NCBI GenBank assembly: GCA_965277805.1
Contig: OZ255842.1
Location: 928,001-992,000 of the forward strand
Reading direction: 5' to 3'
DNA from: Candidatus Lustribacter sp.
GTDB taxonomy: Bacteria; Vulcanimicrobiota; Vulcanimicrobiia; Vulcanimicrobiales; Vulcanimicrobiaceae
Length of the DNA: 64,000 nt
Notes under the pieces: model-generated
The model's input: only the letters and a program-made list of their open reading frames with translations
Told to the model about the DNA's origin: nothing
The model's database searches: none
Part shown: piece after piece, positions 1-64,000 of the stretch
How positions within the stretch are numbered: position 1 is the first letter of the stretch
Layout of the letters: every line of letters starts with the position of its first letter
Made by a program: the position numbers and the translations under genes

Positions 1-5
1 CGCGA

Positions 6-1157
6 ATGGCGGGATACATCATCCAGAGCTTTTGGCTCAAGCCCCAAGCGTACACCACCGGACGCTCGAATCAGTCAAGCAGTTTCGGGTCCGATCTGCC
101 GGAGTTCTTGGCGAGTATCAATCAGAGTTCGGGGCCGCGCAAATGGCCGGTCAAGACGTTCCCGCGGCTCACCGGCGCGTCGACGCACGTCGTCATCACG
201 CAGTACGACATTCCCGATCGTCTCGCGCAGCCGCATGACGTTACGGGCACGCCCGACGGCACGATTTGGTTTTCGGATTTCGGCCAGCAATACATCGGCA
301 AGCTGAATCCGCGAACCGGTGCGGTCACGCAGATTCCGGTTCCCCAGAGCAAACCCGGTCACTTTACCGGTTCGCTCGACATCGAAGCGGATCAGAGCGG
401 CGATCTGTGGCTCGCGAACCAATATCAAGGCGCGATCGAACGCTACGATCCCAAGACGAACACGTTCGCGCAATGGGTGATGCCGCCGGGCGATCATCCG
501 GACTTCACGCAAGATTCGATGGTCGCGCCGGACCACAGCAACGTCGACGGCAAAGTCTGGACCAACAATCAGGACACGCGCACGTTCTGGCAACTCGATC
601 CGGCCACCGGGAAGTGGAACTCGTTCGGCCCGCTGCTCTATCCGAATACGAAGACGGTGTTCCGGGCCTACGGCCTGGTCTCGGACCTCAACAATTCGCT
701 CTGGCTGTTCGACTTCGGTGCGTCGGCAATCGCGCATCTCGACCCGAAGACCGGCGCGTTCAAATTGATCCCGACGCCGACGCCGAATTCGCATCCGCGG
801 CGCGGCCGCGTCGACGACCGGACGGGGCTCGTGTGGTTTGCCGAGTTCGCTGCAAACCGCCTCGGGTCGTACGACACCAAAGCCGATGACGGCCACATCA
901 CCGAATACGTGATGCCGACACCGTGGGATGCGCCCTATGACGCCGTTGCCGACAAGAACGGCAACGTGTGGACCGGCTCGATGGTCACCGACCGCGTCTC
1001 ACGCCTCGATCCCGCCACCGGCCGCGTCATCGAGTATCAGTTGCCCACGAGCACGAACATCCGCCGCGTGTGGGTCGACAACAGCACGAACCCGGTGACC
1101 CTCTGGACGGGCAGCAACCACTACGCCGACATCCTCCGAATCGAACCGCTCCCGTAA
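6..1157 (+). CDS. Vgb (virginiamycin B lyase)-like beta-propeller protein, probably 5'-truncated by the window edge
   Basis: Repeated blades such as 'PHDVTGTPDGTIWFSDFGQQYIGKLNPRTG' and 'PYDAVADKNGNVWTGSMVTDRVSRLDPATG'. The frame is open to the window start. Confidence 0.75.
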   Translation: MAGYIIQSFWLKPQAYTTGRSNQSSSFGSDLPEFLASINQSSGPRKWPVKTFPRLTGASTHVVITQYDIPDRLAQPHDVTGTPDGTIWFSDFGQQYIGKLNPRTGAVTQIPVPQSKPGHFTGSLDIEADQSGDLWLANQYQGAIERYDPKTNTFAQWVMPPGDHPDFTQDSMVAPDHSNVDGKVWTNNQDTRTFWQLDPATGKWNSFGPLLYPNTKTVFRAYGLVSDLNNSLWLFDFGASAIAHLDPKTGAFKLIPTPTPNSHPRRGRVDDRTGLVWFAEFAANRLGSYDTKADDGHITEYVMPTPWDAPYDAVADKNGNVWTGSMVTDRVSRLDPATGRVIEYQLPTSTNIRRVWVDNSTNPVTLWTGSNHYADILRIEPLP

Positions 1158-1399
1158 CAACGGGTGAGCCATTGCTCGAACTCGGCGAGACCGTGCGGTT
1201 CGAGCGCATACATGCGGCGCTGCGCATCGTTGCGCACGCGCACCAAGTCGGCGTTGCGCAAGATCTTCAGGTGCTGTGAGACGGCGGGCGGCGTCATGTC
1301 GAAGCGGCGGGCGATTTCGCCGGCCGCGAGTTCGCGTTCGGACAGCATTTCGAGGATGCGGCGGCGCGTGGGGTCGGCTAGGGCTTCGAATGCGTCCAA
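1121..1399 (-). CDS. ArsR/SmtB-family transcriptional regulator, C-terminus possibly truncated
   Basis: 'FEALADPTRRRILEML...AGEIARRFDMTPPAVSQHLKILRNADLV' winged HTH; TTG start; overlaps the 3' end of the Vgb gene. Confidence 0.85.
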   Translation of the reverse strand: MDAFEALADPTRRRILEMLSERELAAGEIARRFDMTPPAVSQHLKILRNADLVRVRNDAQRRMYALEPHGLAEFEQWLTRCYGSGSIRRMSA

Positions 1400-1401
1400 C
1401 G

Positions 1402-1431
1402 GTGGCGGTCCCTCGACAAGCTCTGGATGAC
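1402..1431 (-). repeat. REP-like short repeat, copy 1 (GTCATCCAGAGCTTGTCGAGGGACCGCCAC on the - strand)
   Basis: 29/30 identical to the copy at 56280-56309. Confidence 0.85.
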
Positions 1432-1487
1432 GGTGCGGCTATATTATGGTAGTGGCTTAAATAAGTAAAGTCTTTCGGATATGATGC

Positions 1488-1505
1488 ATCGAACACAGGT
1501 TCGAT
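1488..1505. promoter_or_regulatory. LexA operator (Gram-positive/Cheo-type SOS box) upstream of recA
   Basis: ATCGAAC-ACAG-GTTCGAT: perfect 7-bp arms around a GAAC-N4-GTTC core, ~146 nt upstream of the recA ATG. Confidence 0.8.
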
Positions 1506-1650
1506 TGCTGAGCGGGGCGAACGGGGGAATTAATGACGCGCGTCCTTCGGAGCCTGCGCTAAAGCAGAGCGAAGGGTGTGCCACGCAGATGGCACTCAGG
1601 CGCGATACTGTCGGTTGCGTACTCAAACACGCAATCGGAAACGGAGCATC

Positions 1651-2712
1651 ATGGCCGACGAAAAAGCAGCCGCCCTGACCAACGCCCTCGCGCAGATCGA
1701 GCGGCAATTCGGTAAGGGATCCATCATGAAGATGGGCGAGATCCAGGAGCGGATGGCGTTCGACGTCATCTCGTCCGGATCGATCGCCCTCGACCTCGCG
1801 CTCGGGGTCGGCGGATTTCCCCGCGGGCGCATCATCGAAATCTACGGACCGGAATCGAGCGGTAAGACGACGCTGGCACTGCACGTCATTGCCGAAGCGC
1901 AGAAGAACGGCGGCACCGCTGCCTTCATCGATGTCGAGCATGCGCTCGATCCGGCGTACGCGCAGAATTTGGGCATCGATCTCGACAACTTGCTCGTGTC
2001 GCAGCCGGATGCCGGCGAACAGGCGCTCGACATCGCTGAGATGCTCGTGCGTTCGAATGCGGTCGACGTCGTCGTGCTCGACTCGGTCGCGGCGCTCGTC
2101 ACCAAGGCTGAACTCGAAGGCGACATGGGCGATACGCATGTCGGACTTCAAGCGCGGCTGATGTCGCAGGCGCTGCGCAAACTCACTTCGGCGATCTCGC
2201 GTTCGAAGTGCGTGATGATCTTCATCAACCAACTGCGCGAGAAGATCGGCGTCATGTTCGGCAGCCCCGAAACGACCTCGGGCGGCCGCGCGCTGAAGTT
2301 CTACGCCTCGATTCGCATCGACATTCGCAAGCTCGAGCAGATCAAGGTCGGGCAGGATGTCGTCGGGTCGCGGACGCGGGCGAAAGTCGTTAAAAATAAG
2401 GTAGCGCCGCCGTTCCGGCAGGCCGAGTTCGACATTACGTACGGGCGCGGGATCTCGAAGATGGGTTCCATTCTCGACGTGGCGCTCGAGCGGAACTTTG
2501 TCGGTAAGAGCGGGTCGTGGTACACCTACGGCGAGTCGCGGATCGGTCAAGGGCGCGAGAACGCCAAGGCCTATCTCGAAGAGCACAGCGATGTTGCGGA
2601 CGAGCTGGAGTTCAAGATCCGGGAGGCCCTGAAGGCGAGCGGGTCGCCGAACGGGTCGGCGAAGCCGGTTGGGGTCGGAGCCGCTGCGGTTGACGACGCG
2701 GACGACGACTAG
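1651..2712 (+). CDS. recA: Recombinase RecA
   Basis: Walker A 'GPESSGKTT', '[14 protein letters not shown]', '[13 protein letters not shown]', '[10 protein letters not shown]'; ATG at 1651 preceded by GGAG. Confidence 0.99.
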
Positions 2713-3175
2713 CACCAGGACGGCTCGGGTGGCGGCGCTGGCGATTCTCGCGCAGCGCCGGCTCACCGAAGCCCAACTCTGGAAAAAACTCGAGGCTCGC
2801 GGGTACGAGCACGAGGAGATCGCTGAAGCAGTGGCTTCGTGCAAGGCGAACGGTTACGTCGACGACCGTTTGTACGCATCGCTCTATGTCGAGGGTGCGC
2901 GCAAAGCGGTTGGGGATGCGCGGCTGTGTGCCGATCTCGTCAAGCGCGGGATCGATCGTGAGGCGGCGCTGACCATTCTCGCCGGCGCTGAGGTTGATGA
3001 AGAAGGGCGGATCGAAGCCGCGTACCTGAAGATTCGGCGGATTGGGCCACAGCTGGCCTATCCGACGATCGCGCGGAAACTCGAGCGGCTTGGATTTCCG
3101 TCGAGCCTCATCTATCGGACGCTGCGGAAGCACGCCGCCGGCGAGCTGGGCGACCTGGTCCGCGAGCCCGGCTGA
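2690..3175 (+). CDS. recX: Regulatory protein RecX
   Basis: '[15 protein letters not shown]...GYVDDRLYA...LVKRGID...KLERLGF' three-helix repeats; directly follows recA; start approximate (TTG). Confidence 0.9.
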
Positions 3176-3233
3176 TACGGCTCCGAGGCCGCCGAGGGGA
3201 GTCGATTCGCCGGAGGCTAAAGGGCCCTAACCG

Positions 3234-4547
3234 ATGCGTTTTAGAATCGCGCGGTTCGTTGCGGCAATCGCCTTTGCCGTTATCGTGATCGCGCAGAACG
3301 CGTCGGCGCTGGAACTCGATTCGATCGCCAAGGCCGCGGCGAATTACACCAACCCCGATGCCAAGCTCCAAGCTATGTACCGTGCCGCGCTGCTCAACAC
3401 GAGCCGGCAGGCAACGATCGCAAGCGACGGCACCGCCTACGTGAAGACGGGCGACATTCCGGCTGAATGGCTCCGCGATGCAAGCGCACAAGTGCGCCCG
3501 TACCTGTACTACGCCAAGAGCGATCCGCAAGTTGCGCAATTGCTGCGCGAGATGATCGCGCGCATGGGCAAGTACCTGCAGATCGATCCCTACGCCAATG
3601 CGTTCACGCTCGACTATCGCGTGTGGGAAGAAAAGTTCGAGCTCGACTCGCTCGCCTATCCGATCACGCTGGCCTGGACGTACTGGAAAGAAACCGGCGA
3701 TACGTCGATCTTCACCGCCGATCTCTCGCTCGGCTTCGACAGAGCGCTCGAGACGATGGAGCGCGAGCAAGATCACGCCAAGAACTCCACCTACACGCAC
3801 AAGGAAATCCCGCAAGCCGGCAAAGGCAATCCGGTCAAGTATACGGGGATGATCTGGACCGGGTTCCGGCCCTCCGACGATGCGTGCACCTACAACTTCC
3901 TCATTCCTTCGGAGATGATGGCGGTCGTGGCGCTGGGCGAACTCGACGAGATCGAGCGCGACGTCTACCACAACTTGCTCAAGTCGCATCGCGCTTCATC
4001 GCTGCGCGACGAAGTGCAGACCGGCATCCAGACCTACGGCGTGGTCTTCACGCCCAACTACGGTTACGTCTACGCCTACGAAGTCGACGGACTCAACCAT
4101 GCGAACCTGATGGACGACGCCAACATCCCGAGCCTCTTGTCGGCGCCGTACATCGGCTACACGAAGGCAACGAGTTTCATCTACGCCAACACGCGCCGGT
4201 TTTTGCTCTCAAAAGACAATCCGACGTACTATAGTGGTAAGCTGGCAAGCGGGATCGGGTCGCCGCACACCAACGATGGCTGGGTGTGGCCGCTGGCGAT
4301 GCTGATGCAAGGCTTCACTGCAACGACGGAAAGCGAAAAGCGCGATGTCCTCAACCAGCTGCTCAACTCCGATCCCGGCGACCATCTGTTGCACGAATCG
4401 TTCGATCCGGACGATCCGGCCCGTTACTCGCGCGTCGACTTCGGTTGGCCCAACGCGCTGTTCAGTGAGTATGTCATGACGAATTTTTCAGGCGTTCCGC
4501 CGCTACCGGTGGGCTCGACCGCGGACTTGGATTTCCGTGGCGAATAA
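3234..4547 (+). CDS. Glycoside hydrolase family 125 (exo-alpha-1,6-mannosidase-like) with signal peptide
   Basis: 'TGDIPAEWLRDASAQ', 'WEEKFELDSL', 'GFRPSDDA', 'MDDANIPSLL', 'GIGSPHT', 'FGWPNALF'; N-terminal signal ending ASA. Confidence 0.88.
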   Translation: MRFRIARFVAAIAFAVIVIAQNASALELDSIAKAAANYTNPDAKLQAMYRAALLNTSRQATIASDGTAYVKTGDIPAEWLRDASAQVRPYLYYAKSDPQVAQLLREMIARMGKYLQIDPYANAFTLDYRVWEEKFELDSLAYPITLAWTYWKETGDTSIFTADLSLGFDRALETMEREQDHAKNSTYTHKEIPQAGKGNPVKYTGMIWTGFRPSDDACTYNFLIPSEMMAVVALGELDEIERDVYHNLLKSHRASSLRDEVQTGIQTYGVVFTPNYGYVYAYEVDGLNHANLMDDANIPSLLSAPYIGYTKATSFIYANTRRFLLSKDNPTYYSGKLASGIGSPHTNDGWVWPLAMLMQGFTATTESEKRDVLNQLLNSDPGDHLLHESFDPDDPARYSRVDFGWPNALFSEYVMTNFSGVPPLPVGSTADLDFRGE

Positions 4548-5841
4548 CAACGTGCTGCTCCCGCCGATCGAGCACAAACGCGCGGGCGGTGTCGACATCG
4601 TGCTCGGCATCCAATGGGGCGATGAGGGCAAGGGCCGCGTCATCGACTTGCTGGCGAAAGACTACGCGATCGTCGCGCGCTTCGGCGGCGGCGACAATGC
4701 CGGACATTCGATTGAGGTCGGCGATCGCAAGCTCGCGCTGCGCATCGTGCCCTCGGGCGCGCTCGTGCCGAGTGCCAAGCTGCACGTCGGCGCCGGGACC
4801 GTGATCTCGCTGAAGACGCTGATCGGCGAACTCGACGCGCTCGGCAAAATCGGCGTCGACGTCTCGCGCATCTCGATCTCCGATCGCGCGCAGGTCGTGT
4901 TCCCGTTCCATGCCGCCGTCGATCAAGCGATGGAACGTGCCCGCGGCGGATCGGCGATCGGCACGACCGGGCGCGGCATCGGACCGGCCTACGTCGACCG
5001 CGTGGGGCGCATCGGCATCACCGTCGGCGACCTGCGCGATCCGGGTGTGCTCACCGGCAAGATCCAGCAGTCCATGCAGGCTAAGGCGGCGCTGCTGGCC
5101 GGCGTGCCGGATGCGCCGAGCGAGCATGACGTCATCGCCGAGACCTTGGCCGCGGCACAGCGGCTGCTCCCGCACGTCGTCGACGGCGTCGACTATATCA
5201 ATGAAGCGCTCGAGCGCGGCGACAACATCCTGGCCGAGGGCGCGCAGGGCACGTTGCTGGACGTCACCTACGGTTCGTATCCCTACGTCACGAGCTCATC
5301 GACGATCGCGGGCGGGGCCTGCATCGGTCTCGGCATCGGGCCGGGCGCGGTACGCTCGGTCACCGGCGTCGTGAAGGCGTACTGCACGCGGGTCGGCGGC
5401 GGGCCGTTCCCCTCGGAGCTGCCCGACGCCGAGGCTAATGCGCTGCGGGAAGCCGGGCGCGAGTTCGGGGTCGTCACCGGTCGCCCGCGCCGCTGCGGTT
5501 GGTTCGACGCGGTGACCGCTAGGTATGCTGCCCGACTCAACGGGCTCGACCGGCTGATCGTCACCAAGCTCGACGTCCTCAGCGGCCTCGACCGGGTGGG
5601 CCTCGTCACCGGCTACAAGCACGCCGACGGCACCCCCGCCGGGGTCGAGTCGATGGGCGAGCCCGGTCTCCAGACCGAGATCGAATACCATCCCGGGTGG
5701 TCGGAAAATGTGCGCGACGTCAAGGAAGTCAAAAATTTACCAAGTGCTGCGCGGGCATATCTGGACCGGTTGGCAAATGTAACCGGAGTACCGGTCGCTC
5801 TGGTCTCTGTAGGACCTGAGCGAACGGCATTTGCGGCGTGA
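4537..5841 (+). CDS. purA: Adenylosuccinate synthetase
   Basis: 'GIQWGDEGKG', 'IGTTGRGIGPAY', 'EGAQGTLLD', 'TGRPRRCGWFD', 'TKLDVL'. Confidence 0.98.
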   Translation: MANNNVLLPPIEHKRAGGVDIVLGIQWGDEGKGRVIDLLAKDYAIVARFGGGDNAGHSIEVGDRKLALRIVPSGALVPSAKLHVGAGTVISLKTLIGELDALGKIGVDVSRISISDRAQVVFPFHAAVDQAMERARGGSAIGTTGRGIGPAYVDRVGRIGITVGDLRDPGVLTGKIQQSMQAKAALLAGVPDAPSEHDVIAETLAAAQRLLPHVVDGVDYINEALERGDNILAEGAQGTLLDVTYGSYPYVTSSSTIAGGACIGLGIGPGAVRSVTGVVKAYCTRVGGGPFPSELPDAEANALREAGREFGVVTGRPRRCGWFDAVTARYAARLNGLDRLIVTKLDVLSGLDRVGLVTGYKHADGTPAGVESMGEPGLQTEIEYHPGWSENVRDVKEVKNLPSAARAYLDRLANVTGVPVALVSVGPERTAFAA

Positions 5842-5876
5842 CGGGTGAGCACGCTTCTCTTGTAGAGTAGATAACG

Positions 5877-5904
5877 TAAAGCTAGTGGACGTGAAGGCCG
5901 ATAG
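5877..5904 (+). promoter_or_regulatory. Putative sigma28 (FliA/SigD) promoter upstream of fliF
   Basis: TAAA-N16-GCCGATAG. Confidence 0.7.
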
Positions 5905-6000
5905 TATCCCTAGGCTCCGAAGCCGGGCATGGATGCTTGGTAACTTCACTTGCCACGGCGGGCGCAACCACGAGATTCCGCAGAGTCCCGAAGGTGTCAA

Positions 6001-7680
6001 TTGGATCGTATAGGTTCTTCGTTCGGATCGTTTAGCGGTCGAGTACGCGACATATGGTCGTCGCAAGGTCCAGCGAACCGGATGATCATCGGAGCGCTCG
6101 GCGTTGTGATCATCGTCGGCATCGTGTTTTTCGGCTTTACGCGCTTTCGTCCGACGTCGTACTCGGTATTATTTTCGAACCTTGCGCCCGACGATGCCAG
6201 CGCCGTCGTAGCGAAGCTCGACGCGCAAAAGATTCCGCACAAGCTTTCCGCCGACGGCACGACGGTTTACGTTCCGTCCGACGTCGTTGCCGACGAACGC
6301 GTCTCGCTCGCCGGCGACGGCACGGTCAAAGGCGGCGGTACCGGCTTCGAGTTGTTCGATCGTACGAACCTCGGCATGACCGACACGCAAGAGAAGATCG
6401 CGAAGATCCGCGCGACCGAAGGCGAGCTGCAGCGCACGATCGGCGGACTCACGCCGGTTGAATCGGCGCGCGTTCACCTCGCGGTTCCCGATGCAACGCT
6501 CTATTCGACAACCCAAGAACCGACCACGGCGTCGGTCGCGGTCCGCACGAAACCCGGCGAGACGCTCTCGCCGCAGGAAGTCCGCGGCATCACGCAGCTC
6601 GTCTCCGGTGCGGTCGAAGGACTGCATCCCGAAAACGTTACGATCGTCAATCAGGACGGCACGGTGCTCGTGCCCTCGCCGTCGACAACCGGTCCCGACG
6701 GAACGCAGACCGCCGACGCGCTGAAGATGACGTCGGATCAGCTCGTGGCCAAACAGCGCTACGAAACGAACCTGCAAGAAAATATTCAAGGGTTGCTCGA
6801 TGCGGCCATCGGTTCGAAGCGCTCGGCCGTGCGCGTTGCAACCGACATGGACTTCGATGCCGGTCAGACCGACACCGAATCCTACGCGCCCAACGGCACC
6901 GTGCGTTCGTCGCAGACCGAACGCGAAGCGTTCCAGGGCACCGGCGGCGCTGCGCGTCAGCCGCCCATCGGCGTTCCCGGTACGACGACGAACGCGGTCC
7001 CGACCTATCAGGGCGTTGCGCAGAACACCGGCAACAGCAAGTACACGAAGTCGAAGACGACGACCAACTACGAGATCACGAAGACCACCGCGAAGCACAT
7101 CAACGCGCCCGGTAAGGTGACGCGCGAGTCGGTCGCGGTGCTGGTCAACGTTCCGAACGCCGCCGTCGCCCCGCCGCCGGGCGGTGGACCCGCAGCCGTT
7201 ACCGCGGCCAACTATACCGTCTCCGCCGCCGACGTCGCGAAGATCCGCAACGTCGTCGCAGCCGCCGCCGGCATCGATCCGACCCGGGGCGACGTCGTCT
7301 CGGTCGAGGCGATTCCGTTCGCGCCGCCGCCGGCCAGCGGCGTCGTCGCCCCGACCACGATCCTTGGTATCCCGGTCTCGGCGCTCATCGCCATCGCCGT
7401 GGTGCTCTTGCTGGCTGGTGCCGGCGCCGTCGCCCTCTCGCTCCGCCGCCGCGCGGTGCTGGCCACGACGGTCGACCTCCCATCGTTCGACTCGGCACTG
7501 GCCGACGAGCTGCCGTCCTTCGAAGAGCATCCGATGCTCGAAGGTTCGCCGGTCGTCGCCGCGCCGATCCGTTCCGCAGCCGATCTGACGCGCGAGCAAA
7601 TGATCGAATACGTGACGACCGTCGCGCAAGAAAACCCGGACAGTCTCGCCAAACTCGTCAAACTGTGGCTGGCGGAGTAA
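6001..7680 (+). CDS. fliF: Flagellar M-ring protein FliF
   Basis: Two TM segments, 'GFELFDR...GMTD', 'EGELQRTI', 'ARVHLAVP', 'PTTASV', C-terminal 'AKLVKLWL'; TTG start chosen after AAGGTG. Confidence 0.95.
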   Translation: MDRIGSSFGSFSGRVRDIWSSQGPANRMIIGALGVVIIVGIVFFGFTRFRPTSYSVLFSNLAPDDASAVVAKLDAQKIPHKLSADGTTVYVPSDVVADERVSLAGDGTVKGGGTGFELFDRTNLGMTDTQEKIAKIRATEGELQRTIGGLTPVESARVHLAVPDATLYSTTQEPTTASVAVRTKPGETLSPQEVRGITQLVSGAVEGLHPENVTIVNQDGTVLVPSPSTTGPDGTQTADALKMTSDQLVAKQRYETNLQENIQGLLDAAIGSKRSAVRVATDMDFDAGQTDTESYAPNGTVRSSQTEREAFQGTGGAARQPPIGVPGTTTNAVPTYQGVAQNTGNSKYTKSKTTTNYEITKTTAKHINAPGKVTRESVAVLVNVPNAAVAPPPGGGPAAVTAANYTVSAADVAKIRNVVAAAAGIDPTRGDVVSVEAIPFAPPPASGVVAPTTILGIPVSALIAIAVVLLLAGAGAVALSLRRRAVLATTVDLPSFDSALADELPSFEEHPMLEGSPVVAAPIRSAADLTREQMIEYVTTVAQENPDSLAKLVKLWLAE

Positions 7681-7682
7681 GC

Positions 7683-7710
7683 TAACCTGTGATTACCGAC
7701 AAGCCGATTA
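7683..7710 (+). promoter_or_regulatory. Putative sigma28 promoter at the fliF-fliG junction
   Basis: TAAC-N16-GCCGATTA, same spacing as the other candidate sites. Confidence 0.4.
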
Positions 7711-8774
7711 TCGGGGCCGTGGGCGCGGGGGCATCCCCCGCGAAACCGACCTATCAGTTCGAGAACCCGGCTGTTCCCGAGATGACGGGTCCCGAAAAAG
7801 CAGCAATCCTCATGATCACGCTGGGCCTGGAGATCTCGTCAACGATCTTCAAGTTCTTGCGTCAGGACGAAGTCGAAACGATCGTCCTCGAGATCGCGAA
7901 GATCTCGACGGTTCCGATCGACAAACGCGACGCGGTCATCACCGAAGCCTACCAGCGCGCCATCGCCCTCAAGTACATCAACGAGGGCGGCATCGAGTAC
8001 GCCAAGGAAATTCTCGAGCGTTCGTTCGGCGCCGGCCAAGCCGACGACATGACGAACCGGTTGTTCGCTGCCCTCAAGCACGGCAACCCGCTCGAACTCG
8101 TCAAGAAAACGGAACCGGGCCAACTGCTCGAGTTCATCCGCGAAGAACATCCGCAGACGATCGCGCTCATCCTCGTCTATATGGCGCCGGAGCAAGCGGG
8201 TATCGTGCTCTCGCAGCTCGAGCCCGAGTTGCAGGCCGACGTCGCGATGCGCATCGCGATCTTGCAGAAGACCGCGCCTGAAGTGCTCGAACAGCTCGAC
8301 GAGTTGCTCGGCCGCCGGCTGCTGGTCACCGGCGCCGACTTCACCAAAGCCGGCGGCGTCCAATCGCTCGCGCAGCTCATGGGCTTCGTCGATCGCGAAA
8401 CGGAAAAGAACATCCTCGACGGTCTCGCCAAACGCGATCCCGAAATCGCCGAAGAAGTCAAGAACCTGCTCTTCGTCTTCGAAGACATCATCAACCTCGA
8501 CGATCGCGCCATCCAGCGCATCCTCAAGGAAGTCGAAGCGAAGGATCTCGCGCTCGCGCTCAAGACCGCGAACGATGAGCTGCTGCAGCGCGTCTACAAG
8601 AACATGTCGACGCGCGCCGCATCGACCTTACGCGAAGATATCGAAGTGCTCGGTCCGGTTCGCATGCGAGAAGTCGGCAAGGCGCAGCAGAATATCGTCG
8701 ACGTAATCCGCACGCTCGAGGAGAACGGACAGATCATCATCTCGCGCGGCGGCAAAGAAGAGCGCCTCGTTTAA
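7689..8774 (+). CDS. fliG: Flagellar motor switch protein FliG
   Basis: 'GPEKAAILMITLG', 'GGIEYAKEIL', 'EHPQTIALIL', 'FVFEDI', 'NMSTRAA'; the true start may be downstream. Confidence 0.97.
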   Translation: MITDKPIIGAVGAGASPAKPTYQFENPAVPEMTGPEKAAILMITLGLEISSTIFKFLRQDEVETIVLEIAKISTVPIDKRDAVITEAYQRAIALKYINEGGIEYAKEILERSFGAGQADDMTNRLFAALKHGNPLELVKKTEPGQLLEFIREEHPQTIALILVYMAPEQAGIVLSQLEPELQADVAMRIAILQKTAPEVLEQLDELLGRRLLVTGADFTKAGGVQSLAQLMGFVDRETEKNILDGLAKRDPEIAEEVKNLLFVFEDIINLDDRAIQRILKEVEAKDLALALKTANDELLQRVYKNMSTRAASTLREDIEVLGPVRMREVGKAQQNIVDVIRTLEENGQIIISRGGKEERLV

Positions 8775-8801
8775 TATGGCGACCGCGAGCACTGTGTAGT
8801 T

Positions 8802-9650
8802 ATGGGCCGCGTCGTCAAGAACGCGCGCGTCAACACGCAGCGCTATCAAGTTGCCGTTCCGCAAGTCGAACGTCCCGCCGGTTCCGACGACGAGACCTAC
8901 CTCGCGCCGCAGTTCGACGACCACTCCGATCTGCTCGAGCTGCCCTCGCCCCAATCGCCGCCGATCGACGTCGACGCGATTGCGAAACAAGCGCGCGAAC
9001 TGATCGATACCGCCGAACAGCACGCGAAGTCCCTGCTCCAAGACGCGTTCGAACGCGCCTCGCAACTGCTGGCTGAAGCGGGCGAACGCGGCGATGCGCT
9101 GGTCGAAAAAGTTCAGGCCGATGCGCGCAGCGCCGGTCATGCCGAAGGCTCGGCCGCGGCCGAGCGCGAGATGAGCGACATGATGGCGACGATGCGCAAT
9201 CTCGTCGACATGGCACGCGTCGAACGCCACAAACTCATGGAGAGTGCCGAACCCGAACTCGTGCGCCTCGCCGTCGGCATCGCCGAACGCGTGCTGCATC
9301 AGCAGATCGCCCTCGACCGCGGCGTCGTCGTCGAGATGGCGCGCGTGGCGATCGGGCGTCTAGTGGAAAAAGAGTCGGTTACCGTGCGCGTCAATCCGGG
9401 CGATCTCGAACGGATGCGCGAGCATCGCGATGAGCTGCTCAGCAACGGCGAAATCAAGAATTTCCGCGTGATCGAAGATCAGCGCGTCGACCGTGGCGGC
9501 GTCGTGGTCGAGACCGACGGCGGGACGATCGATGCGCGTATTTCGACGCAGTTGAACGAGGCCAAGCGCGTGTTGCACATCGAGGACGAAGTCGTCGTCG
9601 CGCCGGCAACCAACGGCGAATCGAGCTTGCGCGCCGCGCGCGCGTCGTAG
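8802..9650 (+). CDS. fliH: Flagellar assembly protein FliH
   Basis: Helical AxxxG region, 'VTVRVNPGD', 'GGVVVETDGGTIDARI'; lies between fliG and fliI. Confidence 0.92.
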   Translation: MGRVVKNARVNTQRYQVAVPQVERPAGSDDETYLAPQFDDHSDLLELPSPQSPPIDVDAIAKQARELIDTAEQHAKSLLQDAFERASQLLAEAGERGDALVEKVQADARSAGHAEGSAAAEREMSDMMATMRNLVDMARVERHKLMESAEPELVRLAVGIAERVLHQQIALDRGVVVEMARVAIGRLVEKESVTVRVNPGDLERMREHRDELLSNGEIKNFRVIEDQRVDRGGVVVETDGGTIDARISTQLNEAKRVLHIEDEVVVAPATNGESSLRAARAS

Positions 9651-9655
9651 CTCTC

Positions 9656-10993
9656 GTGCAAACCGAAGAAGACGTCACGGGCACGGCGCCGTTTGACGCG
9701 GAGCGCTATCTCACGACGCTTCGGGCGGCGGATTTGCTGCGCACGAACGGCAAGGTGCGTCAAGTCATCGGCACCGTGATCGAATCGAACGGCCCGCCGA
9801 TGTCGATCGGCGAGACCGCGAACATCATCTACCGCCGCGCATCGGACCCGGTGCTCTCCGAAGCGGTCGGCTTCCGCGATTCCAAAGTGCTATTGATGCC
9901 GCTGGGCGAGCTGGGCGGCATCGCCGCCGGTTCCGACGTCGTTGCGCTTGGCCATCCGCTGCAGATCGGCTTGACCTCGGCGCTGCTCGGCCGCGTGCTC
10001 GACGGTTTGGGCCACCCGATCGACGGCCTCGGCCGCATCGACGATGCGGTGCCGGCCGAAATCACCGGCGTGCCGCCCAATGCTCTGCGCCGCCGGCGCG
10101 TCACCGAACCGCTCGGCATGGGCGTGCGCGCGATCGACGGCCTGCTCACCTGCGGCAAGGGCCAGCGCGTCGGTATCTTCTCCGGCAGCGGCGTCGGCAA
10201 ATCGACGCTGCTGGGCATGATCGCGCGCAATACGACGGCCGATGTGAACGTGATCGCGCTGGTCGGCGAACGCGGTAAGGAAGTTCGCGACTTCATCGAA
10301 CGCGATCTCGGCGAAGCCGGGTTGAAGCGTTCGATCGTCATCGTCGCCACCAGCGATCAGCCGGCGCTCGTGCGCATCAAGGCCGCCTACGTTGCGACGC
10401 GCATCGCCGAGTTCTTCCGCGACGCCGGACTCGACGTGATGTTGATGATGGACAGCGTCACCCGCTTTGCGATGGCGCAGCGCGAGGTCGGCCTCGCGAT
10501 CGGCGAGCCGACGACCACGCGCGGCTACACGCCCTCGGTGTTCGCCGCGTTGCCGAAGCTGCTCGAGCGCGCCGGCACTTCGGAAACCGGCACGATCACC
10601 GCCCTTTACAGCGTGCTCGTCGAAGGCGACGACATGAACGAGCCCGTCGCCGACGCCGTGCGCGCGATCCTCGACGGCCACATCGTGCTCTCGCGCCGGA
10701 TGGCGTCGGCCAACCACTTCCCCGCCATCGACGTACTCTCGAGCGTAAGCCGCGTGATGCCCGACGTCACCTCCGACGCGCACTTCGCCGCGGCTTCGAA
10801 AGTGCGCGACATGCTCGCGACCTACCGCGAAGCGGAAGACTTGATCAACATCGGCGCGTACGTGGCCGGCTCGAATCCGCGCGTCGACCTCGCGATCGCG
10901 CGTAACGAAACGATCCGCTCGTTCACCCGTCAAGGCATCTACGAAGTCTCGACGTTGGACGAAGCGCAACGCGCCGTCACGGCGCTCGGATAG
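9656..10993 (+). CDS. fliI: Flagellar export ATPase FliI
   Basis: 'GQRVGIFSGSGVGKSTLLGM', 'LMMDSVTRFAMAQREVGL', 'ILDGHIVLSR'. Confidence 0.98.
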   Translation: MQTEEDVTGTAPFDAERYLTTLRAADLLRTNGKVRQVIGTVIESNGPPMSIGETANIIYRRASDPVLSEAVGFRDSKVLLMPLGELGGIAAGSDVVALGHPLQIGLTSALLGRVLDGLGHPIDGLGRIDDAVPAEITGVPPNALRRRRVTEPLGMGVRAIDGLLTCGKGQRVGIFSGSGVGKSTLLGMIARNTTADVNVIALVGERGKEVRDFIERDLGEAGLKRSIVIVATSDQPALVRIKAAYVATRIAEFFRDAGLDVMLMMDSVTRFAMAQREVGLAIGEPTTTRGYTPSVFAALPKLLERAGTSETGTITALYSVLVEGDDMNEPVADAVRAILDGHIVLSRRMASANHFPAIDVLSSVSRVMPDVTSDAHFAAASKVRDMLATYREAEDLINIGAYVAGSNPRVDLAIARNETIRSFTRQGIYEVSTLDEAQRAVTALG

Positions 10994-10999
10994 CACGCC

Positions 11000-11464
11000 G
11001 TGGCTAAGTTCAATTTTCGGCTCGATCCCGTCCTCGACTTCCGGCAGCGCTTGGAAGACGAACAGCAGATCGTTCTGGCGGCAGCCGTTTCGGCGCTGCG
11101 CGCGGCCGAAGCGCAACGCGACGACTACGTCCAGCGCCGTCAGGAAATGCGCTCGCGCCTGCTCCTCCACCACGGGGAGATGGAGAGCGTGGAACTGCGC
11201 GCGACCTACGCGCACTGCGATTTTCTCGATCGCTCGATCGTCGCGCAGCAGAAAGTCGTCGACGCGGCCAAGGCCAAAGCCGACCAAGAGCGCGCCAAAC
11301 TCGTCGTCAAGACCAAGGACAAGAAAGTGCTCTCGGTGCTGAAAGACCGGCGCCGCGAGAGCTTCGACTCCGAAGCCGCCGCAAGCGAACAGCGGGAGAA
11401 CGACGAGATCAACTCCCGCTACTACGACCGCCTCACACCCACCACCGGGGAGATTCCGTCATGA
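11000..11464 (+). CDS. fliJ: Flagellar export protein FliJ
   Basis: 'FNFRLDPVLDFR', coiled coil, C-terminal 'EQRENDE'. Confidence 0.9.
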   Translation: MAKFNFRLDPVLDFRQRLEDEQQIVLAAAVSALRAAEAQRDDYVQRRQEMRSRLLLHHGEMESVELRATYAHCDFLDRSIVAQQKVVDAAKAKADQERAKLVVKTKDKKVLSVLKDRRRESFDSEAAASEQRENDEINSRYYDRLTPTTGEIPS

Positions 11465-12120
11465 TCGTCACGCGCCAGCGAAAGAAGAAGCAGAGCAACC
11501 TGCCGATCCTGCTGCCGATTGCCGCGATCGCTATGCTGGCGATCGCGCTGACCTGGCCGCCGTCGCGCAACTTCATCACGAACGGGCCGCTCAAGCCGGT
11601 CGCGACCGTCTTCGACGGGGTCTGGGGAACGGTGTCCCGGCCGCTGAGCTTCGCCTACCAGCAGCAGCAGATCACCGATCGCAACCAGTCGATCAAGGCC
11701 CTCAACGACAAGCTCGAGGCGGACCGCAAGGCCCAAGACGACAAGGACACCCAGATCGCGCAGCTCCAGAAGCAAATCGCCGCCGCCAATGCCGAGCCCG
11801 AGCCGACCACGGCCCCGGCGGGTCCGATCGCCGGTCAGCCGGCCGGAGCCCCCGCTGCCGCCGGCGGCGCTGCCGGTAGTGCGAGCCAGCCGGCGGCCTC
11901 GGATGCCGTCCGCCGCGACGCCCAGCAGTGGTCGGCGATGGACCCGGAGACCGCCGCCGCCCTCGTCCAGAAGCTGCCGACCGGCTTCGTTTCGACCGTT
12001 TTCGCCCAGATGTCGCCCGACTCGGTCGGCCCCATCATGGACGCTCTGCCGCCCAAAGTTGCCGCCCTGATCGTCGAAAGCGGCACCAACCCTCAGATTT
12101 CGGCTCAACCGGGCCGATAA
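11461..12120 (+). CDS. MotE/YlxF(FlbB)-like flagellar protein (TM + coiled coil + MgtE_N-like repeats)
   Basis: 'WSAMDPETAAALV...FAQMSPDSVGPIMDALPPKVAALI'; position after fliJ as in Firmicutes. Confidence 0.75.
   Translation: MIVTRQRKKKQSNLPILLPIAAIAMLAIALTWPPSRNFITNGPLKPVATVFDGVWGTVSRPLSFAYQQQQITDRNQSIKALNDKLEADRKAQDDKDTQIAQLQKQIAAANAEPEPTTAPAGPIAGQPAGAPAAAGGAAGSASQPAASDAVRRDAQQWSAMDPETAAALVQKLPTGFVSTVFAQMSPDSVGPIMDALPPKVAALIVESGTNPQISAQPGR
12093..12120 (+). promoter_or_regulatory. Putative sigma28 promoter upstream of fliK
   Basis: TCAG-N16-GCCGATAA overlapping the upstream stop codon; fliK has a strong SD (AAGGAGGTGA). Confidence 0.55.
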
Positions 12121-12192
12121 ACAGGATAGCCGGCCTCGCACGGCCTTTTGCCGTTGCCCGCCGGACTCTCCATAGATGAAAGGAGGTGAAGA

Positions 12193-13923
12193 ATGAATCC
12201 AATTATCGCAGCCCTAGTCACCCCCTCAACCGGAACCTCGGGAACGTCTGCGTCGACACCGTCGACACCGGCGCAACCGCCATCACCCGCGGATGCCTCA
12301 TCGGCCGCGCAATTCAAGTCGCAGTTCGATCAAGCCGTCGCGGCGTTGGAAAACTCCGGGTCAACCACGTCAGGAAACACCGCCGCCACGAGCGGAGCGC
12401 AAGCTTCGACCGCCGGTTCAACGGTGCAATCTGCCGTCGCTGCCGACATGCTGCAGGAAGCACTTCAAAAGAAGATCGCTGACTTGCTCGCAAAGGGGGA
12501 AACGGTTTCGGAAATCGTCCAACAGCTCGCAGCCTCGCTCGCAAGTACATTTGCGCAGCAATTCGGCGGCGATCCGGCGGCGATCCAAAGCCAATTGCAA
12601 CAGGCATTCACGACGGCGCTCAACCTGCCGACATCGACAGGACCGCCGCTCTCGAACGCCGATCTTGCATCGGCCCTCGCACAACAGTTTCGGCAAGTAG
12701 CCGATGTTGCGGCGGGGGTGCTCGGTGAGACGGGGCAATCGAATCGACTATTCGCAGGAAGTAACTCGGACGCGGCAACCACCGCGGGAGTGCAACCGGC
12801 CCCACAAACATCCGATAACAACCCAACATCGGCCGATTCGATCGCGAATGACGCTGCGGCGTTACTCGCATCTCTCACCGCATCTCAAGGCGACGGCAAA
12901 ACCGTCGCAACCAACGGCGCACCGGTCGTCGGTTCGAACGGGGACACCCTGCTCGGCCGCATTCTCGCGCGCGCGTCTCAGTCGTCGCAAACGTCGACCG
13001 GGTCGCAAGCGGCAGACGCCTCTGCACCGGGATCACTAAGCCTCACGGTTTCGGCTCTCGCCCAAGCGGCGGCAGCGCTCGATACCAGTGCGGCAAACAC
13101 CCCCGTCGCTACCGACTCGTCGGTCGCGGCAATTCAGCGCGCCGTTGCCAACGCCGAGGCGCAGTCCGTCGTGAACTCCGGTTCCACGCCGGCGACCACC
13201 TCAACATCCGCAACGCCGCCGGCCCTCAGTCCGGCCGTCCTGGCTTTCGTCAAGGCCTTCAGCGACGCAATCGCATCAACGAGTGCGGCGCCCGCAGCCA
13301 AGACCAATGCCGGCGACAACGACCCGGCCTCGCTCCTCCAGACCACCGACTTGTCCTCGCAAGCCCCGACGATCGGCGCATTCGCGTCCGTCCAAGGTGC
13401 CGTGCAGAACGATGCGGTGTCGACGGATGGTTCGCAAAGCCCAGCCCCGCTACCGTCGCAGACGACGGTGGATCCCAACCTCGTCGTCGGTCAACTCCTG
13501 CACGGCTTGTCTCTCAACACGGTCGACACAACGTCCACCGTGCGGATGCGGCTCGTGCCCGAAGAACTCGGCGACGTCAGCGTCAAGCTCACCATCGAAG
13601 GCAACTCGGTTTCCGCGCAAGTTATGGCGCAGACGCCGGCCGCTCACGATGCGCTCGTCGCCGGACAAGGACAGCTCGCCCGTGCGTTCGAGGACGCCGG
13701 CTTGAAGCTCACGAGCTTCAACGTCGACCTCGCCGGCGGATTCGCCAGCTTCCAACAACAGCAGCAACAGCAATCGTCTCAACAAGGCGCGTCCAACGGA
13801 CGCCCCCTACTCGGCGGAGTCGATACGCCCGAGACGGACGATGCCTCGCTGGTGGCCGCGCCCAACTTCGGTCCGCCGGTTTTGGCGGGCGTAAGCTGGA
13901 GCGCTCTCAACTACCTAGCCTAG
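12193..13923 (+). CDS. fliK: Flagellar hook-length control protein FliK
   Basis: Long S/T/A/Q low-complexity region and C-terminal 'MRLVPEELGDVSVKL...LARAFEDAGL' domain, then a poly-Q tract. Confidence 0.88.
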   Translation: MNPIIAALVTPSTGTSGTSASTPSTPAQPPSPADASSAAQFKSQFDQAVAALENSGSTTSGNTAATSGAQASTAGSTVQSAVAADMLQEALQKKIADLLAKGETVSEIVQQLAASLASTFAQQFGGDPAAIQSQLQQAFTTALNLPTSTGPPLSNADLASALAQQFRQVADVAAGVLGETGQSNRLFAGSNSDAATTAGVQPAPQTSDNNPTSADSIANDAAALLASLTASQGDGKTVATNGAPVVGSNGDTLLGRILARASQSSQTSTGSQAADASAPGSLSLTVSALAQAAAALDTSAANTPVATDSSVAAIQRAVANAEAQSVVNSGSTPATTSTSATPPALSPAVLAFVKAFSDAIASTSAAPAAKTNAGDNDPASLLQTTDLSSQAPTIGAFASVQGAVQNDAVSTDGSQSPAPLPSQTTVDPNLVVGQLLHGLSLNTVDTTSTVRMRLVPEELGDVSVKLTIEGNSVSAQVMAQTPAAHDALVAGQGQLARAFEDAGLKLTSFNVDLAGGFASFQQQQQQQSSQQGASNGRPLLGGVDTPETDDASLVAAPNFGPPVLAGVSWSALNYLA

Positions 13924-13932
13924 GAGCAACTC

Positions 13933-14430
13933 ATGGCAACAACTTCGGGTGTTTCTTCGGGACTTCCGATTGCCAAGCTGATTAACAACGGCACCACAAC
14001 CGGAACCTCGTCATCGTCGACATCAGCTGATGCCGGTATCACGAGCCAACTCGGGCCAAGTGCTTTTCTGCAACTGCTCACAACGCAGCTGTCGAATCAA
14101 GATCCGCTCAATCCCATGGACGACACTCAGTCCGTCTCCCAGCTCGCGCAATTCTCTGCGTTGCAGGCAAGCGACAATCTCGAAACGTCGTTTTCCAACT
14201 TCCAGTCGAACTTCGCGGTACTGCAGTCCTCACAGCTCATCGGTCAAACCGTTACCGTCAATTCCACGGATGCCACGGGCAACTCGTCGTCTATCACGGG
14301 TACCGTCGCGGGAATTTCGGTCGTCAACGGCGTGCCGCAGATGACGCTTGAGAACAACGGAACCGTCGTAACGGGTACCAACGGTGCCCCGATTACCTTC
14401 ACCACGTCTCAAATCACGGGTATCCAATAA
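13933..14430 (+). CDS. flgD: Flagellar hook capping protein FlgD
   Basis: 'FLQLLTTQLSNQDPLNPMD...QLAQFSAL', 'LIGQTV'. Confidence 0.95.
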   Translation: MATTSGVSSGLPIAKLINNGTTTGTSSSSTSADAGITSQLGPSAFLQLLTTQLSNQDPLNPMDDTQSVSQLAQFSALQASDNLETSFSNFQSNFAVLQSSQLIGQTVTVNSTDATGNSSSITGTVAGISVVNGVPQMTLENNGTVVTGTNGAPITFTTSQITGIQ

Positions 14431-14432
14431 TC

Positions 14433-14828
14433 GTGGATCCCATAACAGACGGCGTCCAGATCCCGCCGTCAGTCGCACCTGTACGACCGCAAGGCACGCC
14501 CGTACAAATCCCGCCCACAATCGGGCCGGGGTTCCGGGATGTACTGCGCGAGACGGTTGCGCCCAGCAGTCAGCCGCTCAAGTTCTCAGCACACGCGATG
14601 CAACGTCTCCAATCGCGCAACATCACCCTCAGCACCGACGATGTGGACCGCATGAACCAGATGGCCGACAAGGCCGCTGCCAAAGGGTCCAAGCAGTCGC
14701 TGTTCATGATGGGCGATACCGCGATGGTGGTCAGCATCAAAAACCGTGTGGTGATCACCGCGGTCGACTCTGATTCGATGAAGGAGAACGTGTTCACCAA
14801 CATCGACTCGGCGGCGATTATCAAGTGA
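14433..14828 (+). CDS. TIGR02530-type flagellar operon protein
   Basis: 'LKFSAHAMQRLQSRNI...KGSKQSL...VVSIKNRVVITAVD...NVFTNIDSA'; located between flgD and flgE. Confidence 0.9.
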   Translation: MDPITDGVQIPPSVAPVRPQGTPVQIPPTIGPGFRDVLRETVAPSSQPLKFSAHAMQRLQSRNITLSTDDVDRMNQMADKAAAKGSKQSLFMMGDTAMVVSIKNRVVITAVDSDSMKENVFTNIDSAAIIK

Positions 14829-14843
14829 CTCACTATTCACTCC

Positions 14844-14899
14844 GGAAGCGGACCGAAGGTTCGGAGCTTCCCGCGGGACCGATCGAAAGACGTCTCGCG
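14844..14899 (+). ncRNA. Putative structured cis-regulatory RNA in the flgE leader (two hairpins)
   Basis: Stem 1 GGAAGC/GCTTCC with inner GACC-GAA-GGTT; stem 2 CGCGGGAC/GTCTCGCG with a GAAA-capped inner loop; no U-tract. Confidence 0.45.
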
Positions 14900-14919
14900 A
14901 CCCTAATGAAAGCAAACTA

Positions 14920-16416
14920 ATGGCCAACGATTCGTTGTTCATTGGCGTTAGCGGTTTAACGGCATACCAGAACCAGATTGACGTCATCTCGAACAACATC
15001 GCGAACGTCGGCACGACTGGCTATAAAGGCCAAGATGTCGACTTCCAAGACCTCCTGTATCAAAACCTCGGATTTGCATCGGCGCCCACCTCGACGCACG
15101 GCGGCATCAACGCCGAGCAGCAGGGTGACGGCGTTAAAATCGGTTCGATTGACACCAGCTTCACGCAAGGCGGCTTGCAGACGACCGGCGTCAACACGAA
15201 CCTCGCCATCAACGGCAACGGCTTCTTCGCCCTGAACAACATCAACGGCAGCGGAAGCACGACCTATACGCGTGACGGCGACTTCTCGCTCAACGAGAGC
15301 GGTTATCTCTATAGCCCCGCCAACGGTCTGGCCGTGTTGGGCTATCCCGTGGGACCCGGCGGAACGATCTCGCAAGTTGCGCCCCCGCAACCGATCCAGA
15401 TCCCGTTCGGCCTCAAGTCGATCGCGGTCGGTACCGGCTTCGGAGCGAAGTCCGGTCCGACGACGGACAACGTGTACGACGTCTCGCTCGGGGGCAACCT
15501 CGATCAGACCGACTACATCACGGCCGTCTCGAGCAACAGCGCGAACATCATCGCGACGACGATCACGACGACCGTGTACGATTCGCTGGGCGGACCGCAC
15601 GAAGTCCAGATCACCTACCAGCCGGATCCCCCGGTTGCCAACGGTGGTACCGGTATCGTCGAACCCGGAACGACTGTGGTCAACGCCGCCGGCGTTGCGG
15701 TCACGGCCGCTACCGAGTTCAAGTTCACCGTGACGTCGACGGACGGTTCGACCAACGGTGCACAACCGAACCTCGGTACCGGGTACATCTTCTTCGATCA
15801 AAACGGACAGTTCATCAACACGTCGTCAACGCCAATCCCGGGCGCCGGCACCACGCACGTGGCGCAAGCGGCTCCGAGTACGGCAACCGGCGACCTCTTC
15901 ACGGTGACGCGTTGGGGCACGCCGAGCGGCGCGAACAACGCATCGCCGGTCGGTGCCGGTACGGCCAATCCGGCCGACATCGGCCTCGACTTCTCGAACA
16001 TGACCAGCCTCAACTCATCTGCCACCGCCAACACGGTTTCGCAGAATGGGTACGGACCGGGTATTCTCTCGAATATGACGATCGGCCAAGACGGCACGAT
16101 CACCGGTGCGTTCACTAACGGCCAAAACCAAACGTTGGGTCGGCTCGCGCTGGCAACTTTCGGCAACGAAGGCGGCTTGACGCGACTCGGGGGCAACCAA
16201 TTCGCAACGTCGGCCAACTCTGGGCTCGCCCAGTACGGCTTTGCGAATCAGGCTGACTTCGGCAGCATCGATTCGGGTTCGCTCGAACAGTCCAACGTCT
16301 CGATCGCGAGTGAGTTCACGAAAATGATCATGGCTCAGCGCGCATTCGAGGCCAACGGCAAGAGCATCACGACCGCAGATCAAGATCTGCAGACCGTGAT
16401 CGGGCTCAAGCAGTAG
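14920..16416 (+). CDS. flgE: Flagellar hook protein FlgE
   Basis: 'SLFIGVSGL...DVISNNIANVGTTGYK', 'LAINGNGFF', 'YTRDGDF', 'GSLEQSNV...MIMAQRAFEAN'. Confidence 0.96.
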   Translation: MANDSLFIGVSGLTAYQNQIDVISNNIANVGTTGYKGQDVDFQDLLYQNLGFASAPTSTHGGINAEQQGDGVKIGSIDTSFTQGGLQTTGVNTNLAINGNGFFALNNINGSGSTTYTRDGDFSLNESGYLYSPANGLAVLGYPVGPGGTISQVAPPQPIQIPFGLKSIAVGTGFGAKSGPTTDNVYDVSLGGNLDQTDYITAVSSNSANIIATTITTTVYDSLGGPHEVQITYQPDPPVANGGTGIVEPGTTVVNAAGVAVTAATEFKFTVTSTDGSTNGAQPNLGTGYIFFDQNGQFINTSSTPIPGAGTTHVAQAAPSTATGDLFTVTRWGTPSGANNASPVGAGTANPADIGLDFSNMTSLNSSATANTVSQNGYGPGILSNMTIGQDGTITGAFTNGQNQTLGRLALATFGNEGGLTRLGGNQFATSANSGLAQYGFANQADFGSIDSGSLEQSNVSIASEFTKMIMAQRAFEANGKSITTADQDLQTVIGLKQ

Positions 16417-16426
16417 GTTCACTTCC

Positions 16427-17935
16427 GTGAAACGCCGTCGCGCGCCCTCGGGTAAGGGAGACCCTGCCCGGGGCGCGTCCGGCGTGACCTATCCGCTCTC
16501 CCTGTGCATGATCGTGCGCAACGAAGAGCGATTTCTCGGCGACGCCCTCACCTCGGTGCAGGGCGTCGTTGATGAAATCTGCATCGTCGATACGGGATCG
16601 ACCGACGGTACCGTCGCGATCGCCGAATCGTTCGGTGCCCGCGTCAAGCACGTGACTTGGCGAGATGATTTTGCTTGGGCGCGCAATCAGGCGCTCGAGA
16701 TGGCAACCGGTGCGTGGATCTTCGTGCTCGATGCCGACGAACGGCTCGCACCGGAATCGCGCATCCAACTGCGCGGCGTGCGCGGGATGAAGCCGGCCGG
16801 CGAGGGCCTCTGGATCCGCTGCCGCAACTACACCGACGCCGAACGCGAGAACGTGGCATCGACCAACGCGATCGTGCGCGTCTTTCCGAACGATCCGGCG
16901 ATCCGCTATCGCGGCACGCTGCACGAATTCGTCGTGCGCGAGGGTGAAGACCGCCCGATCTCGGCCGAGCGGACCGCGATCGAGATCGTGCACCTCGGCT
17001 ATACGCACGCCGTCATGGTGTCCCGGGGCAAAGCCGAGCGCAACCTGCGCGTGAGCCGCGCCGCCTACGAAGCTGCGCCGTCCGATCCGATCCTGGTCTA
17101 CAACTACGCGATGTCGGCGTTGCTGGCAGGCGAGACGGCGCTCGCGCGCGTGCAACTCGAACGCGTTGCCGAACTGACTGCCGGCACGCCGCGCGGCTAC
17201 CGCCCGATGGCGCTCTCGAAGCTCGCCGGCCTTTACGTCGATGAGGGACGGCCCGGGGATGCGCTGCGCGTCGCCGACGAGTGCATCGGGCTCGTGCCGA
17301 CCTATCCTGACGGGCACTTCGCGCGCGGCCGCGCCTTGACCGGGCTCGGCCGCTACGACGAGGCGCGCAGCGCGTACGAGGAGTCGATCCGCTGCGGGCT
17401 GAGTACCGCGTTCGAGCATTTCGTCGTCGACGAAGAGATCGCGATCTGGAAAGCGCACAACGAGATCGGCGGAACGTTCGTTTTACAGCGCCGCTACGCC
17501 GAAGCGCGGGAGTGGCTCGAGCGCGCCTTAGCGGCGCACCCCGGCGAGCGTACCCTGATGCTCAATCTCGCGCGTTGCCGCGAATCCGCCGGCGATGCGG
17601 CCGAAGCGCGCGCGGTATTTTGCGCCGTGCTCGATGCTTTCCGCGACGAGAACGCCGCGATCGAGTACGTGAACTTCGTGTTCCGGCACGACTCGGCGGA
17701 CGGCGTGCTCGAAGCGGTCGAGGCGGCGCTGCCGTTTCTCGGCGACGACTACCACCGCGCGTTTCTCGCCTCGGCCGCGGCCGGGATGTTGCGCGAGAAC
17801 CGGCGCGACGACGCGTCCGCGCTACTGGAGCGCGTCCTCAGCGTGGGCGGCGAACCGGGTATCGGACGGGCCGTCATCAAGGCGCTCGCCGAGCACTATC
17901 GCCAGCCCGAACTCGACGCGATCCTCGTAGGCTAA
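16427..17935 (+). CDS. GT2 glycosyltransferase with TPR repeats (flagellin-glycosylation type)
   Basis: 'LSLCMIVRNEE', 'IVDTGSTDGT', 'DFAWARN', DxD in 'VLDADERL'; C-terminal TPR helices. Confidence 0.88.
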   Translation: MKRRRAPSGKGDPARGASGVTYPLSLCMIVRNEERFLGDALTSVQGVVDEICIVDTGSTDGTVAIAESFGARVKHVTWRDDFAWARNQALEMATGAWIFVLDADERLAPESRIQLRGVRGMKPAGEGLWIRCRNYTDAERENVASTNAIVRVFPNDPAIRYRGTLHEFVVREGEDRPISAERTAIEIVHLGYTHAVMVSRGKAERNLRVSRAAYEAAPSDPILVYNYAMSALLAGETALARVQLERVAELTAGTPRGYRPMALSKLAGLYVDEGRPGDALRVADECIGLVPTYPDGHFARGRALTGLGRYDEARSAYEESIRCGLSTAFEHFVVDEEIAIWKAHNEIGGTFVLQRRYAEAREWLERALAAHPGERTLMLNLARCRESAGDAAEARAVFCAVLDAFRDENAAIEYVNFVFRHDSADGVLEAVEAALPFLGDDYHRAFLASAAAGMLRENRRDDASALLERVLSVGGEPGIGRAVIKALAEHYRQPELDAILVG

Positions 17936-17936
17936 C

Positions 17937-19406
17937 GTGCGCGTCAGCGGGACCCCATTTTCGAGCGTCGAGCAGCTGCGCGAGATCGACGAGCGCATCG
18001 AGGCCGATCCCGATGATGCCGAGGTGCTGTTCGAACGCGCGCGCGCGCTCGACGACCTCGGGCGCGTCGTCGACGCCATGCACGCCTACAAAGCGGTGCT
18101 CGATGCGGAACCCAAGCACTTCGGCGCGCTCACCAATCTCGGCACGCTGTTTCTCGAACAGGGCATGGTCGAAGGCGCGACCGCCTCGTTCCATGCCGCG
18201 CTCGATAGCGATTGGGAAGATCCGCTCGGGCACTTGAACGTTGCGCTGCTCAACACGCACACCGGCGCCTACGAGGCCGCGCGCGGACACTTCGAGCGCG
18301 TGCTGCGGCTGTTTCCCGATGACGATCACGCGCGGCTGCACGCGCACAACGGGCTCTCGCGCGTCTACGAGCGCGAAGGCGACGACGAGCGTGCCGACGA
18401 GCATCTGCGGCTCGCGTTTGCCAAACCCGTCATCTGGACGTTCCCCTATCGCGGAACGGCGGAGCCCCTGCGCGTGGTCGTGCTCCAATCACCGCGCGGC
18501 GGCAACGTCATCAACAACCAGTTCTTCGACGACCGGCTGGTCGAGCGCAGCGTGGTCGTTCCCGAGGCTGCCGGCGCGGACTTTGCGTTTCCGCCACATC
18601 ACGTCGTGTTCAACGCCATTGGCGATCCCGACTCGACCCGCCGCACGCTCGAACGCGCGGCACAGCTCCTCACCGCAACGAACGCGCCGGTGATCAACGA
18701 TCCGCGGGCCGTGCTGCTCACCGACCGGCAGACGACGATGGAACGGCTGGCGGCGCTGCCCGGCGTGGCCGCGCCACGCACCCGGCGGTTCCGGCGCGAC
18801 GACATCAACGCGGACCGCCTGACCGCCGAAGGCTTCGCGTTTCCGCTCTTGCTGCGCTCGCCCGGATTTCACGCCGGCGATAACTTCGAACTCGTGACGG
18901 ATGCGGCGCAGTTGCCGGCCGCGCTTGCGGAGCTGCCGGGCAACGACCTCTACGCGATTGCATTCTACGATGCCCGCGCGCACGACGGCTGGGTGCGCAA
19001 GTATCGCGTCGTGTTCATCGACGGCCGCCCGTATCCGGTGCACCTCGCGATCGCGCAGCAGTGGAAGGTCCACTACTTTTCCGGAGCGATGGCCGAGTCG
19101 GCGGCGCATCGGGCCGAAGAGCAGCGCTTTCTCGACGGCATGGACGCCGTGCTCGGCGCCGGCGGGATGGCGACGCTCGGCGCGATCGGCGCGACGCTGC
19201 AGTTGGATTACGGCGGGGTGGACTTCGGCCGCGATCGCTACGGCCGCATCATCGTCTTCGAGGCGAACGCGACGATGGCGGTCTATCCGCCGCCCGACGA
19301 CGCGCTGTGGGATTACCGCCGCGCGGCGCACGCGAACGCGATTGCGGCCGTGCGCGCGATGCTCGTCGAGCGGGCCGTCAGGTCAGGCTATATCCGCTCG
19401 CGGTGA
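17937..19406 (+). CDS. TPR + ATP-grasp (RimK-like) protein
   Basis: N-terminal TPRs; 'FPLLLRSPGFHAG', 'RKYRVVFIDG', 'LDYGGVDFG...IIVFEANATM'. Confidence 0.75.
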   Translation: MRVSGTPFSSVEQLREIDERIEADPDDAEVLFERARALDDLGRVVDAMHAYKAVLDAEPKHFGALTNLGTLFLEQGMVEGATASFHAALDSDWEDPLGHLNVALLNTHTGAYEAARGHFERVLRLFPDDDHARLHAHNGLSRVYEREGDDERADEHLRLAFAKPVIWTFPYRGTAEPLRVVVLQSPRGGNVINNQFFDDRLVERSVVVPEAAGADFAFPPHHVVFNAIGDPDSTRRTLERAAQLLTATNAPVINDPRAVLLTDRQTTMERLAALPGVAAPRTRRFRRDDINADRLTAEGFAFPLLLRSPGFHAGDNFELVTDAAQLPAALAELPGNDLYAIAFYDARAHDGWVRKYRVVFIDGRPYPVHLAIAQQWKVHYFSGAMAESAAHRAEEQRFLDGMDAVLGAGGMATLGAIGATLQLDYGGVDFGRDRYGRIIVFEANATMAVYPPPDDALWDYRRAAHANAIAAVRAMLVERAVRSGYIRSR

Positions 19407-20949
19407 TCAGCGGTTCGAGGTGGGCGGCGAAACGCTGCGCGCGTCCGATCGACGAATCGTAGAGCGGCTGGCGTACTTGAAAGGCGCTCGCGGTGCGCAC
19501 CGGCCGCCGGGCGGCCTGAAAGTCGAGGCACGCGTCGTCCCACGGCAACCCGCAGAAGGCGACGATGCGGCGCGCTGCCGGCTCGAGGTGAGCGATGACG
19601 TCCTCGTAGGTCACCTCGAGAAACCGGTCGGGCGGTAAGATCGCGCGCCAGCGCGTCATGAGCCGGTCGTAGGCGCTGTAGTAGCGGCCGAGCTCGGCCA
19701 GGTCGTACGAGAACGAGACGTACGAGCCGAGAAAGAGCGTTGCGTAACTCGAGAAGCACGTGTCGAGCCAGTTGCGGCGCACGTGGATCAGCCGCGCGTT
19801 CGGCAGCGCCATGTGAATGAGCGGTGCGAGCGTGAAGTTCGCCAGCGTCTTGTCGGTCAGCCGCGCCTTCCCGGCCGCAAGCTGCGCCGTCGCATCGAGA
19901 TAGCGGTCTCCGAGCGTACGCAGCGATGCCCCGACGGCCTCGGGCGGCGCGGCGGTGCCGACGCCCGGCCGCACCTCGGCGATCAGGCGGCCGAACTCCG
20001 CGCTCTCGCCGGCCGCGGCCACCTGCGGGTGAGCGGCCAGAATTTGTTCCACGAGCGTCGAGCCCGCGCGCGGCATGCTGAACACGAAGACCGGCTGTTC
20101 CGACGGATTGCCGTACGCGCGCAGCGACTCCACGAGCGGCGCGCCGATCGTGCGTTCGAGCGAGGTGAAGAAGCCCAGCTCGGCCGCCTCGTTGTAGTTC
20201 ACCGCGGCGCGCTTGAGCGCGTTCCCGGCGGTGAGTTCGCGGAATGCGTCGTCGTAGCGGCCGCCGTCTTCGTACGCTTTGGCGAGTCCGAAGTGGAGGT
20301 CGATCTGCGCCGCGCGGTTGCGCCCGCGGCCCTGCGTGCTCAAGGCCTCGAGTGCCCCGAGCCGTTCGGGTTCCAGCGGTCCCGAGCGGCTGCGCACGAG
20401 CTCCAAGTGGTAGTGGCTGTTGCCGGGATCGATCGCGATCGCGCGTTCGAACCACGTCACGGCCTCGTCGACCGCGCCGGCCTCGAGCAAGACGCGGCCC
20501 AGATTGCACGCCGCGTCGCCGAAGGCGGGGTCGATGGCGAGGGCCGCCCGGAACGCGGCCGCGGCGCCTTCAGCGTCGTTCTGCCGCGCGAGTACCGCTC
20601 CCAAACCGTTCTGCGGCGCAGCGTTGCGCGGCTCGATCTGCAGCGCGGCCTCGAAGGCCGCTCGCGCCTCGGGGAGCCGGCCCACGTCGAGCAGCGCGTT
20701 TCCCAGATGAAAGGCGATCGGAGCGGAACGCGGCAGGGCGGTGCGCGCACGCTCGAGGTAGGGCACCGCTTCGGCGGATCGGCCGAGTTCGGCGAGGCAC
20801 ACGCCGAGCAGGTCGAGGGCGTCGCCGAAACCGGGCCGCAGCTTGACCGCGCTGGTCAGCTCCGCCGCCGCCTCGTCCAGGCGCCCCTGCGCAAAGTGGG
20901 CGCGGCCGGCGTTGTGGTGGGCCTCCGCACCGCCGCGACGTTTTGCCAT
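19378..20949 (-). CDS. TPR + sulfotransferase protein
   Basis: Multiple TPRs; PAPS-binding loop 'VFVFSMPRAGSTLVEQILAAHP', 'IHVRRNWLDTCFS', 'YED', 'VRTASAFQVRQPLY'. Confidence 0.88.
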   Translation of the reverse strand: MAKRRGGAEAHHNAGRAHFAQGRLDEAAAELTSAVKLRPGFGDALDLLGVCLAELGRSAEAVPYLERARTALPRSAPIAFHLGNALLDVGRLPEARAAFEAALQIEPRNAAPQNGLGAVLARQNDAEGAAAAFRAALAIDPAFGDAACNLGRVLLEAGAVDEAVTWFERAIAIDPGNSHYHLELVRSRSGPLEPERLGALEALSTQGRGRNRAAQIDLHFGLAKAYEDGGRYDDAFRELTAGNALKRAAVNYNEAAELGFFTSLERTIGAPLVESLRAYGNPSEQPVFVFSMPRAGSTLVEQILAAHPQVAAAGESAEFGRLIAEVRPGVGTAAPPEAVGASLRTLGDRYLDATAQLAAGKARLTDKTLANFTLAPLIHMALPNARLIHVRRNWLDTCFSSYATLFLGSYVSFSYDLAELGRYYSAYDRLMTRWRAILPPDRFLEVTYEDVIAHLEPAARRIVAFCGLPWDDACLDFQAARRPVRTASAFQVRQPLYDSSIGRAQRFAAHLEPLITASGYSLT

Positions 20950-21024
20950 ACAGCGCACAGTGTAGCATTCGCGGGCACGCCGGGCCGGGGAAGCGGCCGC
21001 CGGGGTGGAAGGCCTCCGGCAGCA

Positions 21025-21222
21025 ATGATCTCATTACGGCGTCTTAACAATCAGGCCATCATGGTCAACGCCGACCTGATCGAGAGCTTGGAGGCGACCC
21101 CGGACACCGTGGTCACGCTGACGTCCGGCAACAAGTTGCTCGTGCGGGACTCAATGGAAGAAATTCAGTCCAAGATCATTGAGTTCAAGCGCCGGATCTA
21201 CGGTCCGAAAGAGGTAGAGTAG
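21025..21222 (+). CDS. flbD: Flagellar protein FlbD (SwrD family)
   Basis: 'MISLRRLN...VNADLIESLEATPDTVVTLTSG'; upstream of motA. Confidence 0.92.
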   Translation: MISLRRLNNQAIMVNADLIESLEATPDTVVTLTSGNKLLVRDSMEEIQSKIIEFKRRIYGPKEVE

Positions 21223-21260
21223 AAGCCCGGCGTACAAGTCAACCGGGCCCTTCACTGTCT

Positions 21261-21298
21261 ACCGTAATATCGGCGGCGTAGTTCGCCGATATAACGGT
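21261..21298. promoter_or_regulatory. Palindromic putative sigma28 promoter upstream of motA
   Basis: + strand TAAT-N16-GCCGATAT, lying within a 15-bp-arm inverted repeat with one mismatch. Confidence 0.6.
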
Positions 21299-21330
21299 GA
21301 GTAGCGCGTTACCGTTAGAGGAACCGTCCG

Positions 21331-22158
21331 TTGGATTTAGCGACCGTCATAGGTATCGTTCTCGCACTTTGTTCGATCGCGATTTCGGCGTACATCGGTG
21401 ATGTCGACGTCTCGATTCTGTTCAAGAGGTACGAGGCGTTCATTCTGGTTTTTGGCGGTACGCTGGCCGCAACGATGATCTCGTTCCCGATGAAGACGTT
21501 CGTGCGCGGTCTGCGGACCGGGTTCGCGATGGCCTTCACCGAGCCGCAGTATCACGAACATGAGATCATCGCCAACCTCGTGACGTTCGCCGAAAAGGCC
21601 CGCCGCGAAGGTTTGCTCGCGCTCGAGAACGAGGCCGCGGAACTCGACGACGAGTTCATGCGCAAGGGCATTCAGCTGGTGATCGACGGCCGCGACGCCG
21701 ACATCATCCGCAAGATTTTGGAAACCGAAGTCCTCTTCGTGCAAGAGCGCAACGCGAAAGCGGAAGCGGTCCTGATGACGATGGGCGGCTTCTCGCCGAC
21801 GCTCGGCATCATCGGTACGGTACTCGGTCTGATCGCGATGTTGAAGGGGCTCGGCGACACCGCCGGCGGCAACGTCACCGGCAAGATCGGTATCGCGACC
21901 GCTCAAGCGTTCGTTGCGACGTTCTTCGGCATCTCGCTTGCGAACTTGCTGTGGCTGCCGCTCGGCGCGAAGGTGAAAGAACGCAACGGGCAACTGCTGC
22001 TGCTGCGCGAAATCATGATCGAAGGCATCCTCTCGATCCAGGCCGGCGACAACCCGCGTCTGCTCGAAGAGAAGCTCCACGCATTCCTGGATCCGAACGA
22101 ACGCGAGACCGAAGTCGAAGAGGGCGGCACGGTCGGCGAACCCGCGATGGCGAGCTAA
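21331..22158 (+). CDS. motA: Flagellar stator MotA
   Basis: 'ARREGLLALE', 'GIQLVIDG', 'FSPTLGIIGTVLGLI', 'AFVATFFGI', 'GDNPR'. Confidence 0.96.
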   Translation: MDLATVIGIVLALCSIAISAYIGDVDVSILFKRYEAFILVFGGTLAATMISFPMKTFVRGLRTGFAMAFTEPQYHEHEIIANLVTFAEKARREGLLALENEAAELDDEFMRKGIQLVIDGRDADIIRKILETEVLFVQERNAKAEAVLMTMGGFSPTLGIIGTVLGLIAMLKGLGDTAGGNVTGKIGIATAQAFVATFFGISLANLLWLPLGAKVKERNGQLLLLREIMIEGILSIQAGDNPRLLEEKLHAFLDPNERETEVEEGGTVGEPAMAS

Positions 22159-22161
22159 ACC

Positions 22162-22935
22162 TTGGCACTGCGACGCGGGCTGGGCGCAAAGGGCGGCGGC
22201 GGCGGAGAGATGGAGTCGGCCGGCATGATGCGCTGGCTCCTGACCTACGCCGACATGATCACGCTCTTGCTCGCGCTGTTCATCATCTTGTTCTCGATCT
22301 CGACGATCAACAAAGTGAAGCTGCAGCGTTTGGTGCGCGATCTCGGCGGCGGTTTCAACAGCCAAGACGCGATCAACAACCCGCCCAACGGCATGACGAC
22401 TTCGGCGACCAAAGACGATCTGCAAGCAATGCAGGCCCAGCTGCAGTCGTATATTCAGAGCCAGAGCTTGCAAAAGTCGGTCCAGACGAAGATCACGCGC
22501 GACGGCAAAAAGCGCGAGCTGGTCATCACGCTGCTGAGCGACAAGCAACTCTTCGATAGCGGTAAGGCCGATATCAAGCCCTTCACGAAGAAGATCCTCG
22601 ACGAAGTCTACCGTCAGCTCAAGGGCCGCGCGAACGAAGTGCGCGTCGAAGGAAACACCGACAACGTGCCGATTTCCAACGAAAATTTTCCGAGCAACTG
22701 GGAACTCTCGTCGGCGCGCGCCACCGGCGTCGCCCGCTACTTCGTCGAAGACGACGGGCTGGCTCCGCGGCGCATCTCGGCGCTCGGGTACGGCGAGTAC
22801 CGGCCACGCGTTGCGAACGACACCGATGCCCACCGTGCCCAGAACCGGCGCGTCGACGTGGTCATCCTCGACACGGATGCGGCAACGAACGCGCAAGCCG
22901 CAGCCGAAGCGCAAGCGCTCGCCGGGGGACAATAA
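22162..22935 (+). CDS. motB: Flagellar stator MotB
   Basis: 'WLLTYADMITLLLALF', OmpA-like domain 'VEGNTD...NWELSSARA...NRRVDVVI'. Confidence 0.96.
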   Translation: MALRRGLGAKGGGGGEMESAGMMRWLLTYADMITLLLALFIILFSISTINKVKLQRLVRDLGGGFNSQDAINNPPNGMTTSATKDDLQAMQAQLQSYIQSQSLQKSVQTKITRDGKKRELVITLLSDKQLFDSGKADIKPFTKKILDEVYRQLKGRANEVRVEGNTDNVPISNENFPSNWELSSARATGVARYFVEDDGLAPRRISALGYGEYRPRVANDTDAHRAQNRRVDVVILDTDAATNAQAAAEAQALAGGQ

Positions 22936-22938
22936 CCC

Positions 22939-23925
22939 ATGTCCATGCTTTCTCAAGAAGAGATCGACGCGCTCGTCAATCAGCTCTCTTCTCCGGACGC
23001 CGACCAAGCATCGCTCGAAGGCCGTAAGGTCAAGTCGTTCGACTTCCGCTTCAACAAGCGGCTCGAGAAGTTTCAGTCCAACCAGCTGCAAACGCTGCGG
23101 ACGCTGCACGACAACTTCACGCGACTGCTCAACAACTCGCTCTCCGTCTACCTGCGCACCCGCGTCGAGGCCACGATCGTCTCGATCGAGCAGATCTCGT
23201 ACGGCGACTTCATCGCCTCGATCGGCATCCCGTCGATCCTTTCGATCTTCTCGATGGACCCGCTGGCCGGCTCGGGCATCGTCCAAGTCGACCTGAACCT
23301 CGCGTTCTCGATCCTCGACCGCCTGCTCGGCGGCCCGGGCTGGTATCCCACGAAGTTGCGCGACCTCTCGGACATCGAGCGCACGCTGATGCAGCGCTTC
23401 ATGGCCCGCATGCTCAACAGCTATCGCGAAGCCTGGAACTACCTGCTGACGCTTTCGCTGAAGATCGAAGCGCTCGACTCGAACCCGCAGTTCATTCCGC
23501 GTATCATCCCGCTCGACCAGATCGTCGCCTTCGTGTCGTGCGAGCTGAAGATCGGCGACATCGCGGGCGTGATGAACTTCGCCCTGCCCTACTCCGTTCT
23601 GCAGTCCATCGGGACGCAGCTGGCCGACTACCAGTGGTCGCCGTCGGTCGTGGCCGGCCGCGGCATGACCGAGGAAGACATCCTCCAACTCGCCCGCAAT
23701 GTCGAACGGGCCGGGGTGAACATGGAAGTCGAGCTCGGCCGGACCATCGTGTCCCTGCGCGACCTGGTGACCTTGCAGGTCGGCGACGTCGTTTTGTTCG
23801 ATAAACCGGTCAATGAACCGTTGTTGATGACGGTGAACGACCGTGAGAAGTATCGCGTGTATCCGGGCGTGAACAAGGACCGGGTCGCAGTGCAAATCGC
23901 GTCGGTCGTCGAGGACGAGGAGTAG
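22939..23925 (+). CDS. fliM: Flagellar motor switch protein FliM
   Basis: CheY-binding 'LSQEEIDAL', 'DRLLGG', C-terminal SpoA domain. Confidence 0.96.
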   Translation: MSMLSQEEIDALVNQLSSPDADQASLEGRKVKSFDFRFNKRLEKFQSNQLQTLRTLHDNFTRLLNNSLSVYLRTRVEATIVSIEQISYGDFIASIGIPSILSIFSMDPLAGSGIVQVDLNLAFSILDRLLGGPGWYPTKLRDLSDIERTLMQRFMARMLNSYREAWNYLLTLSLKIEALDSNPQFIPRIIPLDQIVAFVSCELKIGDIAGVMNFALPYSVLQSIGTQLADYQWSPSVVAGRGMTEEDILQLARNVERAGVNMEVELGRTIVSLRDLVTLQVGDVVLFDKPVNEPLLMTVNDREKYRVYPGVNKDRVAVQIASVVEDEE

Positions 23926-23927
23926 TT

Positions 23928-24887
23928 TTGGCACAGAAAGACTCGTTGCAGCCGCTAGCTGGAGCGATGTTCGCTGCGGCGACGGGTGCGTTTTCTACCC
24001 TCGCGGGTATCGGCGCGACCGCCGGCGACCCGGAAATGGAGAGCGCGGACGGGTCGATCAAGGTCGAGCCGGACGTCGTCGCCACCCTCACGCGCATTCC
24101 GTCGACGGGTGTGGCGTTCGTCACACGGTTCGTCAAGGCCGATATCGGCGCCGTTGTAGCGCTCATGCTGGGCACCCCCGGCGATGACGCCGAGATGGAT
24201 GCCATGCAGCTCTCGATCGTCGCCGAGACGGTCGCCCAGATCGCCACGGCCATGGGCGAAGCCCTCGCGGGCGAGACCGGGGCCTCGAGCGACGGCGTGA
24301 CGTCGGAAGTCGTCAACGATGCGGGCGGGTTCCCCGTGCCGCCGTTCACCTCGTTCACCGCGCCGATCGCGGTCGGCGATTCGCTCAAGACGTCGGTCAC
24401 GATCGACTTCGACGGGCTGTCGCTCTCGAAAATGGACATCAAGCCGGCGGCCCCGAGTGCGCCGGCCGCCGCTCCGACCGGTGCGTCGGCTGCAGCCGAT
24501 GCCGCGGCCGCCATGGCCGCAGCGATGGCCGGACCGCCGTCGTCGGTTTCGCCGAGCCGTCAGCGCCCCGCGCCCGAAGGCCAGGCCGCGCAGTTCGCGC
24601 CGATGCAGCCCACCGGAATCCGTCCCGCCGCGCCCGGACAATCGAACCTCGACCTCGTTCACGACGTGCCGCTGGAGATCTCGGCCGTCCTCGGCCAGAC
24701 CGAACTCTCGCTGCGCGAAGTCGTCGCCATGGTTCCCGGCAGCGTGTTCGAGCTGGACAAGCTCTCGACCGAACCGATCGACCTGTATGTCAACAACATC
24801 TTGATCGCCCGTGGTGAAGTCGTTGTCGTCGACGACAAGTTTGCGGTGAAGATCAGCGAACTCAACCCCGTCGTCGATCGAATTTGA
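23928..24887 (+). CDS. fliN: FliY/FliN switch protein (degenerate CheC-like N-terminal part + FliN domain)
   Basis: 'NLDLVHDVPLEISAVLG...IARGEVVVVDDKFAVKI'. Confidence 0.88.
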   Translation: MAQKDSLQPLAGAMFAAATGAFSTLAGIGATAGDPEMESADGSIKVEPDVVATLTRIPSTGVAFVTRFVKADIGAVVALMLGTPGDDAEMDAMQLSIVAETVAQIATAMGEALAGETGASSDGVTSEVVNDAGGFPVPPFTSFTAPIAVGDSLKTSVTIDFDGLSLSKMDIKPAAPSAPAAAPTGASAAADAAAAMAAAMAGPPSSVSPSRQRPAPEGQAAQFAPMQPTGIRPAAPGQSNLDLVHDVPLEISAVLGQTELSLREVVAMVPGSVFELDKLSTEPIDLYVNNILIARGEVVVVDDKFAVKISELNPVVDRI

Positions 24888-24896
24888 ACGATCGCG

Positions 24897-25247
24897 ATGA
24901 ATATCGCGTTCGTACTGCAAGTCATTTGGGCGTTCGCCCTCGTCGCGCTGCTGCTGGTCGGGTTCATGTACGTGGCGCGCGCGATTCAACGCGGGCGCAT
25001 CGTCGGGAGCGTCGGCCGCCGGCTGATCTCCACCGTTGAATCGACGGCGCTGGCGCAAAACGTCACCGTCCACGTCGTGCGCGTCGGCGATAAGTATTTT
25101 CTGGTCGGCGGCGGCACCGCGGGCGTCGCGCTGCTCGCCGAGCTGGCGGCGGACGAGGTCGAGCCGTACATCGAGTCCCATCGGCTGGCGCTCGAGGCCC
25201 AGCGCTCGAGTTTGATGCGGCCGTTCGAGCGGTTCCGGAAATCATGA
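24897..25247 (+). CDS. fliO: Flagellar biosynthesis protein FliO
   Basis: Single TM + '[15 protein letters not shown]'; lies before fliP. Confidence 0.85.
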
Positions 25248-26038
25248 CGCGCCGCCATCTGCCCTGGCTCTTCGCCGGCCTCGCGGTGCTCTTCGTCGCG
25301 CTCGCGGCCGTCGTGCCGGCGTTCGCGCAAACGATCCCCGGCCCGACGGCGCCGTCGGTTCCGATCCCGCAAATAAACGTCGGCGTCACGCCGGCCACGA
25401 AGCCCTCGGACGTCGCGTTCTCGCTGCAGATCCTCTTGCTGCTGACGGTCTTGGCGCTGGCGCCGACGCTGCTCGTGCTGACGACCGCGTTCACGCGCAT
25501 CGTCGTCGTGCTCTCGTTCGTCCGCACCGCGCTCGGAACGCAGTCCAACCCGCCGAACCAAGTGCTGATCGGGCTCGCGATGTTCCTGACGTTCTTCGTA
25601 ATGGCGCCGGTGATCGAAGACGTCAACAAGAACGCGCTGCAGCCGTATCTCGGGCACAAGATCTCGCAGCAAGTCGCCTTCGACCGCGCCCAAAAACCCT
25701 TACGGGCCTTCATGTTCAAGCAAACGCGCGAGAAAGACATCGCCGTCTTCTACTCGATGACGAAGGAGCCGCGGCCCGCCAAGCAAGACGACGTGCCGAC
25801 CTATCTGCTGATTCCGGCCTTCACGATCAGCGAACTGAAAACGGCGTTCGAGATCGGCTTCGCGATCTACATACCGTTCATCGTCATCGACATGGTCGTG
25901 GCCTCGGTGCTGCTGTCGATGGGCATGATGATGATCCCGCCGGTGCTGATCTCGCTGCCCTTCAAGATCTTGATCTTCTTGCTCGTCGACGGCTGGAACC
26001 TCACCGTCAGCGCGCTATTCGCGAGCTTTAACAAATGA
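25244..26038 (+). CDS. fliP: Flagellar export gate FliP
   Basis: '[11 protein letters not shown]', '[14 protein letters not shown]', '[16 protein letters not shown]', '[16 protein letters not shown]'. Confidence 0.98.
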
Positions 26039-26304
26039 CGTATGCGGCAGCGTTATCGTTGGGCCGCGATGCGATCGTGGTGGCGCTGCTCGTGTGCGGG
26101 CCCGCGCTCATCCTAGGCCTCGTCACCGGTCTGGTGATCTCGATCTTTCAGGCGACCACGCAGATCCAAGAACCGACGCTGACCTTCATTCCGAAGATCG
26201 TGGTGGTGGCGCTTGCGATCCTGTTCTTCGGGCCCTTCATGCTGGCGATGCTGACGGATTTCATGTCACGTGTCTTTAGCCAGATACCGCAATACGTGAA
26301 GTAA
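26035..26304 (+). CDS. fliQ: Flagellar export gate FliQ
   Basis: '[20 protein letters not shown]'. Confidence 0.97.
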
Positions 26305-27095
26305 TGCACGGGATCAATCTCTTCGGCTTGACCTACGCGCAGTTCGAGACGTTCATCCTCGTACTGGTGCGGGTCTCGGTGATTTTGATCATGCTGCCGA
26401 TCTTCTCGGCGGCGCAGGTCAATACGATGGTGCGCTTCGGCTTGGGCCTCGTCATCACGATCGTCGTGTGGAGCACGGTGCCGCCGATGCCGCTGCTCGA
26501 CGGCATCGGGCCGTTGACCGCGGCGGTCTTTTCGCAGGCGTTCATCGGCTTCGTGTTCGGGTTCGTTGCGTTTCTGGTCTTCGTCGGCATTCAGTTCGCC
26601 GGTGAGGTCATGGACATCGAGGTCGGCTTCTCGATCGTCAACGTGATCAATCCGTTGACGAGCAGCACCGTCAGCGTGCTCGGCGAGTTCCAGTTGGCGC
26701 TCGGGTCTTTGATCTATCTGATCTCCAATGCCCATCACTTTTTGTTCCAAGGGCTTGCCGGGTCGTTCACCCTGCTTCCGCTGCCCTACGTCACGATCAC
26801 GCCGGGGCTCGAAACCGACCTCACCGGCTTCTTCGGGCAGGCGTTCTTCATGGTGTTCCAGATCGCGGGACCGATCGGGGTCACACTCTTTCTCGTCAAC
26901 GTCGGGCTCGCTCTCATGGCGCGCGTCGCGCCGCAGATGAACATCTTCGCAATCGGGTTTCCGCTGCAAATCATGGTCGGGCTGACGATGATGGTGCTCT
27001 CGCTGCCGCTGCTGGAGAACGTGCTCCCGCAGGTATTCGAGCAGACCCCCCGAGAACTCGACGCGGTACTCCGTGCAATGCGGACTCCGGGCTGA
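26304..27095 (+). CDS. fliR: Flagellar export gate FliR
   Basis: 'AGEVMDIEVGF', 'ARVAPQMNIFAIGFPLQI'; multi-TM. Confidence 0.96.
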   Translation: MHGINLFGLTYAQFETFILVLVRVSVILIMLPIFSAAQVNTMVRFGLGLVITIVVWSTVPPMPLLDGIGPLTAAVFSQAFIGFVFGFVAFLVFVGIQFAGEVMDIEVGFSIVNVINPLTSSTVSVLGEFQLALGSLIYLISNAHHFLFQGLAGSFTLLPLPYVTITPGLETDLTGFFGQAFFMVFQIAGPIGVTLFLVNVGLALMARVAPQMNIFAIGFPLQIMVGLTMMVLSLPLLENVLPQVFEQTPRELDAVLRAMRTPG

Positions 27096-27101
27096 CGCGC
27101 G

Positions 27102-28172
27102 ATGGCCAAACCGGAGCAAACAGAGAAACCTACCGCCAAGCGCATCGGCGATGCGCGCGGCCGTGGTCAAGTCGCGAAGTCGCCCGACGTTGCCGGCTCG
27201 CTGATTTTTCTTGCCATCATCATCTCGCTGCACCTCACGTTCGTGCCGGCGTTCTTGCTCGCGTCGCACTCGTTTGCGGTGGCCATTCAGAGCGCCAACG
27301 GCCGCATTCCGGTCAACATCCACTCCGTGTGGGGTCTCTTCGCGCGTGCGTTCCTCGCGTACGGCGCCCTGGTGGGCGTGGCATTCGGGGCCGCCCTCGG
27401 GATCGCGATCCTGGCCAACGTGCTGCAGTTCGGCTTCCTGTTCGCGCCCTCGAAGCTCAAGCCGCGGTTCAGCGTTCTCAATCCGTTCCCGGGCATCAAG
27501 CGGCTGTTTTTCTCACCCCAAGCGCTGGTGCAGCTGGCCAAGCAGATGGCGAAGATTCTGCTGGTCTTCATCGTGCTCTTCACCCAGCTCCACGACCAGA
27601 TCCCGATGTTCTTGCAGCTGGCGCACGCCCCGCCGTACGATATGGTGCTGTGGGTCGAGGGCACGGCCTACGGGATCGGCATCCGGTTCGGTCTGCTGTT
27701 TTTCGTGCTCGGCATGGCGGACTATTTCTGGGAAAAGCACCGCCTGACCGATTCGCTCAAGATGACCAAGACCGAGGTCCGGGACGAGCACCGCCAGCAA
27801 GAAGGCAACCCGGAGGTACGCCAGGCGGTCAAGCAGCGCCAGCGGGCGAGCGCGCGCCGGCGCATGATGGCCGCGATCCCGCGGGCCACGGTCGTCGTCA
27901 CCAACCCGACCCACTTCGCGGTGGCGCTGGAATGGGACGAGATCACGATGGACGCCCCGGTCCTCACGTGCAAGGGCGCCGATCTCATGGCCCGGCGCAT
28001 CCGCGAGCTGGCCCGGGAACACAATATCCCGATCATGGAAAATCCGCCCCTGGCCCGGGCGCTCTACGACAAGGTCGAGCTGGATTCGCCCGTCCCCCCG
28101 CACCTATACGCGGCCGTCGCCCAGGTCATCGCGTTCATCTACAAGCTCAAAAATCGCACAATTGCCGGGTGA
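27102..28172 (+). CDS. flhB: Flagellar export switch FlhB
   Basis: 'TEKPTAKR...GQVAKS', 'EGNPEV', autocleavage motif 'NPTH'. Confidence 0.97.
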   Translation: MAKPEQTEKPTAKRIGDARGRGQVAKSPDVAGSLIFLAIIISLHLTFVPAFLLASHSFAVAIQSANGRIPVNIHSVWGLFARAFLAYGALVGVAFGAALGIAILANVLQFGFLFAPSKLKPRFSVLNPFPGIKRLFFSPQALVQLAKQMAKILLVFIVLFTQLHDQIPMFLQLAHAPPYDMVLWVEGTAYGIGIRFGLLFFVLGMADYFWEKHRLTDSLKMTKTEVRDEHRQQEGNPEVRQAVKQRQRASARRRMMAAIPRATVVVTNPTHFAVALEWDEITMDAPVLTCKGADLMARRIRELAREHNIPIMENPPLARALYDKVELDSPVPPHLYAAVAQVIAFIYKLKNRTIAG

Positions 28173-28197
28173 AGCCCGGAGGCGGTTGTGCCGATAC
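28170..28197 (+). promoter_or_regulatory. Putative sigma28 promoter upstream of flhA
   Basis: TGAA-N16-GCCGATAC in the flhB-flhA gap. Confidence 0.5.
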
Positions 28198-28221
28198 TTT
28201 TAGGGAAGTGCCGGTGACCAA

Positions 28222-30342
28222 ATGGCCGCTGTAGCGTCCCCTGCTCCCAAGCCCCCGAGTCCGACCGTAATGGAACGGATCGCTTCGACTGCCCAGATTT
28301 GGGTAGCCGGGGCTTCGGTCATTCTGGTCGTCTTGATGATCGTGCCCGTGGCGCCATGGGTGCTCGATATTCTGCTGTCGCTGAATATCGCGTTGGCGCT
28401 GGTCATCATGCTAACGTCGCTGTACACGGAGAACGCGCTCGCCTTCAGCGTCTTCCCGACGTTGATCCTGATCGTCACGCTCTTCCGGCTCTCGCTCAAC
28501 ATCAGCGCGACCCGTTCGATTTTGCTGCACGGCTACGCGGGCGAAGTCATCAACCAGTTCGGCGCGATCGTCGTCGGCGGCAACTACGCCGTCGGCCTCG
28601 TGATCTTTGCGATCCTGGTCGTCATCCAGTTCGTGGTCATCACGAACGGTGCCGGCCGCGTCGCTGAAGTCGCGGCCCGCTTCACCTTGGACGCCATGCC
28701 CGGTAAGCAGCTGGCCGTCGACGCCGACCTCAACGCCGGACTGATCACCGAAGCGGAAGCGCGCCAGCGCCGCAAAGACATCCAGCGCTCGGCCGACTTC
28801 TACGGCGCGATGGACGGTGCGTCGAAGTTCGTCCGCGGCGACGCGGTCGCAGCGCTGATCATCGTCTTCGTCAACATCCTCGGCGGCTTCGTCATCGGGA
28901 TCGTGCAGCAAGGGCTCTCGCTCGCGCAGTCGCTGCAAACTTACACGCTGCTGACGATCGGTGAAGGGATCGTCACCCAGATTCCGGCGCTGCTGGTCTC
29001 GACCGCCACCGGTATCATCGTCACCCGTGCGGCTGCCGAGTCGTCGTTCGGCGAAGAGCTGACGAGCCAGCTCGTGCAAGAGCCGCGCGCGCTCGCGATC
29101 GCGGCCGGGCTGCTGGTCCTCTTCGGGCTGTTCGGTCTGCCGACGATCCCGATGTTCATCATGGCCGCGGTGCTCGCGGCGCTGTTCTTCCGGCGGCGCG
29201 CCGCCATTGCGAAAGCGGCGGCGAAACCGGCGCTCGCGCCGGGGGCGGCCACCAACACGCCGGCCGTCAAGCCGGCCGAATCCGTGGTGCCGCTGCTCTC
29301 GTACGATCCGATGGAACTGGAGATCGGCTTCGGCTTGATCCCGCTCGTCGACGTCAGCCAGGGCGGCGATTTGCTCGAGCGCATCACGATGATCCGGCGC
29401 CACGCCGCGCGCGAACTCGGCATCGTGGTTCCGCCAATTCGCGTGCGCGACAATTTGCAGCTCAAGCCGTCGACGTACGTCGTCAAGATTTACGGCCTCG
29501 AGGTCGCGCGCGCCGAAGTGATGGTCAGCCGGCTGCTCGCGATGAATCCCGGCACGGCGACCAACGGCATCGAAGGCATCCCGACCGTCGAGCCGGCGTT
29601 CAACCTGCCGGCACTGTGGATTCCTGAAAGCGGACGCGGCGATGCGGAACTGGCGGGCTACACCGTCATCGATCCCACCAGCGTCATCGCCACGCACCTC
29701 ACCGAGCTGATCAAGACGCACGCGCCGGATCTGCTCGGCCGTCAAGAAACCTCGGCCTTGCTCGACAACGTCAAGCAGCACTACCCGGTCGTCGTCGACG
29801 AACTCGTGCCGGGCCTGCTCACGGTCGGCGAAGTGCAGCGCGTGCTGCAGAATCTCTTGCGCGAGCGCATTCCGATTCGCAACCTGCTGCTGATCCTCGA
29901 GAACCTTGCCGACGGTGCGCGCGCATCGAAGGACGTCGACTTCCTGACCGAACGCGTACGCGCATCGATGGCGCGCCACATCTCGGCGGAATACACCGAG
30001 AACGGCTTGTTGTCGGTCATCACAGTTGACCCGCGACTCGAAACGTTGTTGGGGGAAGCTGCGCGGCGCGGAGAAGACGCCTATGCCTTGCTCGATCCCA
30101 ATACCGTCGCCAAGATCTACGGATCGCTCACCAAACAAATTCAGCACGCGCAGCAAGCGGGTCTGCAGCCGGTCGTGCTCACGTCGCCGCAAACGCGTCT
30201 CGCGCTCAAGCGCCTGACCGAACGCGCGGCCCCGCAACTCGTCGTCTTGTCCTACAGTGAGATCGCGCCAGGCCTGCGGGTCGAGTCGATCGGCCAGATT
30301 TCGACGACCGCTGATGATTCAATCGAGCCGGTTGGAGTGTAA
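28222..30342 (+). CDS. flhA: Flagellar export protein FlhA
   Basis: 'RVAEVAARFTLDAMPGKQ', 'FYGAMDGASKFVRGDA', 'LQNLLRERIPIRNL'. Confidence 0.98.
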   Translation: MAAVASPAPKPPSPTVMERIASTAQIWVAGASVILVVLMIVPVAPWVLDILLSLNIALALVIMLTSLYTENALAFSVFPTLILIVTLFRLSLNISATRSILLHGYAGEVINQFGAIVVGGNYAVGLVIFAILVVIQFVVITNGAGRVAEVAARFTLDAMPGKQLAVDADLNAGLITEAEARQRRKDIQRSADFYGAMDGASKFVRGDAVAALIIVFVNILGGFVIGIVQQGLSLAQSLQTYTLLTIGEGIVTQIPALLVSTATGIIVTRAAAESSFGEELTSQLVQEPRALAIAAGLLVLFGLFGLPTIPMFIMAAVLAALFFRRRAAIAKAAAKPALAPGAATNTPAVKPAESVVPLLSYDPMELEIGFGLIPLVDVSQGGDLLERITMIRRHAARELGIVVPPIRVRDNLQLKPSTYVVKIYGLEVARAEVMVSRLLAMNPGTATNGIEGIPTVEPAFNLPALWIPESGRGDAELAGYTVIDPTSVIATHLTELIKTHAPDLLGRQETSALLDNVKQHYPVVVDELVPGLLTVGEVQRVLQNLLRERIPIRNLLLILENLADGARASKDVDFLTERVRASMARHISAEYTENGLLSVITVDPRLETLLGEAARRGEDAYALLDPNTVAKIYGSLTKQIQHAQQAGLQPVVLTSPQTRLALKRLTERAAPQLVVLSYSEIAPGLRVESIGQISTTADDSIEPVGV

Positions 30343-30345
30343 ACG

Positions 30346-31029
30346 ATGGGCTTTCTAGGATTGTTTGGGAAGGCGGCGCCCTCGACCAAGCAACTCCGCG
30401 AGATGCTCCCATCGCTGCATAGTTTCGTGGACGTCGTGGTTCGCAACGGGCCGAAGGGCTCCGTCTGCTTTGAAAACGCGGGCACCAAGACGTTCACGAC
30501 GAGCGTGCTGCCGGGCATGTCGCCCGGACAGCAAGTGAGCTTCAATTACTCAAACACGGGCGGCAAATACCGCTTCAGCGCGGCGATCAAATCGGTCGAC
30601 GATAAGCAAGCCACCTACGAGATGCCCGGCAAGATCGAGACCGTGCAGAAGTTCGGCGGCACGCGCAAGCGCACGACCGTGCGCATCGATACGACCGTTT
30701 CGGTGCAATGGCGGTATGGCTCGACCGGCAAGATCGAAAGCGAATGGCAGAAGGGCGTGCTGAGCGATATCAGCCGCAACGGCTCGTCGCTGGCCTGCGA
30801 CCGCGAGATCAAGACCGGCAATATCATCGAGTTGAAGATTCCGCTCGCAACGGACGGCGGCGCGCCGATCCTCGTGCGCGGCGATGCCCGGCGCATCGAC
30901 AAGATCGAGAACACGTCGAAGTACAACGTGGGCCTGGCCTTCCATCCGCTCCGGCCCGAAGCGGAACGCGCCATCATCGAGTTCATCAATCGCCGTCAAG
31001 TCGACCTACGCAACCGCGGCCTCGGTTAA
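30346..31029 (+). CDS. PilZ-domain flagellar brake protein (YcgR/MotI-like)
   Basis: c-di-GMP motifs RxxxR ('RKRTTVR') and DxSxxG ('DISRNG'). Confidence 0.82.
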   Translation: MGFLGLFGKAAPSTKQLREMLPSLHSFVDVVVRNGPKGSVCFENAGTKTFTTSVLPGMSPGQQVSFNYSNTGGKYRFSAAIKSVDDKQATYEMPGKIETVQKFGGTRKRTTVRIDTTVSVQWRYGSTGKIESEWQKGVLSDISRNGSSLACDREIKTGNIIELKIPLATDGGAPILVRGDARRIDKIENTSKYNVGLAFHPLRPEAERAIIEFINRRQVDLRNRGLG

Positions 31030-31050
31030 CCCCGGGGCTCGAACCGCAGG

Positions 31051-31317
31051 GTGGCGAATAGCGTGAATGTGACCGAGACCCAATTGAATGGCGCTCCGCC
31101 GCCGAGTGCGGAGCCGGCCGCTAACCGGACCAACGTTGCCGCGCGCACCGCGATTTGGACGGGCGTCGCACTGGGTGCCGCCGCCACGGCGACCGTGGCG
31201 TTTTTCGTCGTGCGCGCCATGTGGCAGAAACGGGCGCCGGACGAGACGTCGGAGCGCATCCAGTCGCTCATCGATGAAGCCAATCGTCTGATCCGCACGC
31301 TCGAAGAGAAGAAGTAA
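31051..31317 (+). CDS. Small single-pass membrane protein with a C-terminal coiled coil (YtxH-like architecture)
   Basis: TM 'IWTGVALGAAATATVAFFVV' followed by an amphipathic helix; fills the gap between PilZ and rlmD. Confidence 0.6.
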   Translation: MANSVNVTETQLNGAPPPSAEPAANRTNVAARTAIWTGVALGAAATATVAFFVVRAMWQKRAPDETSERIQSLIDEANRLIRTLEEKK

Positions 31318-31319
31318 CC

Positions 31320-32657
31320 ATGGTGACCGGCCTCAAGCCGGGAGCCGTCGGAGTGGTCGAGTTTTCCGACCTGCTGGCCAACGGGCAGGCCGTCGGGCGA
31401 TTCGACGGGATGGTCGTGTTCGTCGACGGACCGTTGCCGGGCGAACGCGCCCGCATCCGGTTGACCGAGGTGAAGGCGAAATACGCAGTCGGCGAAGTAC
31501 TCGAACGCGAGACGACCTCGCCCGACCGCGCCGAACCGTTCTGTCCCGTCTTCGGTGCCTGTGGCGGCTGTCAGGTGCAGCACCTCTCGTATCCGGCGCA
31601 GCTCGGGTGGAAGCACCGGATCGTCAAGGACGCGCTGCTGCGCATCGGTGGGTTTTCGGACCTCGCGGTCAACGAGCCGATCGGCATGGACGTGCCGCGC
31701 GCGTACCGCAATAAGATGGCGCTGGTCGTGGAAGACGGCGTATTCGGTTTCTACCGCGCGCGTTCGCACGAATTGGTGCCGATCGATCATTGCCCGATCG
31801 TGCTCGAACCGCTCGATGCGGCGATCGGCGGTCTGCTCGCGGCTGCGCACGCGCCGGAAACGTCGGCGGCGTTCAGCAACGTCAAGCACGTCGTGATGCG
31901 CGCCGGCTTGACGTCGCCCAACAGCGTGCTCTCGCTAACGACCGATACGAAGTCGGCCGCGATCGCCGCCGCAGCGCCGCAGATCGCCGAGCGCATCGAG
32001 GGTGTCGGCGGGATCAGCAACTCGTACGAACCGGCGAATGCGAACGCGGTGATCGGCCGCCGCATGGACTTCGTCTGGGGCAAACGCGAGATGGAAGAGA
32101 CGATCGAAAACGTTCGTTTCCGCGTCTCGCCGGCGTCCTTCTTCCAGATCAACGGTGCTATGGTGGCGTCGATCTTTCGCGCGCTCGCACCGCTGATCGC
32201 GGGCACGCCGCGCATCGTCGACCTCTATTGCGGGGCCGGGACGTTCGCGATCTACTTCGCCTCGCGCGGCGCCTCCGTCGTCGGGATCGAAGAGAACGCG
32301 TCGGCCGTAACCGAAGCGCGCGGCAACGCTCGCCTCAACAAAGTCGAAGACCGCGTGCGATTCGTGCAGGGCCGCGTCGAGGGCGCGCTCGCGAACGAAG
32401 AAGGCCGCAAGGCATTGCGTGAGGCCGAGATCGTGTTCTTGGATCCGCCGCGCAAGGGCAGCGACGAGGCGACGCTGGCCGCGCTTGCCGATGCGAAGGT
32501 GCCGGCGATTTGGTATCTCTCGTGCAATCCGGCGACCTTGGCGCGCGACTTGCGTTACCTCGCCGGCCGCGGTTACGGCATCGGTTTGGTCCAGCCGTTC
32601 GATATGTTCCCGCAAACGGGGCACGTCGAGACGCTGGTGACGCTCACTCGAAAATGA
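31320..32657 (+). CDS. rlmD: 23S rRNA (uracil-1939-C5)-methyltransferase
   Basis: TRAM domain, Fe-S 'CPVFGACGGC', 'SFFQIN', 'DLYCGAG', 'DPPRKG', 'YLSCNPATLARD', 'DMFPQTGHVE'. Confidence 0.95.
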   Translation: MVTGLKPGAVGVVEFSDLLANGQAVGRFDGMVVFVDGPLPGERARIRLTEVKAKYAVGEVLERETTSPDRAEPFCPVFGACGGCQVQHLSYPAQLGWKHRIVKDALLRIGGFSDLAVNEPIGMDVPRAYRNKMALVVEDGVFGFYRARSHELVPIDHCPIVLEPLDAAIGGLLAAAHAPETSAAFSNVKHVVMRAGLTSPNSVLSLTTDTKSAAIAAAAPQIAERIEGVGGISNSYEPANANAVIGRRMDFVWGKREMEETIENVRFRVSPASFFQINGAMVASIFRALAPLIAGTPRIVDLYCGAGTFAIYFASRGASVVGIEENASAVTEARGNARLNKVEDRVRFVQGRVEGALANEEGRKALREAEIVFLDPPRKGSDEATLAALADAKVPAIWYLSCNPATLARDLRYLAGRGYGIGLVQPFDMFPQTGHVETLVTLTRK

Positions 32658-33114
32658 CGTCGTAAGCGAACGTCATGCGCCCGCCGGGCACAAGCGGTGC
32701 CGGCGCGCTCCAGCGAATCGCATCGAATTCCGACGGCAGTGCGCGGCGCAGCGTCGTGGCGCCCCCGGGATTCGTCACGCGCACCATCGGCGCGGCGGCC
32801 CACGTTTTGCCGCCGTCGACCGAATACTCGGCGTTTGAACCGGCCGTACCGTCGACGTAGCGTTCACCGGCCGGAATCTTGACGACCGGTGAGAGGTTCG
32901 CCGCGGGGCGGTCGCCGGCGTTGTGTGCTACGATCGTGTAGCGCACGCGCTGGCCGGGTTTGGTGATACCGCTCACCGGCTTTGATACGAGATTGCCGCT
33001 TTGCGCTTCAATCAACGATGCCGACTGCACGAGTTCGACGAGCGCAGCTGCGCGTGCCGCGCAGGGAATCAACCCGAACATTAAGGCGGCGAACGCAATC
33101 GCTATCGATTTCAC
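32644..33114 (-). CDS. Secreted single DUF11-like Ig-domain protein
   Basis: Signal peptide (ARA); 'PGQRVRYTIVAHNAG', 'YSVDGG', 'IRW...LVPGGRMTFAYDV'. Confidence 0.8.
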   Translation of the reverse strand: MKSIAIAFAALMFGLIPCAARAAALVELVQSASLIEAQSGNLVSKPVSGITKPGQRVRYTIVAHNAGDRPAANLSPVVKIPAGERYVDGTAGSNAEYSVDGGKTWAAAPMVRVTNPGGATTLRRALPSEFDAIRWSAPAPLVPGGRMTFAYDVIFE

Positions 33115-33299
33115 TGCAACTTGTTTCCGCGATTAACGCTCGCGTTCTTTTGCAACGTGGCACGTGCCACCGGACTTTACGTAAACCATGCATTCGTTTG
33201 CTTTGAATAGGGTGGACAAGCGAGTGCTGGTCACCTAGCATAGCCGAGTGCCCGAATGCTCGATGCATCTCAGGCGCGCGATTCACGGAGGAGTCCTGG

Positions 33300-35723
33300 T
33301 TGACGGCGTTTTTACGTCGTCGAGTTTATGTTGTTCTCGCGATCGCTTGTATCGCGATGCTCTTCGTCTTTGCCGGCGAGACCGTCGCGCGAGCCGCGAC
33401 GGCAGCCGGCACGACGATCAACAATTCAGCGAGCGCGACCTATGTCGACCCCGCCGTTCCAGGAACGACTCTTTCAACGACGTCGAACGTCGTTACCATC
33501 CGCGTTGCGGAAGTCGCGGGCATCACCGTCGTAGCGCACGCGATCGGCGCGGTCGGCGGCGGCGTGATCGTGCCGGGCGGACAGGTGAACTTCGACTTCA
33601 CCGTCACCAACACGGGCAACAACACCAATAGCTTCTCGATTCCCAACACCGCGCTCGTCAGCGGCACGGCCGGTTCGACAATTGTCGGAACGCCGCAGAT
33701 CAGTTACGACAACGGCGTGACGTGGACGCCGCTCGCGACCGCCGCCGGAACGTTCAGCGGCAGCGGCACCACCGCGCGTCTGCAGACGACGCCGATCGCG
33801 CCCAACGGCACGGTGCTCGTACGCATCGTCACGAGCGTTCCGGCCGGTGCGACGCAGTCGTCGACGATCAACGTACAGCTCGGCAATACGGGGCCGAACG
33901 ACAACAGCGCCGCGACGCAAAATCAGAATTACAACGCGGGCGACGCGGGCAACGTCTTCACGACCAACAACGCCGGGACGCCGCCGCCGGGGCCGCCGCT
34001 CAACGGTCAGCGCGAAGCGGCCGCGCTCTCGTCCACGACCGTCACCGCGCGGCCGCAGGCGTTCGCCCAGATCCTCAAGAGCGGCGCGATCGCAACCGCC
34101 AATATCAACCCGCAACTGAGCACGGTCACCTACTCGCTCACGCTCAACGTGCTCGCGAGCTACCCGAGCGCCGGGCCGGCCTATATCGCCGCGCCGTTGA
34201 CCGGAACGCCGATCTTGCTCAATGGTGCCGCCGCTACGCGCGTGCTCGTTTCCGACGTCGTGCCGGCGCAAACGGTGCTGAGCGCGGTCGCGACGCCGCC
34301 GCCGGGCTGGACCGTCATCTACTCGACCGACATCACCAGCGTTGCGAACGTCGCATCGTTCACGAGCACCGCGCCGCCGAGTTTGAGTACGGTGAAACGC
34401 ATCGGCTGGATCGCGCCCGGACCGGTTCCGCTCGGCGCGTCGGTCACGGGATTCAACTTCACCGTTCTCGCGAGCGGCGTTCCGTCCAACGCGTCGAGCA
34501 CGCTGCTCAACTTGGCGCAAGTGTTCGGTCAATCGCAGGGCGATGCGACGAATCTGCTGGTCTACGATCAGTCCGGCGATCAGGAACCGAGCCAATTCAC
34601 GGCCGGTAACGGCACGCCCGGTTCGAGCACGCCGCTCGGCACGGCGCCGTCGAACGGCGTTGCCCCGGCATCCGGACCCAACGATCCGGGCGCGAATACC
34701 GGCGGCGCCGGCGGCGACAACAACGTCGTCCCGCTCAACCCGCAGACCTCGCTCGTCAACGGACCCAACGGCGTGCCGGGCGCGGTCGGTTCCGACGGCA
34801 CGACGACGACCGACGTCACGTATCAGTCGGTGACGGTGCCGCAGGGTTTGGCGCCGGCATCCGGGCTGCCTAGCCCGCTCCAATCGACGTTCACCAATAG
34901 CGTCGGCAACCAGGGCACGGTGCCGCTCCAAAACGTGACGCTCGTGCCGCAATCACCGGCCGTCGCAAACGCGCTGCCCAACGGCACGACGGCGGCGATC
35001 TCGTGGGGCGGTCAGTCCGTTCCGGCGCTCTACACCTACACGGCATCCGGCGGCTGGGTGCTCACGAGCGGAACCGCGATCTCGATACCCACGATCGCGG
35101 CGAGCGGCGTACAGAACTACACCGTCGTCGTCACGCTGCCGGCGGGCACCGCGCAATCGACCAACGGCGGCGTCGCAGCCGGCGGATTCGGGATCCCGAT
35201 CCTGGCTGCGTCGACCACCGGCTTTGGTGCGAGCTCGAACCTCACGACCGATACCGTCTTCACCGGCTTCGTCAAGCTCACGAAACTCGCGCAGGTGTTC
35301 AACGCCGACGGCTCGCCGTGCGACGTCGCGCCGGTGGCCGCACCGAATCCGGCGTGCGTCGTCGCCGGTAATTTCGTGCAATACACGATCCAGTACTCGA
35401 ACATCATCCCGGCGGCGAGCGGTAGCGGCAGTTCCGCGCCGAGCGCGCTGCGGATGGTGATCACCGAGGACGGCGCCGCGGCTCCCAACACGTTCGCGAC
35501 GCTGCTCGACGGCGTGGTCGTGACCAGTCACGTCAAGGGTTCTGCGACGGATACGCTCGCGGCTAACGTCATTACGTTCTTCAACGCGGTTGGGCAGAAC
35601 GTCGGCGACATCGCGGGCAGCGGCACCGCGACGGGCGACGTGACGAAGTACATCGACACGTTCGCCGCGCCGCTCGCGCCGGGCGCAACCGGCACGTTCA
35701 CCTTCAAGCGGAAGATCAACTGA
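33300..35723 (+). CDS. Large secreted DUF11-type beta-sandwich protein (putative major fibre subunit)
   Basis: SD GGAGGAG, signal peptide, N-terminal 'AGTTINNSASATY', 'FTVTNTGN', C-terminal 'LAPGATGTFTFKRKIN'. Confidence 0.8.
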   Translation: MTAFLRRRVYVVLAIACIAMLFVFAGETVARAATAAGTTINNSASATYVDPAVPGTTLSTTSNVVTIRVAEVAGITVVAHAIGAVGGGVIVPGGQVNFDFTVTNTGNNTNSFSIPNTALVSGTAGSTIVGTPQISYDNGVTWTPLATAAGTFSGSGTTARLQTTPIAPNGTVLVRIVTSVPAGATQSSTINVQLGNTGPNDNSAATQNQNYNAGDAGNVFTTNNAGTPPPGPPLNGQREAAALSSTTVTARPQAFAQILKSGAIATANINPQLSTVTYSLTLNVLASYPSAGPAYIAAPLTGTPILLNGAAATRVLVSDVVPAQTVLSAVATPPPGWTVIYSTDITSVANVASFTSTAPPSLSTVKRIGWIAPGPVPLGASVTGFNFTVLASGVPSNASSTLLNLAQVFGQSQGDATNLLVYDQSGDQEPSQFTAGNGTPGSSTPLGTAPSNGVAPASGPNDPGANTGGAGGDNNVVPLNPQTSLVNGPNGVPGAVGSDGTTTTDVTYQSVTVPQGLAPASGLPSPLQSTFTNSVGNQGTVPLQNVTLVPQSPAVANALPNGTTAAISWGGQSVPALYTYTASGGWVLTSGTAISIPTIAASGVQNYTVVVTLPAGTAQSTNGGVAAGGFGIPILAASTTGFGASSNLTTDTVFTGFVKLTKLAQVFNADGSPCDVAPVAAPNPACVVAGNFVQYTIQYSNIIPAASGSGSSAPSALRMVITEDGAAAPNTFATLLDGVVVTSHVKGSATDTLAANVITFFNAVGQNVGDIAGSGTATGDVTKYIDTFAAPLAPGATGTFTFKRKIN

Positions 35724-37159
35724 TGGCGCGCATCGTTCGCAGCGCGCTGGCGCTGATCGCCGCTCTCACGCTCGCAACGGCCGCACCGTTCGTGGTCTCG
35801 GCCGCGCCGACGCTGGTCAATGCCGCTTCGGCTTCGTACGATCCCGGCAACGGGACGCTCGTGCAAGTGCAGTCGCCGAGCACGCTGACGCAGGCGAACC
35901 CCTCGCTGACCGTCACCTCCGCGATCACCGCGTGTCAGGGCGGACCGCTCACCGATTACACCGGCTGGAGCATCGGGCTCTACAACGCCGATGCGCTGGG
36001 CAATCCCACCACGGCGCTCGCGCTGACGCGCACACAGCTGCCGGTGTTGCCGGCGGTTCCGCTGCCGGCCGGCATCGCGCCGAACAACCAGAACCTCGAC
36101 CCGTTCACGGTGACGAACGGTAACGTCGGGATCTACGCGTTCCTGCTCGACACTGCGACCGGCGAAACGGCACCGCAAACGTTCGTCTTGATCACCAACG
36201 CACCGGCGACGTCGTCGCTGCCGAAGCGCCGCGTCAAGATCGTGCTCGGCGCGACCACCGGCGCAAATGTGGCGTATACCGCGACCGCGCTCGACAATAT
36301 GGCCGTCAATGCCCTCTCGCCGGCGCAAACGGTCACCGGCACGTTCCCCATCGTGCGCACGAGCGCGAACGGAAACTTCGCGGTCTTCCAGCTCGCCGTG
36401 AGCGAGTGCCCGAGCAACGCCATCGGCATCACCAAGACGGCGAACGTCACGACGGCGCAGGTCGGCGATACGGTCGTCTATTCGGTTGCGGTCACGAACC
36501 AGTCGCTGAGCGCGATCACGGCGCCGACGATCACCGACATTCTGCCGCTCGGTTTCGTCTACGTCAACGGCTCCGTCCGCGCCGGCCTTGCGAATTCGGC
36601 CGTGCCGGCGACCGCGACCGTCGCTGGCGGCCGTCTCGTGATGACGACCACGGCCTCGATTCCCGCGGCGTCGGTGCTGACGTTCGTCTACGCGACGGTG
36701 CTCTCACCCGACGCTCTCAAGGGCACGGGGCAGAACGTCGCCGTCGCCGACGGCACGCTCGGCTCATCACCCGTGCACGGCGGGCCCGCGACGTTCACGC
36801 TCAAGGTCGATCCCGGCTTGTTGAGCGACTGCGGCACGATCATCGGCCGCGTGTACGTCGACAAGCCGCTGCAGGGCATCGACCGGCGTCAACAGCCCGG
36901 CGTTCCGGATGCGGTCGTGTTCTTCGACGACGGCGTGCGGGTGAAGACCGACAAGAACGGGCTCTATCACTATCCGGGCTGCGCGCATCCGGGCTGGCGC
37001 ACGGCGGCGCTCGATCTCACCAGCGTGCCGGGGATGACGCTCGCGCCGAACATCTACATCGCGGCGCGCAACGGCCAATCGCAGTGGGCACATCTCGAGC
37101 CGAGCGGTTTGGTGAAGATCAACTTCGCCGTCGTGCCGGCCAAGGGCGCCGCGAAGTGA
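35723..37159 (+). CDS. Secreted DUF11 + SdrD-B-like domain protein
   Basis: 'ITKTANVTTAQVGDTVVYSVAVTN...ITDILPLGFVYV'; 'IIGRVYVD...GVPDAVVFFDDG...TDKNGLY'. Confidence 0.8.
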   Translation: MARIVRSALALIAALTLATAAPFVVSAAPTLVNAASASYDPGNGTLVQVQSPSTLTQANPSLTVTSAITACQGGPLTDYTGWSIGLYNADALGNPTTALALTRTQLPVLPAVPLPAGIAPNNQNLDPFTVTNGNVGIYAFLLDTATGETAPQTFVLITNAPATSSLPKRRVKIVLGATTGANVAYTATALDNMAVNALSPAQTVTGTFPIVRTSANGNFAVFQLAVSECPSNAIGITKTANVTTAQVGDTVVYSVAVTNQSLSAITAPTITDILPLGFVYVNGSVRAGLANSAVPATATVAGGRLVMTTTASIPAASVLTFVYATVLSPDALKGTGQNVAVADGTLGSSPVHGGPATFTLKVDPGLLSDCGTIIGRVYVDKPLQGIDRRQQPGVPDAVVFFDDGVRVKTDKNGLYHYPGCAHPGWRTAALDLTSVPGMTLAPNIYIAARNGQSQWAHLEPSGLVKINFAVVPAKGAAK

Positions 37160-40100
37160 CGCCGTTTACGCGGCGCAGCCTCGCGCTGATTGCCATGCTT
37201 TCGCTCGCGCCCGTGGCGTTCGCGCGCGCCGCGGACAACCCGCCGGCGGCCGGTGTCGCGCTGGTTGCGGCCGCACCGCTGATTGTCGAACCGGCCACCG
37301 GTTCCGTGTTGGACAAACCGTCGACCGACGTCGTCGTGCGATCGGCGCCCGGCGATAAGGTGCAGTTGATGGTCAACGGCGTCGCCGTCAAAGACGATCA
37401 GATCGGTGTCCTCGGACGTGCCGATGACGGCAGCCAGGTTGAAACGTGGATCGGCGTGTCGCTCGATTCCGGCCGCAACGTCATCAGCGCGCGCGTCGAT
37501 CGCGGCACGGGCGCGTCCGCTCCGGTCGAGAGCATCGTGAACGTTCGCGGCAGTGCGAAGAAGCTGGTGCTGAAGGCGAGCCGTATGTCGGCGCCGGCTG
37601 ACGGCCGCACGAACATCTCGATCAGCGGTCAGCTGATGGACGGCAACAACCTGCTCGCCGCGCGCGACGGCATGGTGCGCCTGGCCGCGACCGCGGGCGA
37701 CTTCGTCGGCGATAGCGCGCAACCCGAAATGCCGGGCTTCTACGTGCGAGCCCATGACGGGCAATTCAACGCCGTCCTGCGCGCGCCGCTGCATTCGGGC
37801 ACGGCCCACATCACGGCGTCGATGGCGAACCTCACGGCGACGCTCGACCTCGAGATGACGACGGAACTGCGCCCGAGCATCGCGACCGGCGTAGTCGACC
37901 TGCGCTTCGGCGCGCGTCAGTCGGACTTCTACAAAAGCATCTCGACGTTCTTAGACGGCGATCCGAGTTTCAAACCGGAACTGCAGACGTCTGTCTTTGC
38001 CACCGGGAAGGTCGGCAACTACCTGCTCACAGTGGCCGGCGACAACCTTTATCCGATCAACCCGCCGTGCGACGGCCGGATCGGCGTCACCACGTACGAA
38101 CAACAAGCCGCCTGCACCCCGCAGTACCCGATCTACGGCGATGAGTCGACGTCGACGCGTCTCGCGCAGTCTAGCGACAACGTGTTCTTCCGGCTCGAGC
38201 GCGAGCGGACGTACGCGATGTGGGGCGACTACGACACCAAAGAGTGGGCGTCGGCCACGCAGCTCTATTCGGCAACGCAGATGAACCTGCACGGCGCCAA
38301 GCTCAACTACGAGCCCGGCAAACTCGAAATCGCGAGCTTCTACGCCAACAACATCCAGGCGTTCCAGCGCGATTCGATCGCACCCGACGGCACGAGCGGC
38401 TACTACTACCTCTCGCACCAGCTGGTCGTTCCGGGCAGTGAAACCGTGTTCGTCGAGGCGCATCTCTTCAATCAGCCCGGCGTCATCGAAACGGTCACGC
38501 CCTACGTGCGCGGCATCGGCTACGACATCGACTACGATAACGGCCAGATCTTGTTCCACAACCCGATCGTGCGCACCGACATCGACCCGCAAGGCCGTGT
38601 GATCGTCAACGTGATCGTTGCGACGTACGAATACGACGGCGGTCAAGGTTCGGGCGACATGGTAGGTGGGCGCGTGCGCTACCGTTCGTTCATTCCGCAA
38701 AACGATACGCAGACGCCGTTCTCGATCGGCGCATCGGTCGTGCACGAGAACATGGGCGACGCGTCGTTCACGCTCAACGGCGTCGACGCCGGCGCGCCGC
38801 TCGGCAAGATCGGAAAGCTGATCGCAGAGTACGCGCAATCGAGTAACGACGCGAGCGCGTCGGGCGCGGTCACCGGCAATGCCTATCGCCTCGAGGCCGC
38901 ACTGCAGTCCGGGAAGACGACCGGTAACGCGTACTACCGCACCACGACCGCCGGGTTCTCGAACAACGCGACCACGAGCTTCACGCCCGGCGAAACGCAG
39001 CAAGGCCTGAACTTCGATACGCCGGTAGCCCATCACACGAGCGCGTTCCTCACTTATGATCGCGAACGCGAGAACGGCATCGCGCCGGAAGTCCTCACCG
39101 ATCCGGAAGATCTGCTGCTGCCCGGCAACGCGCAGGTTCCGGGCGCGCCGGTCAACACCGACTACATGACGCTCGGCGGCGGCGTACGGCAACTGATCGG
39201 CACGGGCAAGCTTTCGCTCGAATATGACGTGCACGAGCAGACCGACTTCAACGAGCCGCTGGTCGACACCAATTCCTCGCAGCTCATCGCGCGCTACTTG
39301 CAGCCGTTCGGCAAACGCTTCACCTTCTTGGCCGAAGACGACATCAATCTGCGCTCGCAGGTCGATCCCTTGTATCCCAGCCGCTTCGCGCTCGGCCTCG
39401 AGTACAGCGTGGCTCCGGGCGTTGCCGTCGCCGCGACCCATCAATACATGAAAGACTTGCAGAGCGGACCGCAGACCTTCAACACGATCGAAGCCATGGC
39501 CGATGACAAACTCGACGCGAACACGTCGTTCACCGGGCGCTATGCGATTCTCGGCGGCCTCGACGGGTACGATGCGACGAGCGCCTTCGGCCTCAAGCAT
39601 CTGTTCAGGATCGCGAAGGGCGTGAGCGCGAGCGCGGCCTACGAATACCTCAACGGCAGCGTCTTCGATCTCACGCCGTCCGGCATGCAGTTCGCACAGC
39701 CCTACGCGGTCGGCCAGCAAGGTACGACGGCGCTCGGGATCAGCGGCGGTACGAGCCTCAGCCTCAGCACGACCTATGCCGGCAGCCAGTACCTCAAGGG
39801 CTCGGCACGCTACGAGCACCGCGTCTCCGACCAGGGTTCGAATACGACGTACAGTTTCGGCGGCGCGGGCAAGCTCTCCGACGCGGTGTCGCTCTTGGCG
39901 GGCTTCGATTCCGCCGGCGGCGCCAATCAAACCTTGGGCGGGCTCGCGGCCAGTTCCGATTTCCGCGTTGGTGCCGCCTATCGCAATCCATACACAGATA
40001 CGACGAACGCGCTCTTGCGCTACGAGATCGACGTCAATCCGGGCATCACGCCGGCCACATTGCTGCAAGGCGCGGGCACCTGGACGAAAGACAATACGCT

Positions 40101-40557
40101 CGCGCTTGAAGTGCTGCACGACCCCTCGCAACGGCTCGAACTCTACGGCAAGTTCGCCTTCCGCGCAACGACGGCGTATCTGTCGGGTGATTTCTCCAAT
40201 GCCACGTACACGTCGCTTGCGCAGGCGCGCGCTACGTACCGCGTCGGACGGCGCTGGGATACGACGTTAGAATTGCGCTGGATCGCGCAGAACGTCACCT
40301 ACTACAGCGCCATCGGTGAAGTGGCCGAAGCCGGTTACGCGTTCGGTGACGATCTGCGCGGCGCGATCGGCTGGTCGTTTGGCCAGACCAACGATCCGGC
40401 GTTCTTCGGCTCAAACGGCCGCGGCGGCATCTACTTCGACGTCACCGCGCGTATTCACGAACTGTGGCCGGGCTTCGGCCTGCAGAAGGCGCCGCTCGCC
40501 GATCTCACCGCTACCGGCGTTCCCGCCGCAGCCGCCGTACCTGTGGGGCGCAAGTGA
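37156..40557 (+). CDS. Large putative outer-membrane beta-barrel protein with N-terminal Ig-like (invasin-type) domains
   Basis: GTG start overlapping the upstream stop; signal peptide; 'PADGRT' Ig-like motif; 'YPIYGDES'; long run of amphipathic beta-strands ending 'GGIYFDVTAR'. Confidence 0.72.
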   Translation: MTPFTRRSLALIAMLSLAPVAFARAADNPPAAGVALVAAAPLIVEPATGSVLDKPSTDVVVRSAPGDKVQLMVNGVAVKDDQIGVLGRADDGSQVETWIGVSLDSGRNVISARVDRGTGASAPVESIVNVRGSAKKLVLKASRMSAPADGRTNISISGQLMDGNNLLAARDGMVRLAATAGDFVGDSAQPEMPGFYVRAHDGQFNAVLRAPLHSGTAHITASMANLTATLDLEMTTELRPSIATGVVDLRFGARQSDFYKSISTFLDGDPSFKPELQTSVFATGKVGNYLLTVAGDNLYPINPPCDGRIGVTTYEQQAACTPQYPIYGDESTSTRLAQSSDNVFFRLERERTYAMWGDYDTKEWASATQLYSATQMNLHGAKLNYEPGKLEIASFYANNIQAFQRDSIAPDGTSGYYYLSHQLVVPGSETVFVEAHLFNQPGVIETVTPYVRGIGYDIDYDNGQILFHNPIVRTDIDPQGRVIVNVIVATYEYDGGQGSGDMVGGRVRYRSFIPQNDTQTPFSIGASVVHENMGDASFTLNGVDAGAPLGKIGKLIAEYAQSSNDASASGAVTGNAYRLEAALQSGKTTGNAYYRTTTAGFSNNATTSFTPGETQQGLNFDTPVAHHTSAFLTYDRERENGIAPEVLTDPEDLLLPGNAQVPGAPVNTDYMTLGGGVRQLIGTGKLSLEYDVHEQTDFNEPLVDTNSSQLIARYLQPFGKRFTFLAEDDINLRSQVDPLYPSRFALGLEYSVAPGVAVAATHQYMKDLQSGPQTFNTIEAMADDKLDANTSFTGRYAILGGLDGYDATSAFGLKHLFRIAKGVSASAAYEYLNGSVFDLTPSGMQFAQPYAVGQQGTTALGISGGTSLSLSTTYAGSQYLKGSARYEHRVSDQGSNTTYSFGGAGKLSDAVSLLAGFDSAGGANQTLGGLAASSDFRVGAAYRNPYTDTTNALLRYEIDVNPGITPATLLQGAGTWTKDNTLALEVLHDPSQRLELYGKFAFRATTAYLSGDFSNATYTSLAQARATYRVGRRWDTTLELRWIAQNVTYYSAIGEVAEAGYAFGDDLRGAIGWSFGQTNDPAFFGSNGRGGIYFDVTARIHELWPGFGLQKAPLADLTATGVPAAAAVPVGRK

Positions 40558-43500
40558 AACTCCGCCGCGTTTTCACGGCCTTACTCGTGCTCGTCCTTTT
40601 CGGCTCGATGCTGCAACGGCCGCTACCCGCGCTCGCCGCACCGCCGTTGCTCGACGTGATCACGCTCGATCCGCTCGCTGCGGGCTCGAGCGGGCAAACG
40701 GGCACAGTTCCGTTTGATGCGACCTCGTTCAACCCGGGCGGTGGAACAAATCCGGGCACCGATAGTTCGGCGACCGATCACATCGTGCGCACCAACGACA
40801 CGATCGCTTACGATTTTCAGTACAGCGTCAACAGCGCGCCCGGACTCAACATCACGCTGACCAGCGTCCTTGGCCAGTACCTCGGCGCCGACGTCGCTGA
40901 CTGGACGACCATCCCGGCCGGATGCGGCGCCGGTTCATCGATCAGCGGCGACGGGCAAACGCTCGTGTGCGACATCGGGGCCGTTGCACAGGGCAGCGCG
41001 CAAGACGTGATCGCTTCGGCGAAGATCCGCGTCACCGCACCCAACGGCGCGACGATCGCGCCGAGCATCACGGTCGATGACCCGGGCAACGTTGGCACGG
41101 TTCCCGTGACCAACGCCGGCTATTGGATCAACCAGTCGACGCCGTCGACGACGACGATGGACACGATCACGTCGGTCGGCAAGTACAATGCGATGAAGCA
41201 GTCAGCGGTCGCGAAGCCCGTCATCGAGCCGTACACCTACTTCGGTGACGGCGGCGTGCAAGGGTACTACATCGATTTCCCGGTCCTCGTTCGCGAGGGC
41301 GACGGTACGGCCGGCGGCAAGTACGGCATCGCGCCGGCGGGCTCGCCGATCACGATCACCGATACCCTCTCGCCCGGCCTCAACTCGACCCTTGCCCTGA
41401 GCAATGCGTGCGGCATCAACGGCAGCGGGATCACGATCCAGAACGAGCCCTACGGCGCGATCGGCGTCACCGGAAGCGCCACCTCCGCCAACAGCGTCGT
41501 GAATTCTGGAACGATCACGTGCACGCAGGCCGGCGGTGCCGGAACCCCCGTGACGATTACGATCACCGGTGCCAACACCAGCGGCTCATCGTTCCCGGTG
41601 AACAAGGCCGGCAGCGCGGGCATCGACAACCTCACCTACGTCGTCGCGGGCTACCTGCGCCTCTGGGTTCCCGACACGACCGGAAACCTCGGCGCGACCG
41701 GCAACGTGCAAGGTTTCTCCGACACGTATACGGGCATCGACCCGGGCGAACCGGACGAGCTTCCGGCCAATCTCACCGCAACGACGAACCTGACGGCCGA
41801 AGGCCCGGCGGGCGCGAGCGGTAACGGCGGCAAGGCATTCTTCCAAACGACGAGCGAGAACGGGTTCCCGTTCAACAACTCCAACGGACCGGCGCTGACC
41901 GCGGGCAGCCCGCTCGTCTCGGTGTTCGAATTCAACAACACCTCGAGCGCGTCGACGGGCTCGGTGACGATCAATAGTCTCACCGCGTGCGACACGATCG
42001 ACACGGCCCACATCTTGGTCACGCCGTTCAGCGGAGCGGCCGGATTTGCGACCGACTCGCTGTGGGGCGGCGCGGTTCACCTTTCGAACCTGAACGGGGG
42101 ATCGTTCACCGATGGTTCGCCGCCGGCCGGGTTCACCGTTTCTTACGGCGATTCGAGCACCGCGGCCGATTGCACGACCGGAACGTTCAAGGCGTCGGCA
42201 AGCGATGCATCGTTCACCGCGCTCAACCCGATCGCGCGCGTGAAGTTCACGATGACGTCGCTCGCTCCCGGGCAAGAGTTGCGCGTGCAGCTGTCTCAGA
42301 CCGTCAACTCGGGTCTGGCTGCCGGTACGATCGTACACAATACCGTAACGGCAACCGGGACGGCGAGCACCGGCGGGCCGGCGTTCTCGCGCACGGCGTC
42401 GACCACCGGTCAGATCTTCACGACGAACCTCGGCATCACGAAGTACCTCTTCAAAAACGTTGCGGGCGCCGGGGTGTTCAATGCGAACGGCACGCAACCA
42501 CCGGGCGCGAGCGGCCGTTCGTCGGGCACCGCCGGTCTGGTGGATACCAATCAGGAGATCGTCGCGGCGCTCGACGATGACGGATCGCAAGGCACGCTGC
42601 CGTCGAGCAACGTCGTAACGTGCGACATCGTGCCGCCGAACATGTCGATCAAAGACTTCGATCTGGTCACGAACACGACGCCGGTAACGGGACCGGTCAC
42701 GTTCCTGACGGTCAGCGGAACCGCGCCGTCGTCGGAACTCGTGGAATATTCCACGGTGCCGACCTTCGGCGGCGACTCGTGTACCGATGCGGGCGGCGGC
42801 TGGACGTCGACGGAGCCTTCACCGCGCAGCGCGATCACCCGCGTTCGCGTGACCTACACGTTGCCGGCCGAAACGCGCGAACGTATCTTCGTGAACTTCC
42901 AAGTCGCATCGTCCGCGGCTCCGAACACGCTGATCACCAACAATACCGTCACGACCGTCGGCGGCGTGAACCTGCAAACTGCAACGCAGAGCGTAACGGT
43001 TGAACCCGAAACGGTCTCAGTAACGAAGACCGGCCCGAGCGGCTCGGTGACGGCGGGTACGCCCGCATCGTTCACGATCCAAGGATACGTGCAGGGCCCG
43101 GGATCGCCGCAATCGGGTACGGTGACGGTCGTCGATACGCTGCCCGTCGGCCTCACCTACGTGCCGAGCTCGACCGTGCTCACGAACCCGCCCGCGCCGA
43201 CCACCTGGCAGAGCGGCAGCGATAATGCCACGCCGGTGATCACGATGAGCGGACCGAATCAAGTCTTGACCTGGACGCTCGGCACCGCGACCGCCAATCC
43301 GGGCGTGTTCATCCAATTGCCGACGATCACGTTCTCGACCAATACCGACATTTCACTGAGCGGCGGAACGCTGATGAACTCGGCCACGATCGTCGATACG
43401 GCTGACGGCAATCCCGGCGGGCCTAATCACACGGCCACCGCGTCGGTGCTGGTCTCCAATCCGGGCGCGTTCCATATTTCGAAGACGACGACGACGCCGC

Positions 43501-44426
43501 AAATCAACACCGGCGGCACGATCACGTGGCAGTTGAACTACGCCAACACGGGAACGACCGCGGCGACATCGACCGACTTCATCGACATCCTGCCCTACTC
43601 GGGCGACACGCGCGGCAGCAGCTTCCACGGAACGATCACGCTCGTGTCGGCAGCGGGCACCAACGGCGAAACGCTGCAGTACACGAAGCAGCCGCCAGCG
43701 CAAATCAACGAGGATCCGGGCTGCACGTCCAACGGCGGCGTCGTGACGCCGCCGACCGGTGGCTGTCAGAGCTTCAGCGCCGCGACCTGGTGCCCGGCGC
43801 TGAGCGGCGGCGCGTGTCCGTCAACGCTCGCGCAAGTGACGGCGATTCGGATCGGCGGCGGCGCGTTGCCGGGACCGTCCGGAACGCGCACGATCACCGT
43901 GCAGGCGAGCACGAGCGGTAACGTCTTTACCGATGTGTACTGGAACACGTTCGGCGCCCGAACGAGCATCTTGACCCTCGGCGTGCATTCGCCGCCGGTC
44001 GAGACGATCGTGCCGACGCCGCCGACGGCATTCCTCACGCTCGTGAAGTCGTGCCTCGCGCCGCCGACCTGCATCACCGCATCCCAAGCGCCGGGAACCG
44101 ACATTACCTACGGCATCTCCGCGACCAACACCGGCGGCCACGCATCGGCGCAAGTGGTGATCACCGATCCGATGCCGCCGAACATGGACTTCAAACTCGG
44201 CACGGCGTCGGCCACGTTCCCGGGCGGCGTGACGATCGTGATCTCCTATAGTTCCGATCCGGCATTGTCCACGTTCACGTACGCGCCGGTCAGCGGCGGC
44301 GGCGGCGCGGCGACGGGATACGATCGCAACGTCACCGGCGTGCGCTGGACGATGACGGCCGGGCAACTTGCTGCCGTCGGCGTGAACGATTCCGGCAGCG
44401 TCCAATTCACGGCGGCAATTCGATGA
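40554..44426 (+). CDS. Large secreted multi-DUF11 adhesin-like protein
   Basis: Signal peptide (ALA); tandem 'K-T...G....(Y/F)T...N.G...D.LP' repeats, paired Cys, T/S/G-rich; ends 'SGSVQFTAAIR'. Confidence 0.82.
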   Translation: MKLRRVFTALLVLVLFGSMLQRPLPALAAPPLLDVITLDPLAAGSSGQTGTVPFDATSFNPGGGTNPGTDSSATDHIVRTNDTIAYDFQYSVNSAPGLNITLTSVLGQYLGADVADWTTIPAGCGAGSSISGDGQTLVCDIGAVAQGSAQDVIASAKIRVTAPNGATIAPSITVDDPGNVGTVPVTNAGYWINQSTPSTTTMDTITSVGKYNAMKQSAVAKPVIEPYTYFGDGGVQGYYIDFPVLVREGDGTAGGKYGIAPAGSPITITDTLSPGLNSTLALSNACGINGSGITIQNEPYGAIGVTGSATSANSVVNSGTITCTQAGGAGTPVTITITGANTSGSSFPVNKAGSAGIDNLTYVVAGYLRLWVPDTTGNLGATGNVQGFSDTYTGIDPGEPDELPANLTATTNLTAEGPAGASGNGGKAFFQTTSENGFPFNNSNGPALTAGSPLVSVFEFNNTSSASTGSVTINSLTACDTIDTAHILVTPFSGAAGFATDSLWGGAVHLSNLNGGSFTDGSPPAGFTVSYGDSSTAADCTTGTFKASASDASFTALNPIARVKFTMTSLAPGQELRVQLSQTVNSGLAAGTIVHNTVTATGTASTGGPAFSRTASTTGQIFTTNLGITKYLFKNVAGAGVFNANGTQPPGASGRSSGTAGLVDTNQEIVAALDDDGSQGTLPSSNVVTCDIVPPNMSIKDFDLVTNTTPVTGPVTFLTVSGTAPSSELVEYSTVPTFGGDSCTDAGGGWTSTEPSPRSAITRVRVTYTLPAETRERIFVNFQVASSAAPNTLITNNTVTTVGGVNLQTATQSVTVEPETVSVTKTGPSGSVTAGTPASFTIQGYVQGPGSPQSGTVTVVDTLPVGLTYVPSSTVLTNPPAPTTWQSGSDNATPVITMSGPNQVLTWTLGTATANPGVFIQLPTITFSTNTDISLSGGTLMNSATIVDTADGNPGGPNHTATASVLVSNPGAFHISKTTTTPQINTGGTITWQLNYANTGTTAATSTDFIDILPYSGDTRGSSFHGTITLVSAAGTNGETLQYTKQPPAQINEDPGCTSNGGVVTPPTGGCQSFSAATWCPALSGGACPSTLAQVTAIRIGGGALPGPSGTRTITVQASTSGNVFTDVYWNTFGARTSILTLGVHSPPVETIVPTPPTAFLTLVKSCLAPPTCITASQAPGTDITYGISATNTGGHASAQVVITDPMPPNMDFKLGTASATFPGGVTIVISYSSDPALSTFTYAPVSGGGGAATGYDRNVTGVRWTMTAGQLAAVGVNDSGSVQFTAAIR

Positions 44427-45478
44427 ATCGCATACAACGGGTCTTGATCGTTCTCGGCGCAAGCGCCGCGCTCGCAGCGTGCGGCGGCGGCGGTAACACG
44501 TCGTCGTTCGGCGGCACGACGTTCACCGTCTCCGGATCGGGCGGCCCGGCCCCGGCGCCGACCGCGACGCCGATTCCCGGACCGGTCACGGTGACCGGAA
44601 CGATAACGCAAATTACGAACACCAGCTTTGGCCCCACCGCACCCCAGTTGCCGCTCGGCGGTGCGGTGGTCGTCATCGGTCCGGCGCTCGTGCCCGGTGC
44701 AACGCCGCCGCCGGTTCCGCCGGCCGGCGACGTGCAGGTAACGACGTCGGCGAACGGCACGTACAGCGCGACGCTGGCGTCCGGTCCCGCACCCTCGTTG
44801 TCCGCGCAAGCCTCGTACGATTTTCCCTTGAACAATCTCGCGGGCGTGACGCCGCCGGCAAGCGGTTATTACATCAGCGTGTTCGCAGCGGGCAGCGACG
44901 GCAAAACTGCCGGCGCGCCGCTGCCGGTGCACGCATTTTCGGGACTCGGTGCCGGCAACGTTCTCGCGACGCAACGCGTGACGACGGCGACGCCCGATGA
45001 AGCGAACTTCCTCGCGCTCGTCAACACCGATCGCACGACGGCGAACCCGCTCGCGCTGCCGATGATCTTCGATGAGTACGCGGAGGAAGCAGCGCGCCTG
45101 CACGCCACCGACGAAGCGACGAACAACTACTACTGCCACTACGATACGCAGAACCGCGGCCCCGGTTCGCGCTATCTTGCGCTGCTGGCCCTCGGGCAAG
45201 ACAACGAGAACATCGGCAAGACCTCCGGCACCGATGCGGTTGGTTCGTACACCGTCACCGAAGCCGCGTTCATGGCGGAATCTTCGACGAACGGCGGCCA
45301 CTACACGAACATCATCGATTCGACGCACGCTTGGGCCGGTGTCTCGACGGTCGTGGCCGGCCCCTCCGCGCAGTACGTCGACCAGGAATTCGTGTCGCCG
45401 CACGGCACCGACCCCTACGTCTACCCGAATTTCACCGGCTCCGCGTGCCCGCCCGGCGTGGTCCCGAACAACTCGTAG
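44423..45478 (+). CDS. Lipoprotein with a C-terminal CAP (SCP-like) domain
   Basis: Lipobox 'ALAAC'; 'AARLHATD...YYCH', 'ENIG', 'GHYTNII'. Confidence 0.78.
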   Translation: MNRIQRVLIVLGASAALAACGGGGNTSSFGGTTFTVSGSGGPAPAPTATPIPGPVTVTGTITQITNTSFGPTAPQLPLGGAVVVIGPALVPGATPPPVPPAGDVQVTTSANGTYSATLASGPAPSLSAQASYDFPLNNLAGVTPPASGYYISVFAAGSDGKTAGAPLPVHAFSGLGAGNVLATQRVTTATPDEANFLALVNTDRTTANPLALPMIFDEYAEEAARLHATDEATNNYYCHYDTQNRGPGSRYLALLALGQDNENIGKTSGTDAVGSYTVTEAAFMAESSTNGGHYTNIIDSTHAWAGVSTVVAGPSAQYVDQEFVSPHGTDPYVYPNFTGSACPPGVVPNNS

Positions 45479-45528
45479 ATTCCCCCGTACGGGGACGGTG
45501 ACGGCCCTTTATCGAAATAGCTGGGGTT

Positions 45529-45825
45529 ATGGCCACGGAACGGATCGATGTGCGCGGGGTCGCGCGTTTGGCGCGGCTCGCGCTCAGTGACGAAGAGATC
45601 GAGCGCTACGGCGCGCAGCTCGAGGACCTGCTCAAGCACGTCGACGACCTCAAGCAACTGGACACCTCCGACGTCGCGGCGACCGCGCAGGTTATCGAGT
45701 CGCGCAACGTCATGCGTCCCGATGTCCTCGCGCCGTGCCTCGATCACGATGCCGTGATGGCCGGCGCGCCGCAGCCGCAGCACGGCTTTTTTCGCGTCCC
45801 GAAGATCATCGCCGAGGCCGGTTGA
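45529..45825 (+). CDS. gatC: Asp/Glu-tRNA amidotransferase subunit C
   Basis: 'VARLARLAL', 'NVMRPD', 'FFRVPKII'. Confidence 0.96.
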   Translation: MATERIDVRGVARLARLALSDEEIERYGAQLEDLLKHVDDLKQLDTSDVAATAQVIESRNVMRPDVLAPCLDHDAVMAGAPQPQHGFFRVPKIIAEAG

Positions 45826-47318
45826 TGGATCCGGTTCGCGCTTCCGCCCGCGAGATCGCGCGCGCGGTCAATGCCCGTGAAATTTCGGCGGCCGAAATCG
45901 CCGAGACGATGATCCCGCACGTCGCCTCCGTCGACGAGCATCTCGGCGCGTACCTGACGCTCACGCCCGAGCTGATGCGCGAAAGCGCACGCAAGGTCGA
46001 CGCGCGCATCGCGGCTGGCGAATCGCTGCCGCTGGCCGGGGTGCCCGCCGCGATCAAAGACAACATGTGCCTGCTCGGCACGCGCACCACGTGCGCCTCG
46101 AAAATTCTCGAGCAGTGGATCGCGCCGTACACCGGCACGGCCGTTGCGCGTCTGCTCGACGCGGGTGCCTTGCCGATCGGTAAGACGAACATGGATGAGT
46201 TCGCGATGGGCAGCTCGGGTGAAAACTCGGCGCTCGGCACGACGAAAAACCCGTACGACTTCGACCGCGTTCCCGGCGGCTCGTCGGCCGGCAGTGCGGC
46301 AGCCGTGGGCGGCTACGTGGCGACGATTTCCACCGGCAGCGATACCGGCGGTTCGATTCGCGAACCGGCGGCGTTCTGCAACGTCGTCGGGTTCAAGCCG
46401 ACCTACGGGCGCGTTTCGCGCTACGGATTGATCGCGTTTGCCTCGAGCCTGGATCAGATCGGGCCGTTCGCGCGCACCGTGGAAGATGCGGCGCTGACGT
46501 ACGACGCAATGGGCGGTCACGACGCGATGGACGCGACCAGCGTCGACATGCCGTTCGAGACGACCGCCGGCCACCTGCGCGAAGATCTGCGCGGCGTGCG
46601 CGTCGGCATCGTCAAGGAATTCGCCACCTCCGATCTCGCACCGGACGTTGCCGCAGCGTACGAAGCGGCCTATGCCGATCTCGCAAAGCTCGGCGCCGAA
46701 CTGGTCGAGGTCGAGTTGCCGACGGCCAAGTACGGCCTCTCGACGTACTATCTCATCGCGCCGGCCGAATGCTCGTCGAACCTCGCGCGCTTCGACGGCG
46801 TGCGCTACGGCCTGCGCGTCGACGGCGCCGACGTCGGCGAGATGTATGAGAAGACGCGCGCCGCGGGCTTCGGCCCCGAGGTGAAGCGCCGGATCCTCAT
46901 CGGCACCTATGCGCTTTCGAGCGGCTACTACGACGCGTACTACGTCAAGGCGCAGAAAGCACGCACGCGCATCGCCGACGATTTTCGGCGCGCGTTCGCA
47001 AAGTGCGACGTCATCGCATCGCCCGCTGCGTCCTCACCCGCGTTCACCTTCAACGCCAAGAGCGATCCCTACAGCATGTACCTGATGGACTATTACACGA
47101 TCCCCGTCTCACTCGCCGGCCTGCCGTCGCTCTCGATCCCATGTGGCTCCGCACTGCCCGAAGGCGGCTCGCGCCCGATGCCGCTCGGCCTGCAACTCGC
47201 GAGCCCGCTCTTCACCGAACGCGCCCTCCTCGGCTACGCCCACGCCTACGAACGCGCGACGCAACACGCGACGAAGTTGACCGTATGTCATCCCGAGCTT
47301 GTCGAGGGATCGCGATAA
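45825..47318 (+). CDS. gatA: Asp/Glu-tRNA amidotransferase subunit A
   Basis: Amidase signature 'GKTNMDEFAMGSS', 'PGGSSAGSAAAV', 'GSDTGGSIR', 'SSNLARFDGVRYG'. Confidence 0.98.
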   Translation: MDPVRASAREIARAVNAREISAAEIAETMIPHVASVDEHLGAYLTLTPELMRESARKVDARIAAGESLPLAGVPAAIKDNMCLLGTRTTCASKILEQWIAPYTGTAVARLLDAGALPIGKTNMDEFAMGSSGENSALGTTKNPYDFDRVPGGSSAGSAAAVGGYVATISTGSDTGGSIREPAAFCNVVGFKPTYGRVSRYGLIAFASSLDQIGPFARTVEDAALTYDAMGGHDAMDATSVDMPFETTAGHLREDLRGVRVGIVKEFATSDLAPDVAAAYEAAYADLAKLGAELVEVELPTAKYGLSTYYLIAPAECSSNLARFDGVRYGLRVDGADVGEMYEKTRAAGFGPEVKRRILIGTYALSSGYYDAYYVKAQKARTRIADDFRRAFAKCDVIASPAASSPAFTFNAKSDPYSMYLMDYYTIPVSLAGLPSLSIPCGSALPEGGSRPMPLGLQLASPLFTERALLGYAHAYERATQHATKLTVCHPELVEGSR

Positions 47319-47360
47319 TGGCGACGACTGAGGCGGCCCTTCGACAAGCTCAGGGTGACA
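47286..47360. repeat. Inverted pair of REP-like repeats (copies 2 and 3) spanning the gatA stop and gatB start
   Basis: TGTCATCCCGAGCTTGTCGAGGGA ... CCTTCGACAAGCTCAGGGTGACA. Confidence 0.85.
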
Positions 47361-48838
47361 CGGGGCGCGCGGCACTTCGGGAAAAATACGAAGCGGTTAT
47401 TGGGATCGAGTGTCACGTTGAACTGAAGACCGTCAGCAAGATGTTCTGCGGCTGCGCGAACGAGTTCGGCGGGGAACCGAATACCAAAGTGTGTCCGGTG
47501 TGTTTGGCGCTGCCCGGTGCGTTGCCGGTGCCCAATGCGAAGGCGATCGAGCTGATGATCGCGGCGGGGCTCGCGTTCGACGCGGAGATTCCGGCGTTTT
47601 CGAAGTTCGACCGGAAGAACTACTTCTATCCGGACATGCCCAAGAACTATCAGATCTCGCAGTTCGACATGCCGCTCACGCAGGGCGGCGTGGTGCACTA
47701 TTGGCTGCCGGACGGCACGAAGAAGTCATGCCGCCTCACGCGCATCCATCTCGAAGAAGATACCGGTAAGTCGACGCACGCGGGTTCGGGTGACGGCCGC
47801 ATCGCCGGCTCGTCGTACTCGCTGGTCGACTTCAACCGCGCCGGCGTGCCGTTGATGGAGTGCGTCGGCGAACCGGACATCCGTTCGGCCGAAGAAGCCG
47901 TCGGCTATCTCGAGGCGCTCAAACGCACCTTCGTCGAGCTCGGCGTCTCCGACGTCAAGATGGAAGAAGGATCGCTGCGCTGCGATGCCAACGTGTCGGT
48001 CCGCTTGCGCGGCGCGGCCGAATACGGCACGAAGGCCGAGATCAAGAACATGAACTCGTTTCGCAGCGTGCACGATGCGATCGAGAGCGAGATCGACCGT
48101 CAGATCTCGGTGATCGAGGGCGGCGGCCGCGTGATCCAGGAGACGCGCGGCTGGGACGAAGCGGCCGGCGTGACGCATTCGATGCGCTCCAAAGAACAAG
48201 CGCACGACTACCGCTACTTCCCCGAGCCCGATCTCGTGCCGTTGGAAATCGACCGCAGCGTGATCGAGCGCATCCGCGCGTCGATGCCGCCGGTGCCGTT
48301 CGAACGCTTCGAGCGCTATACCGAAAAATTCGGGATATCGGTGAAGCAGACGACGCAGCTGGTCGACAACCCGCCGCTGGCGGCGTATTTCGATAAGGTC
48401 GTGGCGGTGACCAACGCACCCGCGGCAACCCTGAACTTCGTGTTAGGCGATCTTTCGCGCATGGCCAACGAAAGCGGCACGCCGGTCTCGCAGGGGAACG
48501 TGACGCCCGAAGCGCTGGCCGAGCTGATCGCGCTCACCGAAGCGAAGACGATCAACTCCAAGATCGCGAAGGACGTGCTCGCGCGGCTCTGGGCCGACGG
48601 CGGTTCGGCGAAGGCAATCGTGGAGGCCGAGGGCCTGGCGCAAGTGTCCGATCCCGGTGCGATTGCGCAGTTCGTCGACGACGTGCTCGCCGCGAACGCC
48701 GAGAGCGTGACGCAATTCAAAGCGGGCAAGGAGAACGTGCTGAAGTTTCTCGTGGGTCAGGTGATGAAGACGAGCCGCGGTAAAGCCAATCCCGAACTCG
48801 TCGAGACGCTCTTGCGGGAGAAGATCGCGGCGCGCTGA
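47318..48838 (+). CDS. gatB: Asp/Glu-tRNA amidotransferase subunit B
   Basis: 'IGIECHVEL', 'FDRKNYFYPDMPKNYQISQ', 'DFNRAGVPL', 'GSLRCDANVS', 'DYRYFPEPDL'. Confidence 0.98.
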   Translation: MATTEAALRQAQGDTGRAALREKYEAVIGIECHVELKTVSKMFCGCANEFGGEPNTKVCPVCLALPGALPVPNAKAIELMIAAGLAFDAEIPAFSKFDRKNYFYPDMPKNYQISQFDMPLTQGGVVHYWLPDGTKKSCRLTRIHLEEDTGKSTHAGSGDGRIAGSSYSLVDFNRAGVPLMECVGEPDIRSAEEAVGYLEALKRTFVELGVSDVKMEEGSLRCDANVSVRLRGAAEYGTKAEIKNMNSFRSVHDAIESEIDRQISVIEGGGRVIQETRGWDEAAGVTHSMRSKEQAHDYRYFPEPDLVPLEIDRSVIERIRASMPPVPFERFERYTEKFGISVKQTTQLVDNPPLAAYFDKVVAVTNAPAATLNFVLGDLSRMANESGTPVSQGNVTPEALAELIALTEAKTINSKIAKDVLARLWADGGSAKAIVEAEGLAQVSDPGAIAQFVDDVLAANAESVTQFKAGKENVLKFLVGQVMKTSRGKANPELVETLLREKIAAR

Positions 48839-51195
48839 TGCTCGCTGATCCACGGTCGCTCGAAGCGCTGGACTTCGCGCGCGTGCGCGAGCGGGTCGCC
48901 GGGCAGACGCATGCCGCGCAGGCGCAGGCGCAGGCGATCGCCATGGAACCCACCTCGGATTCGACCACGGTGCGCCGGCTCGTCAACGAGACGACCGAGA
49001 TGCGCACGCTCGTGCGCACGCAGAGTTTCTCGCTCTCGCGCATCGAGGACGTCGACGAAGCGCTCGAGATCGCGCAGCGCGGCTCGTCGCTGCCGGCGGG
49101 CGAACTGCGCGCGATCGCCGATGCGCTGGCGGCGGGCGGAGCGGCGGTGCGCGCGATCCGCGAGGCCGAGGGCGTGCCCGCGCTGCGCGATGTGACCTCG
49201 GCGTTCAAAGCCCTGCCCTCGATCGTCAGCCGCATCACCGATGCGATCGACGAGCACGGCAGCGTGCTCGATCGCGCGTCGCCCGCGCTTGCGCGCGTGC
49301 GCCGCCAGATCGCGCAGGCGCAGGACGACGCCCGCGACCGCACGGCCGCCCTCACGCGTTCGGCGAAGTACGCGCGCGCGATCCAAGATTCGATCGTCAC
49401 CGTCCGTAACGGCCGCTACGTGATCCCGATCAAGGCCGAGTTCGCGGGCGAGTTCCCGGGCATCGTGCACGACACGAGCGCAACCGGCGCGACGCTCTTC
49501 GTCGAGCCGCTCGAGACGCTGGAGACGAACAACCGCGTCCGCGCCTTGCGCGCGCAAGAGGAGCACGAGGTCGCGCGCATTCTGGCCGAGCTGAGCGCGC
49601 TGACCGGGGCCGAGGCGCACCAGATCCGCACGAACGTCGCGATCTACGTCGAGCTCGATCTGGCGCTCGCACGGGCTGCGGTGGCCGACCGCATGAACGC
49701 GGTCGAGCCCACGATCGTCGATGCGGCGACGATCGACGTGCACGACGGGCGGCATCCGCTGCTCGACGAGCGCGCCGTGCCGCAGTCGATCACGCTCGAC
49801 GACGACGTGCGCATCACGATTATCAGCGGCCCCAATATGGGCGGCAAGACCGTCGCGCTCAAGATGGTCGGCCTGTTCGTCGCGATGGCCGGCTGCGGCA
49901 TGCACGTGCCGGCCGTGTCGGCCAAAATCGGCCGTTTCACCCGTATTTTCACCGATATCGGCGACGATCAATCGATCGCGCAGAACACCTCGACGTTTTC
50001 CGCGCACCTCGGGCGGCTCGCCGAGATCGTTTCGCAAGCCGACGCGCGCTCGCTGATCCTGATCGACGAGATCGGGTCGGGCACGGAGCCCAATGCCGGC
50101 GCGGCGCTGGCCGTGGCACTGCTCGAGCGTTTTCTCGAAGTCGGCGCGTGCGCGCTCGTCACCACGCATGCCACCGAACTGAAGCTCTTCGGCGCCGAAC
50201 ACGCGCATGTCCGCAACGCCAGCGTGCGCTTCGATCCGCATACCTACGCACCGACCTACCAGCTCGATGTCGGCTCGCCCGGACAGTCGCTGGCGTTCCC
50301 GCTCGCGCGTGCGATGCATCTCGACCTGCGCGTAATCGAACGCGCCGAAGCGCTCCTCTCCGCGCAAGAACGCGATTACGAGCGCGCGCTGGAAGAACTC
50401 GCGCTCGAGCGCACACGCACGACGAAAGAGCGCGAAGTGCTGGCGAACGAGCGCGTGCAACTGCGCACGCTCGAAGACGCGGCCCGCAAGCGTGGCGAAA
50501 ATCTCGAACGCGAACGCCGCGAACTCGCCCAGCGCGCCGAGGCCCAGCTGGCTCAAGCGCTGCGGGGCTTTTCGGCCGAGTTGGAACGGCGCGCGCGCGA
50601 GGGCGGCGAGCGTACGCGCGGACCGCGCGTGACCCGCGGCCAAAGCGAACTGCTCGGCCGCACGATCGACGAGATGCGTTCGGGCCTCGGCATTTCACGC
50701 ACCGCGCCCCCTGCAGCGCCGAATCAGCAAGCGCCGGCGCCGATCGGGGTCGGCGACCGCGTGCGCGTGAACTCGCTCGATACCGAGGGTGTCGTGGTGG
50801 AAGATTTCGGCAACGACGTGATGCTGCAGATGGGTGCGCTGCGCATGACCGTACCGAAGAGCGATGTCAGCCGCCAAGGCTCCGCGGCGCCGCGGCGGGT
50901 CGAGCGCCACGAGCGTGAGAGCGGTTCGGCGAAGCTCGCGGCGGCCACCGGCGCGCGCACCGAACTCGACGTGCGCGGCAAACGGTTCGTCGAGGCCGAG
51001 CCCGTCGTCGAGCAGTGGATCGATGCCTCGATGCTCGCCGGCGCGTCGCCGCTGCGGCTGATCCACGGCAAGGGCACGGGCCTTTTGGGACGCGGCTTGC
51101 AGCAATATCTGCGCGCGCACCCGCACGTCAAAGACGTGCGTTTCGGGACGGCCGAAGAAGGGGGCAGCGGCGTGACGGTGTTCGAACTATCGTGA
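48838..51195 (+). CDS. mutS2: Endonuclease MutS2 / ribosome collision factor
   Basis: 'ISGPNMGGKT', 'DIGDDQSI...STFSAH', 'IDEIGSGT', Smr domain 'LDVRG...IHGKGTG'. Confidence 0.96.
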   Translation: MLADPRSLEALDFARVRERVAGQTHAAQAQAQAIAMEPTSDSTTVRRLVNETTEMRTLVRTQSFSLSRIEDVDEALEIAQRGSSLPAGELRAIADALAAGGAAVRAIREAEGVPALRDVTSAFKALPSIVSRITDAIDEHGSVLDRASPALARVRRQIAQAQDDARDRTAALTRSAKYARAIQDSIVTVRNGRYVIPIKAEFAGEFPGIVHDTSATGATLFVEPLETLETNNRVRALRAQEEHEVARILAELSALTGAEAHQIRTNVAIYVELDLALARAAVADRMNAVEPTIVDAATIDVHDGRHPLLDERAVPQSITLDDDVRITIISGPNMGGKTVALKMVGLFVAMAGCGMHVPAVSAKIGRFTRIFTDIGDDQSIAQNTSTFSAHLGRLAEIVSQADARSLILIDEIGSGTEPNAGAALAVALLERFLEVGACALVTTHATELKLFGAEHAHVRNASVRFDPHTYAPTYQLDVGSPGQSLAFPLARAMHLDLRVIERAEALLSAQERDYERALEELALERTRTTKEREVLANERVQLRTLEDAARKRGENLERERRELAQRAEAQLAQALRGFSAELERRAREGGERTRGPRVTRGQSELLGRTIDEMRSGLGISRTAPPAAPNQQAPAPIGVGDRVRVNSLDTEGVVVEDFGNDVMLQMGALRMTVPKSDVSRQGSAAPRRVERHERESGSAKLAAATGARTELDVRGKRFVEAEPVVEQWIDASMLAGASPLRLIHGKGTGLLGRGLQQYLRAHPHVKDVRFGTAEEGGSGVTVFELS

Positions 51196-51197
51196 CG

Positions 51198-52412
51198 ATG
51201 ACCCAACCTCCGAGCGCAGCGGCGCGCGAAGCGGCGCAAGCGTTCGCCGACGGCTGCGATCACGTCGAGACCTTCGACGAACTAGCCGCGCGCATCGCCG
51301 GCGGCAAACGCCTCAACGTCAAGCTCGGCCTCGATCCGACCAGCGCCGATCTGCACATCGGACACGCGGTCGTGCTGCGCAAGCTGCAGCAGTTCGTCGA
51401 TGCGGGTCACAACGTGACGCTGCTGATCGGCGACTTCACCGCGCGCATCGGCGATCCGACTGGCCGCAACGCGATGCGTCCGCCGCTGACCGACGAAGCG
51501 ATCGAAGCGAACATGCAGACGTATGCGAAGCAGGCCGGCAAGGTGCTCGACATGGACCGCATCACGCTGCGCTACAACTCCGAGTGGCTCGGCAAACTCT
51601 CGTTCGCACAACTGATCAAACTGCTCGCGCAAACGACGGTCGCGCGCATGCTCGACCGCAACGACTTCGCGCAGCGCTACGCGGCCGGCACGCCGATTTC
51701 GATGCACGAATTTCTCTATCCGGTCGCGCAAGCGTACGACTCGGTCGCGCTCGAAGCCGACGTCGAACTCGGCGGTTCGGATCAGCTCTTCAACCTGTTG
51801 ATGGGCCGGCCGTATCAGTTACACGCGGGCCAGCCGGCGCAGATCTGCATGACCGTGCCGCTGCTCGAAGGACTCGACGGCAAAGCGAAGATGTCGAAGT
51901 CGGCCGGTAACCACATCGCGCTTACCGACACGCCGAACGATCAATACGGCAAGGTCATGCGCATTCCCGATGAGGCGCTACCGCGCTACGCCCGGCTCGC
52001 GGCCGGCTGGTCGCAGCACGAAACCGACCGTCTCGCTTCGGCCCTTGCCGCCGGCACGGGCAACCCGATGGACGAGAAAAAGCGTATCGCCGAGACGGTG
52101 GTGACGTTGTATCATGGGGCAGATGCCGCCCGGGCGGCGCGCGACCATTTCGAGCGGACGATCCAGCGCGGTGAGATGCCGGCCGAGATTCCCGAACGCC
52201 GATTCGAAGGCGCGCACACCCTGGTGGACGTCATGGTGGCGGCGGGCTTTGCCGAGAGCAAACGCGCGGCGCAGCGGCTGATCGCCGAAGGCGCGGTGAA
52301 AATCGACGGGAGCGTCGTCACCGATCCGAAAACACCCTGGGATACCTCCCGTCCGGCCGTTTTGCAGGTCGGTTCACGTAAATTCGTACGCGTACTCTCC
52401 GAGAAAGGCTGA
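51198..52412 (+). CDS. tyrS: Tyrosine--tRNA ligase
   Basis: 'GLDPTSADLHIGH', 'YPVAQAYD', 'GGSDQLFN', 'KMSKS', C-terminal S4 domain. Confidence 0.98.
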   Translation: MTQPPSAAAREAAQAFADGCDHVETFDELAARIAGGKRLNVKLGLDPTSADLHIGHAVVLRKLQQFVDAGHNVTLLIGDFTARIGDPTGRNAMRPPLTDEAIEANMQTYAKQAGKVLDMDRITLRYNSEWLGKLSFAQLIKLLAQTTVARMLDRNDFAQRYAAGTPISMHEFLYPVAQAYDSVALEADVELGGSDQLFNLLMGRPYQLHAGQPAQICMTVPLLEGLDGKAKMSKSAGNHIALTDTPNDQYGKVMRIPDEALPRYARLAAGWSQHETDRLASALAAGTGNPMDEKKRIAETVVTLYHGADAARAARDHFERTIQRGEMPAEIPERRFEGAHTLVDVMVAAGFAESKRAAQRLIAEGAVKIDGSVVTDPKTPWDTSRPAVLQVGSRKFVRVLSEKG

Positions 52413-52417
52413 CCCCG

Positions 52418-52657
52418 ATGGCCGCCATCACCTACACGCCGCAACAAGGGAAATCCGGGCCGAAGTTCACCTGCCCGCGCTGCCACCGGACCTACCCCTA
52501 TCCCGTTGACTACGATCGTCCGATCCGTTGTGAGTGCGGCTGGTGGTACACCAATGTCGGCCACGGCACGATCGTCGAAGAGTTCCGGCCGCGCATCGGC
52601 GGCTCCGACCCCGACGCTCCGCAATACGGGGAAGGCACGCAGCCCGAACGGCACTAA
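52418..52657 (+). CDS. Small zinc-ribbon-like hypothetical protein
   Basis: CPRC...CECG; ATG preceded by AAAGG; fills the gap between tyrS and hslO. Confidence 0.65.
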   Translation: MAAITYTPQQGKSGPKFTCPRCHRTYPYPVDYDRPIRCECGWWYTNVGHGTIVEEFRPRIGGSDPDAPQYGEGTQPERH

Positions 52658-53538
52658 TCGAGGCGGGCGAGTAGCCCCTCGACGTCGGCGGCGGTGAGCA
52701 CGTAGCGGCGTTTGCAGAAGTCGCACGTCGCTTCCGTCTCCGGCTGTTCGCGCGAAATCTTCAGCAACTCGTCGCGGCCTAAGCCCACGAGCGCCCGTTC
52801 GACCCGCTCGCGGGTGCAGCGGCAGTCGAAGCGCGCCTCGTAGGTGTTCTCGTGGGGGCGTAACTCGAGCCCCGCGGCCAGCCGCTCGATCAGCCCGCGC
52901 GCGTCGGTCCCCTCCGCGATCTGTGTCGTGACCGGCGGCATTGCCGCGGCGTTCGCTTCGAGCTTGGCGATCGTCGCATCGTCGGAGCCCGGCATCAACT
53001 GTGCGATGATGCCGCCGGAAGCGCGGATGCCCGTGGGATCGGCCAAAACACCAAGTGCGACCACGCTCGGGATCTGCTGCGAGTTGGCGAGGTAGCTGGC
53101 GATGTCTTCACCGATCTCGCCCGTTTCGAGCGGCACGATTCCAACGTACGGTTGGCCGATTTCATAGCTCTTGGTGACCTGAAGCTGGCCCTTGCCGATG
53201 ACGCCGGCGACGTCGAATTTGCCGCGCGCGTTGAGCGGCAGATCGGCCAGCGGATAGCGAGCGTAGCCACGCGCCGCGATGACGCCCTCGCCGCCGCTCC
53301 AGGCGTCGGCAACGATCCTCCCGATGGGGCCGTTGCCCGAGATCTGCAGGGTGAGGCGTTCGGGGCCCTTGAGGCTTGCGCCGAGTAGCGTGGCGGCGGT
53401 GACGAGGCGGCCGACGGCGGCGGCGGCGGTGGGTGCCAGGGCATGCCGGAGTTGGGTTTCCCGCACCAATTCGGTCGTCGTTCCGGCGACGAACGAGACG
53501 GTTCCGCTGGCAGCGCTTGCGGTGACGACGCGATCCAT
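52654..53538 (-). CDS. hslO: Redox-regulated chaperone Hsp33
   Basis: 'GNGPIG', 'YVGIVPLETGEIGEDIASYLANSQQIPS', 'GGIIAQLMPG', 'CRC...CDFC'. Confidence 0.96.
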   Translation of the reverse strand: MDRVVTASAASGTVSFVAGTTTELVRETQLRHALAPTAAAAVGRLVTAATLLGASLKGPERLTLQISGNGPIGRIVADAWSGGEGVIAARGYARYPLADLPLNARGKFDVAGVIGKGQLQVTKSYEIGQPYVGIVPLETGEIGEDIASYLANSQQIPSVVALGVLADPTGIRASGGIIAQLMPGSDDATIAKLEANAAAMPPVTTQIAEGTDARGLIERLAAGLELRPHENTYEARFDCRCTRERVERALVGLGRDELLKISREQPETEATCDFCKRRYVLTAADVEGLLARLD

Positions 53539-53653
53539 ACGCAGGTGGAGAAACCCCGATCCGCTGCGGGCGTTGCAATTGTCGCTTTGGCGGGAGGAAG
53601 GCAACCGTGCCCTGGTATAGGCTCCCCGACAACGTTTTTTGAGGTGCCGTATC

Positions 53654-53956
53654 TTGACCAAAGCTGATCTCGTTGAATCGATCGCGACTGAGTTCGAACT
53701 TTCAAAGCGCCAATCGGGCGAGATCATCGACCTGGTATTGGAAGAGATCAAAGAGGCGCTGCAGAGCGGCGACAAGGTGCAGCTGATTCCGTTCGGCAGC
53801 TTCGTCGTGCGCAATCGCAAAGCGCGCGAGGGCCGCAATCCGGCGACCGGCGCGAAGATCAAGATCCCCGCGCGCCGCGTGCCCGCGTTCACCGCCGGTA
53901 AGGGCCTCAAAGACGCCGTCGCCGGCGGCAAGAAAAAATCTAGCCGAAAGAAGTAG
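53654..53956 (+). CDS. hup: DNA-binding protein HU
   Basis: 'TKADLV', 'VQLIPFGSF', 'REGRNPATG', 'PAFTAGKGLKDAV'; SD GAGGTG. Confidence 0.95.
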   Translation: MTKADLVESIATEFELSKRQSGEIIDLVLEEIKEALQSGDKVQLIPFGSFVVRNRKAREGRNPATGAKIKIPARRVPAFTAGKGLKDAVAGGKKKSSRKK

Positions 53957-53971
53957 GCTGGTTGTCAGCCA

Positions 53972-54181
53972 CTACGAGCCGAACGAGTACTTCGAGACGC
54001 GCGGCTTGAGCGGTTGGTCGTCGTGCGCCGAGACGGTCTTGCGGAGCGCGGCGATCTCGTCGCCGTCGAGCTCGAAGCCCTCGGCAACAACGGCGGCTTC
54101 CGGGTCGCGCGCGAACGCCATCCGGAACGCTTCATCGTTGAGGTAGCGTTCGACGAGATCGGCTACGGCATCGCGGCTCAT
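53972..54181 (-). CDS. NHLP-clan (Os1348/Franean1_4349-like) putative peptide precursor
   Basis: 'MSRDAVADLVERYLNDEAFRMAFARDPEAAV...GFELDGDEIAAL' leader followed by 'LKPRVSKYSFGS'; alternative coupled start at 54214 (TGATG overlap). Confidence 0.72.
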   Translation of the reverse strand: MSRDAVADLVERYLNDEAFRMAFARDPEAAVVAEGFELDGDEIAALRKTVSAHDDQPLKPRVSKYSFGS

Positions 54182-54213
54182 GGGATGCCGTAAGAATTCG
54201 CGCGCTCGCGCCA

Positions 54214-56250
54214 TCAGCCTTTCTTTAAAACGTGCCGCGCATGTGCTTTTAATCTCGCGCGCTCGGTCCAAATGTCGTTGCACAGGCGGAAGAGCGCGAG
54301 ACCGCCGACGACGACCGCGAACACCCGGCCGAAGTATGGCACGGCGTCCGGCGGGACGATGCGTGCGACCCAGCCTTGGGCCGTGTAGCGATAGATGAAG
54401 AGCGTCCAGGCCGAGATCGCGCCGATGTACACGACCGCCCCGAGCGCGTAGAGCAGCTCGAACCGGTGGCCGCGCAAGCTAGCGCCGCTTCGCAGCGCGG
54501 GCCACAACCCGGTAGCGATCCAGCCCAGGCTCTTGCCGCGCAGATTCGGCCGCTCCATCGCGTCCATCAGCAGATAGTAGCCGTCGTATTCGAGCAGCGG
54601 GTTGAGGTTGCGCAGTACGGCGATGTACGACCAGAGCGCGAACACCCACGCCACTGCCGCGACCGTCAAGCTGGGCGCAAATAAAGCGAGGTACCCGGCC
54701 GCGCCGGCGAGCACGAGATTCACGAGAATTCCGCCGGCATCCACCAGCATGCGCTGCTCGCGCGTCGCGAGCCAGGCATCCGAGGTGTCGACGAAGAGCA
54801 TGACGCGAAACCAGAACCAGCCGAAGCCGACGCGATCGACGCGCGCGCCCGCGGCCTTTGCCGCCACGCCGTGGCCGAGTTCGTGCAAGATGATCGCAAC
54901 GGCGGCGAGCGGGATCATGAAGAAGCCGACGCGCGCGACCGTTGCGGCGTGCAAGAGCGTGGCGGCGGAGCGCTGCGCCATCGAGATGAACGCCGCAAAC
55001 CCGCCGGCTGCGAGGACGAGCGTAACGATGATGCCGGCGCGCGTAAATGCAAAGCGCCCGACGCTCTGATAGAGTGCGTTGAAGAAACGGTCGCAGCCGT
55101 TGAGGGAAAACGTGTACTCCATCACGCGAAAAACCGCCTCGACGAAACGCCGGTGGCGGCTGCGCGCGGGCGCCGTCGTGTCGAGCCGTTCGAGGTCGAT
55201 GAACTCCTCGCGCGCGAGGTGGCGCACGACGTCCATCACGACGTCCGGCGCGAGCGTTTTGTATTCGAGAAAGAGATCCATCGTGATATCGCGCAGCGTG
55301 TGCACGCCGTCGAGATGGTTCCAGACGAACGCGCCCTCGCGCGAAAGACGGAAATACGTGCCGCGCGCAGGATCTTTTAGCGTCCAGATCGTGGTGCCGT
55401 CCGCGGTCGTGCGATCGTGCAGTTCCACGCCGGGCTTGCGACGCGGCCGGCTGCGCGCTTGCATCAATGCGACCAGGTGTTCGGCGAGTGCGCCTTCGCT
55501 CGCCATCGCTTCGAGCACGTCGTCGCGGCGCAGCACGAGCAATTCGGCGTCGCTGATCACGCGCACGGTCGCGTTGCGCGGTGCGCCCGTCAGCAGCGCG
55601 GCTTCGCCGAAGAGCATCCCCGTGCGGAGCTTGGCTAAATGCCGCTCCGCGTCGCCCGAGGCGTCGACGACCTCGAGTTCGCCGTGCCGGATGAGATAGC
55701 ACTCATCGCCGGGATCCCCCTGACGGATGATGATTTCGCCGGGCGAGGCATGCCGAATCTGCACGCGCTCGGACAAGCGGGCGACTGCCCCGGGCGAAAG
55801 ATCCCCGAGTAGCGTGGCGGATTTGATGAAGCGGCCGACAGCCATCCGCTCGGCTGCCGCCTTAAGTTCCGGCCGGGCGTTGTCATCGTCGATCGCCTGC
55901 GCGAACGAGGCGCCGTCGAGCCGTAGCAGCGTGACCGGGGTGAGTGCGACGACGCTCGCCGTGCGGCGCTCCGCCCCGGCCACGATCGCGACCTCGCCGA
56001 AGAGTTCGCCGGGCCCGAGCACCGCGATCGGCAACGGTCCGCTCTTGCCGGCAATTTGCACTTCGAGCCGCCCGTCGATCACGACGTATGCATCGATGCC
56101 GGCCTCGCCCTCGCGAATCACGACGTCGCCCTTGGCCGCCGTTTCGCGCGTTGCGTTCGCCGCGAGCGTATCGAGCGTGTCCGCCGAAAACGAACGAAGC
56201 TGCCACACGTGCGCGAGGATCGGCGCAGCGAACGAGGGCGTGCTCGTCAT
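54214..56250 (-). CDS. Fusion protein: 2x cyclic-nucleotide-binding domains + PqqD/RRE + M50 (site-2) intramembrane metalloprotease
   Basis: 'GELFGEVAIVAGAERRTASV', 'GMLFGEAALLTGAPRNATV', 'KDPARGTYFRLSREGAFVWNHLDGVHTLRDI', 'LHELGH', 'NLNPLLEYDGYY'. Confidence 0.88.
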   Translation of the reverse strand: MTSTPSFAAPILAHVWQLRSFSADTLDTLAANATRETAAKGDVVIREGEAGIDAYVVIDGRLEVQIAGKSGPLPIAVLGPGELFGEVAIVAGAERRTASVVALTPVTLLRLDGASFAQAIDDDNARPELKAAAERMAVGRFIKSATLLGDLSPGAVARLSERVQIRHASPGEIIIRQGDPGDECYLIRHGELEVVDASGDAERHLAKLRTGMLFGEAALLTGAPRNATVRVISDAELLVLRRDDVLEAMASEGALAEHLVALMQARSRPRRKPGVELHDRTTADGTTIWTLKDPARGTYFRLSREGAFVWNHLDGVHTLRDITMDLFLEYKTLAPDVVMDVVRHLAREEFIDLERLDTTAPARSRHRRFVEAVFRVMEYTFSLNGCDRFFNALYQSVGRFAFTRAGIIVTLVLAAGGFAAFISMAQRSAATLLHAATVARVGFFMIPLAAVAIILHELGHGVAAKAAGARVDRVGFGWFWFRVMLFVDTSDAWLATREQRMLVDAGGILVNLVLAGAAGYLALFAPSLTVAAVAWVFALWSYIAVLRNLNPLLEYDGYYLLMDAMERPNLRGKSLGWIATGLWPALRSGASLRGHRFELLYALGAVVYIGAISAWTLFIYRYTAQGWVARIVPPDAVPYFGRVFAVVVGGLALFRLCNDIWTERARLKAHARHVLKKG

Positions 56251-56279
56251 GAAACGCCGTTCGTAGAAACGCCCCCGTT

Positions 56280-56309
56280 GTCATCCCGAGCTTGTCGAGG
56301 GACCGCCAC
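56280..56309 (+). repeat. REP-like repeat, copy 4
   Basis: GTCATCCCGAGCTTGTCGAGGGACCGCCAC, abutting the VOC stop codon. Confidence 0.85.
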
Positions 56310-56684
56310 TCAGACGAATTGCGTGAGGGAAAGCGTGTTCCCGTCCGGATCGTTGAACCACGCGACCCCGTCGCCGTTTGGGGTCCACCAGATCCCCGCT
56401 TCGTCCTGTTCGATAACCGGCACGCGCATCGTTGCGATGCCGTGCGCAGCGAGTTCGGCGACGGTCGCGCGAATGTCGGGCACGTCCCACCCGAGCGTGG
56501 TAAACGGATGCGGCTGGAAGTCCGCTACGAGTTGCACCCGCAACATCGTTGTCCCGGCCCGAAACACGAGCGCATACGGGGATTCGTCGACCAGCTTCAA
56601 CCCCAATTGGTCGCGATAGAACACTTTCGCCGCCTCCGGCTGCCGAGTAGCCGTGAACGCAATCACCGTCGCATGAGCAAGCAC
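56310..56684 (-). CDS. VOC/glyoxalase-family protein
   Basis: 'AAKVFYRDQLGL', 'LGWDVPDIRATVAELAAHGI', 'VAWFNDPDGNTLSL'; GTG start after GAAAGGGG. Confidence 0.88.
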   Translation of the reverse strand: MLAHATVIAFTATRQPEAAKVFYRDQLGLKLVDESPYALVFRAGTTMLRVQLVADFQPHPFTTLGWDVPDIRATVAELAAHGIATMRVPVIEQDEAGIWWTPNGDGVAWFNDPDGNTLSLTQFV

Positions 56685-56699
56685 GCCCGTCCCCTTTCC

Positions 56700-56729
56700 G
56701 TCACCCCGAGCTTGTCGAGGGGCAGCCAC
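56700..56729 (+). repeat. REP-like repeat, copy 5
   Basis: GTCACCCCGAGCTTGTCGAGGGGCAGCCAC. Confidence 0.82.
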
Positions 56730-56771
56730 AATTCGCCGGGAACGCAGTCATCCCGGCAAGAATCCGGGTGC

Positions 56772-57179
56772 ATGCCGGCCCGGCGAATGTTCGGCTTGAG
56801 CATCGTGGCTGCAACGTGTCTAAACGTCGCCGCCTACGTCGTGGCCGCGCGGGCTACGCACCTCGACCGCGCCTGGTTCTGGATTGCGCTCGCCGCCGCG
56901 GCGTTCGTGTGGGCGCCCAAACAACTCCCGAGCGTGCAAGCGTCGACGGCGAGCTCGTCGCTGCTCTCCGCGCCGCGTGCGGCACTGTCCGCAATCGTCT
57001 TGTGGGCATTGTTTTTCGGCAAGGCCGTTGGCTGGAATGCGGTCGTCGAGTACGGCATGGGCGCCTGGCTCATCGTGCTACTGCTGGTCGTGTTCGTTAT
57101 GCTCGGCGTTGTCGCGATTCACTTCGCGTCAGGCGGTCGCTTCTTAGCGTTCAAGTCAAACGAGCGCATCATCAAGTGA
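56772..57179 (+). CDS. Hypothetical membrane protein (about 4 TM segments)
   Basis: Four hydrophobic segments in the distal part of ORF 56292-57179; start uncertain. Confidence 0.5.
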   Translation: MPARRMFGLSIVAATCLNVAAYVVAARATHLDRAWFWIALAAAAFVWAPKQLPSVQASTASSSLLSAPRAALSAIVLWALFFGKAVGWNAVVEYGMGAWLIVLLLVVFVMLGVVAIHFASGGRFLAFKSNERIIK

Positions 57180-58197
57180 CGTCGCGCGCGCCGACCGGAA
57201 ACCCGGGCGCGAGCATTGCGCCTGCCTCGAGCGGACGTTCGATCAGCTTGTACTTGTAGGCGAAATCGAGCGGGCGCTGGAGTTCAGGCAACGTGACTGC
57301 AACGGCGCTCGTTGCACGAACCGAACTTCGCACCTGCGACGGGTCTTGACCGGTAAATTTCGCGACCAGGTCGACCGTCGCGTCTTGATGCGCGTTTGTG
57401 TAACGCCCCGCTTGAGCCATGACCGTTTGGAAAGCTTTCACCGCCTGGGGATTCTTCACGATGAAATCGTCGCTCGCGATCCACGCCGAAATGAGGAAGC
57501 GTGGAGCAACGGCGTCGAGCGGCTTGCCCAAGAGACGCGCTTTTCCGCCGGCAAGAGCGACCGAGAGAAACGGCGCCTTGAACACGCCGGCATCGATGCG
57601 TCCGCCCAGCAATGCGGCGAGTTGTTCGGGCGGCGGGATCTCGACCGGCTTGAGGCTTGCGCCGTCGCCGCCGCCGTTATCGACCCAGCCGCGCGTAGCG
57701 AGCGTGTAGAGGTCCTTGAGCGAGTCCACGCCGATGACTTTGCCGTTCAAGTCGCTCGCCGAGCGGATCGGCGAATCGGCCTTCACGAGCAGCACCGAAT
57801 CGGCGTGATCGCTGAGATAGAACGCTTCGGGCGCGATAAACTTCACCGGGATGTCGTGCGCGATCGCAGCGAACGTCGCGAACAGGCTGCCCGCGGCGAT
57901 ATCTGCCGAACCGCCGACCAGCGCCGTGAGGCTCGCCGCGCTGCTGCCGGTGTTGACCAGGTCGATCGCCAGTCCGTGCGCGGCAAACACGTTTTGCTGC
58001 TGCGCCCACAGCAGCGTTTTGACCGCGTCGGTCCGCACCGTGAGGATCCGCAGCGTCTGCAACGCCTGGGCCCGAGCCGGTGCAGCCTGCACGAGCGGCG
58101 CCAATGGCGCTGCAACGGCAAGACGTATGAAGCGGCCGATCGAAAGAGCGCATGATCTGGTTTTATGACGGCTGCCGACGGCGTCCCCTTCTACCAA
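57172..58197 (-). CDS. ABC transporter substrate-binding protein (SsuA/TauA/THI5-like)
   Basis: 'FAAHGLAIDLV', 'ALVGGSADIA', 'SPIRSASDLNGKVIGV', 'AALLGGRIDA'; signal-like 'PARAQ'; start uncertain. Confidence 0.85.
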   Translation of the reverse strand: MVEGDAVGSRHKTRSCALSIGRFIRLAVAAPLAPLVQAAPARAQALQTLRILTVRTDAVKTLLWAQQQNVFAAHGLAIDLVNTGSSAASLTALVGGSADIAAGSLFATFAAIAHDIPVKFIAPEAFYLSDHADSVLLVKADSPIRSASDLNGKVIGVDSLKDLYTLATRGWVDNGGGDGASLKPVEIPPPEQLAALLGGRIDAGVFKAPFLSVALAGGKARLLGKPLDAVAPRFLISAWIASDDFIVKNPQAVKAFQTVMAQAGRYTNAHQDATVDLVAKFTGQDPSQVRSSVRATSAVAVTLPELQRPLDFAYKYKLIERPLEAGAMLAPGFPVGARDVT

Positions 58198-58201
58198 AGC
58201 A

Positions 58202-58236
58202 GAAGGCCCCGGCGATGATGCCGAGGCCTTCCTTTG
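58202..58236. terminator. Putative intrinsic terminator hairpin
   Basis: GAAGGCCCCGGC-GATGAT-GCCGAGGCCTTC with short T-runs on both strands. Confidence 0.5.
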
Positions 58237-58245
58237 ATTATCTGA

Positions 58246-58446
58246 TTATCGTTCGTCCGTATACGTGCTGATGATTCGGTTGCTGTGGATTTCTTCTTTG
58301 TGGTACTCGGCAACAAGGGCGAGCCATCCGTCCCAATCCCGGAACTTTCGCTCGGTTCGGCGGCGCGATTCTTGCGCGTTGTAGACCTGGCCGGGGAACA
58401 TGTAACGCGCGCGACGGTGGTTGCTATCTCTCGGGAGTAAGTTCAT
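58246..58446 (-). CDS. Small hypothetical protein in the lower-GC islet
   Basis: ATG at 58446 preceded by GGGAGG; no recognisable motif. Confidence 0.35.
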   Translation of the reverse strand: MNLLPRDSNHRRARYMFPGQVYNAQESRRRTERKFRDWDGWLALVAEYHKEEIHSNRIISTYTDER

Positions 58447-58573
58447 CGCTAACGCCCCTCCCTTCGATGCGATTTGCGGAGACGTCAAGGTCCATTTTTC
58501 CACTTGCATGCGTTCCGAAACAGAGAAACGTTAAGCGCTCGAAAGAAAAGGCTACCGCGCTCGATCTGTGGGG

Positions 58574-59194
58574 TCAGTCGTCTGGAGTGAAAGGTTCCAT
58601 CCTCACGTCGTTCATGTTTATCGGAAGCTCATTAAACGTACGTTGAGGGCCGGCAAGTAATTGGAGCGGCAACGAATCGTCAGAAGCGTATTCGGTCTTG
58701 CGATATTCATTGAAGACATTTTTGAACGAAACGGTCAGCATCGAGTTTTGCAGCAGGTTGCCGTCTCGTGCAGCGCTCTTCATGTACGTGACAAATCGAA
58801 CCGGCTCTGATTGTCCGGCAACAAGAGTACCAATAGGTTCCCCTTGGCGGTTGATGTTCAACCCTGGAACACTGAGAAAGACGACACCACTTAGGGCAGG
58901 CGCCGAGGACGTCGGATTTAGTGCCGTTGCCTCGACAATGAGTTCGTGAGTGCCCGGGATGAAGTAAATCCTGGCGTCCGTTAGCACGATGAGGCCGGTA
59001 AGCTGTTGCCGATGGTGCAAATCGTCTTGGGCGGTTTGCCGCGCAGCATCCTCGCGGGCAAGCTTCGCATCCTTTGCCATTGATGACGTTCGGAGTGCAA
59101 GCCAGAATGTGCCGAGTGCTAGCAATCCTGTGCAGACCGCAACATAGAAGTCCGGAGTGTGCCAGATGTCAGGTTCGGGCGGGAAGATGAACAC
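58574..59194 (-). CDS. Hypothetical protein with an N-terminal TM helix (lower GC)
   Basis: 'FYVAVCTGLLALGTFWLALRT' TM followed by a soluble domain; codon usage atypical for the window. Confidence 0.65.
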   Translation of the reverse strand: MFIFPPEPDIWHTPDFYVAVCTGLLALGTFWLALRTSSMAKDAKLAREDAARQTAQDDLHHRQQLTGLIVLTDARIYFIPGTHELIVEATALNPTSSAPALSGVVFLSVPGLNINRQGEPIGTLVAGQSEPVRFVTYMKSAARDGNLLQNSMLTVSFKNVFNEYRKTEYASDDSLPLQLLAGPQRTFNELPINMNDVRMEPFTPDD

Positions 59195-59218
59195 GTATAC
59201 CTACAACCAGACGCGTGA

Positions 59219-59260
59219 GGAAAAACGAAAAGGCACTCTACGCTGCGGCGTGAGTGCCCT
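59219..59260 (-). terminator. Intrinsic terminator downstream of tRNA-Pro
   Basis: GGCACTC...GAGTGCC stem followed on the - strand by TTTTCGTTTTT. Confidence 0.7.
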
Positions 59261-59265
59261 CTCAA

Positions 59266-59342
<77 letters not shown>

Positions 59343-59400
59343 ACGAGTAGGTGCTTGGGGTTTGGGATGACTCCGGCGCTTTCCCGCCAAGGACGGCCCG

Positions 59401-59802
59401 GTGAAAGCGACGATGTTTGCCGACGGCGGTTCGCGGGGGAATCCGGGCCCGGCCGCGTCGGGAGCGGTGGTCTTCGACGAAGCCGGCGCCGTCTTGCGCG
59501 AAGTGGGTACGTTTCTCGGCGTGGCCACCAACAACGTCGCGGAATGGACGGGGCTGCTTACGGGCCTCGAGGCGGCGCTCGAGCTGGGCGTCGACGACCT
59601 TTCCGTGCGGCTCGATTCCGAGCTCGTGGTGAAGCAGATCAGCGGCGCGTACCGCGTCAAGAACGAGGGGCTGATCCCGCTGCACGCCAAGGCGAAGGCG
59701 CTGCTGCGGAAGTTCGCGCACGTCGAGGTGAAGCACGTGCCGCGCAAGCAGAACGCCGCGGCCGACGCGCTCGTTAACCAGGTACTCGATGCTCACCGTT
59801 AG
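59401..59802 (+). CDS. rnhA: Ribonuclease HI family protein (archaeal/Gram-positive type)
   Basis: 'ADGGSRGNPG', 'TNNVAEW', 'DSELVVKQ', 'HVPRKQNAAADAL'. Confidence 0.92.
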   Translation: MKATMFADGGSRGNPGPAASGAVVFDEAGAVLREVGTFLGVATNNVAEWTGLLTGLEAALELGVDDLSVRLDSELVVKQISGAYRVKNEGLIPLHAKAKALLRKFAHVEVKHVPRKQNAAADALVNQVLDAHR

Positions 59803-59819
59803 CAGCCCCGGCTGACCCG

Positions 59820-60464
59820 ATGCGCCGGTTCCCCGTCACCCTGCTCGTTCTCGTCGCGGTCGTCGTTGCGGTCGTGGGCGGCTGGCTTTTGTTCGCCAAG
59901 AGCGAGCACGACCGGTTTGTCGCCGTCCAAAAAGTCGGCGAGCAGCGCTCCGAAATTCGTCTCACGTATACGCTTTCGCACACCGGCGGCGCCATTGCGC
60001 GCGAAGTGTGGTTCTTTCAGAACATCAACGGTCACTCAACCGCCACCTATACGGCCGTCGACCGGCACGGCAACAAGGCCACCTTCGACGAGCAGATCGT
60101 CAACTACGACGTGACCTTTCTGTTCGACCGGGTCGTGGCCGACGGGATCTGGGAGTTGGAGACCCGCCCCTTCCGCGGTTCGTCCCAAACGCTGCACATC
60201 GTGGAGATCGCGCAAACCGCGGGCAAGGACCACGGTTCGCACCGCTTCCAGTTCAGCGACGCGCATTACATCGCGACCGAAGCCGGCCGCGAATATCATA
60301 TCCATCTCGACCCGCATAAGCCGGTACCGGATTTGATGAGCCTGCAATCGACCTCGACGGCCGATCCGCGCTACGAAAAGATCGCGACCGACTTCGAACA
60401 GTTCGGTTCGCCGCGTTTCAAGGCGACGATCGCCCAGGCGCGGGCCAAGCTCCTAAAGGGTTAG
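59820..60464 (+). CDS. Membrane-anchored hypothetical protein
   Basis: N-terminal TM; host-like codon usage; co-oriented between rnhA and the next gene. Confidence 0.65.
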   Translation: MRRFPVTLLVLVAVVVAVVGGWLLFAKSEHDRFVAVQKVGEQRSEIRLTYTLSHTGGAIAREVWFFQNINGHSTATYTAVDRHGNKATFDEQIVNYDVTFLFDRVVADGIWELETRPFRGSSQTLHIVEIAQTAGKDHGSHRFQFSDAHYIATEAGREYHIHLDPHKPVPDLMSLQSTSTADPRYEKIATDFEQFGSPRFKATIAQARAKLLKG

Positions 60465-60491
60465 CTTGGCCTAACGCCGTCGTAAGCTGAT

Positions 60492-62162
60492 ATGGTCGTC
60501 ATCGCGGCGGCGGCGTTCCTCGCGCTCGGGTTGCTTCACTTCGATTTTTCGCGGGAGTGGTGGCGCGGGCAGTCGGTGCGCCTCGTCATCGGGATCCCGC
60601 TGTGTCTGCTCTACGCCTACCTGGTGATGCCGCCGCTCGTGTTCCCGCAGGCCATCACGCTGCTGCTGATCACGCTCATTCCGAACGTTGGGCTCACGAT
60701 CGCCGAAGCCGCGCGCAAGATCGTCGTTTCGCGGCGCATCGTCAGCATTCGCCGCACGCCGATTCTCCCGCCGGCGATCGTGCTCGGCGCGGTGCTGGTG
60801 TTTGCCGGCATCCTCACGATTCTGCCGATCGTCGATGCGAGCGGCTTGCGCGACATCACCGGCGTGACGATCACCTCGGACAAGCCGCCGACGGCCGATC
60901 TGCGACACGTGCGCGTGGTGCCCGAAGAGTCCGCGATCTTCTCCGGCTCGAAAGTGCTCGGACAGCTCGGCGCCTACTATCGCGTCGGCGAGTACAGCGT
61001 GCAGTCGGAGAACGGCAAGCTCGTGTGGGTGGCGCCGCTCGATTTCCAGGGCGTGATTCAGTGGCTCGCGCGCGGCACGAGTCCGGGCGTGATCGTCGTT
61101 AGCGCGGAGAACCCCGACACACCGGCGGAATTGCGCCAGCGCCAGCCGCTGCGTTACATTCCCTCGGCGCTCCTGAACACGAACCTGATGCGCCACGTCT
61201 ACATGAGTTACGGTACCGAGCTGCTGCTCGAAACGACGCTGCAGCTCGACGCGGCCGGCGATCCCAAGTACATCGTGACGCTCGGCCGTCCGACGATCGG
61301 CTGGAGCGGCGAAACCGTTACCGCCGTCGTGATCGTCGACCCCACAACCGGCGCGATGCAGCGCATCCCGCGCGAGCAGTTCGCGAGCTTGCCGGCATGG
61401 ATCAGCCGCGTGTATCCGGCCGACCTTGCGCTGGAGTACAACGATTGGCTCGGGCGCTACGTGCACGGCTGGTGGAATTCGATTGTGACGAAACGCGACG
61501 TGCACTTGCCGGTGCGCGATGAGGTGTTCGGGCTCTTGCTCGACGCGAACCGCTTCGTCTGGTTTGCCGATCACACATCGCCCAATGCGACCGACGATTC
61601 GATGACCGGCTTCACCTACATGGACAGCCGCACCGGCGCGATGACGTACTACACCTCGGCCGGCGGCGAGTTTAACAGCGTTGCGGCCGAACGCTCGGTC
61701 AGCGCCAATCCGATCATCACGCAAGGCCGCCTGATTCCCACCCAGCCGATCCTCTACAATATTGGGCAGAATACATGGGTCGTGCCGGCCGTCGCGAGCA
61801 ACGGAAAGTTCCAAACCCTCGCGCTCGTGCAGGCGGCAGGCGGCCACGTCGTGGTCGGCAACTCGTCGTCGTCGGCGCCGGTGGCGGACGCGTTCGCGCA
61901 GTACCGGGCCTTCCTCGGCGGCAGCACGGAGAATTCGGGCGCCGAGACGACGATCTCGGGCACCATCGATCGCTTCATCGCCACCGGCAACCGTATTCTC
62001 TTCACCATTCGCGGCCGGGCACAGATTTTCACGATCTCCGACCCGTCGGATGCGAGCGCGCTCTTGGCCCGCAGCGGCGACGCGGTCCGGTTTACGGCCA
62101 CCGCCCCGCAGGATGGCACGGCTCTCGTACGGGAGTTCCACGACCGGACCCTGGGTGAATGA
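60492..62162 (+). CDS. Conserved-type hypothetical membrane protein (N-terminal TMs + large extracytoplasmic domain)
   Basis: About 4 TM segments, then 'LVWVAPLDF', 'YIPSA...NLMRHVY', 'PAWISRVYP'; stop overlaps the next start. Confidence 0.7.
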   Translation: MVVIAAAAFLALGLLHFDFSREWWRGQSVRLVIGIPLCLLYAYLVMPPLVFPQAITLLLITLIPNVGLTIAEAARKIVVSRRIVSIRRTPILPPAIVLGAVLVFAGILTILPIVDASGLRDITGVTITSDKPPTADLRHVRVVPEESAIFSGSKVLGQLGAYYRVGEYSVQSENGKLVWVAPLDFQGVIQWLARGTSPGVIVVSAENPDTPAELRQRQPLRYIPSALLNTNLMRHVYMSYGTELLLETTLQLDAAGDPKYIVTLGRPTIGWSGETVTAVVIVDPTTGAMQRIPREQFASLPAWISRVYPADLALEYNDWLGRYVHGWWNSIVTKRDVHLPVRDEVFGLLLDANRFVWFADHTSPNATDDSMTGFTYMDSRTGAMTYYTSAGGEFNSVAAERSVSANPIITQGRLIPTQPILYNIGQNTWVVPAVASNGKFQTLALVQAAGGHVVVGNSSSSAPVADAFAQYRAFLGGSTENSGAETTISGTIDRFIATGNRILFTIRGRAQIFTISDPSDASALLARSGDAVRFTATAPQDGTALVREFHDRTLGE

Positions 62163-62737
62163 AACAGCTCTCCACACGCCGGCTCGACCTGCTTCCCGTC
62201 GACACGCGCAACGCGCGCGAGTTGTGGCGGATTCTCAACGCGCCCGACTTGCGGAAGTATCAGGACATTCCGCGCATTCCGGCTGAGGATTTCGAGCGCC
62301 AGGTGCGCAGCCGCCCGCGCGCGCTCGACGGCCGTTCGACCGGCCGCTTCGAGTGGCTTTTGCAAACGAACGGCGAACCGGTGCGCGCGATCGGCTGGAT
62401 CTCGTTGCGGGTGAACGACCGCACGCCGCACATCGGCGAAATCGGTTATAGCTTAGTTGAAGACGCGCGCGGCTGCGGCTACGCAACGGAAGCGCTCGGC
62501 GCGGCGATCGATGAGGCGTTCGCGGCCGGCGAACTCGAAGAGATGCAAGCCTGTTGCGTGCCCGAAAATCTGCCCTCACGCGCGGTGCTCAACCGGGCCG
62601 GCTTTTCCGAAGAGCGGACGATTCGCGGCGGTGCCGTGATTCGCGGGCGTCACGTCGACGTCGTGCTCTATCGCATGACGCGGTCTGAATGGCGGCGCCT
62701 CAATATGCCGGCGGCTCGTCGCCAAATGCAATCGTAA
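62159..62737 (+). CDS. GNAT acetyltransferase (RimJ/RimL family)
   Basis: 'GEIGYSL...ARGCGYATEAL', 'NLPSRAVLNRAGF'. Confidence 0.88.
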   Translation: MKQLSTRRLDLLPVDTRNARELWRILNAPDLRKYQDIPRIPAEDFERQVRSRPRALDGRSTGRFEWLLQTNGEPVRAIGWISLRVNDRTPHIGEIGYSLVEDARGCGYATEALGAAIDEAFAAGELEEMQACCVPENLPSRAVLNRAGFSEERTIRGGAVIRGRHVDVVLYRMTRSEWRRLNMPAARRQMQS

Positions 62738-63176
62738 TTCCGGCGTCGAGATAGCCGAAGTACCGCTGCGCCGGGTCGGCGAGATGGGCCACCAGCGGTT
62801 CCCGCACGACGCGCACGTTCAGGACGTTCGCAAGCTCGGCGCGCGGCACCCAGCGGCATTCGCGCACGTGGTCGTCGCCGGGCGGAACGTGCGGCTCGCC
62901 TTCGGCTTCGATCGTGAACACGAACGCGGTGAACTGCGTTTCGGTCGAAGCATCGAACGACTCGGCCACGTAGGCTAAGCCCGTCACGCGCGCCGCGAGC
63001 GAGGTCTCTTCACGCAGTTCGCGCACCGCCGCCATCGCGCAGGTTTCGCGGCCTTCCTGGCGCCCGCCGGGCAAGCCCCATAACAGCTCCGCGTGGTTCG
63101 GGTACGCGCTTGCGACGACGAGGATGCGGCCGTCGCGTTCGAGCAGCCCGTTGCAGAGATGGATGCGCCGGTACAC
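62700..63176 (-). CDS. NUDIX hydrolase
   Basis: Nudix box 'GGRQEGRETCAMAAVRELREETSL'. Confidence 0.85.
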   Translation of the reverse strand: MYRRIHLCNGLLERDGRILVVASAYPNHAELLWGLPGGRQEGRETCAMAAVRELREETSLAARVTGLAYVAESFDASTETQFTAFVFTIEAEGEPHVPPGDDHVRECRWVPRAELANVLNVRVVREPLVAHLADPAQRYFGYLDAGITIAFGDEPPAY

Positions 63177-63220
63177 GAACGCGGAGTTCGACGCCGCGCG
63201 CAGAATCGCTCGCTGCGGCC

Positions 63221-63658
63221 ATGCACGTGGAGTTATTCGATATTCATGATACCGAACGGATGGCGGCGGCGTTCTCCGTGCGCGTGCCGGTATTCGTCGA
63301 CGAGCAGCACGTGCCGGCGGAAGAAGAGATCGACGAACACGACCGCACCGATACCGAAGCGCGTCACGCGCTCGTGCGCGACGGCGACGTGCCGGTTGCT
63401 GCCGGGCGCTACTTCCGCATCGGCACCACGGCGCAGGTCGGGCGCATGGCCGTGCTGGCGGCGTATCGCGGCCGCGGTATCGGGCGGCTCGTGCTGGACG
63501 CCCTCGTCGGCGATGCCCGCGCGCGCGGCTATGCGCGCGTGGCGCTCAACGCGCAAGACCACGCCGTCGCGTTTTATACGAAGGCCGGGTTCACGCCGTT
63601 TGGCGAAACGCTGGTGGAATGCGATATCCTCCACCAGCCGATGGAACTCGCGCTATAA
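63221..63658 (+). CDS. GNAT acetyltransferase (ElaA/YjcF-like)
   Basis: 'VFVDEQHVP.EEEIDEHD', 'VGRMAVLAAYRGRGIG', 'LNAQDHAVAFY..AGF', 'ILHQPM'. Confidence 0.88.
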   Translation: MHVELFDIHDTERMAAAFSVRVPVFVDEQHVPAEEEIDEHDRTDTEARHALVRDGDVPVAAGRYFRIGTTAQVGRMAVLAAYRGRGIGRLVLDALVGDARARGYARVALNAQDHAVAFYTKAGFTPFGETLVECDILHQPMELAL

Positions 63659-64000
63659 GCCGGCGAGATCCGTGACGACGGAGATGATGCCGTCGTGCTT
63701 GGCTTCGGAGAACGCCTTGTCGATTGCGGCTTCGCGCGTTGCCGCGCCGACGAGCGCGATGATCGCATACGCGGCGAAGGCCGGCGTGCTCTTCGCGGTG
63801 CCCGCGGCTTGAAGCCGTTCGAGGTAGCTCGCCATCTGTTCGACGTTCGCTTCGAAACGGCGTTGACGTTCGGCAACGACGGCCCAGTCGTGGTTGCTGG
63901 TGACGTGCCAGGCGCGGAAGAGCCCCGGGCGCAGCAGCACGGCGGCGATCGCTTCGCGCACCCAGGCGACGAGCTTTGCCCGCTCGCTGCCGGCGTCGCC
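63653..64000 (-). CDS. Hypothetical helical protein, 5'-truncated by the window edge
   Basis: Frame is open from 64000 to the stop at 63653; no motif recognised. Confidence 0.45.
   Translation of the reverse strand, partial: GDAGSERAKLVAWVREAIAAVLLRPGLFRAWHVTSNHDWAVVAERQRRFEANVEQMASYLERLQAAGTAKSTPAFAAYAIIALVGAATREAAIDKAFSEAKHDGIISVVTDLAGL

Follow-up and report, generated by a model that had tools for sequence, protein, structure and literature searches.

In an uncultured soil bacterium, six adjacent genes raise the question of how exported proteins whose last domain stops short could be completed, and of what they would then build. The products seem to form a fibre on the cell surface by head-to-tail plugging of subunits, probably with covalent bonds that need no enzyme. 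The head-to-tail reading proposed in an initial annotation of this DNA is supported by the analysis reported here, and none of the refutation tests named in that annotation spoke against it. The segment which the chains lack is the last two strands of a CLIPPER/DUF11-type domain, including the strand that carries the isopeptide Asn. We consider it probable that a split version of this CnaA-like isopeptide domain underlies a self-contained surface-fibre kit, with a joint that is probably covalent and with a predicted outer-membrane barrel.

Organization and conservation of the locus

In the window, which is the whole stretch of 64,000 nucleotides that was analysed, the six open reading frames of the initial annotation were all recovered where it had placed them, and they are designated here A to F (Table 1).

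Table 1. Features of the putative fibre locus; positions are those of the window and residue numbers those of the respective protein
Feature	Position	Strand	Description
Gene A	32644..33114	-	156 aa, secreted, single DUF11-like domain
A/B divergent intergenic spacer	33115..33299	n/a	185 bases, presumed promoter region
Gene B	33300..35723	+	807 aa, putative shaft subunit with donor and acceptor
B N-terminal donor hairpin	33396..33515	+	residues 33-72; candidate isopeptide Asn42, codon 33423-33425
B DUF7925 domain	34065..34595	+	residues 256-432; CnaA-like, internal triad K260/D319/N404
B C-terminal acceptor domain	35232..35720	+	residues 645-807; K662 codon 35283-35285, E723 codon 35466-35468
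Gene C	35723..37159	+	478 aa, putative base subunit with donor, without acceptor
C parts			donor hairpin, about residues 28-60, with Asn33; complete DUF11 domain with K238/D272/N338; conserved C-terminal domain
Gene D	37156..40557	+	1133 aa, predicted outer-membrane protein
D parts			predicted: very large beta-barrel-type region, 241-1100, preceded by two Ig-like domains, about residues 42-235
Gene E	40554..44426	+	1290 aa, putative tip protein with acceptor, without donor
E parts			long N-terminal part of unknown fold; two complete DUF11-type domains; terminal acceptor, about residues 1158-1290
Gene F	44423..45478	+	351 aa, lipoprotein-like, CAP/YkwD domain, coupled to E

The gene arrangement was confirmed. 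Five genes are translationally coupled, with the overlaps TGATG at 35723, GTGA at 37156, GTGA at 40554 and ATGA at 44423, and one gene, A, is divergent across the spacer that separates it from B. One sigma-70-like match lies in this spacer at 33213-33241 and is regarded as weak because the whole spacer holds 3 such matches against 1.8 expected. A look for RNA data covering 33000-41000 of the window found none. The export signals which had been claimed for all six products stand as assignments made by eye, both for the signal peptides and for the lipobox of F.

Conserved synteny was also found. All of A, B, C and D were matched in the 11 of 11 loci found via D, and the nine cyanobacterial loci all contain the set B, A, C and D, with A placed between B and C in 9/9. 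The same set, although much diverged, is present in four other Eremiobacterota loci.

Split domains in proteins B, C and E

Protein B has 182 homologues and is encoded by a single copy in its own genome. Its acceptor domain, with the last residues ...GTFTFKRKIN, ends before the Asn strand, while the Lys and the acid (K662/E723) are present. The mature N-terminus just past the signal peptide contains ...TINNSASATY. Both ends are well kept in 119 aligned homologues: the donor residue N42 is found in 117 and A44, S62 and N63 in all 119, the acceptor residues K662 and E723 in 117 and 116, respectively, and the same C-terminal end residue in 110. The B-type proteins compared, comprising the far-diverged set and the B of the window, likewise have the Lys, the donor Asn and the motif ITE[ND]G in 5/5 cases.

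Residues 256-432 of B belong to DUF7925 (PF25546; 153.1 bits against a cut-off of 26.5, E 9.4e-45), a family described in Table 1 of PMC12617251, and the internal triad of this domain is found in most homologues (K260 in 102/119, D319 in 111/119 and N404 in 110/119). This is the sole Pfam match of B, which gave no match to Pfam DUF11 or to TIGR01451. The terminal domain was compared with the complete DUF11 domain of C by hhalign (37% probability), in an alignment that places E723 opposite the catalytic Asp of C, and is thus weakly DUF11-like by profile. For B, the designation "DUF11 subunits" of the initial annotation is thus too strong.

Protein C meets the family thresholds clearly (35.3 bits against 24.6 for Pfam PF01345 and 48.3 against 24 for TIGR01451), and its residues 230-294 align with the solved CLIPPER domain 9IFR (E 9e-4). 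From the sequence, K238 and D272 of C would correspond to Lys715 and Asp748 in Table 1 of PMC12617251, if an apparent offset in numbering is allowed for. The mature N-terminus of C contains ...TLVNAASASY past its signal peptide, and this donor motif is found in 9/9 cyanobacterial C proteins and in 3/3 distant C-like proteins. An isolated closing segment directly after the signal peptide, as first read in B and C, is thus present in both and conserved.

Protein E has two internal DUF11-type domains, with the residues K825/D861/N942 and K977/D1011. In its terminal domain K1165 and D1205 are present, the Asn strand is absent and the chain ends with ...SVQFTAAIR. The profile RrgB_K2N_iso_D2 matched E at 2e-11 and DUF11 matched in three stretches, with 32.5 bits against the Pfam cut-off of 24.6. 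By sequence E had no match in the PDB, and residues 30-820 retrieved only unnamed or DUF11-bearing clusters in the ESM Atlas, with no lead on a tip ligand.

The description of the internal DUF11-like repeats as complete proved correct, as the internal domains of C and E hold Lys, Asp and Asn motifs, and with them the Lys/acid/Asn triad, inside one domain. In B and E the terminal domain holds only the Lys and the acid, whereas the Asn is carried by the N-termini of B and C. Since one operon encodes a C that is donor-only and an E that is acceptor-only, neither can complete itself.

A predicted joint between two B chains

A complex was modelled for the B-B pair, using the C-terminal domain (B 640-807) and the N-terminal part (B 33-252). 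Three runs scored 0.89, 0.89 and 0.88 against 0.00 for the best of three controls; contacts agreed to at least 96% between runs and the pLDDT of the partner was at least 91. Of 80 solved complexes 58 reach the score mark applied, against 2 of 110 mismatched pairs; the mark is a rough guide here since a custom alignment was used. The PDB contains no solved relative of B (0 matches for the B profile) from which the model could have been copied. In the predicted interface the acceptor strands 656-664 and 714-725 lie against the donor strands 38-52 and 60-70, with the contact pairs 660:44, 721:46 and 730:42; by the antiparallel register K662 would be adjacent to N42. The N-terminal hairpin of B is thus predicted to fit the C-terminal domain of another B chain, in line with the strand complementation in trans that had been proposed, and we regard head-to-tail complementation as likely.

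Judging from the sequence and the model, this joint is probably locked by a covalent bond, because the isopeptide Asn lies in the segment that is missing and docking would complete the bond triad. The same head-to-tail complementation could be purely non-covalent, with the Lys, Glu and Asn serving only in folding or hydrogen bonding. The docking model needs no bond, the oligomers of BsaA are SDS-stable even without one according to a preprint (bioRxiv 10.1101/2024.11.04.621531), and an obvious Lys is absent from A and from the terminal domains of cyanobacterial E-like proteins. We nevertheless think the non-covalent form unlikely, as the triad is near-invariant (116-117 of 119 B homologues), is kept in far-diverged clusters and lies where the solved CLIPPER domain has the residues that form its bond. 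In six E-like proteins encoded downstream in cyanobacteria and ending with the motif, no first-strand Lys was seen by eye; therefore, if the joint is covalent in B, not every joint need be so.

The predicted outer-membrane barrel D

Gene 37156, here D, had been put forward as a beta-barrel, and the prediction is compatible with this: the region 241-1100 is modelled mostly as strand and the best PDB matches of the model are outer-membrane barrels. The model, in which confidence is middling (pLDDT 73.3, pTM 0.56), shows 46 strand elements over 241-1100, of which the 32 from residue 482 on are consecutive and each 10-18 residues long. Its fold matches are SlpA, MtrB, FimD, PapC, LptD and SprA, with a probability of 1.00 and TM values of at most 0.38; for FimD and PapC these range from 0.18 to 0.38. 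At E up to 0.1 the sole Pfam match was Invasin_D3 (0.01, under the cut-off), and NCBIfam gave none.

We think it likely that D is the dedicated platform of the fibre system; that it is the actual channel is possible but somewhat doubtful. Among its 485 homologues many carry the NCBI name "TonB-dependent receptor", which would suit the idea that the locus encodes separate fibrillar adhesins or envelope proteins, with B self-closed in cis by its own hairpin and D a porin or receptor sharing the operon. This is very improbable in our opinion, considering that D shows no Plug or TonB_dep_Rec match at E up to 0.1 and so does not qualify as a TonB-dependent receptor, that C has a donor without an acceptor and E an acceptor without a donor, and that B, A, C and D are kept over large distance (the 11 loci and the four others) with stop/start overlaps.

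The linked subunits might instead form an envelope tether or mesh, such as an outer-membrane-linked layer or part of a sheath, in which D would be the membrane anchor. The barrel of Deinococcus SlpA, an envelope-anchoring protein, is among the best fold matches of D. Each shaft subunit has one donor and one acceptor, which argues for a linear chain and not a mesh, and the 790-residue N-terminal part of E is typical of adhesins; a tether or mesh is thus unlikely, and a fibre is the reading we retain.

In a quick FastTree phylogeny of D the clade of the window is sister to the cyanobacterial clade and not nested in it, and a recent transfer from within crown cyanobacteria was rejected. An open frame of 1739 residues in one locus (L021) was considered as a possible C-D fusion and also rejected, because its first ~640 residues are an arginine-rich out-of-frame read.

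Comparison with known fibre systems

The view that no classic pilus machinery is involved was borne out across the genome searched (5.53 Mb, 95% complete, Omp85 present). It gave 0 matches to sortase (PF04203), to the usher (PF00577; E. coli control positive) and to PapD_N (PF00345; E. coli and D. radiodurans controls positive). No LPxTG motif (LP.TG) was found in the six proteins A-F, and D did not match the usher profile at E up to 0.1.

With CLIPPER/DUF11 (PF01345), DUF7925 (PF25546) and 9IFR the proteins share the domain type and the Lys/acid/Asn triad, complete copies being found in C, in E and in the middle of B. PMC12617251 describes intrachain bonds, and its main text does not contain the words "split", "SpyCatcher" or "Nostoc", whereas here the terminal copy is split between chains and a bond would link one protein to another.

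Chaperone-usher pili (Fim, Pap, Csu) resemble the proposed system in that a subunit uses its N-terminal donor to complete the Ig-like fold of the one before it, and in having an acceptor-only tip, a donor-only terminator and an operon-encoded outer-membrane barrel, FimD and PapC being among the matches of D. They differ in that neither locus nor genome gave a match here to the Usher, PapD_N or PapC families and no periplasmic chaperone was identified, that the donor here consists of two strands and that a covalent joint is probable here. With ~860 residues, the predicted barrel region of D is by itself also larger than a whole usher (778 residues in the FimD chain). Sortase pili, like the chain proposed here, are covalent assemblies of CnaA/CnaB-type tip, shaft and base pilins, and the RrgB isopeptide model is the one matched by E; however, an outer membrane is present in this host (Omp85), no sortase was found in its genome and no LPxTG in the six proteins.

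SpyTag/SpyCatcher is an engineered split CnaB2 domain in which an Asp-bearing tag forms a spontaneous isopeptide bond. As proposed for B, one reactive residue sits on a strand that docks into the remainder of the domain, which holds the other residue and the acid. SpyTag/SpyCatcher is man-made, of CnaB type and uses the Asp of the tag, whereas the system of B would be natural and CnaA-like, would use a two-strand Asn hairpin and would serve polymerisation.

A mechanistic parallel is BsaA of Clostridium perfringens, of the TasA family, for which the preprint cited above reports donor-strand exchange and a lock formed by N35, K74 and E56: the N-terminal strand enters the neighbour and a Glu-catalysed Asn-Lys isopeptide bond locks the joint. 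The archaeal thread of Sulfolobus acidocaldarius (PMC9715654) is grouped with BsaA in this strand-insertion and isopeptide-lock mechanism. Both differ from the present case in belonging to an unrelated fold family and in having Gram-positive or archaeal hosts without an outer membrane and without a barrel partner. A full-text search of the accessible literature, which takes in few subscription journals, returned no description of fibre machinery of the kind proposed.

Proposed assembly

The subunits would be exported by Sec, and the N-terminal hairpin of one would complete the C-terminal domain of the previous subunit, giving an order in which E is the tip (acceptor without donor), B(n) the shaft (with both) and C the base (donor without acceptor); these roles of E, B and C are putative. 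After docking, B would have Lys662, Asn42 and Glu723 arranged as in the triad behind the internal bond of unsplit domains, and a spontaneous intermolecular isopeptide bond would lock the joint, with no sortase, as a natural SpyTag/SpyCatcher. D may act as platform by passing the growing fibre in usher-like manner or by anchoring C. The scheme holds no element that would prevent premature polymerisation in the periplasm.

A broader reading, plausible but tentative, is that of a two-membrane pilus pathway by split-domain self-polymerisation, covalent from tip to base, in which a single-chain outer-membrane barrel of ~40 strands replaces the usher, either passing the subunits or holding them, and no chaperone, sortase or ATPase takes part; it would be old and widespread, as it is seen here in Cyanobacteria and Eremiobacterota. 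If true, this would be a further fibre-building route in Gram-negative-type bacteria beside chaperone-usher, type IV, type V, curli and conjugative pili, the first of these pathways with a self-made covalent backbone, and nature would also use the split-isopeptide trick invented by protein engineers. Hundreds of database entries that are now "hypothetical", or named "TonB-dependent receptor" or "beta strand repeat-containing protein", would also gain a function. Culturable cyanobacteria, for example Nostoc, Nodularia and Chroococcidiopsis, commonly carry the homologous locus, and the idea is therefore testable in growable organisms, whose surface fibres matter for adhesion, mats and symbiosis. 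The donor/acceptor pairs could yield new orthogonal protein-ligation tags.

Proteins A and F

Protein A matched TIGR01451 (8e-6, 25.8 bits against 24), and DUF11 at 1.3e-4 with 22.7 bits, below the Pfam cut-off of 24.6. A length-limited search gave 508 small homologues. When the profile of the A family was run against 1.84 billion representatives the result was swamped by giant DUF11-repeat proteins, with four proteins of the size of A among the matches listed.

The AlphaFold model of A (pLDDT 85) is an Ig-like, CnaA-type sandwich by comparison with the PDB (AgI/II 3qe5 Z 8.7, 9IFR Z 7.4), and no conserved Lys/acid pair was found in the A family. Three chains had been said to stop before the closing segment; this stands for B and E, while for A the structural alignment with 9IFR (model 21-156 against chain 18-109) does not identify the missing strands. 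Comparison of the domain ends by hhalign gave 15% for A-B and 93% over 44 columns for A-C, and defines no domain ends for A, B and C because only the conserved core was aligned. A may be a cap, a minimal tip or a holder of donor hairpins.

Gene F lies outside the conserved core, being present in only two of the 11 loci found via D (L001 and L002), and its product matched the CAP profile at 4.5e-5.

Domain identity of the closing segment

The locus comprises six ORFs, A to F, including a putative fibre shaft (B), base (C), tip (E) and outer-membrane barrel (D). Pfam and NCBIfam searches matched DUF11/TIGR01451 in A, C and E. E additionally matched an RrgB-type isopeptide domain (2e-11), B matched DUF7925 (9.4e-45) and F a CAP/YkwD (PR-1-like) domain; D gave no significant match in either database. 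According to passages of PMC12617251, DUF11 has lately been renamed CLIPPER, and the crystal structure 9IFR holds an intramolecular isopeptide bond, Lys715-Asn806, with Asp748 as the catalyst. Passages of the same work describe DUF7925 as a CnaA-like isopeptide domain whose seed is a Nostoc protein.

Residues 230-294 of C aligned with 9IFR (E 9e-4). Taking the numbering of PMC12617251 as the chain index plus 705, K238 of C (ITKT motif) falls on the Lys715 position and D272 (ITDILP) on that of Asp748, while N338 lies 24 residues from the domain end, as compared with 22 for Asn806 in the solved domain. Since these positions resemble those of 9IFR, the G.(I/L).N.A segment with which DUF11-like repeats had been seen to close is the strand on which the bond-forming Asn lies, with one further strand after it. 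C has a full triad (K238/D272/N338), and so do E (K825/D861/N942) and the DUF7925 domain of B (K260/D319/N404); a second E domain has K977/D1011 and then a WN motif.

The initial annotation had proposed that B and E stop before a closing segment and that B and C start with an isolated one, and this was borne out. B (K662, E723) and E (K1165, D1205) each have a terminal domain that ends after the strand preceding the Asn strand. The mature N-terminus of B, from residue 33, reads ATAAGTTINNSASATY...SNVVTIRV, Asn included, and that of C, APTLVNAASASY..., is likewise the missing hairpin with its Asn. We refer to this N-terminal two-strand hairpin as the donor and to the C-terminal domain that has the Lys and the acid and lacks those strands as the acceptor.

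Both ends of B are strongly conserved. From a set of 120 out of the 182 homologues found, 118 were aligned, two short fragments being omitted, which gave 119 rows with B of the window. On the donor side N42 is kept in 117/119 rows and A44, S62 and N63 in 119/119 each; on the acceptor side K662 is kept in 117/119, E723 in 116/119, and G725 and R804 in 119/119 each, and 110/119 rows end at exactly the position of the last residue of the window B. A weak profile alignment (probability 37%) pairs E723 with the catalytic Asp of the DUF11 domain of C. The start motif [IL]xNxA[ST][YF][ST]Y was found in 9/9 cyanobacterial C proteins. The Symplocastrum B has 595 aa only and aligns to residues 1-250 and 484-806 of the window B; it is thus a shorter shaft subunit without the DUF7925 middle domain and with both ends kept.

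Predicted B-B joint and proposed fibre

Complementation in trans between two B chains was predicted from residues 640-807 and 33-252, each with the 119-row alignment. Three runs scored 0.89, 0.89 and 0.88, and the best of three controls 0.00. Of 80 solved complexes 58 pass the mark used, as do 2 of 110 mismatched pairs, counts that are only approximate with an alignment of our own. The three runs shared at least 96% of their contacts, with partner pLDDT of at least 91. The profile of B gave no match to a solved relative, so it is unlikely that the model owes its pass to memory of a solved complex. In the interface, acceptor strands 656-664 and 714-725 (and 729-732) face donor strands 38-52 and 60-70, with contacts (acceptor:donor) that include 660:44, 721:46, 730:42 and 662:62. 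Antiparallel pairing with 660:44 would place K662 beside N42, a register deduced from predicted contacts rather than from coordinates.

Closure of each chain on itself, the donor hairpin filling the acceptor of its own chain, is insufficient as an explanation because C has only a donor and E only an acceptor. The B-B model, the conserved residues of the split domain and the synteny support the head-to-tail complementation first suggested, which can now be specified further as acting through a split isopeptide domain. In the proposed mechanism a linear chain, E-B(n)-C, would form by two-strand donor complementation, its joints probably being locked by Lys-Asn isopeptide bonds and the complete domains of its subunits being cross-linked internally as well; the chain would be held at D or passed through it. 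We consider this mechanism as a whole somewhat probable.

Comparable chemistry has been described elsewhere. Passages of a preprint on C. perfringens BsaA (bioRxiv 10.1101/2024.11.04.621531) propose, with mutational support, that donor strands are exchanged and the joint is then locked between Asn and Lys, and donor-strand fibres reinforced by isopeptide bonds are reported for archaeal threads (PMC9715654). As described there, neither has the CLIPPER/DUF11-type fold of this locus or an outer-membrane partner. The cyanobacterial CT pilus, with its small glycosylated pilin, is a different system according to parts of PMC12397347. The defining features of chaperone-usher pili were found neither in the locus proteins nor in the 95%-complete genome, and the same holds for those of sortase pili. 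Main-text passages of the survey defining DUF7925 (PMC12617251) mention only intramolecular bonds, and a full-text literature search returned no description of a split CLIPPER domain or of this operon.

Predicted outer-membrane barrel

D had been taken for a beta-barrel, and its predicted structure resembles one. Modelled with AlphaFold from an alignment of 81 rows (mean pLDDT 73.3, pTM 0.56), D shows two Ig-like domains at residues ~42-235 and 46 strand elements in 241-1100, the last 32 consecutive and of 10-18 residues each. The best Foldseek matches were all outer-membrane barrels, namely Deinococcus SlpA, MtrB, FimD, PapC, LptD and SprA (probability 1.00, TM <=0.38), and the Ig part was matched by intimin D00-D0. 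From the model, D is read as a very large barrel outside any described family. An Omp85/BamA protein (94 bits) is encoded in the genome, and an outer membrane is therefore expected.

Many of the 485 D homologues found carry the source names 'TonB-dependent receptor' or 'invasin domain 3-containing'. Plug and TonB_dep_Rec profiles had no match in D at E up to 0.1, and the former name is thus probably wrong, judging from sequence.

Many outer-membrane barrels end in an aromatic residue, which the C-terminus of D lacks. A conserved WPGFGLQK follows the last predicted strand and precedes a low-confidence tail; G1106, F1107, G1108 and Q1110 are near-invariant, and the corresponding site in distant relatives reads FGWG.

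Gene arrangement and distribution

The genome is a single contig of 5.53 Mb, and its closest public records are uncultured Eremiobacterota/Vulcanimicrobiota (D identity 98% and 92% in the two nearest loci). G+C is ~65% all along the window, the locus not being distinct from its surroundings, and both flanks consist of housekeeping genes. The start/stop overlaps TGATG, GTGA, GTGA and ATGA were all read at the four junctions, as first annotated, and a Sec signal peptide-like start was likewise recognized by eye in A-F. A search over window positions 33000-41000 turned up no RNA run that covers the locus.

Features of the locus and of related loci
Sequence	Feature	Positions	Strand	Length
Window	FlhA (flagellar export), PilZ-domain protein, RNA methyltransferase (upstream)	28222-31029
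Window	A	32644-33114	minus	156 aa
Window	B	33300-35723		807 aa
Window	C	35723-37159		478 aa
Window	D	37156-40557		1133 aa
Window	C-terminus of D	40440-40557
Window	E	40554-44426		1290 aa
Window	F	44423-45478		351 aa
Window	GatC, GatA, GatB (downstream)	45529-48838
L006	Symplocastrum B	5377-7164
L007	Gene after D (Leptolyngbyaceae)	10689-12881
L018	Diverged kit	4652-12649
L019	Diverged kit	417-10750	minus
L020	Diverged kit	3261-14545
L021	Diverged kit	4202-15995

Searching with D led to 11 loci, and the synteny anticipated by the initial annotation was found for A, B, C and D, matched together in 11/11; E and F were matched only in the two Eremiobacterota loci among them. The nine cyanobacterial loci have the order B, A, C, D on the same strand. 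The gene after D encodes, in 6/9 of these, a protein of 449-1278 aa ending ...SYGF[IV]RFRxx[VK][KN], again a strand-like C-terminus without the Asn strand; no first-strand Lys was seen by eye in these six proteins. Other genes follow D in L007 and L008, and no ORF >300 aa does in L010. The gene after D in L007 ends in an OmpA-like, peptidoglycan-binding sequence (by eye) rather than in an E-type end.

Among 201 Eremiobacterota genomes the D profile matched 41 at 1e-10, strongly only in G000 and G103. Five weaker places were excised, and four (L018-L021) carry the same kit, far diverged. Their B-type proteins start AGTxIxNxAxATY and finish in ...[FV]x[FV]xVx[IV]K, their C-type proteins finish in DVNFAxxP and their barrels in VDR[IL][FL]GWG; small A-type proteins are present as well, and so are E-type ones. 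Each of the B-type proteins compared (5/5, that of the window included) has the Lys, the acid of ITE[ND]G and the donor Asn, and Lys and Asp are kept in two distant E-type proteins.

A quick FastTree phylogeny of D was built from 33 of the 81 aligned rows (48 omitted) and 4 distant ones, rooted on 3 distant paralogues. The window clade (8 rows including G103) and the cyanobacterial clade (26 rows, support 99) are sisters, and a Gloeobacterales row lies near the base of the latter. A recent transfer out of crown cyanobacteria does not seem to account for this pattern.

Proteins A and F

A is present at every one of the loci found and belongs to a large family of small secreted DUF11 proteins (508 found at E up to 1e-5). 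No conserved Lys/acid pair was found in nine cyanobacterial and three Eremiobacterota copies: the first-strand position is K in 8/9 and R in 1/9 cyanobacterial copies, and the three Eremiobacterota copies have Q, H or nothing there; at the Asp position Q, K, R and D all occur. The confident model of A (pLDDT 85) has 10 strands, the N-terminal one being long. The initial annotation also took A to stop before the closing segment, and A may be such an open acceptor. Its candidate roles are those of a cap or minimal tip and of a holder that binds donor hairpins reversibly in the periplasm; it may also be a complete domain that does something else.

F stands outside the conserved core, being found only in two close Eremiobacterota loci (2/11). 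A lipobox, LAAC, was recognized in it by eye; F is lipoprotein-like, and its start codon overlaps the stop of E.

What the first reader, a model, noticed from the sequence alone, without database searches (positions are those of the whole stretch)
33396..35723. Possible intermolecular Lys-Asn isopeptide cross-linking of the putative shaft subunit
Established: CnaB-like Ig domains form autocatalytic Lys-Asn isopeptide bonds aided by an acidic residue, and DUF11-type repeats conserve K, D and N at analogous positions. Seen: the incomplete C-terminal domain keeps the Lys ('FVKLTKLAQ') and acidic residues ('MVITEDG'), while the Asn sits on the separate N-terminal strand ('TINNSA', N41/N42). The adhesin's last domain likewise keeps K ('LTLVKS') and D ('VITDPMP') but lacks the Asn strand. 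Inference: assembly would create covalent subunit-subunit bonds without sortase, a natural SpyTag/SpyCatcher-like polymer.
Basis: inference. Interest (0 to 1): 0.75.

Follow-up and report, generated by a model that had tools for sequence, protein, structure and literature searches.

The report
Split-domain, self-locking surface fibre subunit
The gene encodes a long secreted protein whose last domain lacks its final two strands while those strands sit at the protein's own front end, so copies probably join head to tail into a surface fibre and may lock with a self-forming covalent bond, a design not yet described for double-membraned bacteria.

Summary
The gene runs 33300-35723 (807 aa); 33396 is the first codon of the mature protein. 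The conserved residues are N42, K662 and E723, not N41, K659 or D724. Among 243 full-length family members, 239 keep N/K/(E or D).

Four natural permuted or fused relatives carry the C-terminal domain followed after exactly 10 residues by the "N-terminal" hairpin in one chain. Direct-coupling analysis puts N42 opposite K662; that is the best of 13,284 strand ladders. The C-terminal domain folded alone (pLDDT 85) has 7 strands. It superposes on CnaA-type isopeptide domains from the Lys strand to just before the Asn strand.

The operon also holds a donor-only protein, a 1,133-aa outer-membrane protein and an acceptor-only adhesin. The cluster recurs in Cyanobacteria and Armatimonadota.

[quoted passage not shown] Confidence is 0.58.

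The parts
32644..33114 (-). Small secreted single-domain DUF11-like protein (P0125, 156 aa), transcribed divergently here. In cyanobacterial loci it lies between the shaft and P2 genes on the same strand. Its chain also ends right after the F-type strand. It has no acid at the catalytic position, and the window copy has no Lys on the first strand. Possible non-covalent acceptor (cap or chaperone-like); this role is inferred.
   Evidence: weak DUF11, E 1.3e-4; found in 74 of 78 loci L009-L086; alignment; adhesin C-domain vs this family, hhalign 93.6%, E 2e-7
33300..35723 (+). Shaft subunit gene (P0001, 807 aa). TTG start 6 nt after GGAGGAG; signal peptide codons 1-32.
   Evidence: Pfam DUF7925 at 256-432, E 9.4e-45; family of 482 representatives at E<=1e-30
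33396..33506 (+). N-terminal donor hairpin (residues 33-69): strand about 40-49 with N42 (codon 33423-33425) and strand about 56-68 with invariant S62 and N63.
   Evidence: Conservation; hairpin couplings 41/43-64, 46-60, 49-56; homologous to the P2 N-terminus (hhalign 89%, E 2e-6); follows the C-domain directly in 4 permuted or fused relatives
34065..34595 (+). DUF7925 domain (residues 256-432), a CnaA-like domain with its own complete triad K260 / D319 / N404 (predicted intramolecular isopeptide).
   Evidence: K 217, D 231, N 233 of about 250 non-gap rows; Costa et al. 2025 Table 1 and supplement row (109 of 154 AFDB domains predicted bonded)
35229..35720 (+). C-terminal acceptor domain (residues 644-807): 7-strand truncated CnaA-type sandwich with K662 (codon 35283-35285) on the first strand and E723 (codon 35466-35468) on the third. 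The chain ends ...TFTFKRKIN right after the last strand.
   Evidence: AlphaFold2 model, pLDDT 85.2, pTM 0.80; VIA-align matches; conservation
35723..37159 (+). P2 (P0002, 478 aa), the donor-only protein. Signal peptide, then the N-terminal hairpin motif LVNAASASYDP (N33, codon 35819-35821), then a complete DUF11 domain (ITKT / ITDILP / GQNVAV), then a conserved C-terminal domain. Proposed terminator or anchor (inferred). Its ATG overlaps the shaft stop codon (TGATG).
   Evidence: 9IFR hit; donor N 69/75, D272 75/75; present in 76 of 78 loci
37156..40557 (+). Outer-membrane-type protein (1,133 aa, GTG 37156 overlapping the P2 stop). Signal peptide and Ig-like N-terminal part; no Pfam or PDB family for the rest. 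Proposed assembly or anchoring barrel (inferred).
   Evidence: features 0.98 to clusters named TonB-dependent receptor and hypothetical; Invasin_D3, E 0.0015, below cut-off; present in 73 of 78 loci
40554..44426 (+). Adhesin (1,290 aa, GTG 40554 overlapping the OMP stop), acceptor-only. No donor motif. Its last domain (44037-44423) has K (LTLVKS) and D (VITDPMP), and the chain ends after ...SVQFTAAIR.
   Evidence: TIGR04226 at 851-976, E 2.5e-11; DUF11 profile positions 10-55 of 114 only. Analogous gene after the barrel in 31 of 40 loci, K 31/31 and D 31/31
44423..45478 (+). CAP/SCP-domain lipoprotein (351 aa, ATG overlapping the adhesin stop). Last gene of the translationally coupled run. Seen only in the close relatives L007 and L008.

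Best explanation
The shaft protein is a chain of Ig-like domains whose last domain is a CnaA-type isopeptide domain cut in the loop before its Asn-bearing strand. The two missing strands, a beta-hairpin with N42, sit at the mature N-terminus.

Proposed assembly (inferred):
1. After Sec export, the hairpin of one subunit inserts into the unfinished C-terminal domain of another subunit, head to tail. This places N42 beside K662, with E723 buried next to them.
2. The Lys-Asn isopeptide then forms autocatalytically with loss of ammonia. The result is a one-subunit-thick covalent fibre made without sortase.
3. The acceptor-only adhesin (or the small acceptor-like protein) would sit at the distal end.
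4. The donor-only protein P2 would plug the last shaft subunit and stop growth.
5. The 1,133-aa outer-membrane protein would be the export and anchoring platform.

Shown here: the split of the domain, the identity of the missing strands, conservation and covariation of the triad, and the operon's donor/acceptor parts list.

Inferred: trans insertion, bond formation, order of the parts, and the role of the barrel.
For: (1) Triad conservation. N42 68/69, K662 68/69, E723 67/69. 239 of 243 full-length members keep N/K/(E or D). K662 is the only Lys column at 85% or more.

(2) Coupled loss. The only two members without K662 (P0026, P0034) are also two of the three without N42.

(3) Rosetta-stone forms. 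In P0141, P0153, P0158 and P0249 the C-domain end ...F.R.VN is followed in the same chain by the hairpin and domain 1. The spacing from the N807 equivalent to the N42 equivalent is 10 residues in 4 of 4. The window protein reproduces this spacing if cleaved after ARA.

(4) Covariation (231 sequences, Meff 172).
- N42-K662 is the best inter-segment pair, rank 24 of 22,155.
- A46-V658 ranks 55 and Y48-G656 ranks 29.
- The antiparallel ladder 42-48 x 656-662 is first of 13,284 (z 6.1). It stays first without P0026 and P0034 (score 3.58).
- The best ladder in each of 20 shuffles scored 2.0-3.45.
- V658-M719 (rank 2) and D724-K783 (rank 9) put E723 on the core face.

(5) Fold. The C-domain alone gives pLDDT 85.2 and 7 strands. 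VIA-align matches:
- RrgB 2x9z: Z 7.2, chain 187..307 (triad K193/D241/N318).
- AgI/II 3qe5: Z 7.3, chain 1334..1466 (K1334/D1383/N1469 in 3OPU numbering).
- GBS104 3txa: Z 5.9, chain 180..680 (K188/D597/N692).
The triads are from Costa et al. Table 1. Each match starts at the Lys strand and stops 3-12 residues before the Asn.

(6) Evidence for trans.
- P2 carries a homologous hairpin (hhalign 89%) with N in 69/75, but no shaft-type C-domain.
- Exactly two ORFs per locus carry the hairpin in 52 of 57 loci.
- The adhesin here has no donor motif.
- 31 of 40 downstream genes elsewhere end in an unfinished domain with K 31/31 and D 31/31.

(7) Precedent for the chemistry. BsaA N35-K74-E56 (PMC11580942, passages).
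Against: - The full-length model was still unfinished.
- The N42-K662 coupling itself rests on two sequences from one 12.6-kb contig (possibly one event). It falls to rank 873 without them.
- N647 changes in the same two sequences and couples to K662 almost as strongly (rank 28).
- Covariation and the fused forms cannot tell cis from trans.
- The triad is not universal: P0163 has S42 with K662 kept, and P0260 has G723.
- Fold matches are middling (Z 5.8-8.3). The top row is an unrelated AP-4 mu domain (Z 9.0). Foldseek gave nothing at E<=0.001.
- The C-domain is not a Pfam DUF11 member.
- No periplasmic chaperone is evident, so how premature polymerisation is avoided is unexplained.
Confidence: 0.58

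Rival explanations
1. Self-complementation in cis. The N-terminal hairpin folds back into the C-terminal domain of the same molecule, giving a closed, possibly covalently cyclised, monomeric surface protein rather than a polymer. P2 would then pair with the small acceptor-like protein or with the adhesin only.
For: Covariation and the fused forms fit cis as well as trans. Nested CnaA-type domains built from distant chain segments exist in tip pilins; for example the GBS104 domain is made of 137-211 plus 587-717 (Costa Table 1).
Against: - The fused relatives look like the end of one subunit joined to the mature start of the next, with no residue gained or lost (10-residue spacing, 4 of 4).
- The operon holds acceptor-only and donor-only proteins whose unfinished or orphan parts need a partner from another chain.
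- A ring of five or more Ig-like domains would be needed.
Confidence: 0.15
2. Donor-strand complementation in trans but non-covalent. The subunits polymerise as in chaperone-usher or TasA fibres, and N42, K662 and E723 are conserved for packing or hydrogen bonding, not for a bond.
For: - The small protein lacks the acid, and in this window also the Lys, yet is conserved, so non-covalent acceptors seem to exist in the system.
- Single losses occur: P0163 has S42 and P0260 has G723.
- BsaA N35A oligomers still resist SDS without the bond (PMC11580942, passage).
Against: - A buried Lys, Asn and Glu at the positions of a canonical CnaA triad are hard to explain otherwise.
- K662 is the single most conserved Lys.
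- K is lost in 2 of 4 fused forms, where the backbone already links the strands, but in only 2 of 243 split forms. The numbers are small and the sequences are kin.
Confidence: 0.14
3. K662 bonds to an Asn or Asp of its own chain near it (N647, N730 or N/D786), so the C-terminal domain carries an ordinary intramolecular isopeptide and the N-terminal hairpin only packs against it.
For: N647 is 254/273 conserved. It couples to K662 at rank 28 and is changed in both K-less sequences. N730 is also changed in P0026.
Against: - N/D786 shows no coupling to K662 (rank 13,936). N730 ranks 659.
- N647 lies upstream of the Lys strand, in a stretch with pLDDT about 48 in the isolated domain. It has no counterpart in solved CnaA triads, where the Asn follows the last strand aligned here.
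- The ladder register places N42, not N647, opposite K662.
Confidence: 0.06

Closest known systems
Clostridium perfringens BsaA (TasA family) 'donor-strand exchange and lock' fibres
   Same: An N-terminal strand bearing Asn inserts into the next subunit. Lys and a catalytic Glu sit in the acceptor. The intermolecular isopeptide forms spontaneously without sortase. Paralogues that lack the triad exist (PMC11580942, passages).
   Different: Unrelated fold family: no TasA/camelysin Pfam hit here. BsaA is a single-domain subunit in a Gram-positive cell with a SipW peptidase. Here the subunit is a roughly 770-aa multi-domain protein, a two-strand hairpin is donated, the fold is CnaA-type, the hosts are diderm, and the operon has a dedicated 1,133-aa outer-membrane protein, a donor-only terminator and an acceptor-only adhesin.
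Chaperone-usher pili (type 1 / P pili)
   Same: The logic of the parts matches. The subunit has an N-terminal extension and an Ig-like fold lacking its last strand. The tip adhesin has an acceptor but no extension. The terminator has an extension but no usable acceptor. An outer-membrane platform is encoded in the operon (general knowledge, recalled; also described in PMC11821415 passages).
   Different: No usher (PF00577) or chaperone (PF00345) family hit in the genes scanned. No PDB usher match for the barrel profile. Chaperone-usher links are non-covalent and one strand is donated.
Sortase-assembled Gram-positive pili (RrgB, SpaA, BcpA)
   Same: Covalent, one-subunit-thick fibres of CnaA/CnaB Ig-like domains. 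The C-terminal domain model superposes on their middle domains (Z 6.6-7.7).
   Different: There the intersubunit link is made by sortase between a C-terminal Thr and a pilin-motif Lys, and the Lys-Asn bonds are intramolecular. Here there is no LPXTG-type end (the chain ends ...KRKIN) and no sortase family among the neighbours scanned. The Lys-Asn triad itself would be the intersubunit link.
CLIPPER (DUF11) tandem-repeat fibrillar adhesins and DUF7925 (Costa et al. 2025; 9IFR)
   Same: CnaA-like domains with a Lys / acid / Asn triad. The shaft's central domain is DUF7925. P2 and the adhesin carry DUF11. The permuted giant relatives are ordinary single-chain versions.
   Different: That work describes intramolecular bonds only (abstract and passages seen). 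The terminal domain here is split between chain ends and is not recognised by PF01345.
Archaeal threads (Sulfolobus Saci_0406)
   Same: Donor-strand complementation plus a proposed intersubunit isopeptide, without sortase (PMC9715654, passages).
   Different: There the bond joins the N-terminal alpha-amine of Asp24 (subunit n+2) to Asn57 (subunit n). There is no Lys/Glu triad, the fold differs, the organism is an archaeon, and there is no outer membrane.
Engineered split isopeptide domains (SpyTag/SpyCatcher; RrgA Jo.In, 5mkc)
   Same: A CnaA/CnaB domain cut into two parts that reconstitute and bond spontaneously. Jo.In appears among the fold matches (Z 5.9-6.0, chain 183/185..683).
   Different: Those are man-made; this would be a natural, polymerising version. 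What I know of them beyond the PDB titles is recalled, not read here.

Membership tests
DUF7925 (PF25546) | Pfam HMM match above the gathering score | tested here: met
   P0001 residues 256-432, 153.1 bits against a cut-off of 26.5. All listed homologues carry PF25546.
CLIPPER / DUF11 (PF01345), for the shaft's C-terminal domain | Pfam HMM match above the gathering score | tested here: not met
   No family at E<=10 for window 35229-35720. 0 of 25 family members hit PF01345 at E<=1. Only remote signals: hhalign 52% to the P2 DUF11 profile and feature score 0.90 to DUF11 clusters.
CnaA-type autocatalytic isopeptide domain | Ig-like beta-sandwich superposable on solved CnaA-type domains | tested here: inconclusive
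   Model pLDDT 85.2. VIA-align Z 8.3 CppA, 7.7 BcpA, 7.2 RrgB, 7.1 9IFR (rmsd 2.2, 91 aligned); I counted about 30 of 50 rows as pilins or adhesins by their titles. But Z is under or near 8, the top row is an unrelated AP-4 mu domain, and Foldseek found nothing at E<=0.001.
CnaA-type autocatalytic isopeptide domain | Lys on the first strand, acid on an inner strand and Asn on the penultimate strand of one contiguous domain | tested here: not met
   K662 lies on model strand 15-24 and E723 on strand 77-81. The chain ends after strand 154-163 and no Asn strand follows. The positional Asn (N42) is at the other end of the chain. This is the feature that makes it a split variant.
CnaA-type autocatalytic isopeptide domain | Isopeptide bond physically present | not testable with these tools
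   Needs mass spectrometry or a structure. No triad distances could be read, because no assembled model was obtained.
Donor-strand exchange-and-lock fibres (BsaA type) | Homology to the TasA/BsaA family | tested here: not met
   No such Pfam or NCBIfam family on P0001.
Donor-strand exchange-and-lock fibres (BsaA type) | Asn on an N-terminal donor strand, with Lys and a catalytic acid in the acceptor, conserved together | tested here: met
   239 of 243 members keep them. Both K-less members also lack N42. N42-K662 is the best inter-segment coupling.
Donor-strand exchange-and-lock fibres (BsaA type) | Heat- and SDS-resistant oligomer ladder that depends on the triad | not testable with these tools
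   Experiment needed.
Chaperone-usher pili | Usher (PF00577) and periplasmic chaperone (PF00345) genes in the operon | tested here: not met
   The outer-membrane protein has no Pfam family. Its profile finds no usher in the PDB. None of the 16 neighbouring products scanned is a chaperone.
Chaperone-usher pili | Subunit with an N-terminal extension that supplies the missing C-terminal strand of another subunit's Ig fold | tested here: inconclusive
   The missing strands and their identity are supported. Insertion into another molecule is inferred from the donor-only and acceptor-only partners, not observed.
Sortase-dependent pili | C-terminal LPXTG-type sorting signal and a sortase gene nearby | tested here: not met
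   The chain ends ...TFTFKRKIN with no sorting signal. No sortase family among the neighbours scanned.

The most novel reading that the evidence does not exclude
This is one branch of an undescribed class of pilus in double-membraned bacteria (Cyanobacteria, Armatimonadota, one Eremiobacterota genus). Multi-domain subunits would be exported past a dedicated giant outer-membrane protein. They would polymerise without chaperone, usher or sortase by inserting an N-terminal hairpin into the truncated CnaA-type end domain of the preceding subunit. Each junction would then lock autocatalytically with a Lys-Asn isopeptide, from an acceptor-only tip adhesin down to a donor-only terminator. It would be a natural, polymerising counterpart of SpyTag/SpyCatcher.
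Probability: 0.45. Interest if true: 0.85.

Novelty: new variant of a known kind. Interest (0 to 1): 0.72.

Why it matters
If the bond forms between subunits, diderm bacteria, including common cyanobacteria such as Nostoc and Anabaena, would build covalent pili by a route unlike the sortase, chaperone-usher, type IV or type V pathways.

That would:
- widen the known range of autocatalytic isopeptide chemistry from intramolecular staples to a fibre-building link in the CnaA fold;
- give a testable account of a conserved five-gene cyanobacterial cluster that has no assigned function;
- offer natural tag/catcher pairs with a two-strand tag for protein engineering.

My paper searches found DUF7925 mentioned only once, as a predicted intramolecular isopeptide domain (PMC12617251). 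They found no description of this cluster as a fibre.

Earlier AI notes of this scan describe look-alike split-domain operons in other phyla. The kind therefore recurs within the scan. Those notes are not independent evidence.

Tried and rejected
- **Structure prediction:** The full-length job (alignment A1) was still unfinished and contributes nothing.
- **Permuted protein P0153 as a fold target:** alignments A4 and A5 placed the N-half pieces wrongly, so I dropped them and folded the C-domain alone instead.
- **Foldseek against the PDB:** no match at E<=0.001.
- **PDB sequence and profile searches:** nothing for the shaft profile, the C-domain profile (one row at E 0.5) or the outer-membrane protein alone. 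The outer-membrane protein profile matched only the Ig-like C-terminal domains of GH2-type glycosidases (best E 2.8e-4).
- **The search for homologous proteins, 'longer', region 600-807:** none found, which the tool itself calls weak evidence.
- **Metagenome scan for the contig of P0026/P0034:** aimed to see whether the P2 donor Asn is also lost there. Only 34-46% identical relatives were found, not that contig.
- **CT pilus of Microcystis (PMC12397347; abstract, one section and passages read):** a different small pilin. No sequence link to P0125 in the PDB search.
- **'Tafi' paper (PMC11821415):** its 'DUF11' hits are DUF1102, so it is not relevant.
- **RNA evidence:** no RNA holder listed.
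- **hhalign of the 44-residue hairpin against the P2 DUF11 profile:** nothing; too short.
- **First MAFFT run on 198 sequences:** timed out and was replaced by HMM alignment.
- **Regex classing of the family:** left 77 unclassed and was replaced.
Full report
**What is there**

The finding lies in one ORF, 33300-35723 on the + strand (807 aa). It starts at TTG, 6 nt after GGAGGAG. Residues 1-32 are a Sec-type signal peptide (RRR, a hydrophobic stretch, ARA).

All quoted strings are present. Pfam recognises only the central domain, DUF7925, at 256-432 (E 9.4e-45). Costa et al. 2025 (PMC12617251; abstract, passages and one supplement row seen) built that family from a Nostoc protein. They predict a CnaA-like intramolecular Lys/Asp/Asn bond in it. 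The corresponding residues here are K260, D319 and N404.

**Operon**

Five genes are translationally coupled:
- shaft, with TGATG at 35723 joining it to P2;
- P2 (35723-37159);
- an outer-membrane-type protein of 1,133 aa (GTG 37156-40557);
- an adhesin of 1,290 aa (GTG 40554-44426);
- a CAP-domain lipoprotein (44423-45478).

A small DUF11-like secreted protein (32644-33114) is transcribed divergently upstream. Flagellar export genes lie further upstream.

Record titles of near-identical loci name the host as an Eremiobacterota/Vulcanimicrobiota MAG.

**Family and synteny**

The shaft family is large:
- 482 representatives of 50% clusters at E<=1e-30, and 2,352 at E<=0.001;
- 486 confirmed places in one-per-species genomes.

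Named members are almost all Cyanobacteria, with some Armatimonadota. In the window's own phylum I found it in 2 of 7 other genomes of the genus. It was in 0 of 200 other genomes sampled.

Of the 78 more distant loci (L009-L086), tblastn finds a P2 homologue in 76, the outer-membrane protein in 73 and the small protein in 74. These lie in the order shaft, small, P2, barrel. The loci without them include three truncated loci (L016, L028, L077) that lack only the barrel, L045 and the lone shaft copy L053.

**The triad**

In alignment A1 (69 sequences) the counts are:
- N42 68/69, A44 69/69, K662 68/69, E723 67/69;

I aligned 260 proteins to the family HMM. Of these, 243 are full-length with the hairpin at the front:
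- 228 are N/K/E and 11 are N/K/D;
- the 4 exceptions are P0026 (D/N/R), P0034 (S/Q/E), P0163 (S/K/E) and P0260 (N/K/G).

So the only two members without the Lys also lack the Asn. Both come from a 12,601-bp contig, so this may be one event.

K662 is the only Lys column conserved at 85% or more. The chain ends exactly at the N807 position in 173 of the 200 members tallied.

**The N-terminal hairpin is the missing end of the last domain**

Four relatives (P0141, P0153, P0158, P0249) are permuted or fused. Their C-terminal-type domain ends ...F.R.VN. It is followed in the same chain by ..TAG..I.N.A.ATYEDP...AEVAGITV, that is, the hairpin and domain 1.

The distance from the N807 equivalent to the N42 equivalent is 10 residues in 4 of 4. 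Cleavage of the window protein after ARA makes N42 the 10th mature residue. The split protein is therefore the single-chain form nicked in one loop, with a signal peptide added.

In the fused forms the Lys is replaced by Thr in 2 of 4, against 2 of 243 in split forms. The numbers are small and the sequences related. The direction is what one expects if the bond matters most where no backbone joins the strands.

**Covariation**

I ran a mean-field DCA of my own on columns 33-79 and 640-807 (231 sequences, Meff 172).
- N42-K662 is the best inter-segment pair, rank 24 of 22,155. Y48-G656 ranks 29 and A46-V658 ranks 55; all three lie on one antiparallel register.
- Of 13,284 seven-residue ladders, 42-48 x 656-662 is first (z 6.1).
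- Without P0026 and P0034, the N42-K662 pair drops to rank 873. The ladder stays first (score 3.58).
- In 20 shuffles that deal N-segments to other sequences, the best ladder scored 2.0-3.45.
- Couplings 41/43-64, 46-60 and 49-56 show that the N-terminal segment is a hairpin. The 58-64 x 647-653 ladder suggests its second strand packs against 647-653.
- V658-M719 (rank 2) and D724-K783 (rank 9) put E723, not D724, on the core face.

None of this separates cis from trans.

**Fold**

The C-terminal domain alone (residues 644-807, alignment A3 of 25) folds confidently, with pLDDT 85.2 and pTM 0.80. It has seven strands. K662 lies on the first strand (model 15-24) and E723 on the third (model 77-81). 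The chain ends after the last strand, and the first ten residues, which include N647, have pLDDT about 48. The solved CLIPPER domain has nine strands (PMC12617251, passage).

Foldseek finds nothing at E<=0.001. VIA-align gives middling scores led by an unrelated AP-4 mu domain (Z 9.0). Most other rows are Gram-positive pilins and adhesins:
- CppA, Z 8.3;
- BcpA, Z 7.7;
- AgI/II, Z 7.3;
- RrgB, Z 7.2;
- CLIPPER 9IFR, Z 7.1 (rmsd 2.2, 91 aligned);
- SpaA, Z 6.6-6.8;
- GBS104, Z 5.9;
- RrgA and its engineered split form Jo.In, Z 5.8-6.0.

Where Costa's Table 1 gives the triad, the aligned range starts at the Lys strand and stops just short of the Asn:
- RrgB 187..307 against K193/D241/N318;
- AgI/II 1334..1466 against K1334/D1383/N1469. 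The table uses 3OPU numbering; I assume 3QE5 shares it. In one search the best 3QE5 alignment is to the preceding domain instead.
- GBS104 180..680 against K188/D597/N692.

From memory only, SpaA (K199-N321), RrgA (K191-N695) and SspB (K1082-N1232, K1259-N1393) fit the same pattern with rows 195..311, 185..683, 1076..1220 and 1255..1386. I do not know the residue numbering of 9IFR, so I do not interpret its range.

By Pfam the domain is not DUF11 (0 of 25). 'CnaB-like' should read CnaA-like.

**Why trans is the better reading (inference)**

- P2 begins, after its signal peptide, with a hairpin homologous to the shaft's (hhalign 89%, E 2e-6). Its Asn is kept in 69 of 75 orthologues.
- P2 has no shaft-type end domain, and its own DUF11 domain is complete (ITKT, ITDILP, GQNVAV).
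- A hairpin HMM finds exactly two ORFs per locus in 52 of 57 loci longer than 20 kb. In this genome a motif scan finds only the shaft and P2, plus one unrelated hit.
- The adhesin has no donor motif. It ends in a domain with K and D but nothing after the last strand.
- In 31 of 40 related loci with a complete gene after the barrel, that gene (787-1,184 aa) ends ...SYGF[IV]RFRAKV[KN]. Its last domain keeps K in 31/31 and D in 31/31.

A conserved Lys and acid in a protein that has no Asn strand of its own is the strongest comparative argument that the Asn comes from another chain.

The small protein is related to the adhesin's end domain (hhalign 93.6%) but lacks the acid. In this window it also lacks the Lys. 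It may be a non-covalent cap or a holder of free hairpins; that is speculation.

**What remains open**

- No model of the junction could be made, so the triad geometry is untested.
- N647 is a rival partner by covariation (rank 28; changed in both K-less sequences). It lies upstream of the Lys strand and has no counterpart in solved triads.
- Cis closure is not excluded.
- The role of the outer-membrane protein is inferred from synteny alone. It has no Pfam family. It shows features like clusters named TonB-dependent receptor, a weak Invasin_D3 hit and no usher likeness.
- No chaperone is seen.

**Comparison with what is known**

The working principle matches BsaA of C. perfringens: N35 on a donor strand, K74 and E56 in the acceptor, and loss of oligomers in Ala mutants (PMC11580942, passages). 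The fold, subunit size, two-strand donor, diderm setting and operon differ.

Archaeal threads combine donor strands with a different bond, the N-terminal amine of Asp24 to Asn57 (PMC9715654, passages). The logic of the parts is that of chaperone-usher pili, without their proteins.

My paper searches found no description of this cluster.

Earlier AI notes of this scan describe look-alike split-domain fibre operons in other phyla. They agree with this reading but are not independent evidence.

**Verdict**

- It is a new variant of a known kind.
- Confidence in the trans, covalent reading is 0.58.

Noticed in passing
window 22939-31029: A run of flagellar genes (FliM, FliN-type, FliP, FliR-type, FlhB, FlhA) followed by a PilZ-domain protein lies just upstream of the fibre operon. 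A tRNA (U5) methyltransferase-like gene (31320-32657) separates the two.
   Followed up: no
window 35319-35357 (C674 and C686 of P0001): Two cysteines sit in the insertion between the first two strands of the C-terminal domain. Both columns are Cys in 10 of 69 sequences, which suggests a clade-specific disulfide.
   Followed up: no
proteins P0026 and P0034 (each from a 12,601-bp JGI contig): Two 798-aa family members have lost N42, N647 and K662 together; P0026 has also lost E723 and N730. They may be a non-covalent offshoot. The contig itself could not be fetched.
   Followed up: partly
proteins P0141, P0153, P0158, P0249: Giant or permuted relatives (991-2,440 aa) carry the same domains in the order end-domain, hairpin, domain 1. 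Around these lie what I read by eye as Calx-beta-like, beta-helix-repeat and RTX-like stretches. They look like single-chain adhesins from which, or into which, the split subunit evolved.
   Followed up: partly
L009-L086, gene after the barrel (for example L012 18706-22228): A fifth conserved gene encodes a 787-1,184 aa secreted protein ending ...NSYGFIRFRAKVK. It occurs in 31 of 40 loci with a complete downstream ORF. Its N-terminal parts vary. It is a likely tip adhesin.
   Followed up: partly
window 33300-35723 against own phylum: The shaft gene was found in only 2 of 7 other genomes of the genus and in 0 of 200 other genomes sampled from the phylum. In a quick tree the window protein sits on a very long branch (1.29) near Armatimonadota and Leptolyngbyaceae members. 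This suggests old lateral acquisition, which I did not test.
   Followed up: partly
window 33483-33488 (S62, N63 of P0001): S62 and N63 on the second hairpin strand are invariant (69/69), and N647 is 254/273. Their roles are unexplained. They may line the same buried pocket as the triad.
   Followed up: no
window 44423-45478: A CAP/SCP-domain protein with a lipoprotein-type signal (…LAAC) is translationally coupled to the adhesin. It is shared only with the two closest MAGs.
   Followed up: no
L053 (Aliterella atlantica, second locus): A second shaft paralogue stands alone, without P2, barrel or small protein nearby. The same genome also has a full locus (L033).
   Followed up: no

Follow-up and report, generated by a model that had tools for sequence, protein, structure and literature searches.

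We analysed a 64,000-nt stretch of DNA (the window) from the soil bacterium Candidatus Lustribacter sp. Its minus strand carries a gene in which two cyclic-nucleotide-binding (cNMP) domains, a RiPP recognition element (RRE) and a membrane site-2 (M50) protease are fused, and beside it an ORF for a small NHLP-clan protein. The two-gene arrangement read from the sequence in the original prediction was confirmed. On balance we favour the reading that the pair is a module, in which the 69-aa cytoplasmic NHLP-clan protein would be the dedicated substrate of the fused, possibly cNMP-gated, membrane protease.

The fusion gene was delimited by its open reading frame and domain profiles and spans 54214..56250 (stop codon included), encoding 678 aa. 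Pfam and NCBIfam profiles, motif positions and alignment upheld the architecture originally described: two cNMP domains, a PqqD-like RRE and a site-2 protease with intact motifs. Among 8000 candidates scored, 304 homologues had E ≤ 1e-5. The protease core (residues 365–678; 54217..55158, minus strand) was recognized from motifs, hydropathy, profiles and fold matches. Its zinc-site motifs, HELGH (residues 456–460) and NPLLEYDG (550–557), preserve the HExxH and NxxPxxxxDG patterns, and H456, E457, H460 and D556 are invariant in 13/13 aligned homologues, at identities down to 38%. A hydropathy scan of the core gave five hydrophobic helices above threshold. Pfam Peptidase_M50 matched residues 450–524 with 26.0 bits, slightly below its cut-off of 27.2. 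The genome holds no second copy of the protease; the five other matches were cNMP-only proteins.

The best NCBIfam family for the fusion protein was daptide_HExxH (NF041824; E 3.1e-39, 135.2 bits, residues 270–613), at a score short of the equivalog cut-off of 300 bits. The YydH/LiaK/EpeP epipeptide protease family (NF058609) gave 51.4 bits vs a cut-off of 225, which places the protein outside that family. Among known systems, the daptide RRE-peptidase MpaP/DapP comes closest. According to the available account of daptides, an RRE-fused intramembrane site-2 protease encoded next to a small precursor removes the leader (10.1101/2023.03.08.531785), and the statement of the original prediction that RRE-fused intramembrane proteases remove leaders in some RiPP pathways has published backing for daptides. 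The window protein has the same organization, with a PqqD-like RRE directly N-terminal to an M50 core with zinc ligands, and its gene likewise adjoins that of the small protein. In contrast to a daptide cluster, the genes flanking the pair do not include DapB, the oxidoreductase (oxidative decarboxylase), the aminotransferase or the methyltransferase. Its peptide is of the NHLP-clan type, lacks the ELExMEAP motif, and has Ser rather than Thr as its C-terminal residue. The protein also adds about 260 residues of tandem cNMP domains, which the available account does not mention for daptides (10.1101/2023.03.08.531785).

The fold assignments of the RRE and of the protease core were based on VIA-align. 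The core matched an RseP orthologue (7w6z, Z 7.9), SpoIVFB (8vjl, Z 7.6) and MjS2P (3b4r, Z 7.2). With the RRE–protease half as the query, Foldseek returned SpoIVFB at E 7e-3 and no match at E ≤ 0.001, and a sequence search against solved structures returned no match at E < 0.1. The RRE (residues 270–348; 55207..55443, minus strand) was identified from Pfam PqqD, secondary structure and VIA-align. The Pfam PqqD score on residues 292–342 was 25.6 bits, above the cut-off of 23.4, and the topology is three strands followed by three helices. Its fold matches were a lasso B1 protein with leader (6jx3; Z 11.4, rmsd 2.2 A, 82 aligned), TbiB1 (Z 10.4) and PqqD (Z 9.7).

The cNMP domains A (about residues 12–125; 55876..56217, minus strand) and B (about residues 142–260; 55471..55827, minus strand; best Pfam stretch 166–251) form the N-terminal part of the protein. 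Pfam cNMP_binding (PF00027) covered them in two stretches (E 9.6e-43, 144.5 bits). The FGE...R-x-A phosphate cassettes claimed for both domains were found, with FGE at residues 84 and 214. The cassette residues G85, E86, R96 and A98 of domain A and G215, E216, R225 and A227 of domain B are invariant in the 13/13 homologues, again down to 38% identity. Two domains, each with the Gly-Glu and Arg-x-Ala residues, make this a tandem module of the PKA-R/PKG type. Consistent with this, the best Foldseek matches of the region were the tandem CNB domains of PKA-R and PKG (5j3u, a PKA regulatory domain, at E 1.6e-17), and domain B gave PDB profile matches to PKA/PKG regulatory domains. In domain A a Thr follows the cassette Arg, in domain B an Asn; specificity for cAMP vs cGMP cannot be read from the sequence of the predicted domains. 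The same genome encodes five class III cyclase domains. The full-length model (pTM 0.52) does not fix the placement of the cNMP domains against the RRE or the protease.

The tandem cNMP region is present in 110 of the best 150 representatives of the RRE–protease half, so the architecture is no one-off. We found no report in the searchable literature of a cNMP domain fused to an RRE-protease, or of a link from cAMP or cGMP to peptide processing. TIGR03896 ('bacteriocin-type transport-associated protein') matched residues 147–258 with 75.4 bits, vs a cut-off of 161.05. It shares the two cNMP-binding domains, and its annotation links it to bacteriocin-type peptide export, but it describes a stand-alone 317-position protein with no protease fusion.

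The partner gene lies at 53972..54181 (minus strand, stop codon included) and encodes a 69-aa protein of the Os1348 family. NF038399 scored 49.8 bits (E 2.6e-13, cut-off 40) and 49.3 bits in a genome-wide scan. Of the predicted 69–80 aa NHLP-type ORF, the clan assignment stood but the longer form did not: the ATG of the 69-aa form is present in 6/6 aligned loci and most database relatives are called at that length, whereas the start giving 80 aa, an ATG at 54214 that overlaps the protease stop, occurs in this genome only. Scores for Pfam Frankia_peptide (24.1 bits, cut-off 48), the canonical NHLP leader TIGR03793 (15.7 bits, cut-off 50.9) and the Nif11 leader TIGR03798 (14.1 bits, cut-off 32.3) were all below threshold; as judged from the sequence, the likeness to NHLP and Nif11 leaders does not go beyond the clan. 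A profile of the small protein reached the sequence of the Os1348 crystal structure (6lk7) at E 4.1e-6 and also nitrile hydratase alpha at E 2.5e-5. Two weaker NF038399 matches in the same genome were rejected as partners; they are LigA subunits adjoining LigB-like dioxygenase genes.

The prototype of NF038399, Os1348 of Pseudomonas sp. Os17, is an 85-aa presumed precursor whose loss lowers antibiotic activity (PMC7726476). It shares with the window peptide a helical, leader-like build that ends in a flexible C-terminus. In the available description its locus also encodes a SagB-like dehydrogenase, a GNAT acetyltransferase and a soluble HExxH peptidase, and adjoins an efflux system; no RRE-M50 protease or cNMP domain is listed there (PMC7726476). 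No GNAT, HExxH peptidase or SagB-like dehydrogenase gene was found beside the window gene.

Co-occurrence of the peptide with this architecture, which had been put forward as a check on the original prediction, was borne out. In a family sample of 201 genomes, nine (G156, unpublished, among them) carry the protease at E ≤ 1e-30. NF038399 was above cut-off in those same nine and in 0/192 others, with peptide and protease within 2 kb of each other every time. Since the identical 9/201 genomes carry both genes at this distance, the pairing is not due to chance. Across phyla, the peptide was present in 13/16 loci of the protease subfamily. It lies downstream of the protease in 5/5 close relatives. 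In Ktedonobacterales, Chloroflexota, Rhodoferax and Legionellales-like loci it is either upstream or divergent; the pair recurs in Chloroflexota and Proteobacteria with differing gene order. No NHLP-clan ORF was found within about 5 kb in L023, L025 and L026 (3/16 subfamily loci). L025 and L026 do have small adjacent ORFs with K-S-[KR] and aromatic tails, but these matched the peptide profile with an hhalign probability of only 38%, over 27 columns, and were not counted as its kin. We found no other ORF family common to loci of different phyla.

The pair is flanked in the window by genes for HU, Hsp33, a VOC protein and an NMT1-type binding protein. The HU and VOC flanks agree with the original reading, HU being convergent downstream and the VOC/glyoxalase gene upstream on the same strand as the protease. 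HU, Hsp33 and TyrRS are kept in 5/5 orthologous loci. The VOC gene is upstream in only 2/5 of them and was rejected as a member of the module; thiolase and ETF-QO genes by the peptide in four Legionellales-like loci were read as housekeeping synteny among related genomes. Genome G145 of the same genus (94% complete) has HU–Hsp33 and lacks the pair, which shows that the module is dispensable. Scanning the locus gave 0 promoter-like sites and 5 terminator-like sites vs 4.1 expected, an uninformative result, and no RNA run containing the locus was found.

We also modelled the complex of the two proteins. In the model the peptide sits on the RRE, a binding that had been put forward as a check on the original prediction, and the peptide tail lies at the zinc site; the model passed its controls (ipSAE 0.71, 0.62 and 0.61; best control 0.00). 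In the calibration of the method, the ipSAE mark used was reached by 58/80 solved complexes and by 2/110 mismatched pairs. At least 84% of contacts agreed between runs, and the partner pLDDT was at least 71. The contacting end of the peptide is its last 14 residues, QPLKPRVSKYSFGS (residues 56–69; 53975..54016, minus strand), which comprise a predicted RRE-docking strand, a basic-x-S-K motif and a 5-residue tail. In 17 aligned peptides, L58 is invariant and R61 nearly so. Peptide residues 56–58 are predicted to contact RRE strand 298–301, and residues 60–61 to contact residues 488–493. The modelled interface extends to peptide residue 67 and would include H456, E457, H460 and residues 553–556 of the HExxH and NPxxxxDG motifs. 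Resemblance to solved RRE–leader and SpoIVFB–pro-sigmaK complexes may account for part of this result.

From these models and from knowledge of the family we infer the following sequence of events, including cleavage, its position, its control by nucleotide and the function of the product. The RRE would capture the peptide, with the helical leader on the RRE helices and residues 56–58 added as a strand to RRE beta-3. From there the chain would track the site-2 core along its conserved beta-hairpin/VDTSD segment, bringing the C-terminal tail to the zinc site. Cleavage at or close to the conserved basic-x-S-K motif would then set free the 5-residue tail and leave the helical domain trimmed. SpoIVFB is gated by CBS and RseP by PDZ, and the two N-terminal PKA-R-like cNMP domains could act as a gating domain in the same way. 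Processing would depend on cAMP or cGMP from the class III cyclases of the genome, a form of control suggested by the conserved phosphate-binding residues. SpoIVFB and RseP share with the window protein the fold and motifs of the protease core, a soluble sensing domain fused to the membrane core, and a substrate fed as an extended strand. In contrast to the window protein, they lack an RRE and act on sigma or anti-sigma factors; the window protein has an N-terminal tandem cNMP module as its putative sensor.

The small protein could instead be a regulator with a cytoplasmic role of its own, for example as a dimeric binder like Os1348, that is switched on or off by regulated intramembrane proteolysis when cNMP triggers its clipping or sequestration at the membrane, no peptide leaving the cell. 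We regard this as possible, if rather unlikely. The protein is conserved along its whole length and not in its leader alone, and Os1348 is described in the available account as a folded six-helix dimer (PMC7726476; 6lk7). Among the best 120 peptide relatives, 44 stop exactly at the basic-x-N-K motif and have no tail, so that the relatives cannot all have tail release as their common function. No exporter, receptor or tailoring gene linked to the pair was found at the locus in this genome, and the fold matches are to SpoIVFB and RseP, site-2 proteases being classically signalling enzymes. On the other hand, 51/52 relatives (cluster representatives chosen by leader identity alone) terminate in Y[ST]FGS, and the tails of other lineages vary as core peptides do. 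An RRE is, moreover, a hallmark of RiPP pathways, and a ComQ-like enzyme in relatives points to a modified peptide product.

The complex model shows binding and not cleavage, and this leaves room for a further reading, which we consider improbable: the small protein might be an adaptor or plug that blocks the RRE and the entrance to the active site and is set free by cNMP, the real substrates being other (membrane) proteins. The C-terminus of the tail-less relatives would indeed occupy the modelled scissile region. However, the loci of different phyla share no linked gene that could encode a conserved candidate substrate, and the conservation of the tail speaks against a mere plug. In the closest characterised relative, as far as the available account goes, the RRE serves the peptide that the protease cleaves (10.1101/2023.03.08.531785).

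The claim that no tailoring enzyme lies beside the pair held within the genus but not beyond it. No polyprenyl-synthase-like gene was found at the window locus or in five close relatives, and the two-genes-only arrangement holds for this genus. Such a gene, ComQ-like, is present in four relatives, L018, L021, L107 (G011) and L108 (G156, unpublished). These genes show 31–52% mutual identity, and the peptides of the same relatives share a conserved [MIV]DW motif. In this the four resemble the ComQ/ComX and PalQ/PalX systems, in which a polyprenyl-synthase-like gene stands beside the peptide; the window pair differs from that type, having no adjoining enzyme and a peptide without Trp. PalX is an NHLP-type precursor with an 8-aa C-terminal core, and in the available text PalP is a histidine kinase and not a protease, the PalX/ComX protease not being identified there (PMC10853753). 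That the window pair is what is left of a decaying ComX-like prenylated-peptide system, with little function after the genus lost the enzyme and the Trp, would fit these four loci, the best own-genome match to the enzyme (only 46.7 bits, about 81 kb away), the patchy distribution and a frameshift in the protease of one relative (L012), but is very unlikely given that no catalytic, nucleotide-binding or docking residue is lost, that the protease orthologues of the genus are 77–96% identical with no stops in 4/6 genus genomes (the breaks in L014 fall in an assembly with frameshifts across many genes), and that the leader is kept by 52 peptide cluster representatives, 51 of which also keep the tail.

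The pair may, as the original prediction proposed, serve in peptide signalling. In its boldest form, which we put forward tentatively and think doubtful, the window protein would be the first intramembrane protease to be gated by a second messenger: higher cytoplasmic cAMP or cGMP would open the RRE-guided site-2 protease and release, perhaps for export, an unmodified five-residue extracellular signal, while the same chassis elsewhere would release prenylated or longer peptides. The form found in the window is the simplest, with one protease, one 69-aa putative substrate and no tailoring enzyme, and therefore offers a clean in vitro test system for nucleotide-gated intramembrane proteolysis. 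RREs are already known from RiPP leader peptidases. An RRE and a site-2 protease fused to a PKA-like tandem cNMP sensor would wire cAMP or cGMP directly to peptide processing. On the boldest reading, a nucleotide signal inside the cell would in this way become a peptide signal between cells, within an uncultured soil phylum.

The protease is encoded by an open reading frame (ORF) of 678 aa at 54214-56250 on the minus strand. Pfam cNMP_binding matched the protein twice (E = 9.6e-43), PqqD matched residues 292-342 (25.6 bits; cut-off 23.4), and Peptidase_M50 scored 26.0 bits over residues 450-524, slightly below its cut-off of 27.2. The top NCBIfam match was NF041824, the daptide intramembrane metalloprotease (residues 270-613, E = 3.1e-39), at 135.2 bits, well short of its equivalog cut-off of 300 bits. 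FGE motifs are located at residues 84 and 214, HELGH at 456 and NPLLEYDG at 550. In an alignment of 13 homologues with identities down to 38%, the phosphate-cassette residues G85, E86, R96 and A98 and G215, E216, R225 and A227 were invariant, as were the HExxH residues and D556. Five hydrophobic helices were found by hydropathy between residues 407 and 654. Since domain matches, motifs, invariant residues and hydropathy agree, the original prediction, two cNMP-binding domains fused to a PqqD-like RiPP recognition element (RRE) and an intact site-2 protease, was right in all checkable particulars.

A small ORF directly downstream of the protease, on the same strand and ending at 53972, matched NF038399 ('Os1348 family NHLP clan protein') with 49.8 bits, above its cut-off of 40. 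In the Pfam/NCBIfam scan it did not reach the thresholds of the canonical NHLP, Nif11 and Frankia_peptide models. It had been described as an NHLP-clan ORF of 69-80 aa; the clan and the shorter form stand, and the longer form is confined to this genome. The ATG of the 80-aa reading overlaps the protease stop codon (TGATG, 54212-54216) and would lengthen the peptide by 11 residues and couple its translation with that of the protease; five relatives have no ATG at the matching position. Because the ATG of the 69-aa form is kept in 6/6 aligned loci and 69 aa is also the length annotated for most relatives in databases, we took the gene as 53972-54181 (minus strand).

Searched against solved structures, a profile of 17 such peptides matched 6lk7 (E = 4.1e-6), an 85-residue entry titled 'nitrile hydratase, alpha chain' that agrees with the crystal structure of Os1348. 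Further matches were nitrile hydratase alpha subunits and an NHLP leader chimera. The NHLP-clan model cross-reacts with LigA, consistent with the weaker matches of the profile to LigA-domain RiPP precursors. Elsewhere in the genome, NF038399 has two sub-threshold matches, both to Pfam LigA subunits (L002, 1384-1755, and L003, 1462-1776; contig C1 near 4.453 and 4.055 Mb) that are encoded after LigB-like extradiol dioxygenase genes. The C-terminus of the peptide family follows one plan: a conserved Leu, a basic-x-[SN]-[KH] motif and a tail that varies from 0 to ~12 residues and is far longer in Actinomycetota peptides. The tail is missing in 44 of the best 120 relatives. When relatives were picked by identity over the first 55 residues alone (≥ 64%), 51 of 52 ended in Y[ST]FGS.

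To what extent do the two genes travel together? A word-indexed search (8000 candidates scored) yielded 304 protease homologues at E ≤ 1e-5, and most of those listed had the same Pfam combination. When 1.84 billion representatives were searched exhaustively with just the RRE-protease half, 9533 proteins reached E ≤ 0.001, of which 421 reached E ≤ 1e-30. The tandem cNMP region was full in 110, partial in 21 and absent in 19 of the best 150 matches; 17 of these 19 were shorter than 450 aa, and several were fragment-like. Among 201 sampled genomes of the family, nine carried the protease (E ≤ 1e-30), namely the window genome, six of the seven others of its genus and two from other genera (8/200 without the unpublished genome G156). 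NF038399 was matched above cut-off in exactly these nine and in 0 of the other 192, each time no more than 2 kb away from the protease. Of 151 genomes sampled across the phylum, only the window genome and one other gave a full-length match. Across phyla we counted 16 fetched loci (L010-L014, L017-L026 and L028) in which the protease aligned with the greater part of the window protein, with a match running from the cNMP region into the core. Iterated profile search detected an NHLP-clan ORF in 13 and none in L023, L025 and L026. The proposed association of peptide and protease was thus recovered at both levels.

In the window's genus the peptide gene follows the protease; Ktedonobacterales, Chloroflexota and Rhodoferax have one or two copies of it upstream, and in Legionellales-like loci it is divergent from the protease. 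An all-against-all ORF comparison of 27 loci gave no additional family common to these phyla. The Legionellales-like small proteins of L019 (4623-4805), L020 (4501-4683), L022 (4463-4645), L024 (4673-4852) and L028 (2879-3076) have no tail and stop exactly at the basic-x-N-K motif; four of the five genes are divergent. A thiolase gene adjoins those of L019, L020, L022 and L028, followed by ETF-QO in the first three. Two cNMP-RRE-M50 loci, L025 and L026, have pairs of M16 peptidase genes at their flanks and contain small ORFs (4439-4633 and 6964-7173 in L025, 9533-9727 in L026) in which a K-S-[KR] motif precedes a Trp- or Cys-rich tail; the relation of these ORFs to the peptide family is weak (hhalign 38%).

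HU, Hsp33 and TyrRS genes follow the pair in 5/5 same-genus loci, and the upstream VOC gene is retained in only 2/5. Because the pairing persists while neighbours vary, and HU-Hsp33 persists in a same-genus genome without the pair, the pair behaves as a self-contained accessory unit. The L012 protease gene has a single frameshift near residues 556-573 (about 7660-7670) between intact neighbours. L014 looks like an error-rich assembly, since frameshifts affect HU, Hsp33, NMT1, TyrRS and the protease. Within the window, a 79-aa ORF (52418-52657, plus strand) with CxxC and CxC motifs, resembling a small zinc ribbon, separates TyrRS and Hsp33. Within 58200-59342, a stretch of lower G+C content (0.52-0.59 versus ~0.66 elsewhere), with a 206-aa ORF (58574-59194, minus strand) inside it and tRNA-Pro(GGG) (59266-59342, minus strand) beside it, may be a small inserted island.

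The full-length AlphaFold model of the protease had a pLDDT of 80.3 and a pTM of 0.52; its first 260 residues resemble the tandem CNB domains of PKA-R and PKG. Residues 262-678 modelled alone gave 84.3 and 0.68. The RRE in this model consists of three strands followed by three helices, and its top matches were RREs solved with leaders (6jx3, Z 11.4; TbiB1, Z 10.4; PqqD, Z 9.7). The membrane core matched RseP, SpoIVFB and MjS2P at Z 7.2-7.9, values that are middling for helical proteins yet agree with the motifs. To model the complex, residues 262-678 were combined with zinc and the 69-aa peptide, using alignments for both proteins. The predicted docking passed its controls (ipSAE 0.71, 0.62 and 0.61 versus 0.00 in all three), with at least 84% of contacts shared between runs and a partner pLDDT of at least 71. 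In the calibration of the method, the docking mark was reached by 58/80 solved complexes and 2/110 mismatched pairs, counts that are only rough here because own alignments and a ligand were used; part of the score may also derive from solved complexes of RREs with leaders and of SpoIVFB with its substrate. In the model, RRE strand 298-301 carries peptide residues 56-58, among them the invariant Leu, and the conserved segment 488-493 carries residues 60-61; the interface extends to residue 67 and takes in H456, E457, H460 and residues 553-556. The model supports docking of the peptide with its tail at the zinc site.

On balance, we lean towards a mechanism in which the RRE would capture the small protein, the site-2 core would cut it at or near the basic-x-S-K motif, and the tandem cNMP module would act as gate. 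PDZ and CBS are the gating domains of RseP and SpoIVFB, respectively, and the cNMP module would play the equivalent role. With five class III cyclase domains, besides 13 cNMP-domain matches, the genome should be able to make the ligand. The product may be a released peptide, for which the strictly kept five-residue tail and the variable tails of other lineages speak. The tail-less forms, the lack of an exporter or receptor at the pair and the folded prototype Os1348 of Pseudomonas sp. Os17, described as a six-helix dimer whose C-terminal end is disordered (PMC7726476), speak for a regulatory switch acting on the helical protein itself, which we consider less probable than the mechanism above. 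That the small protein serves as adaptor or plug we consider improbable, and that the pair is a decaying remnant, very improbable.

The lack of a tailoring enzyme beside the pair, part of the original prediction, holds for the window locus and fails for four relatives, in which a polyprenyl-synthase-like gene adjoins peptide or protease: L018 (Chloroflexota), L021 (Rhodoferax), and L107 and L108 (the latter unpublished), which represent two further genera of Eremiobacterota. These genes share 31-52% pairwise identity; the closest match in the window genome, ~81 kb away from the pair, reached just 46.7 bits. Peptides of the four loci (three of them aligned) have in common an [MIV]DW motif ~17 residues before the end, where the window peptide has no Trp. 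Because both synthase-like gene and Trp motif are absent here, the window's genus carries a reduced two-gene form of a seemingly ComQ/ComX-like three-gene module found elsewhere. In one Chloroflexota-type branch of cNMP-bearing proteases, a small zinc-ribbon ORF takes the place of the peptide. Such ORFs (~60-100 aa, CRFCGR...CG.C) lie just downstream of the protease in L039, L047, L056, L058, L061, L062, L064 and L068; in L062 and L064 there is, in addition, an NHLP-clan ORF whose tail is Gly-rich. In L033-L071, from Micromonosporaceae and further Actinomycetota, ORFs that measure 1000-1250 aa from stop to stop match the window protein at RRE-M50 only, without the cNMP region, and Frankia_peptide-like ORFs ~0.2-1.5 kb downstream have the same leader and motif and long Gly-rich C-terminal regions.

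Os1348 itself is co-encoded with a GNAT, a soluble HExxH peptidase and a SagB-like dehydrogenase, and its loss lowered antibiotic activity (PMC7726476); this gene context is unlike that of the window peptide. Already known are RRE-fused site-2 proteases that remove leaders (daptides; bioRxiv 10.1101/2023.03.08.531785), M50 enzymes in other RiPP pathways (epipeptides and pearlins, according to a review) and NHLP-type precursors with a very short core, such as PalX (PMC10853753). Among the searchable main texts of open papers, we found none in which a cNMP domain is linked with an RRE or with a site-2 protease. What the window adds to these systems is a minimal module of two genes, a clean phyletic pattern of co-occurrence and a docking model.
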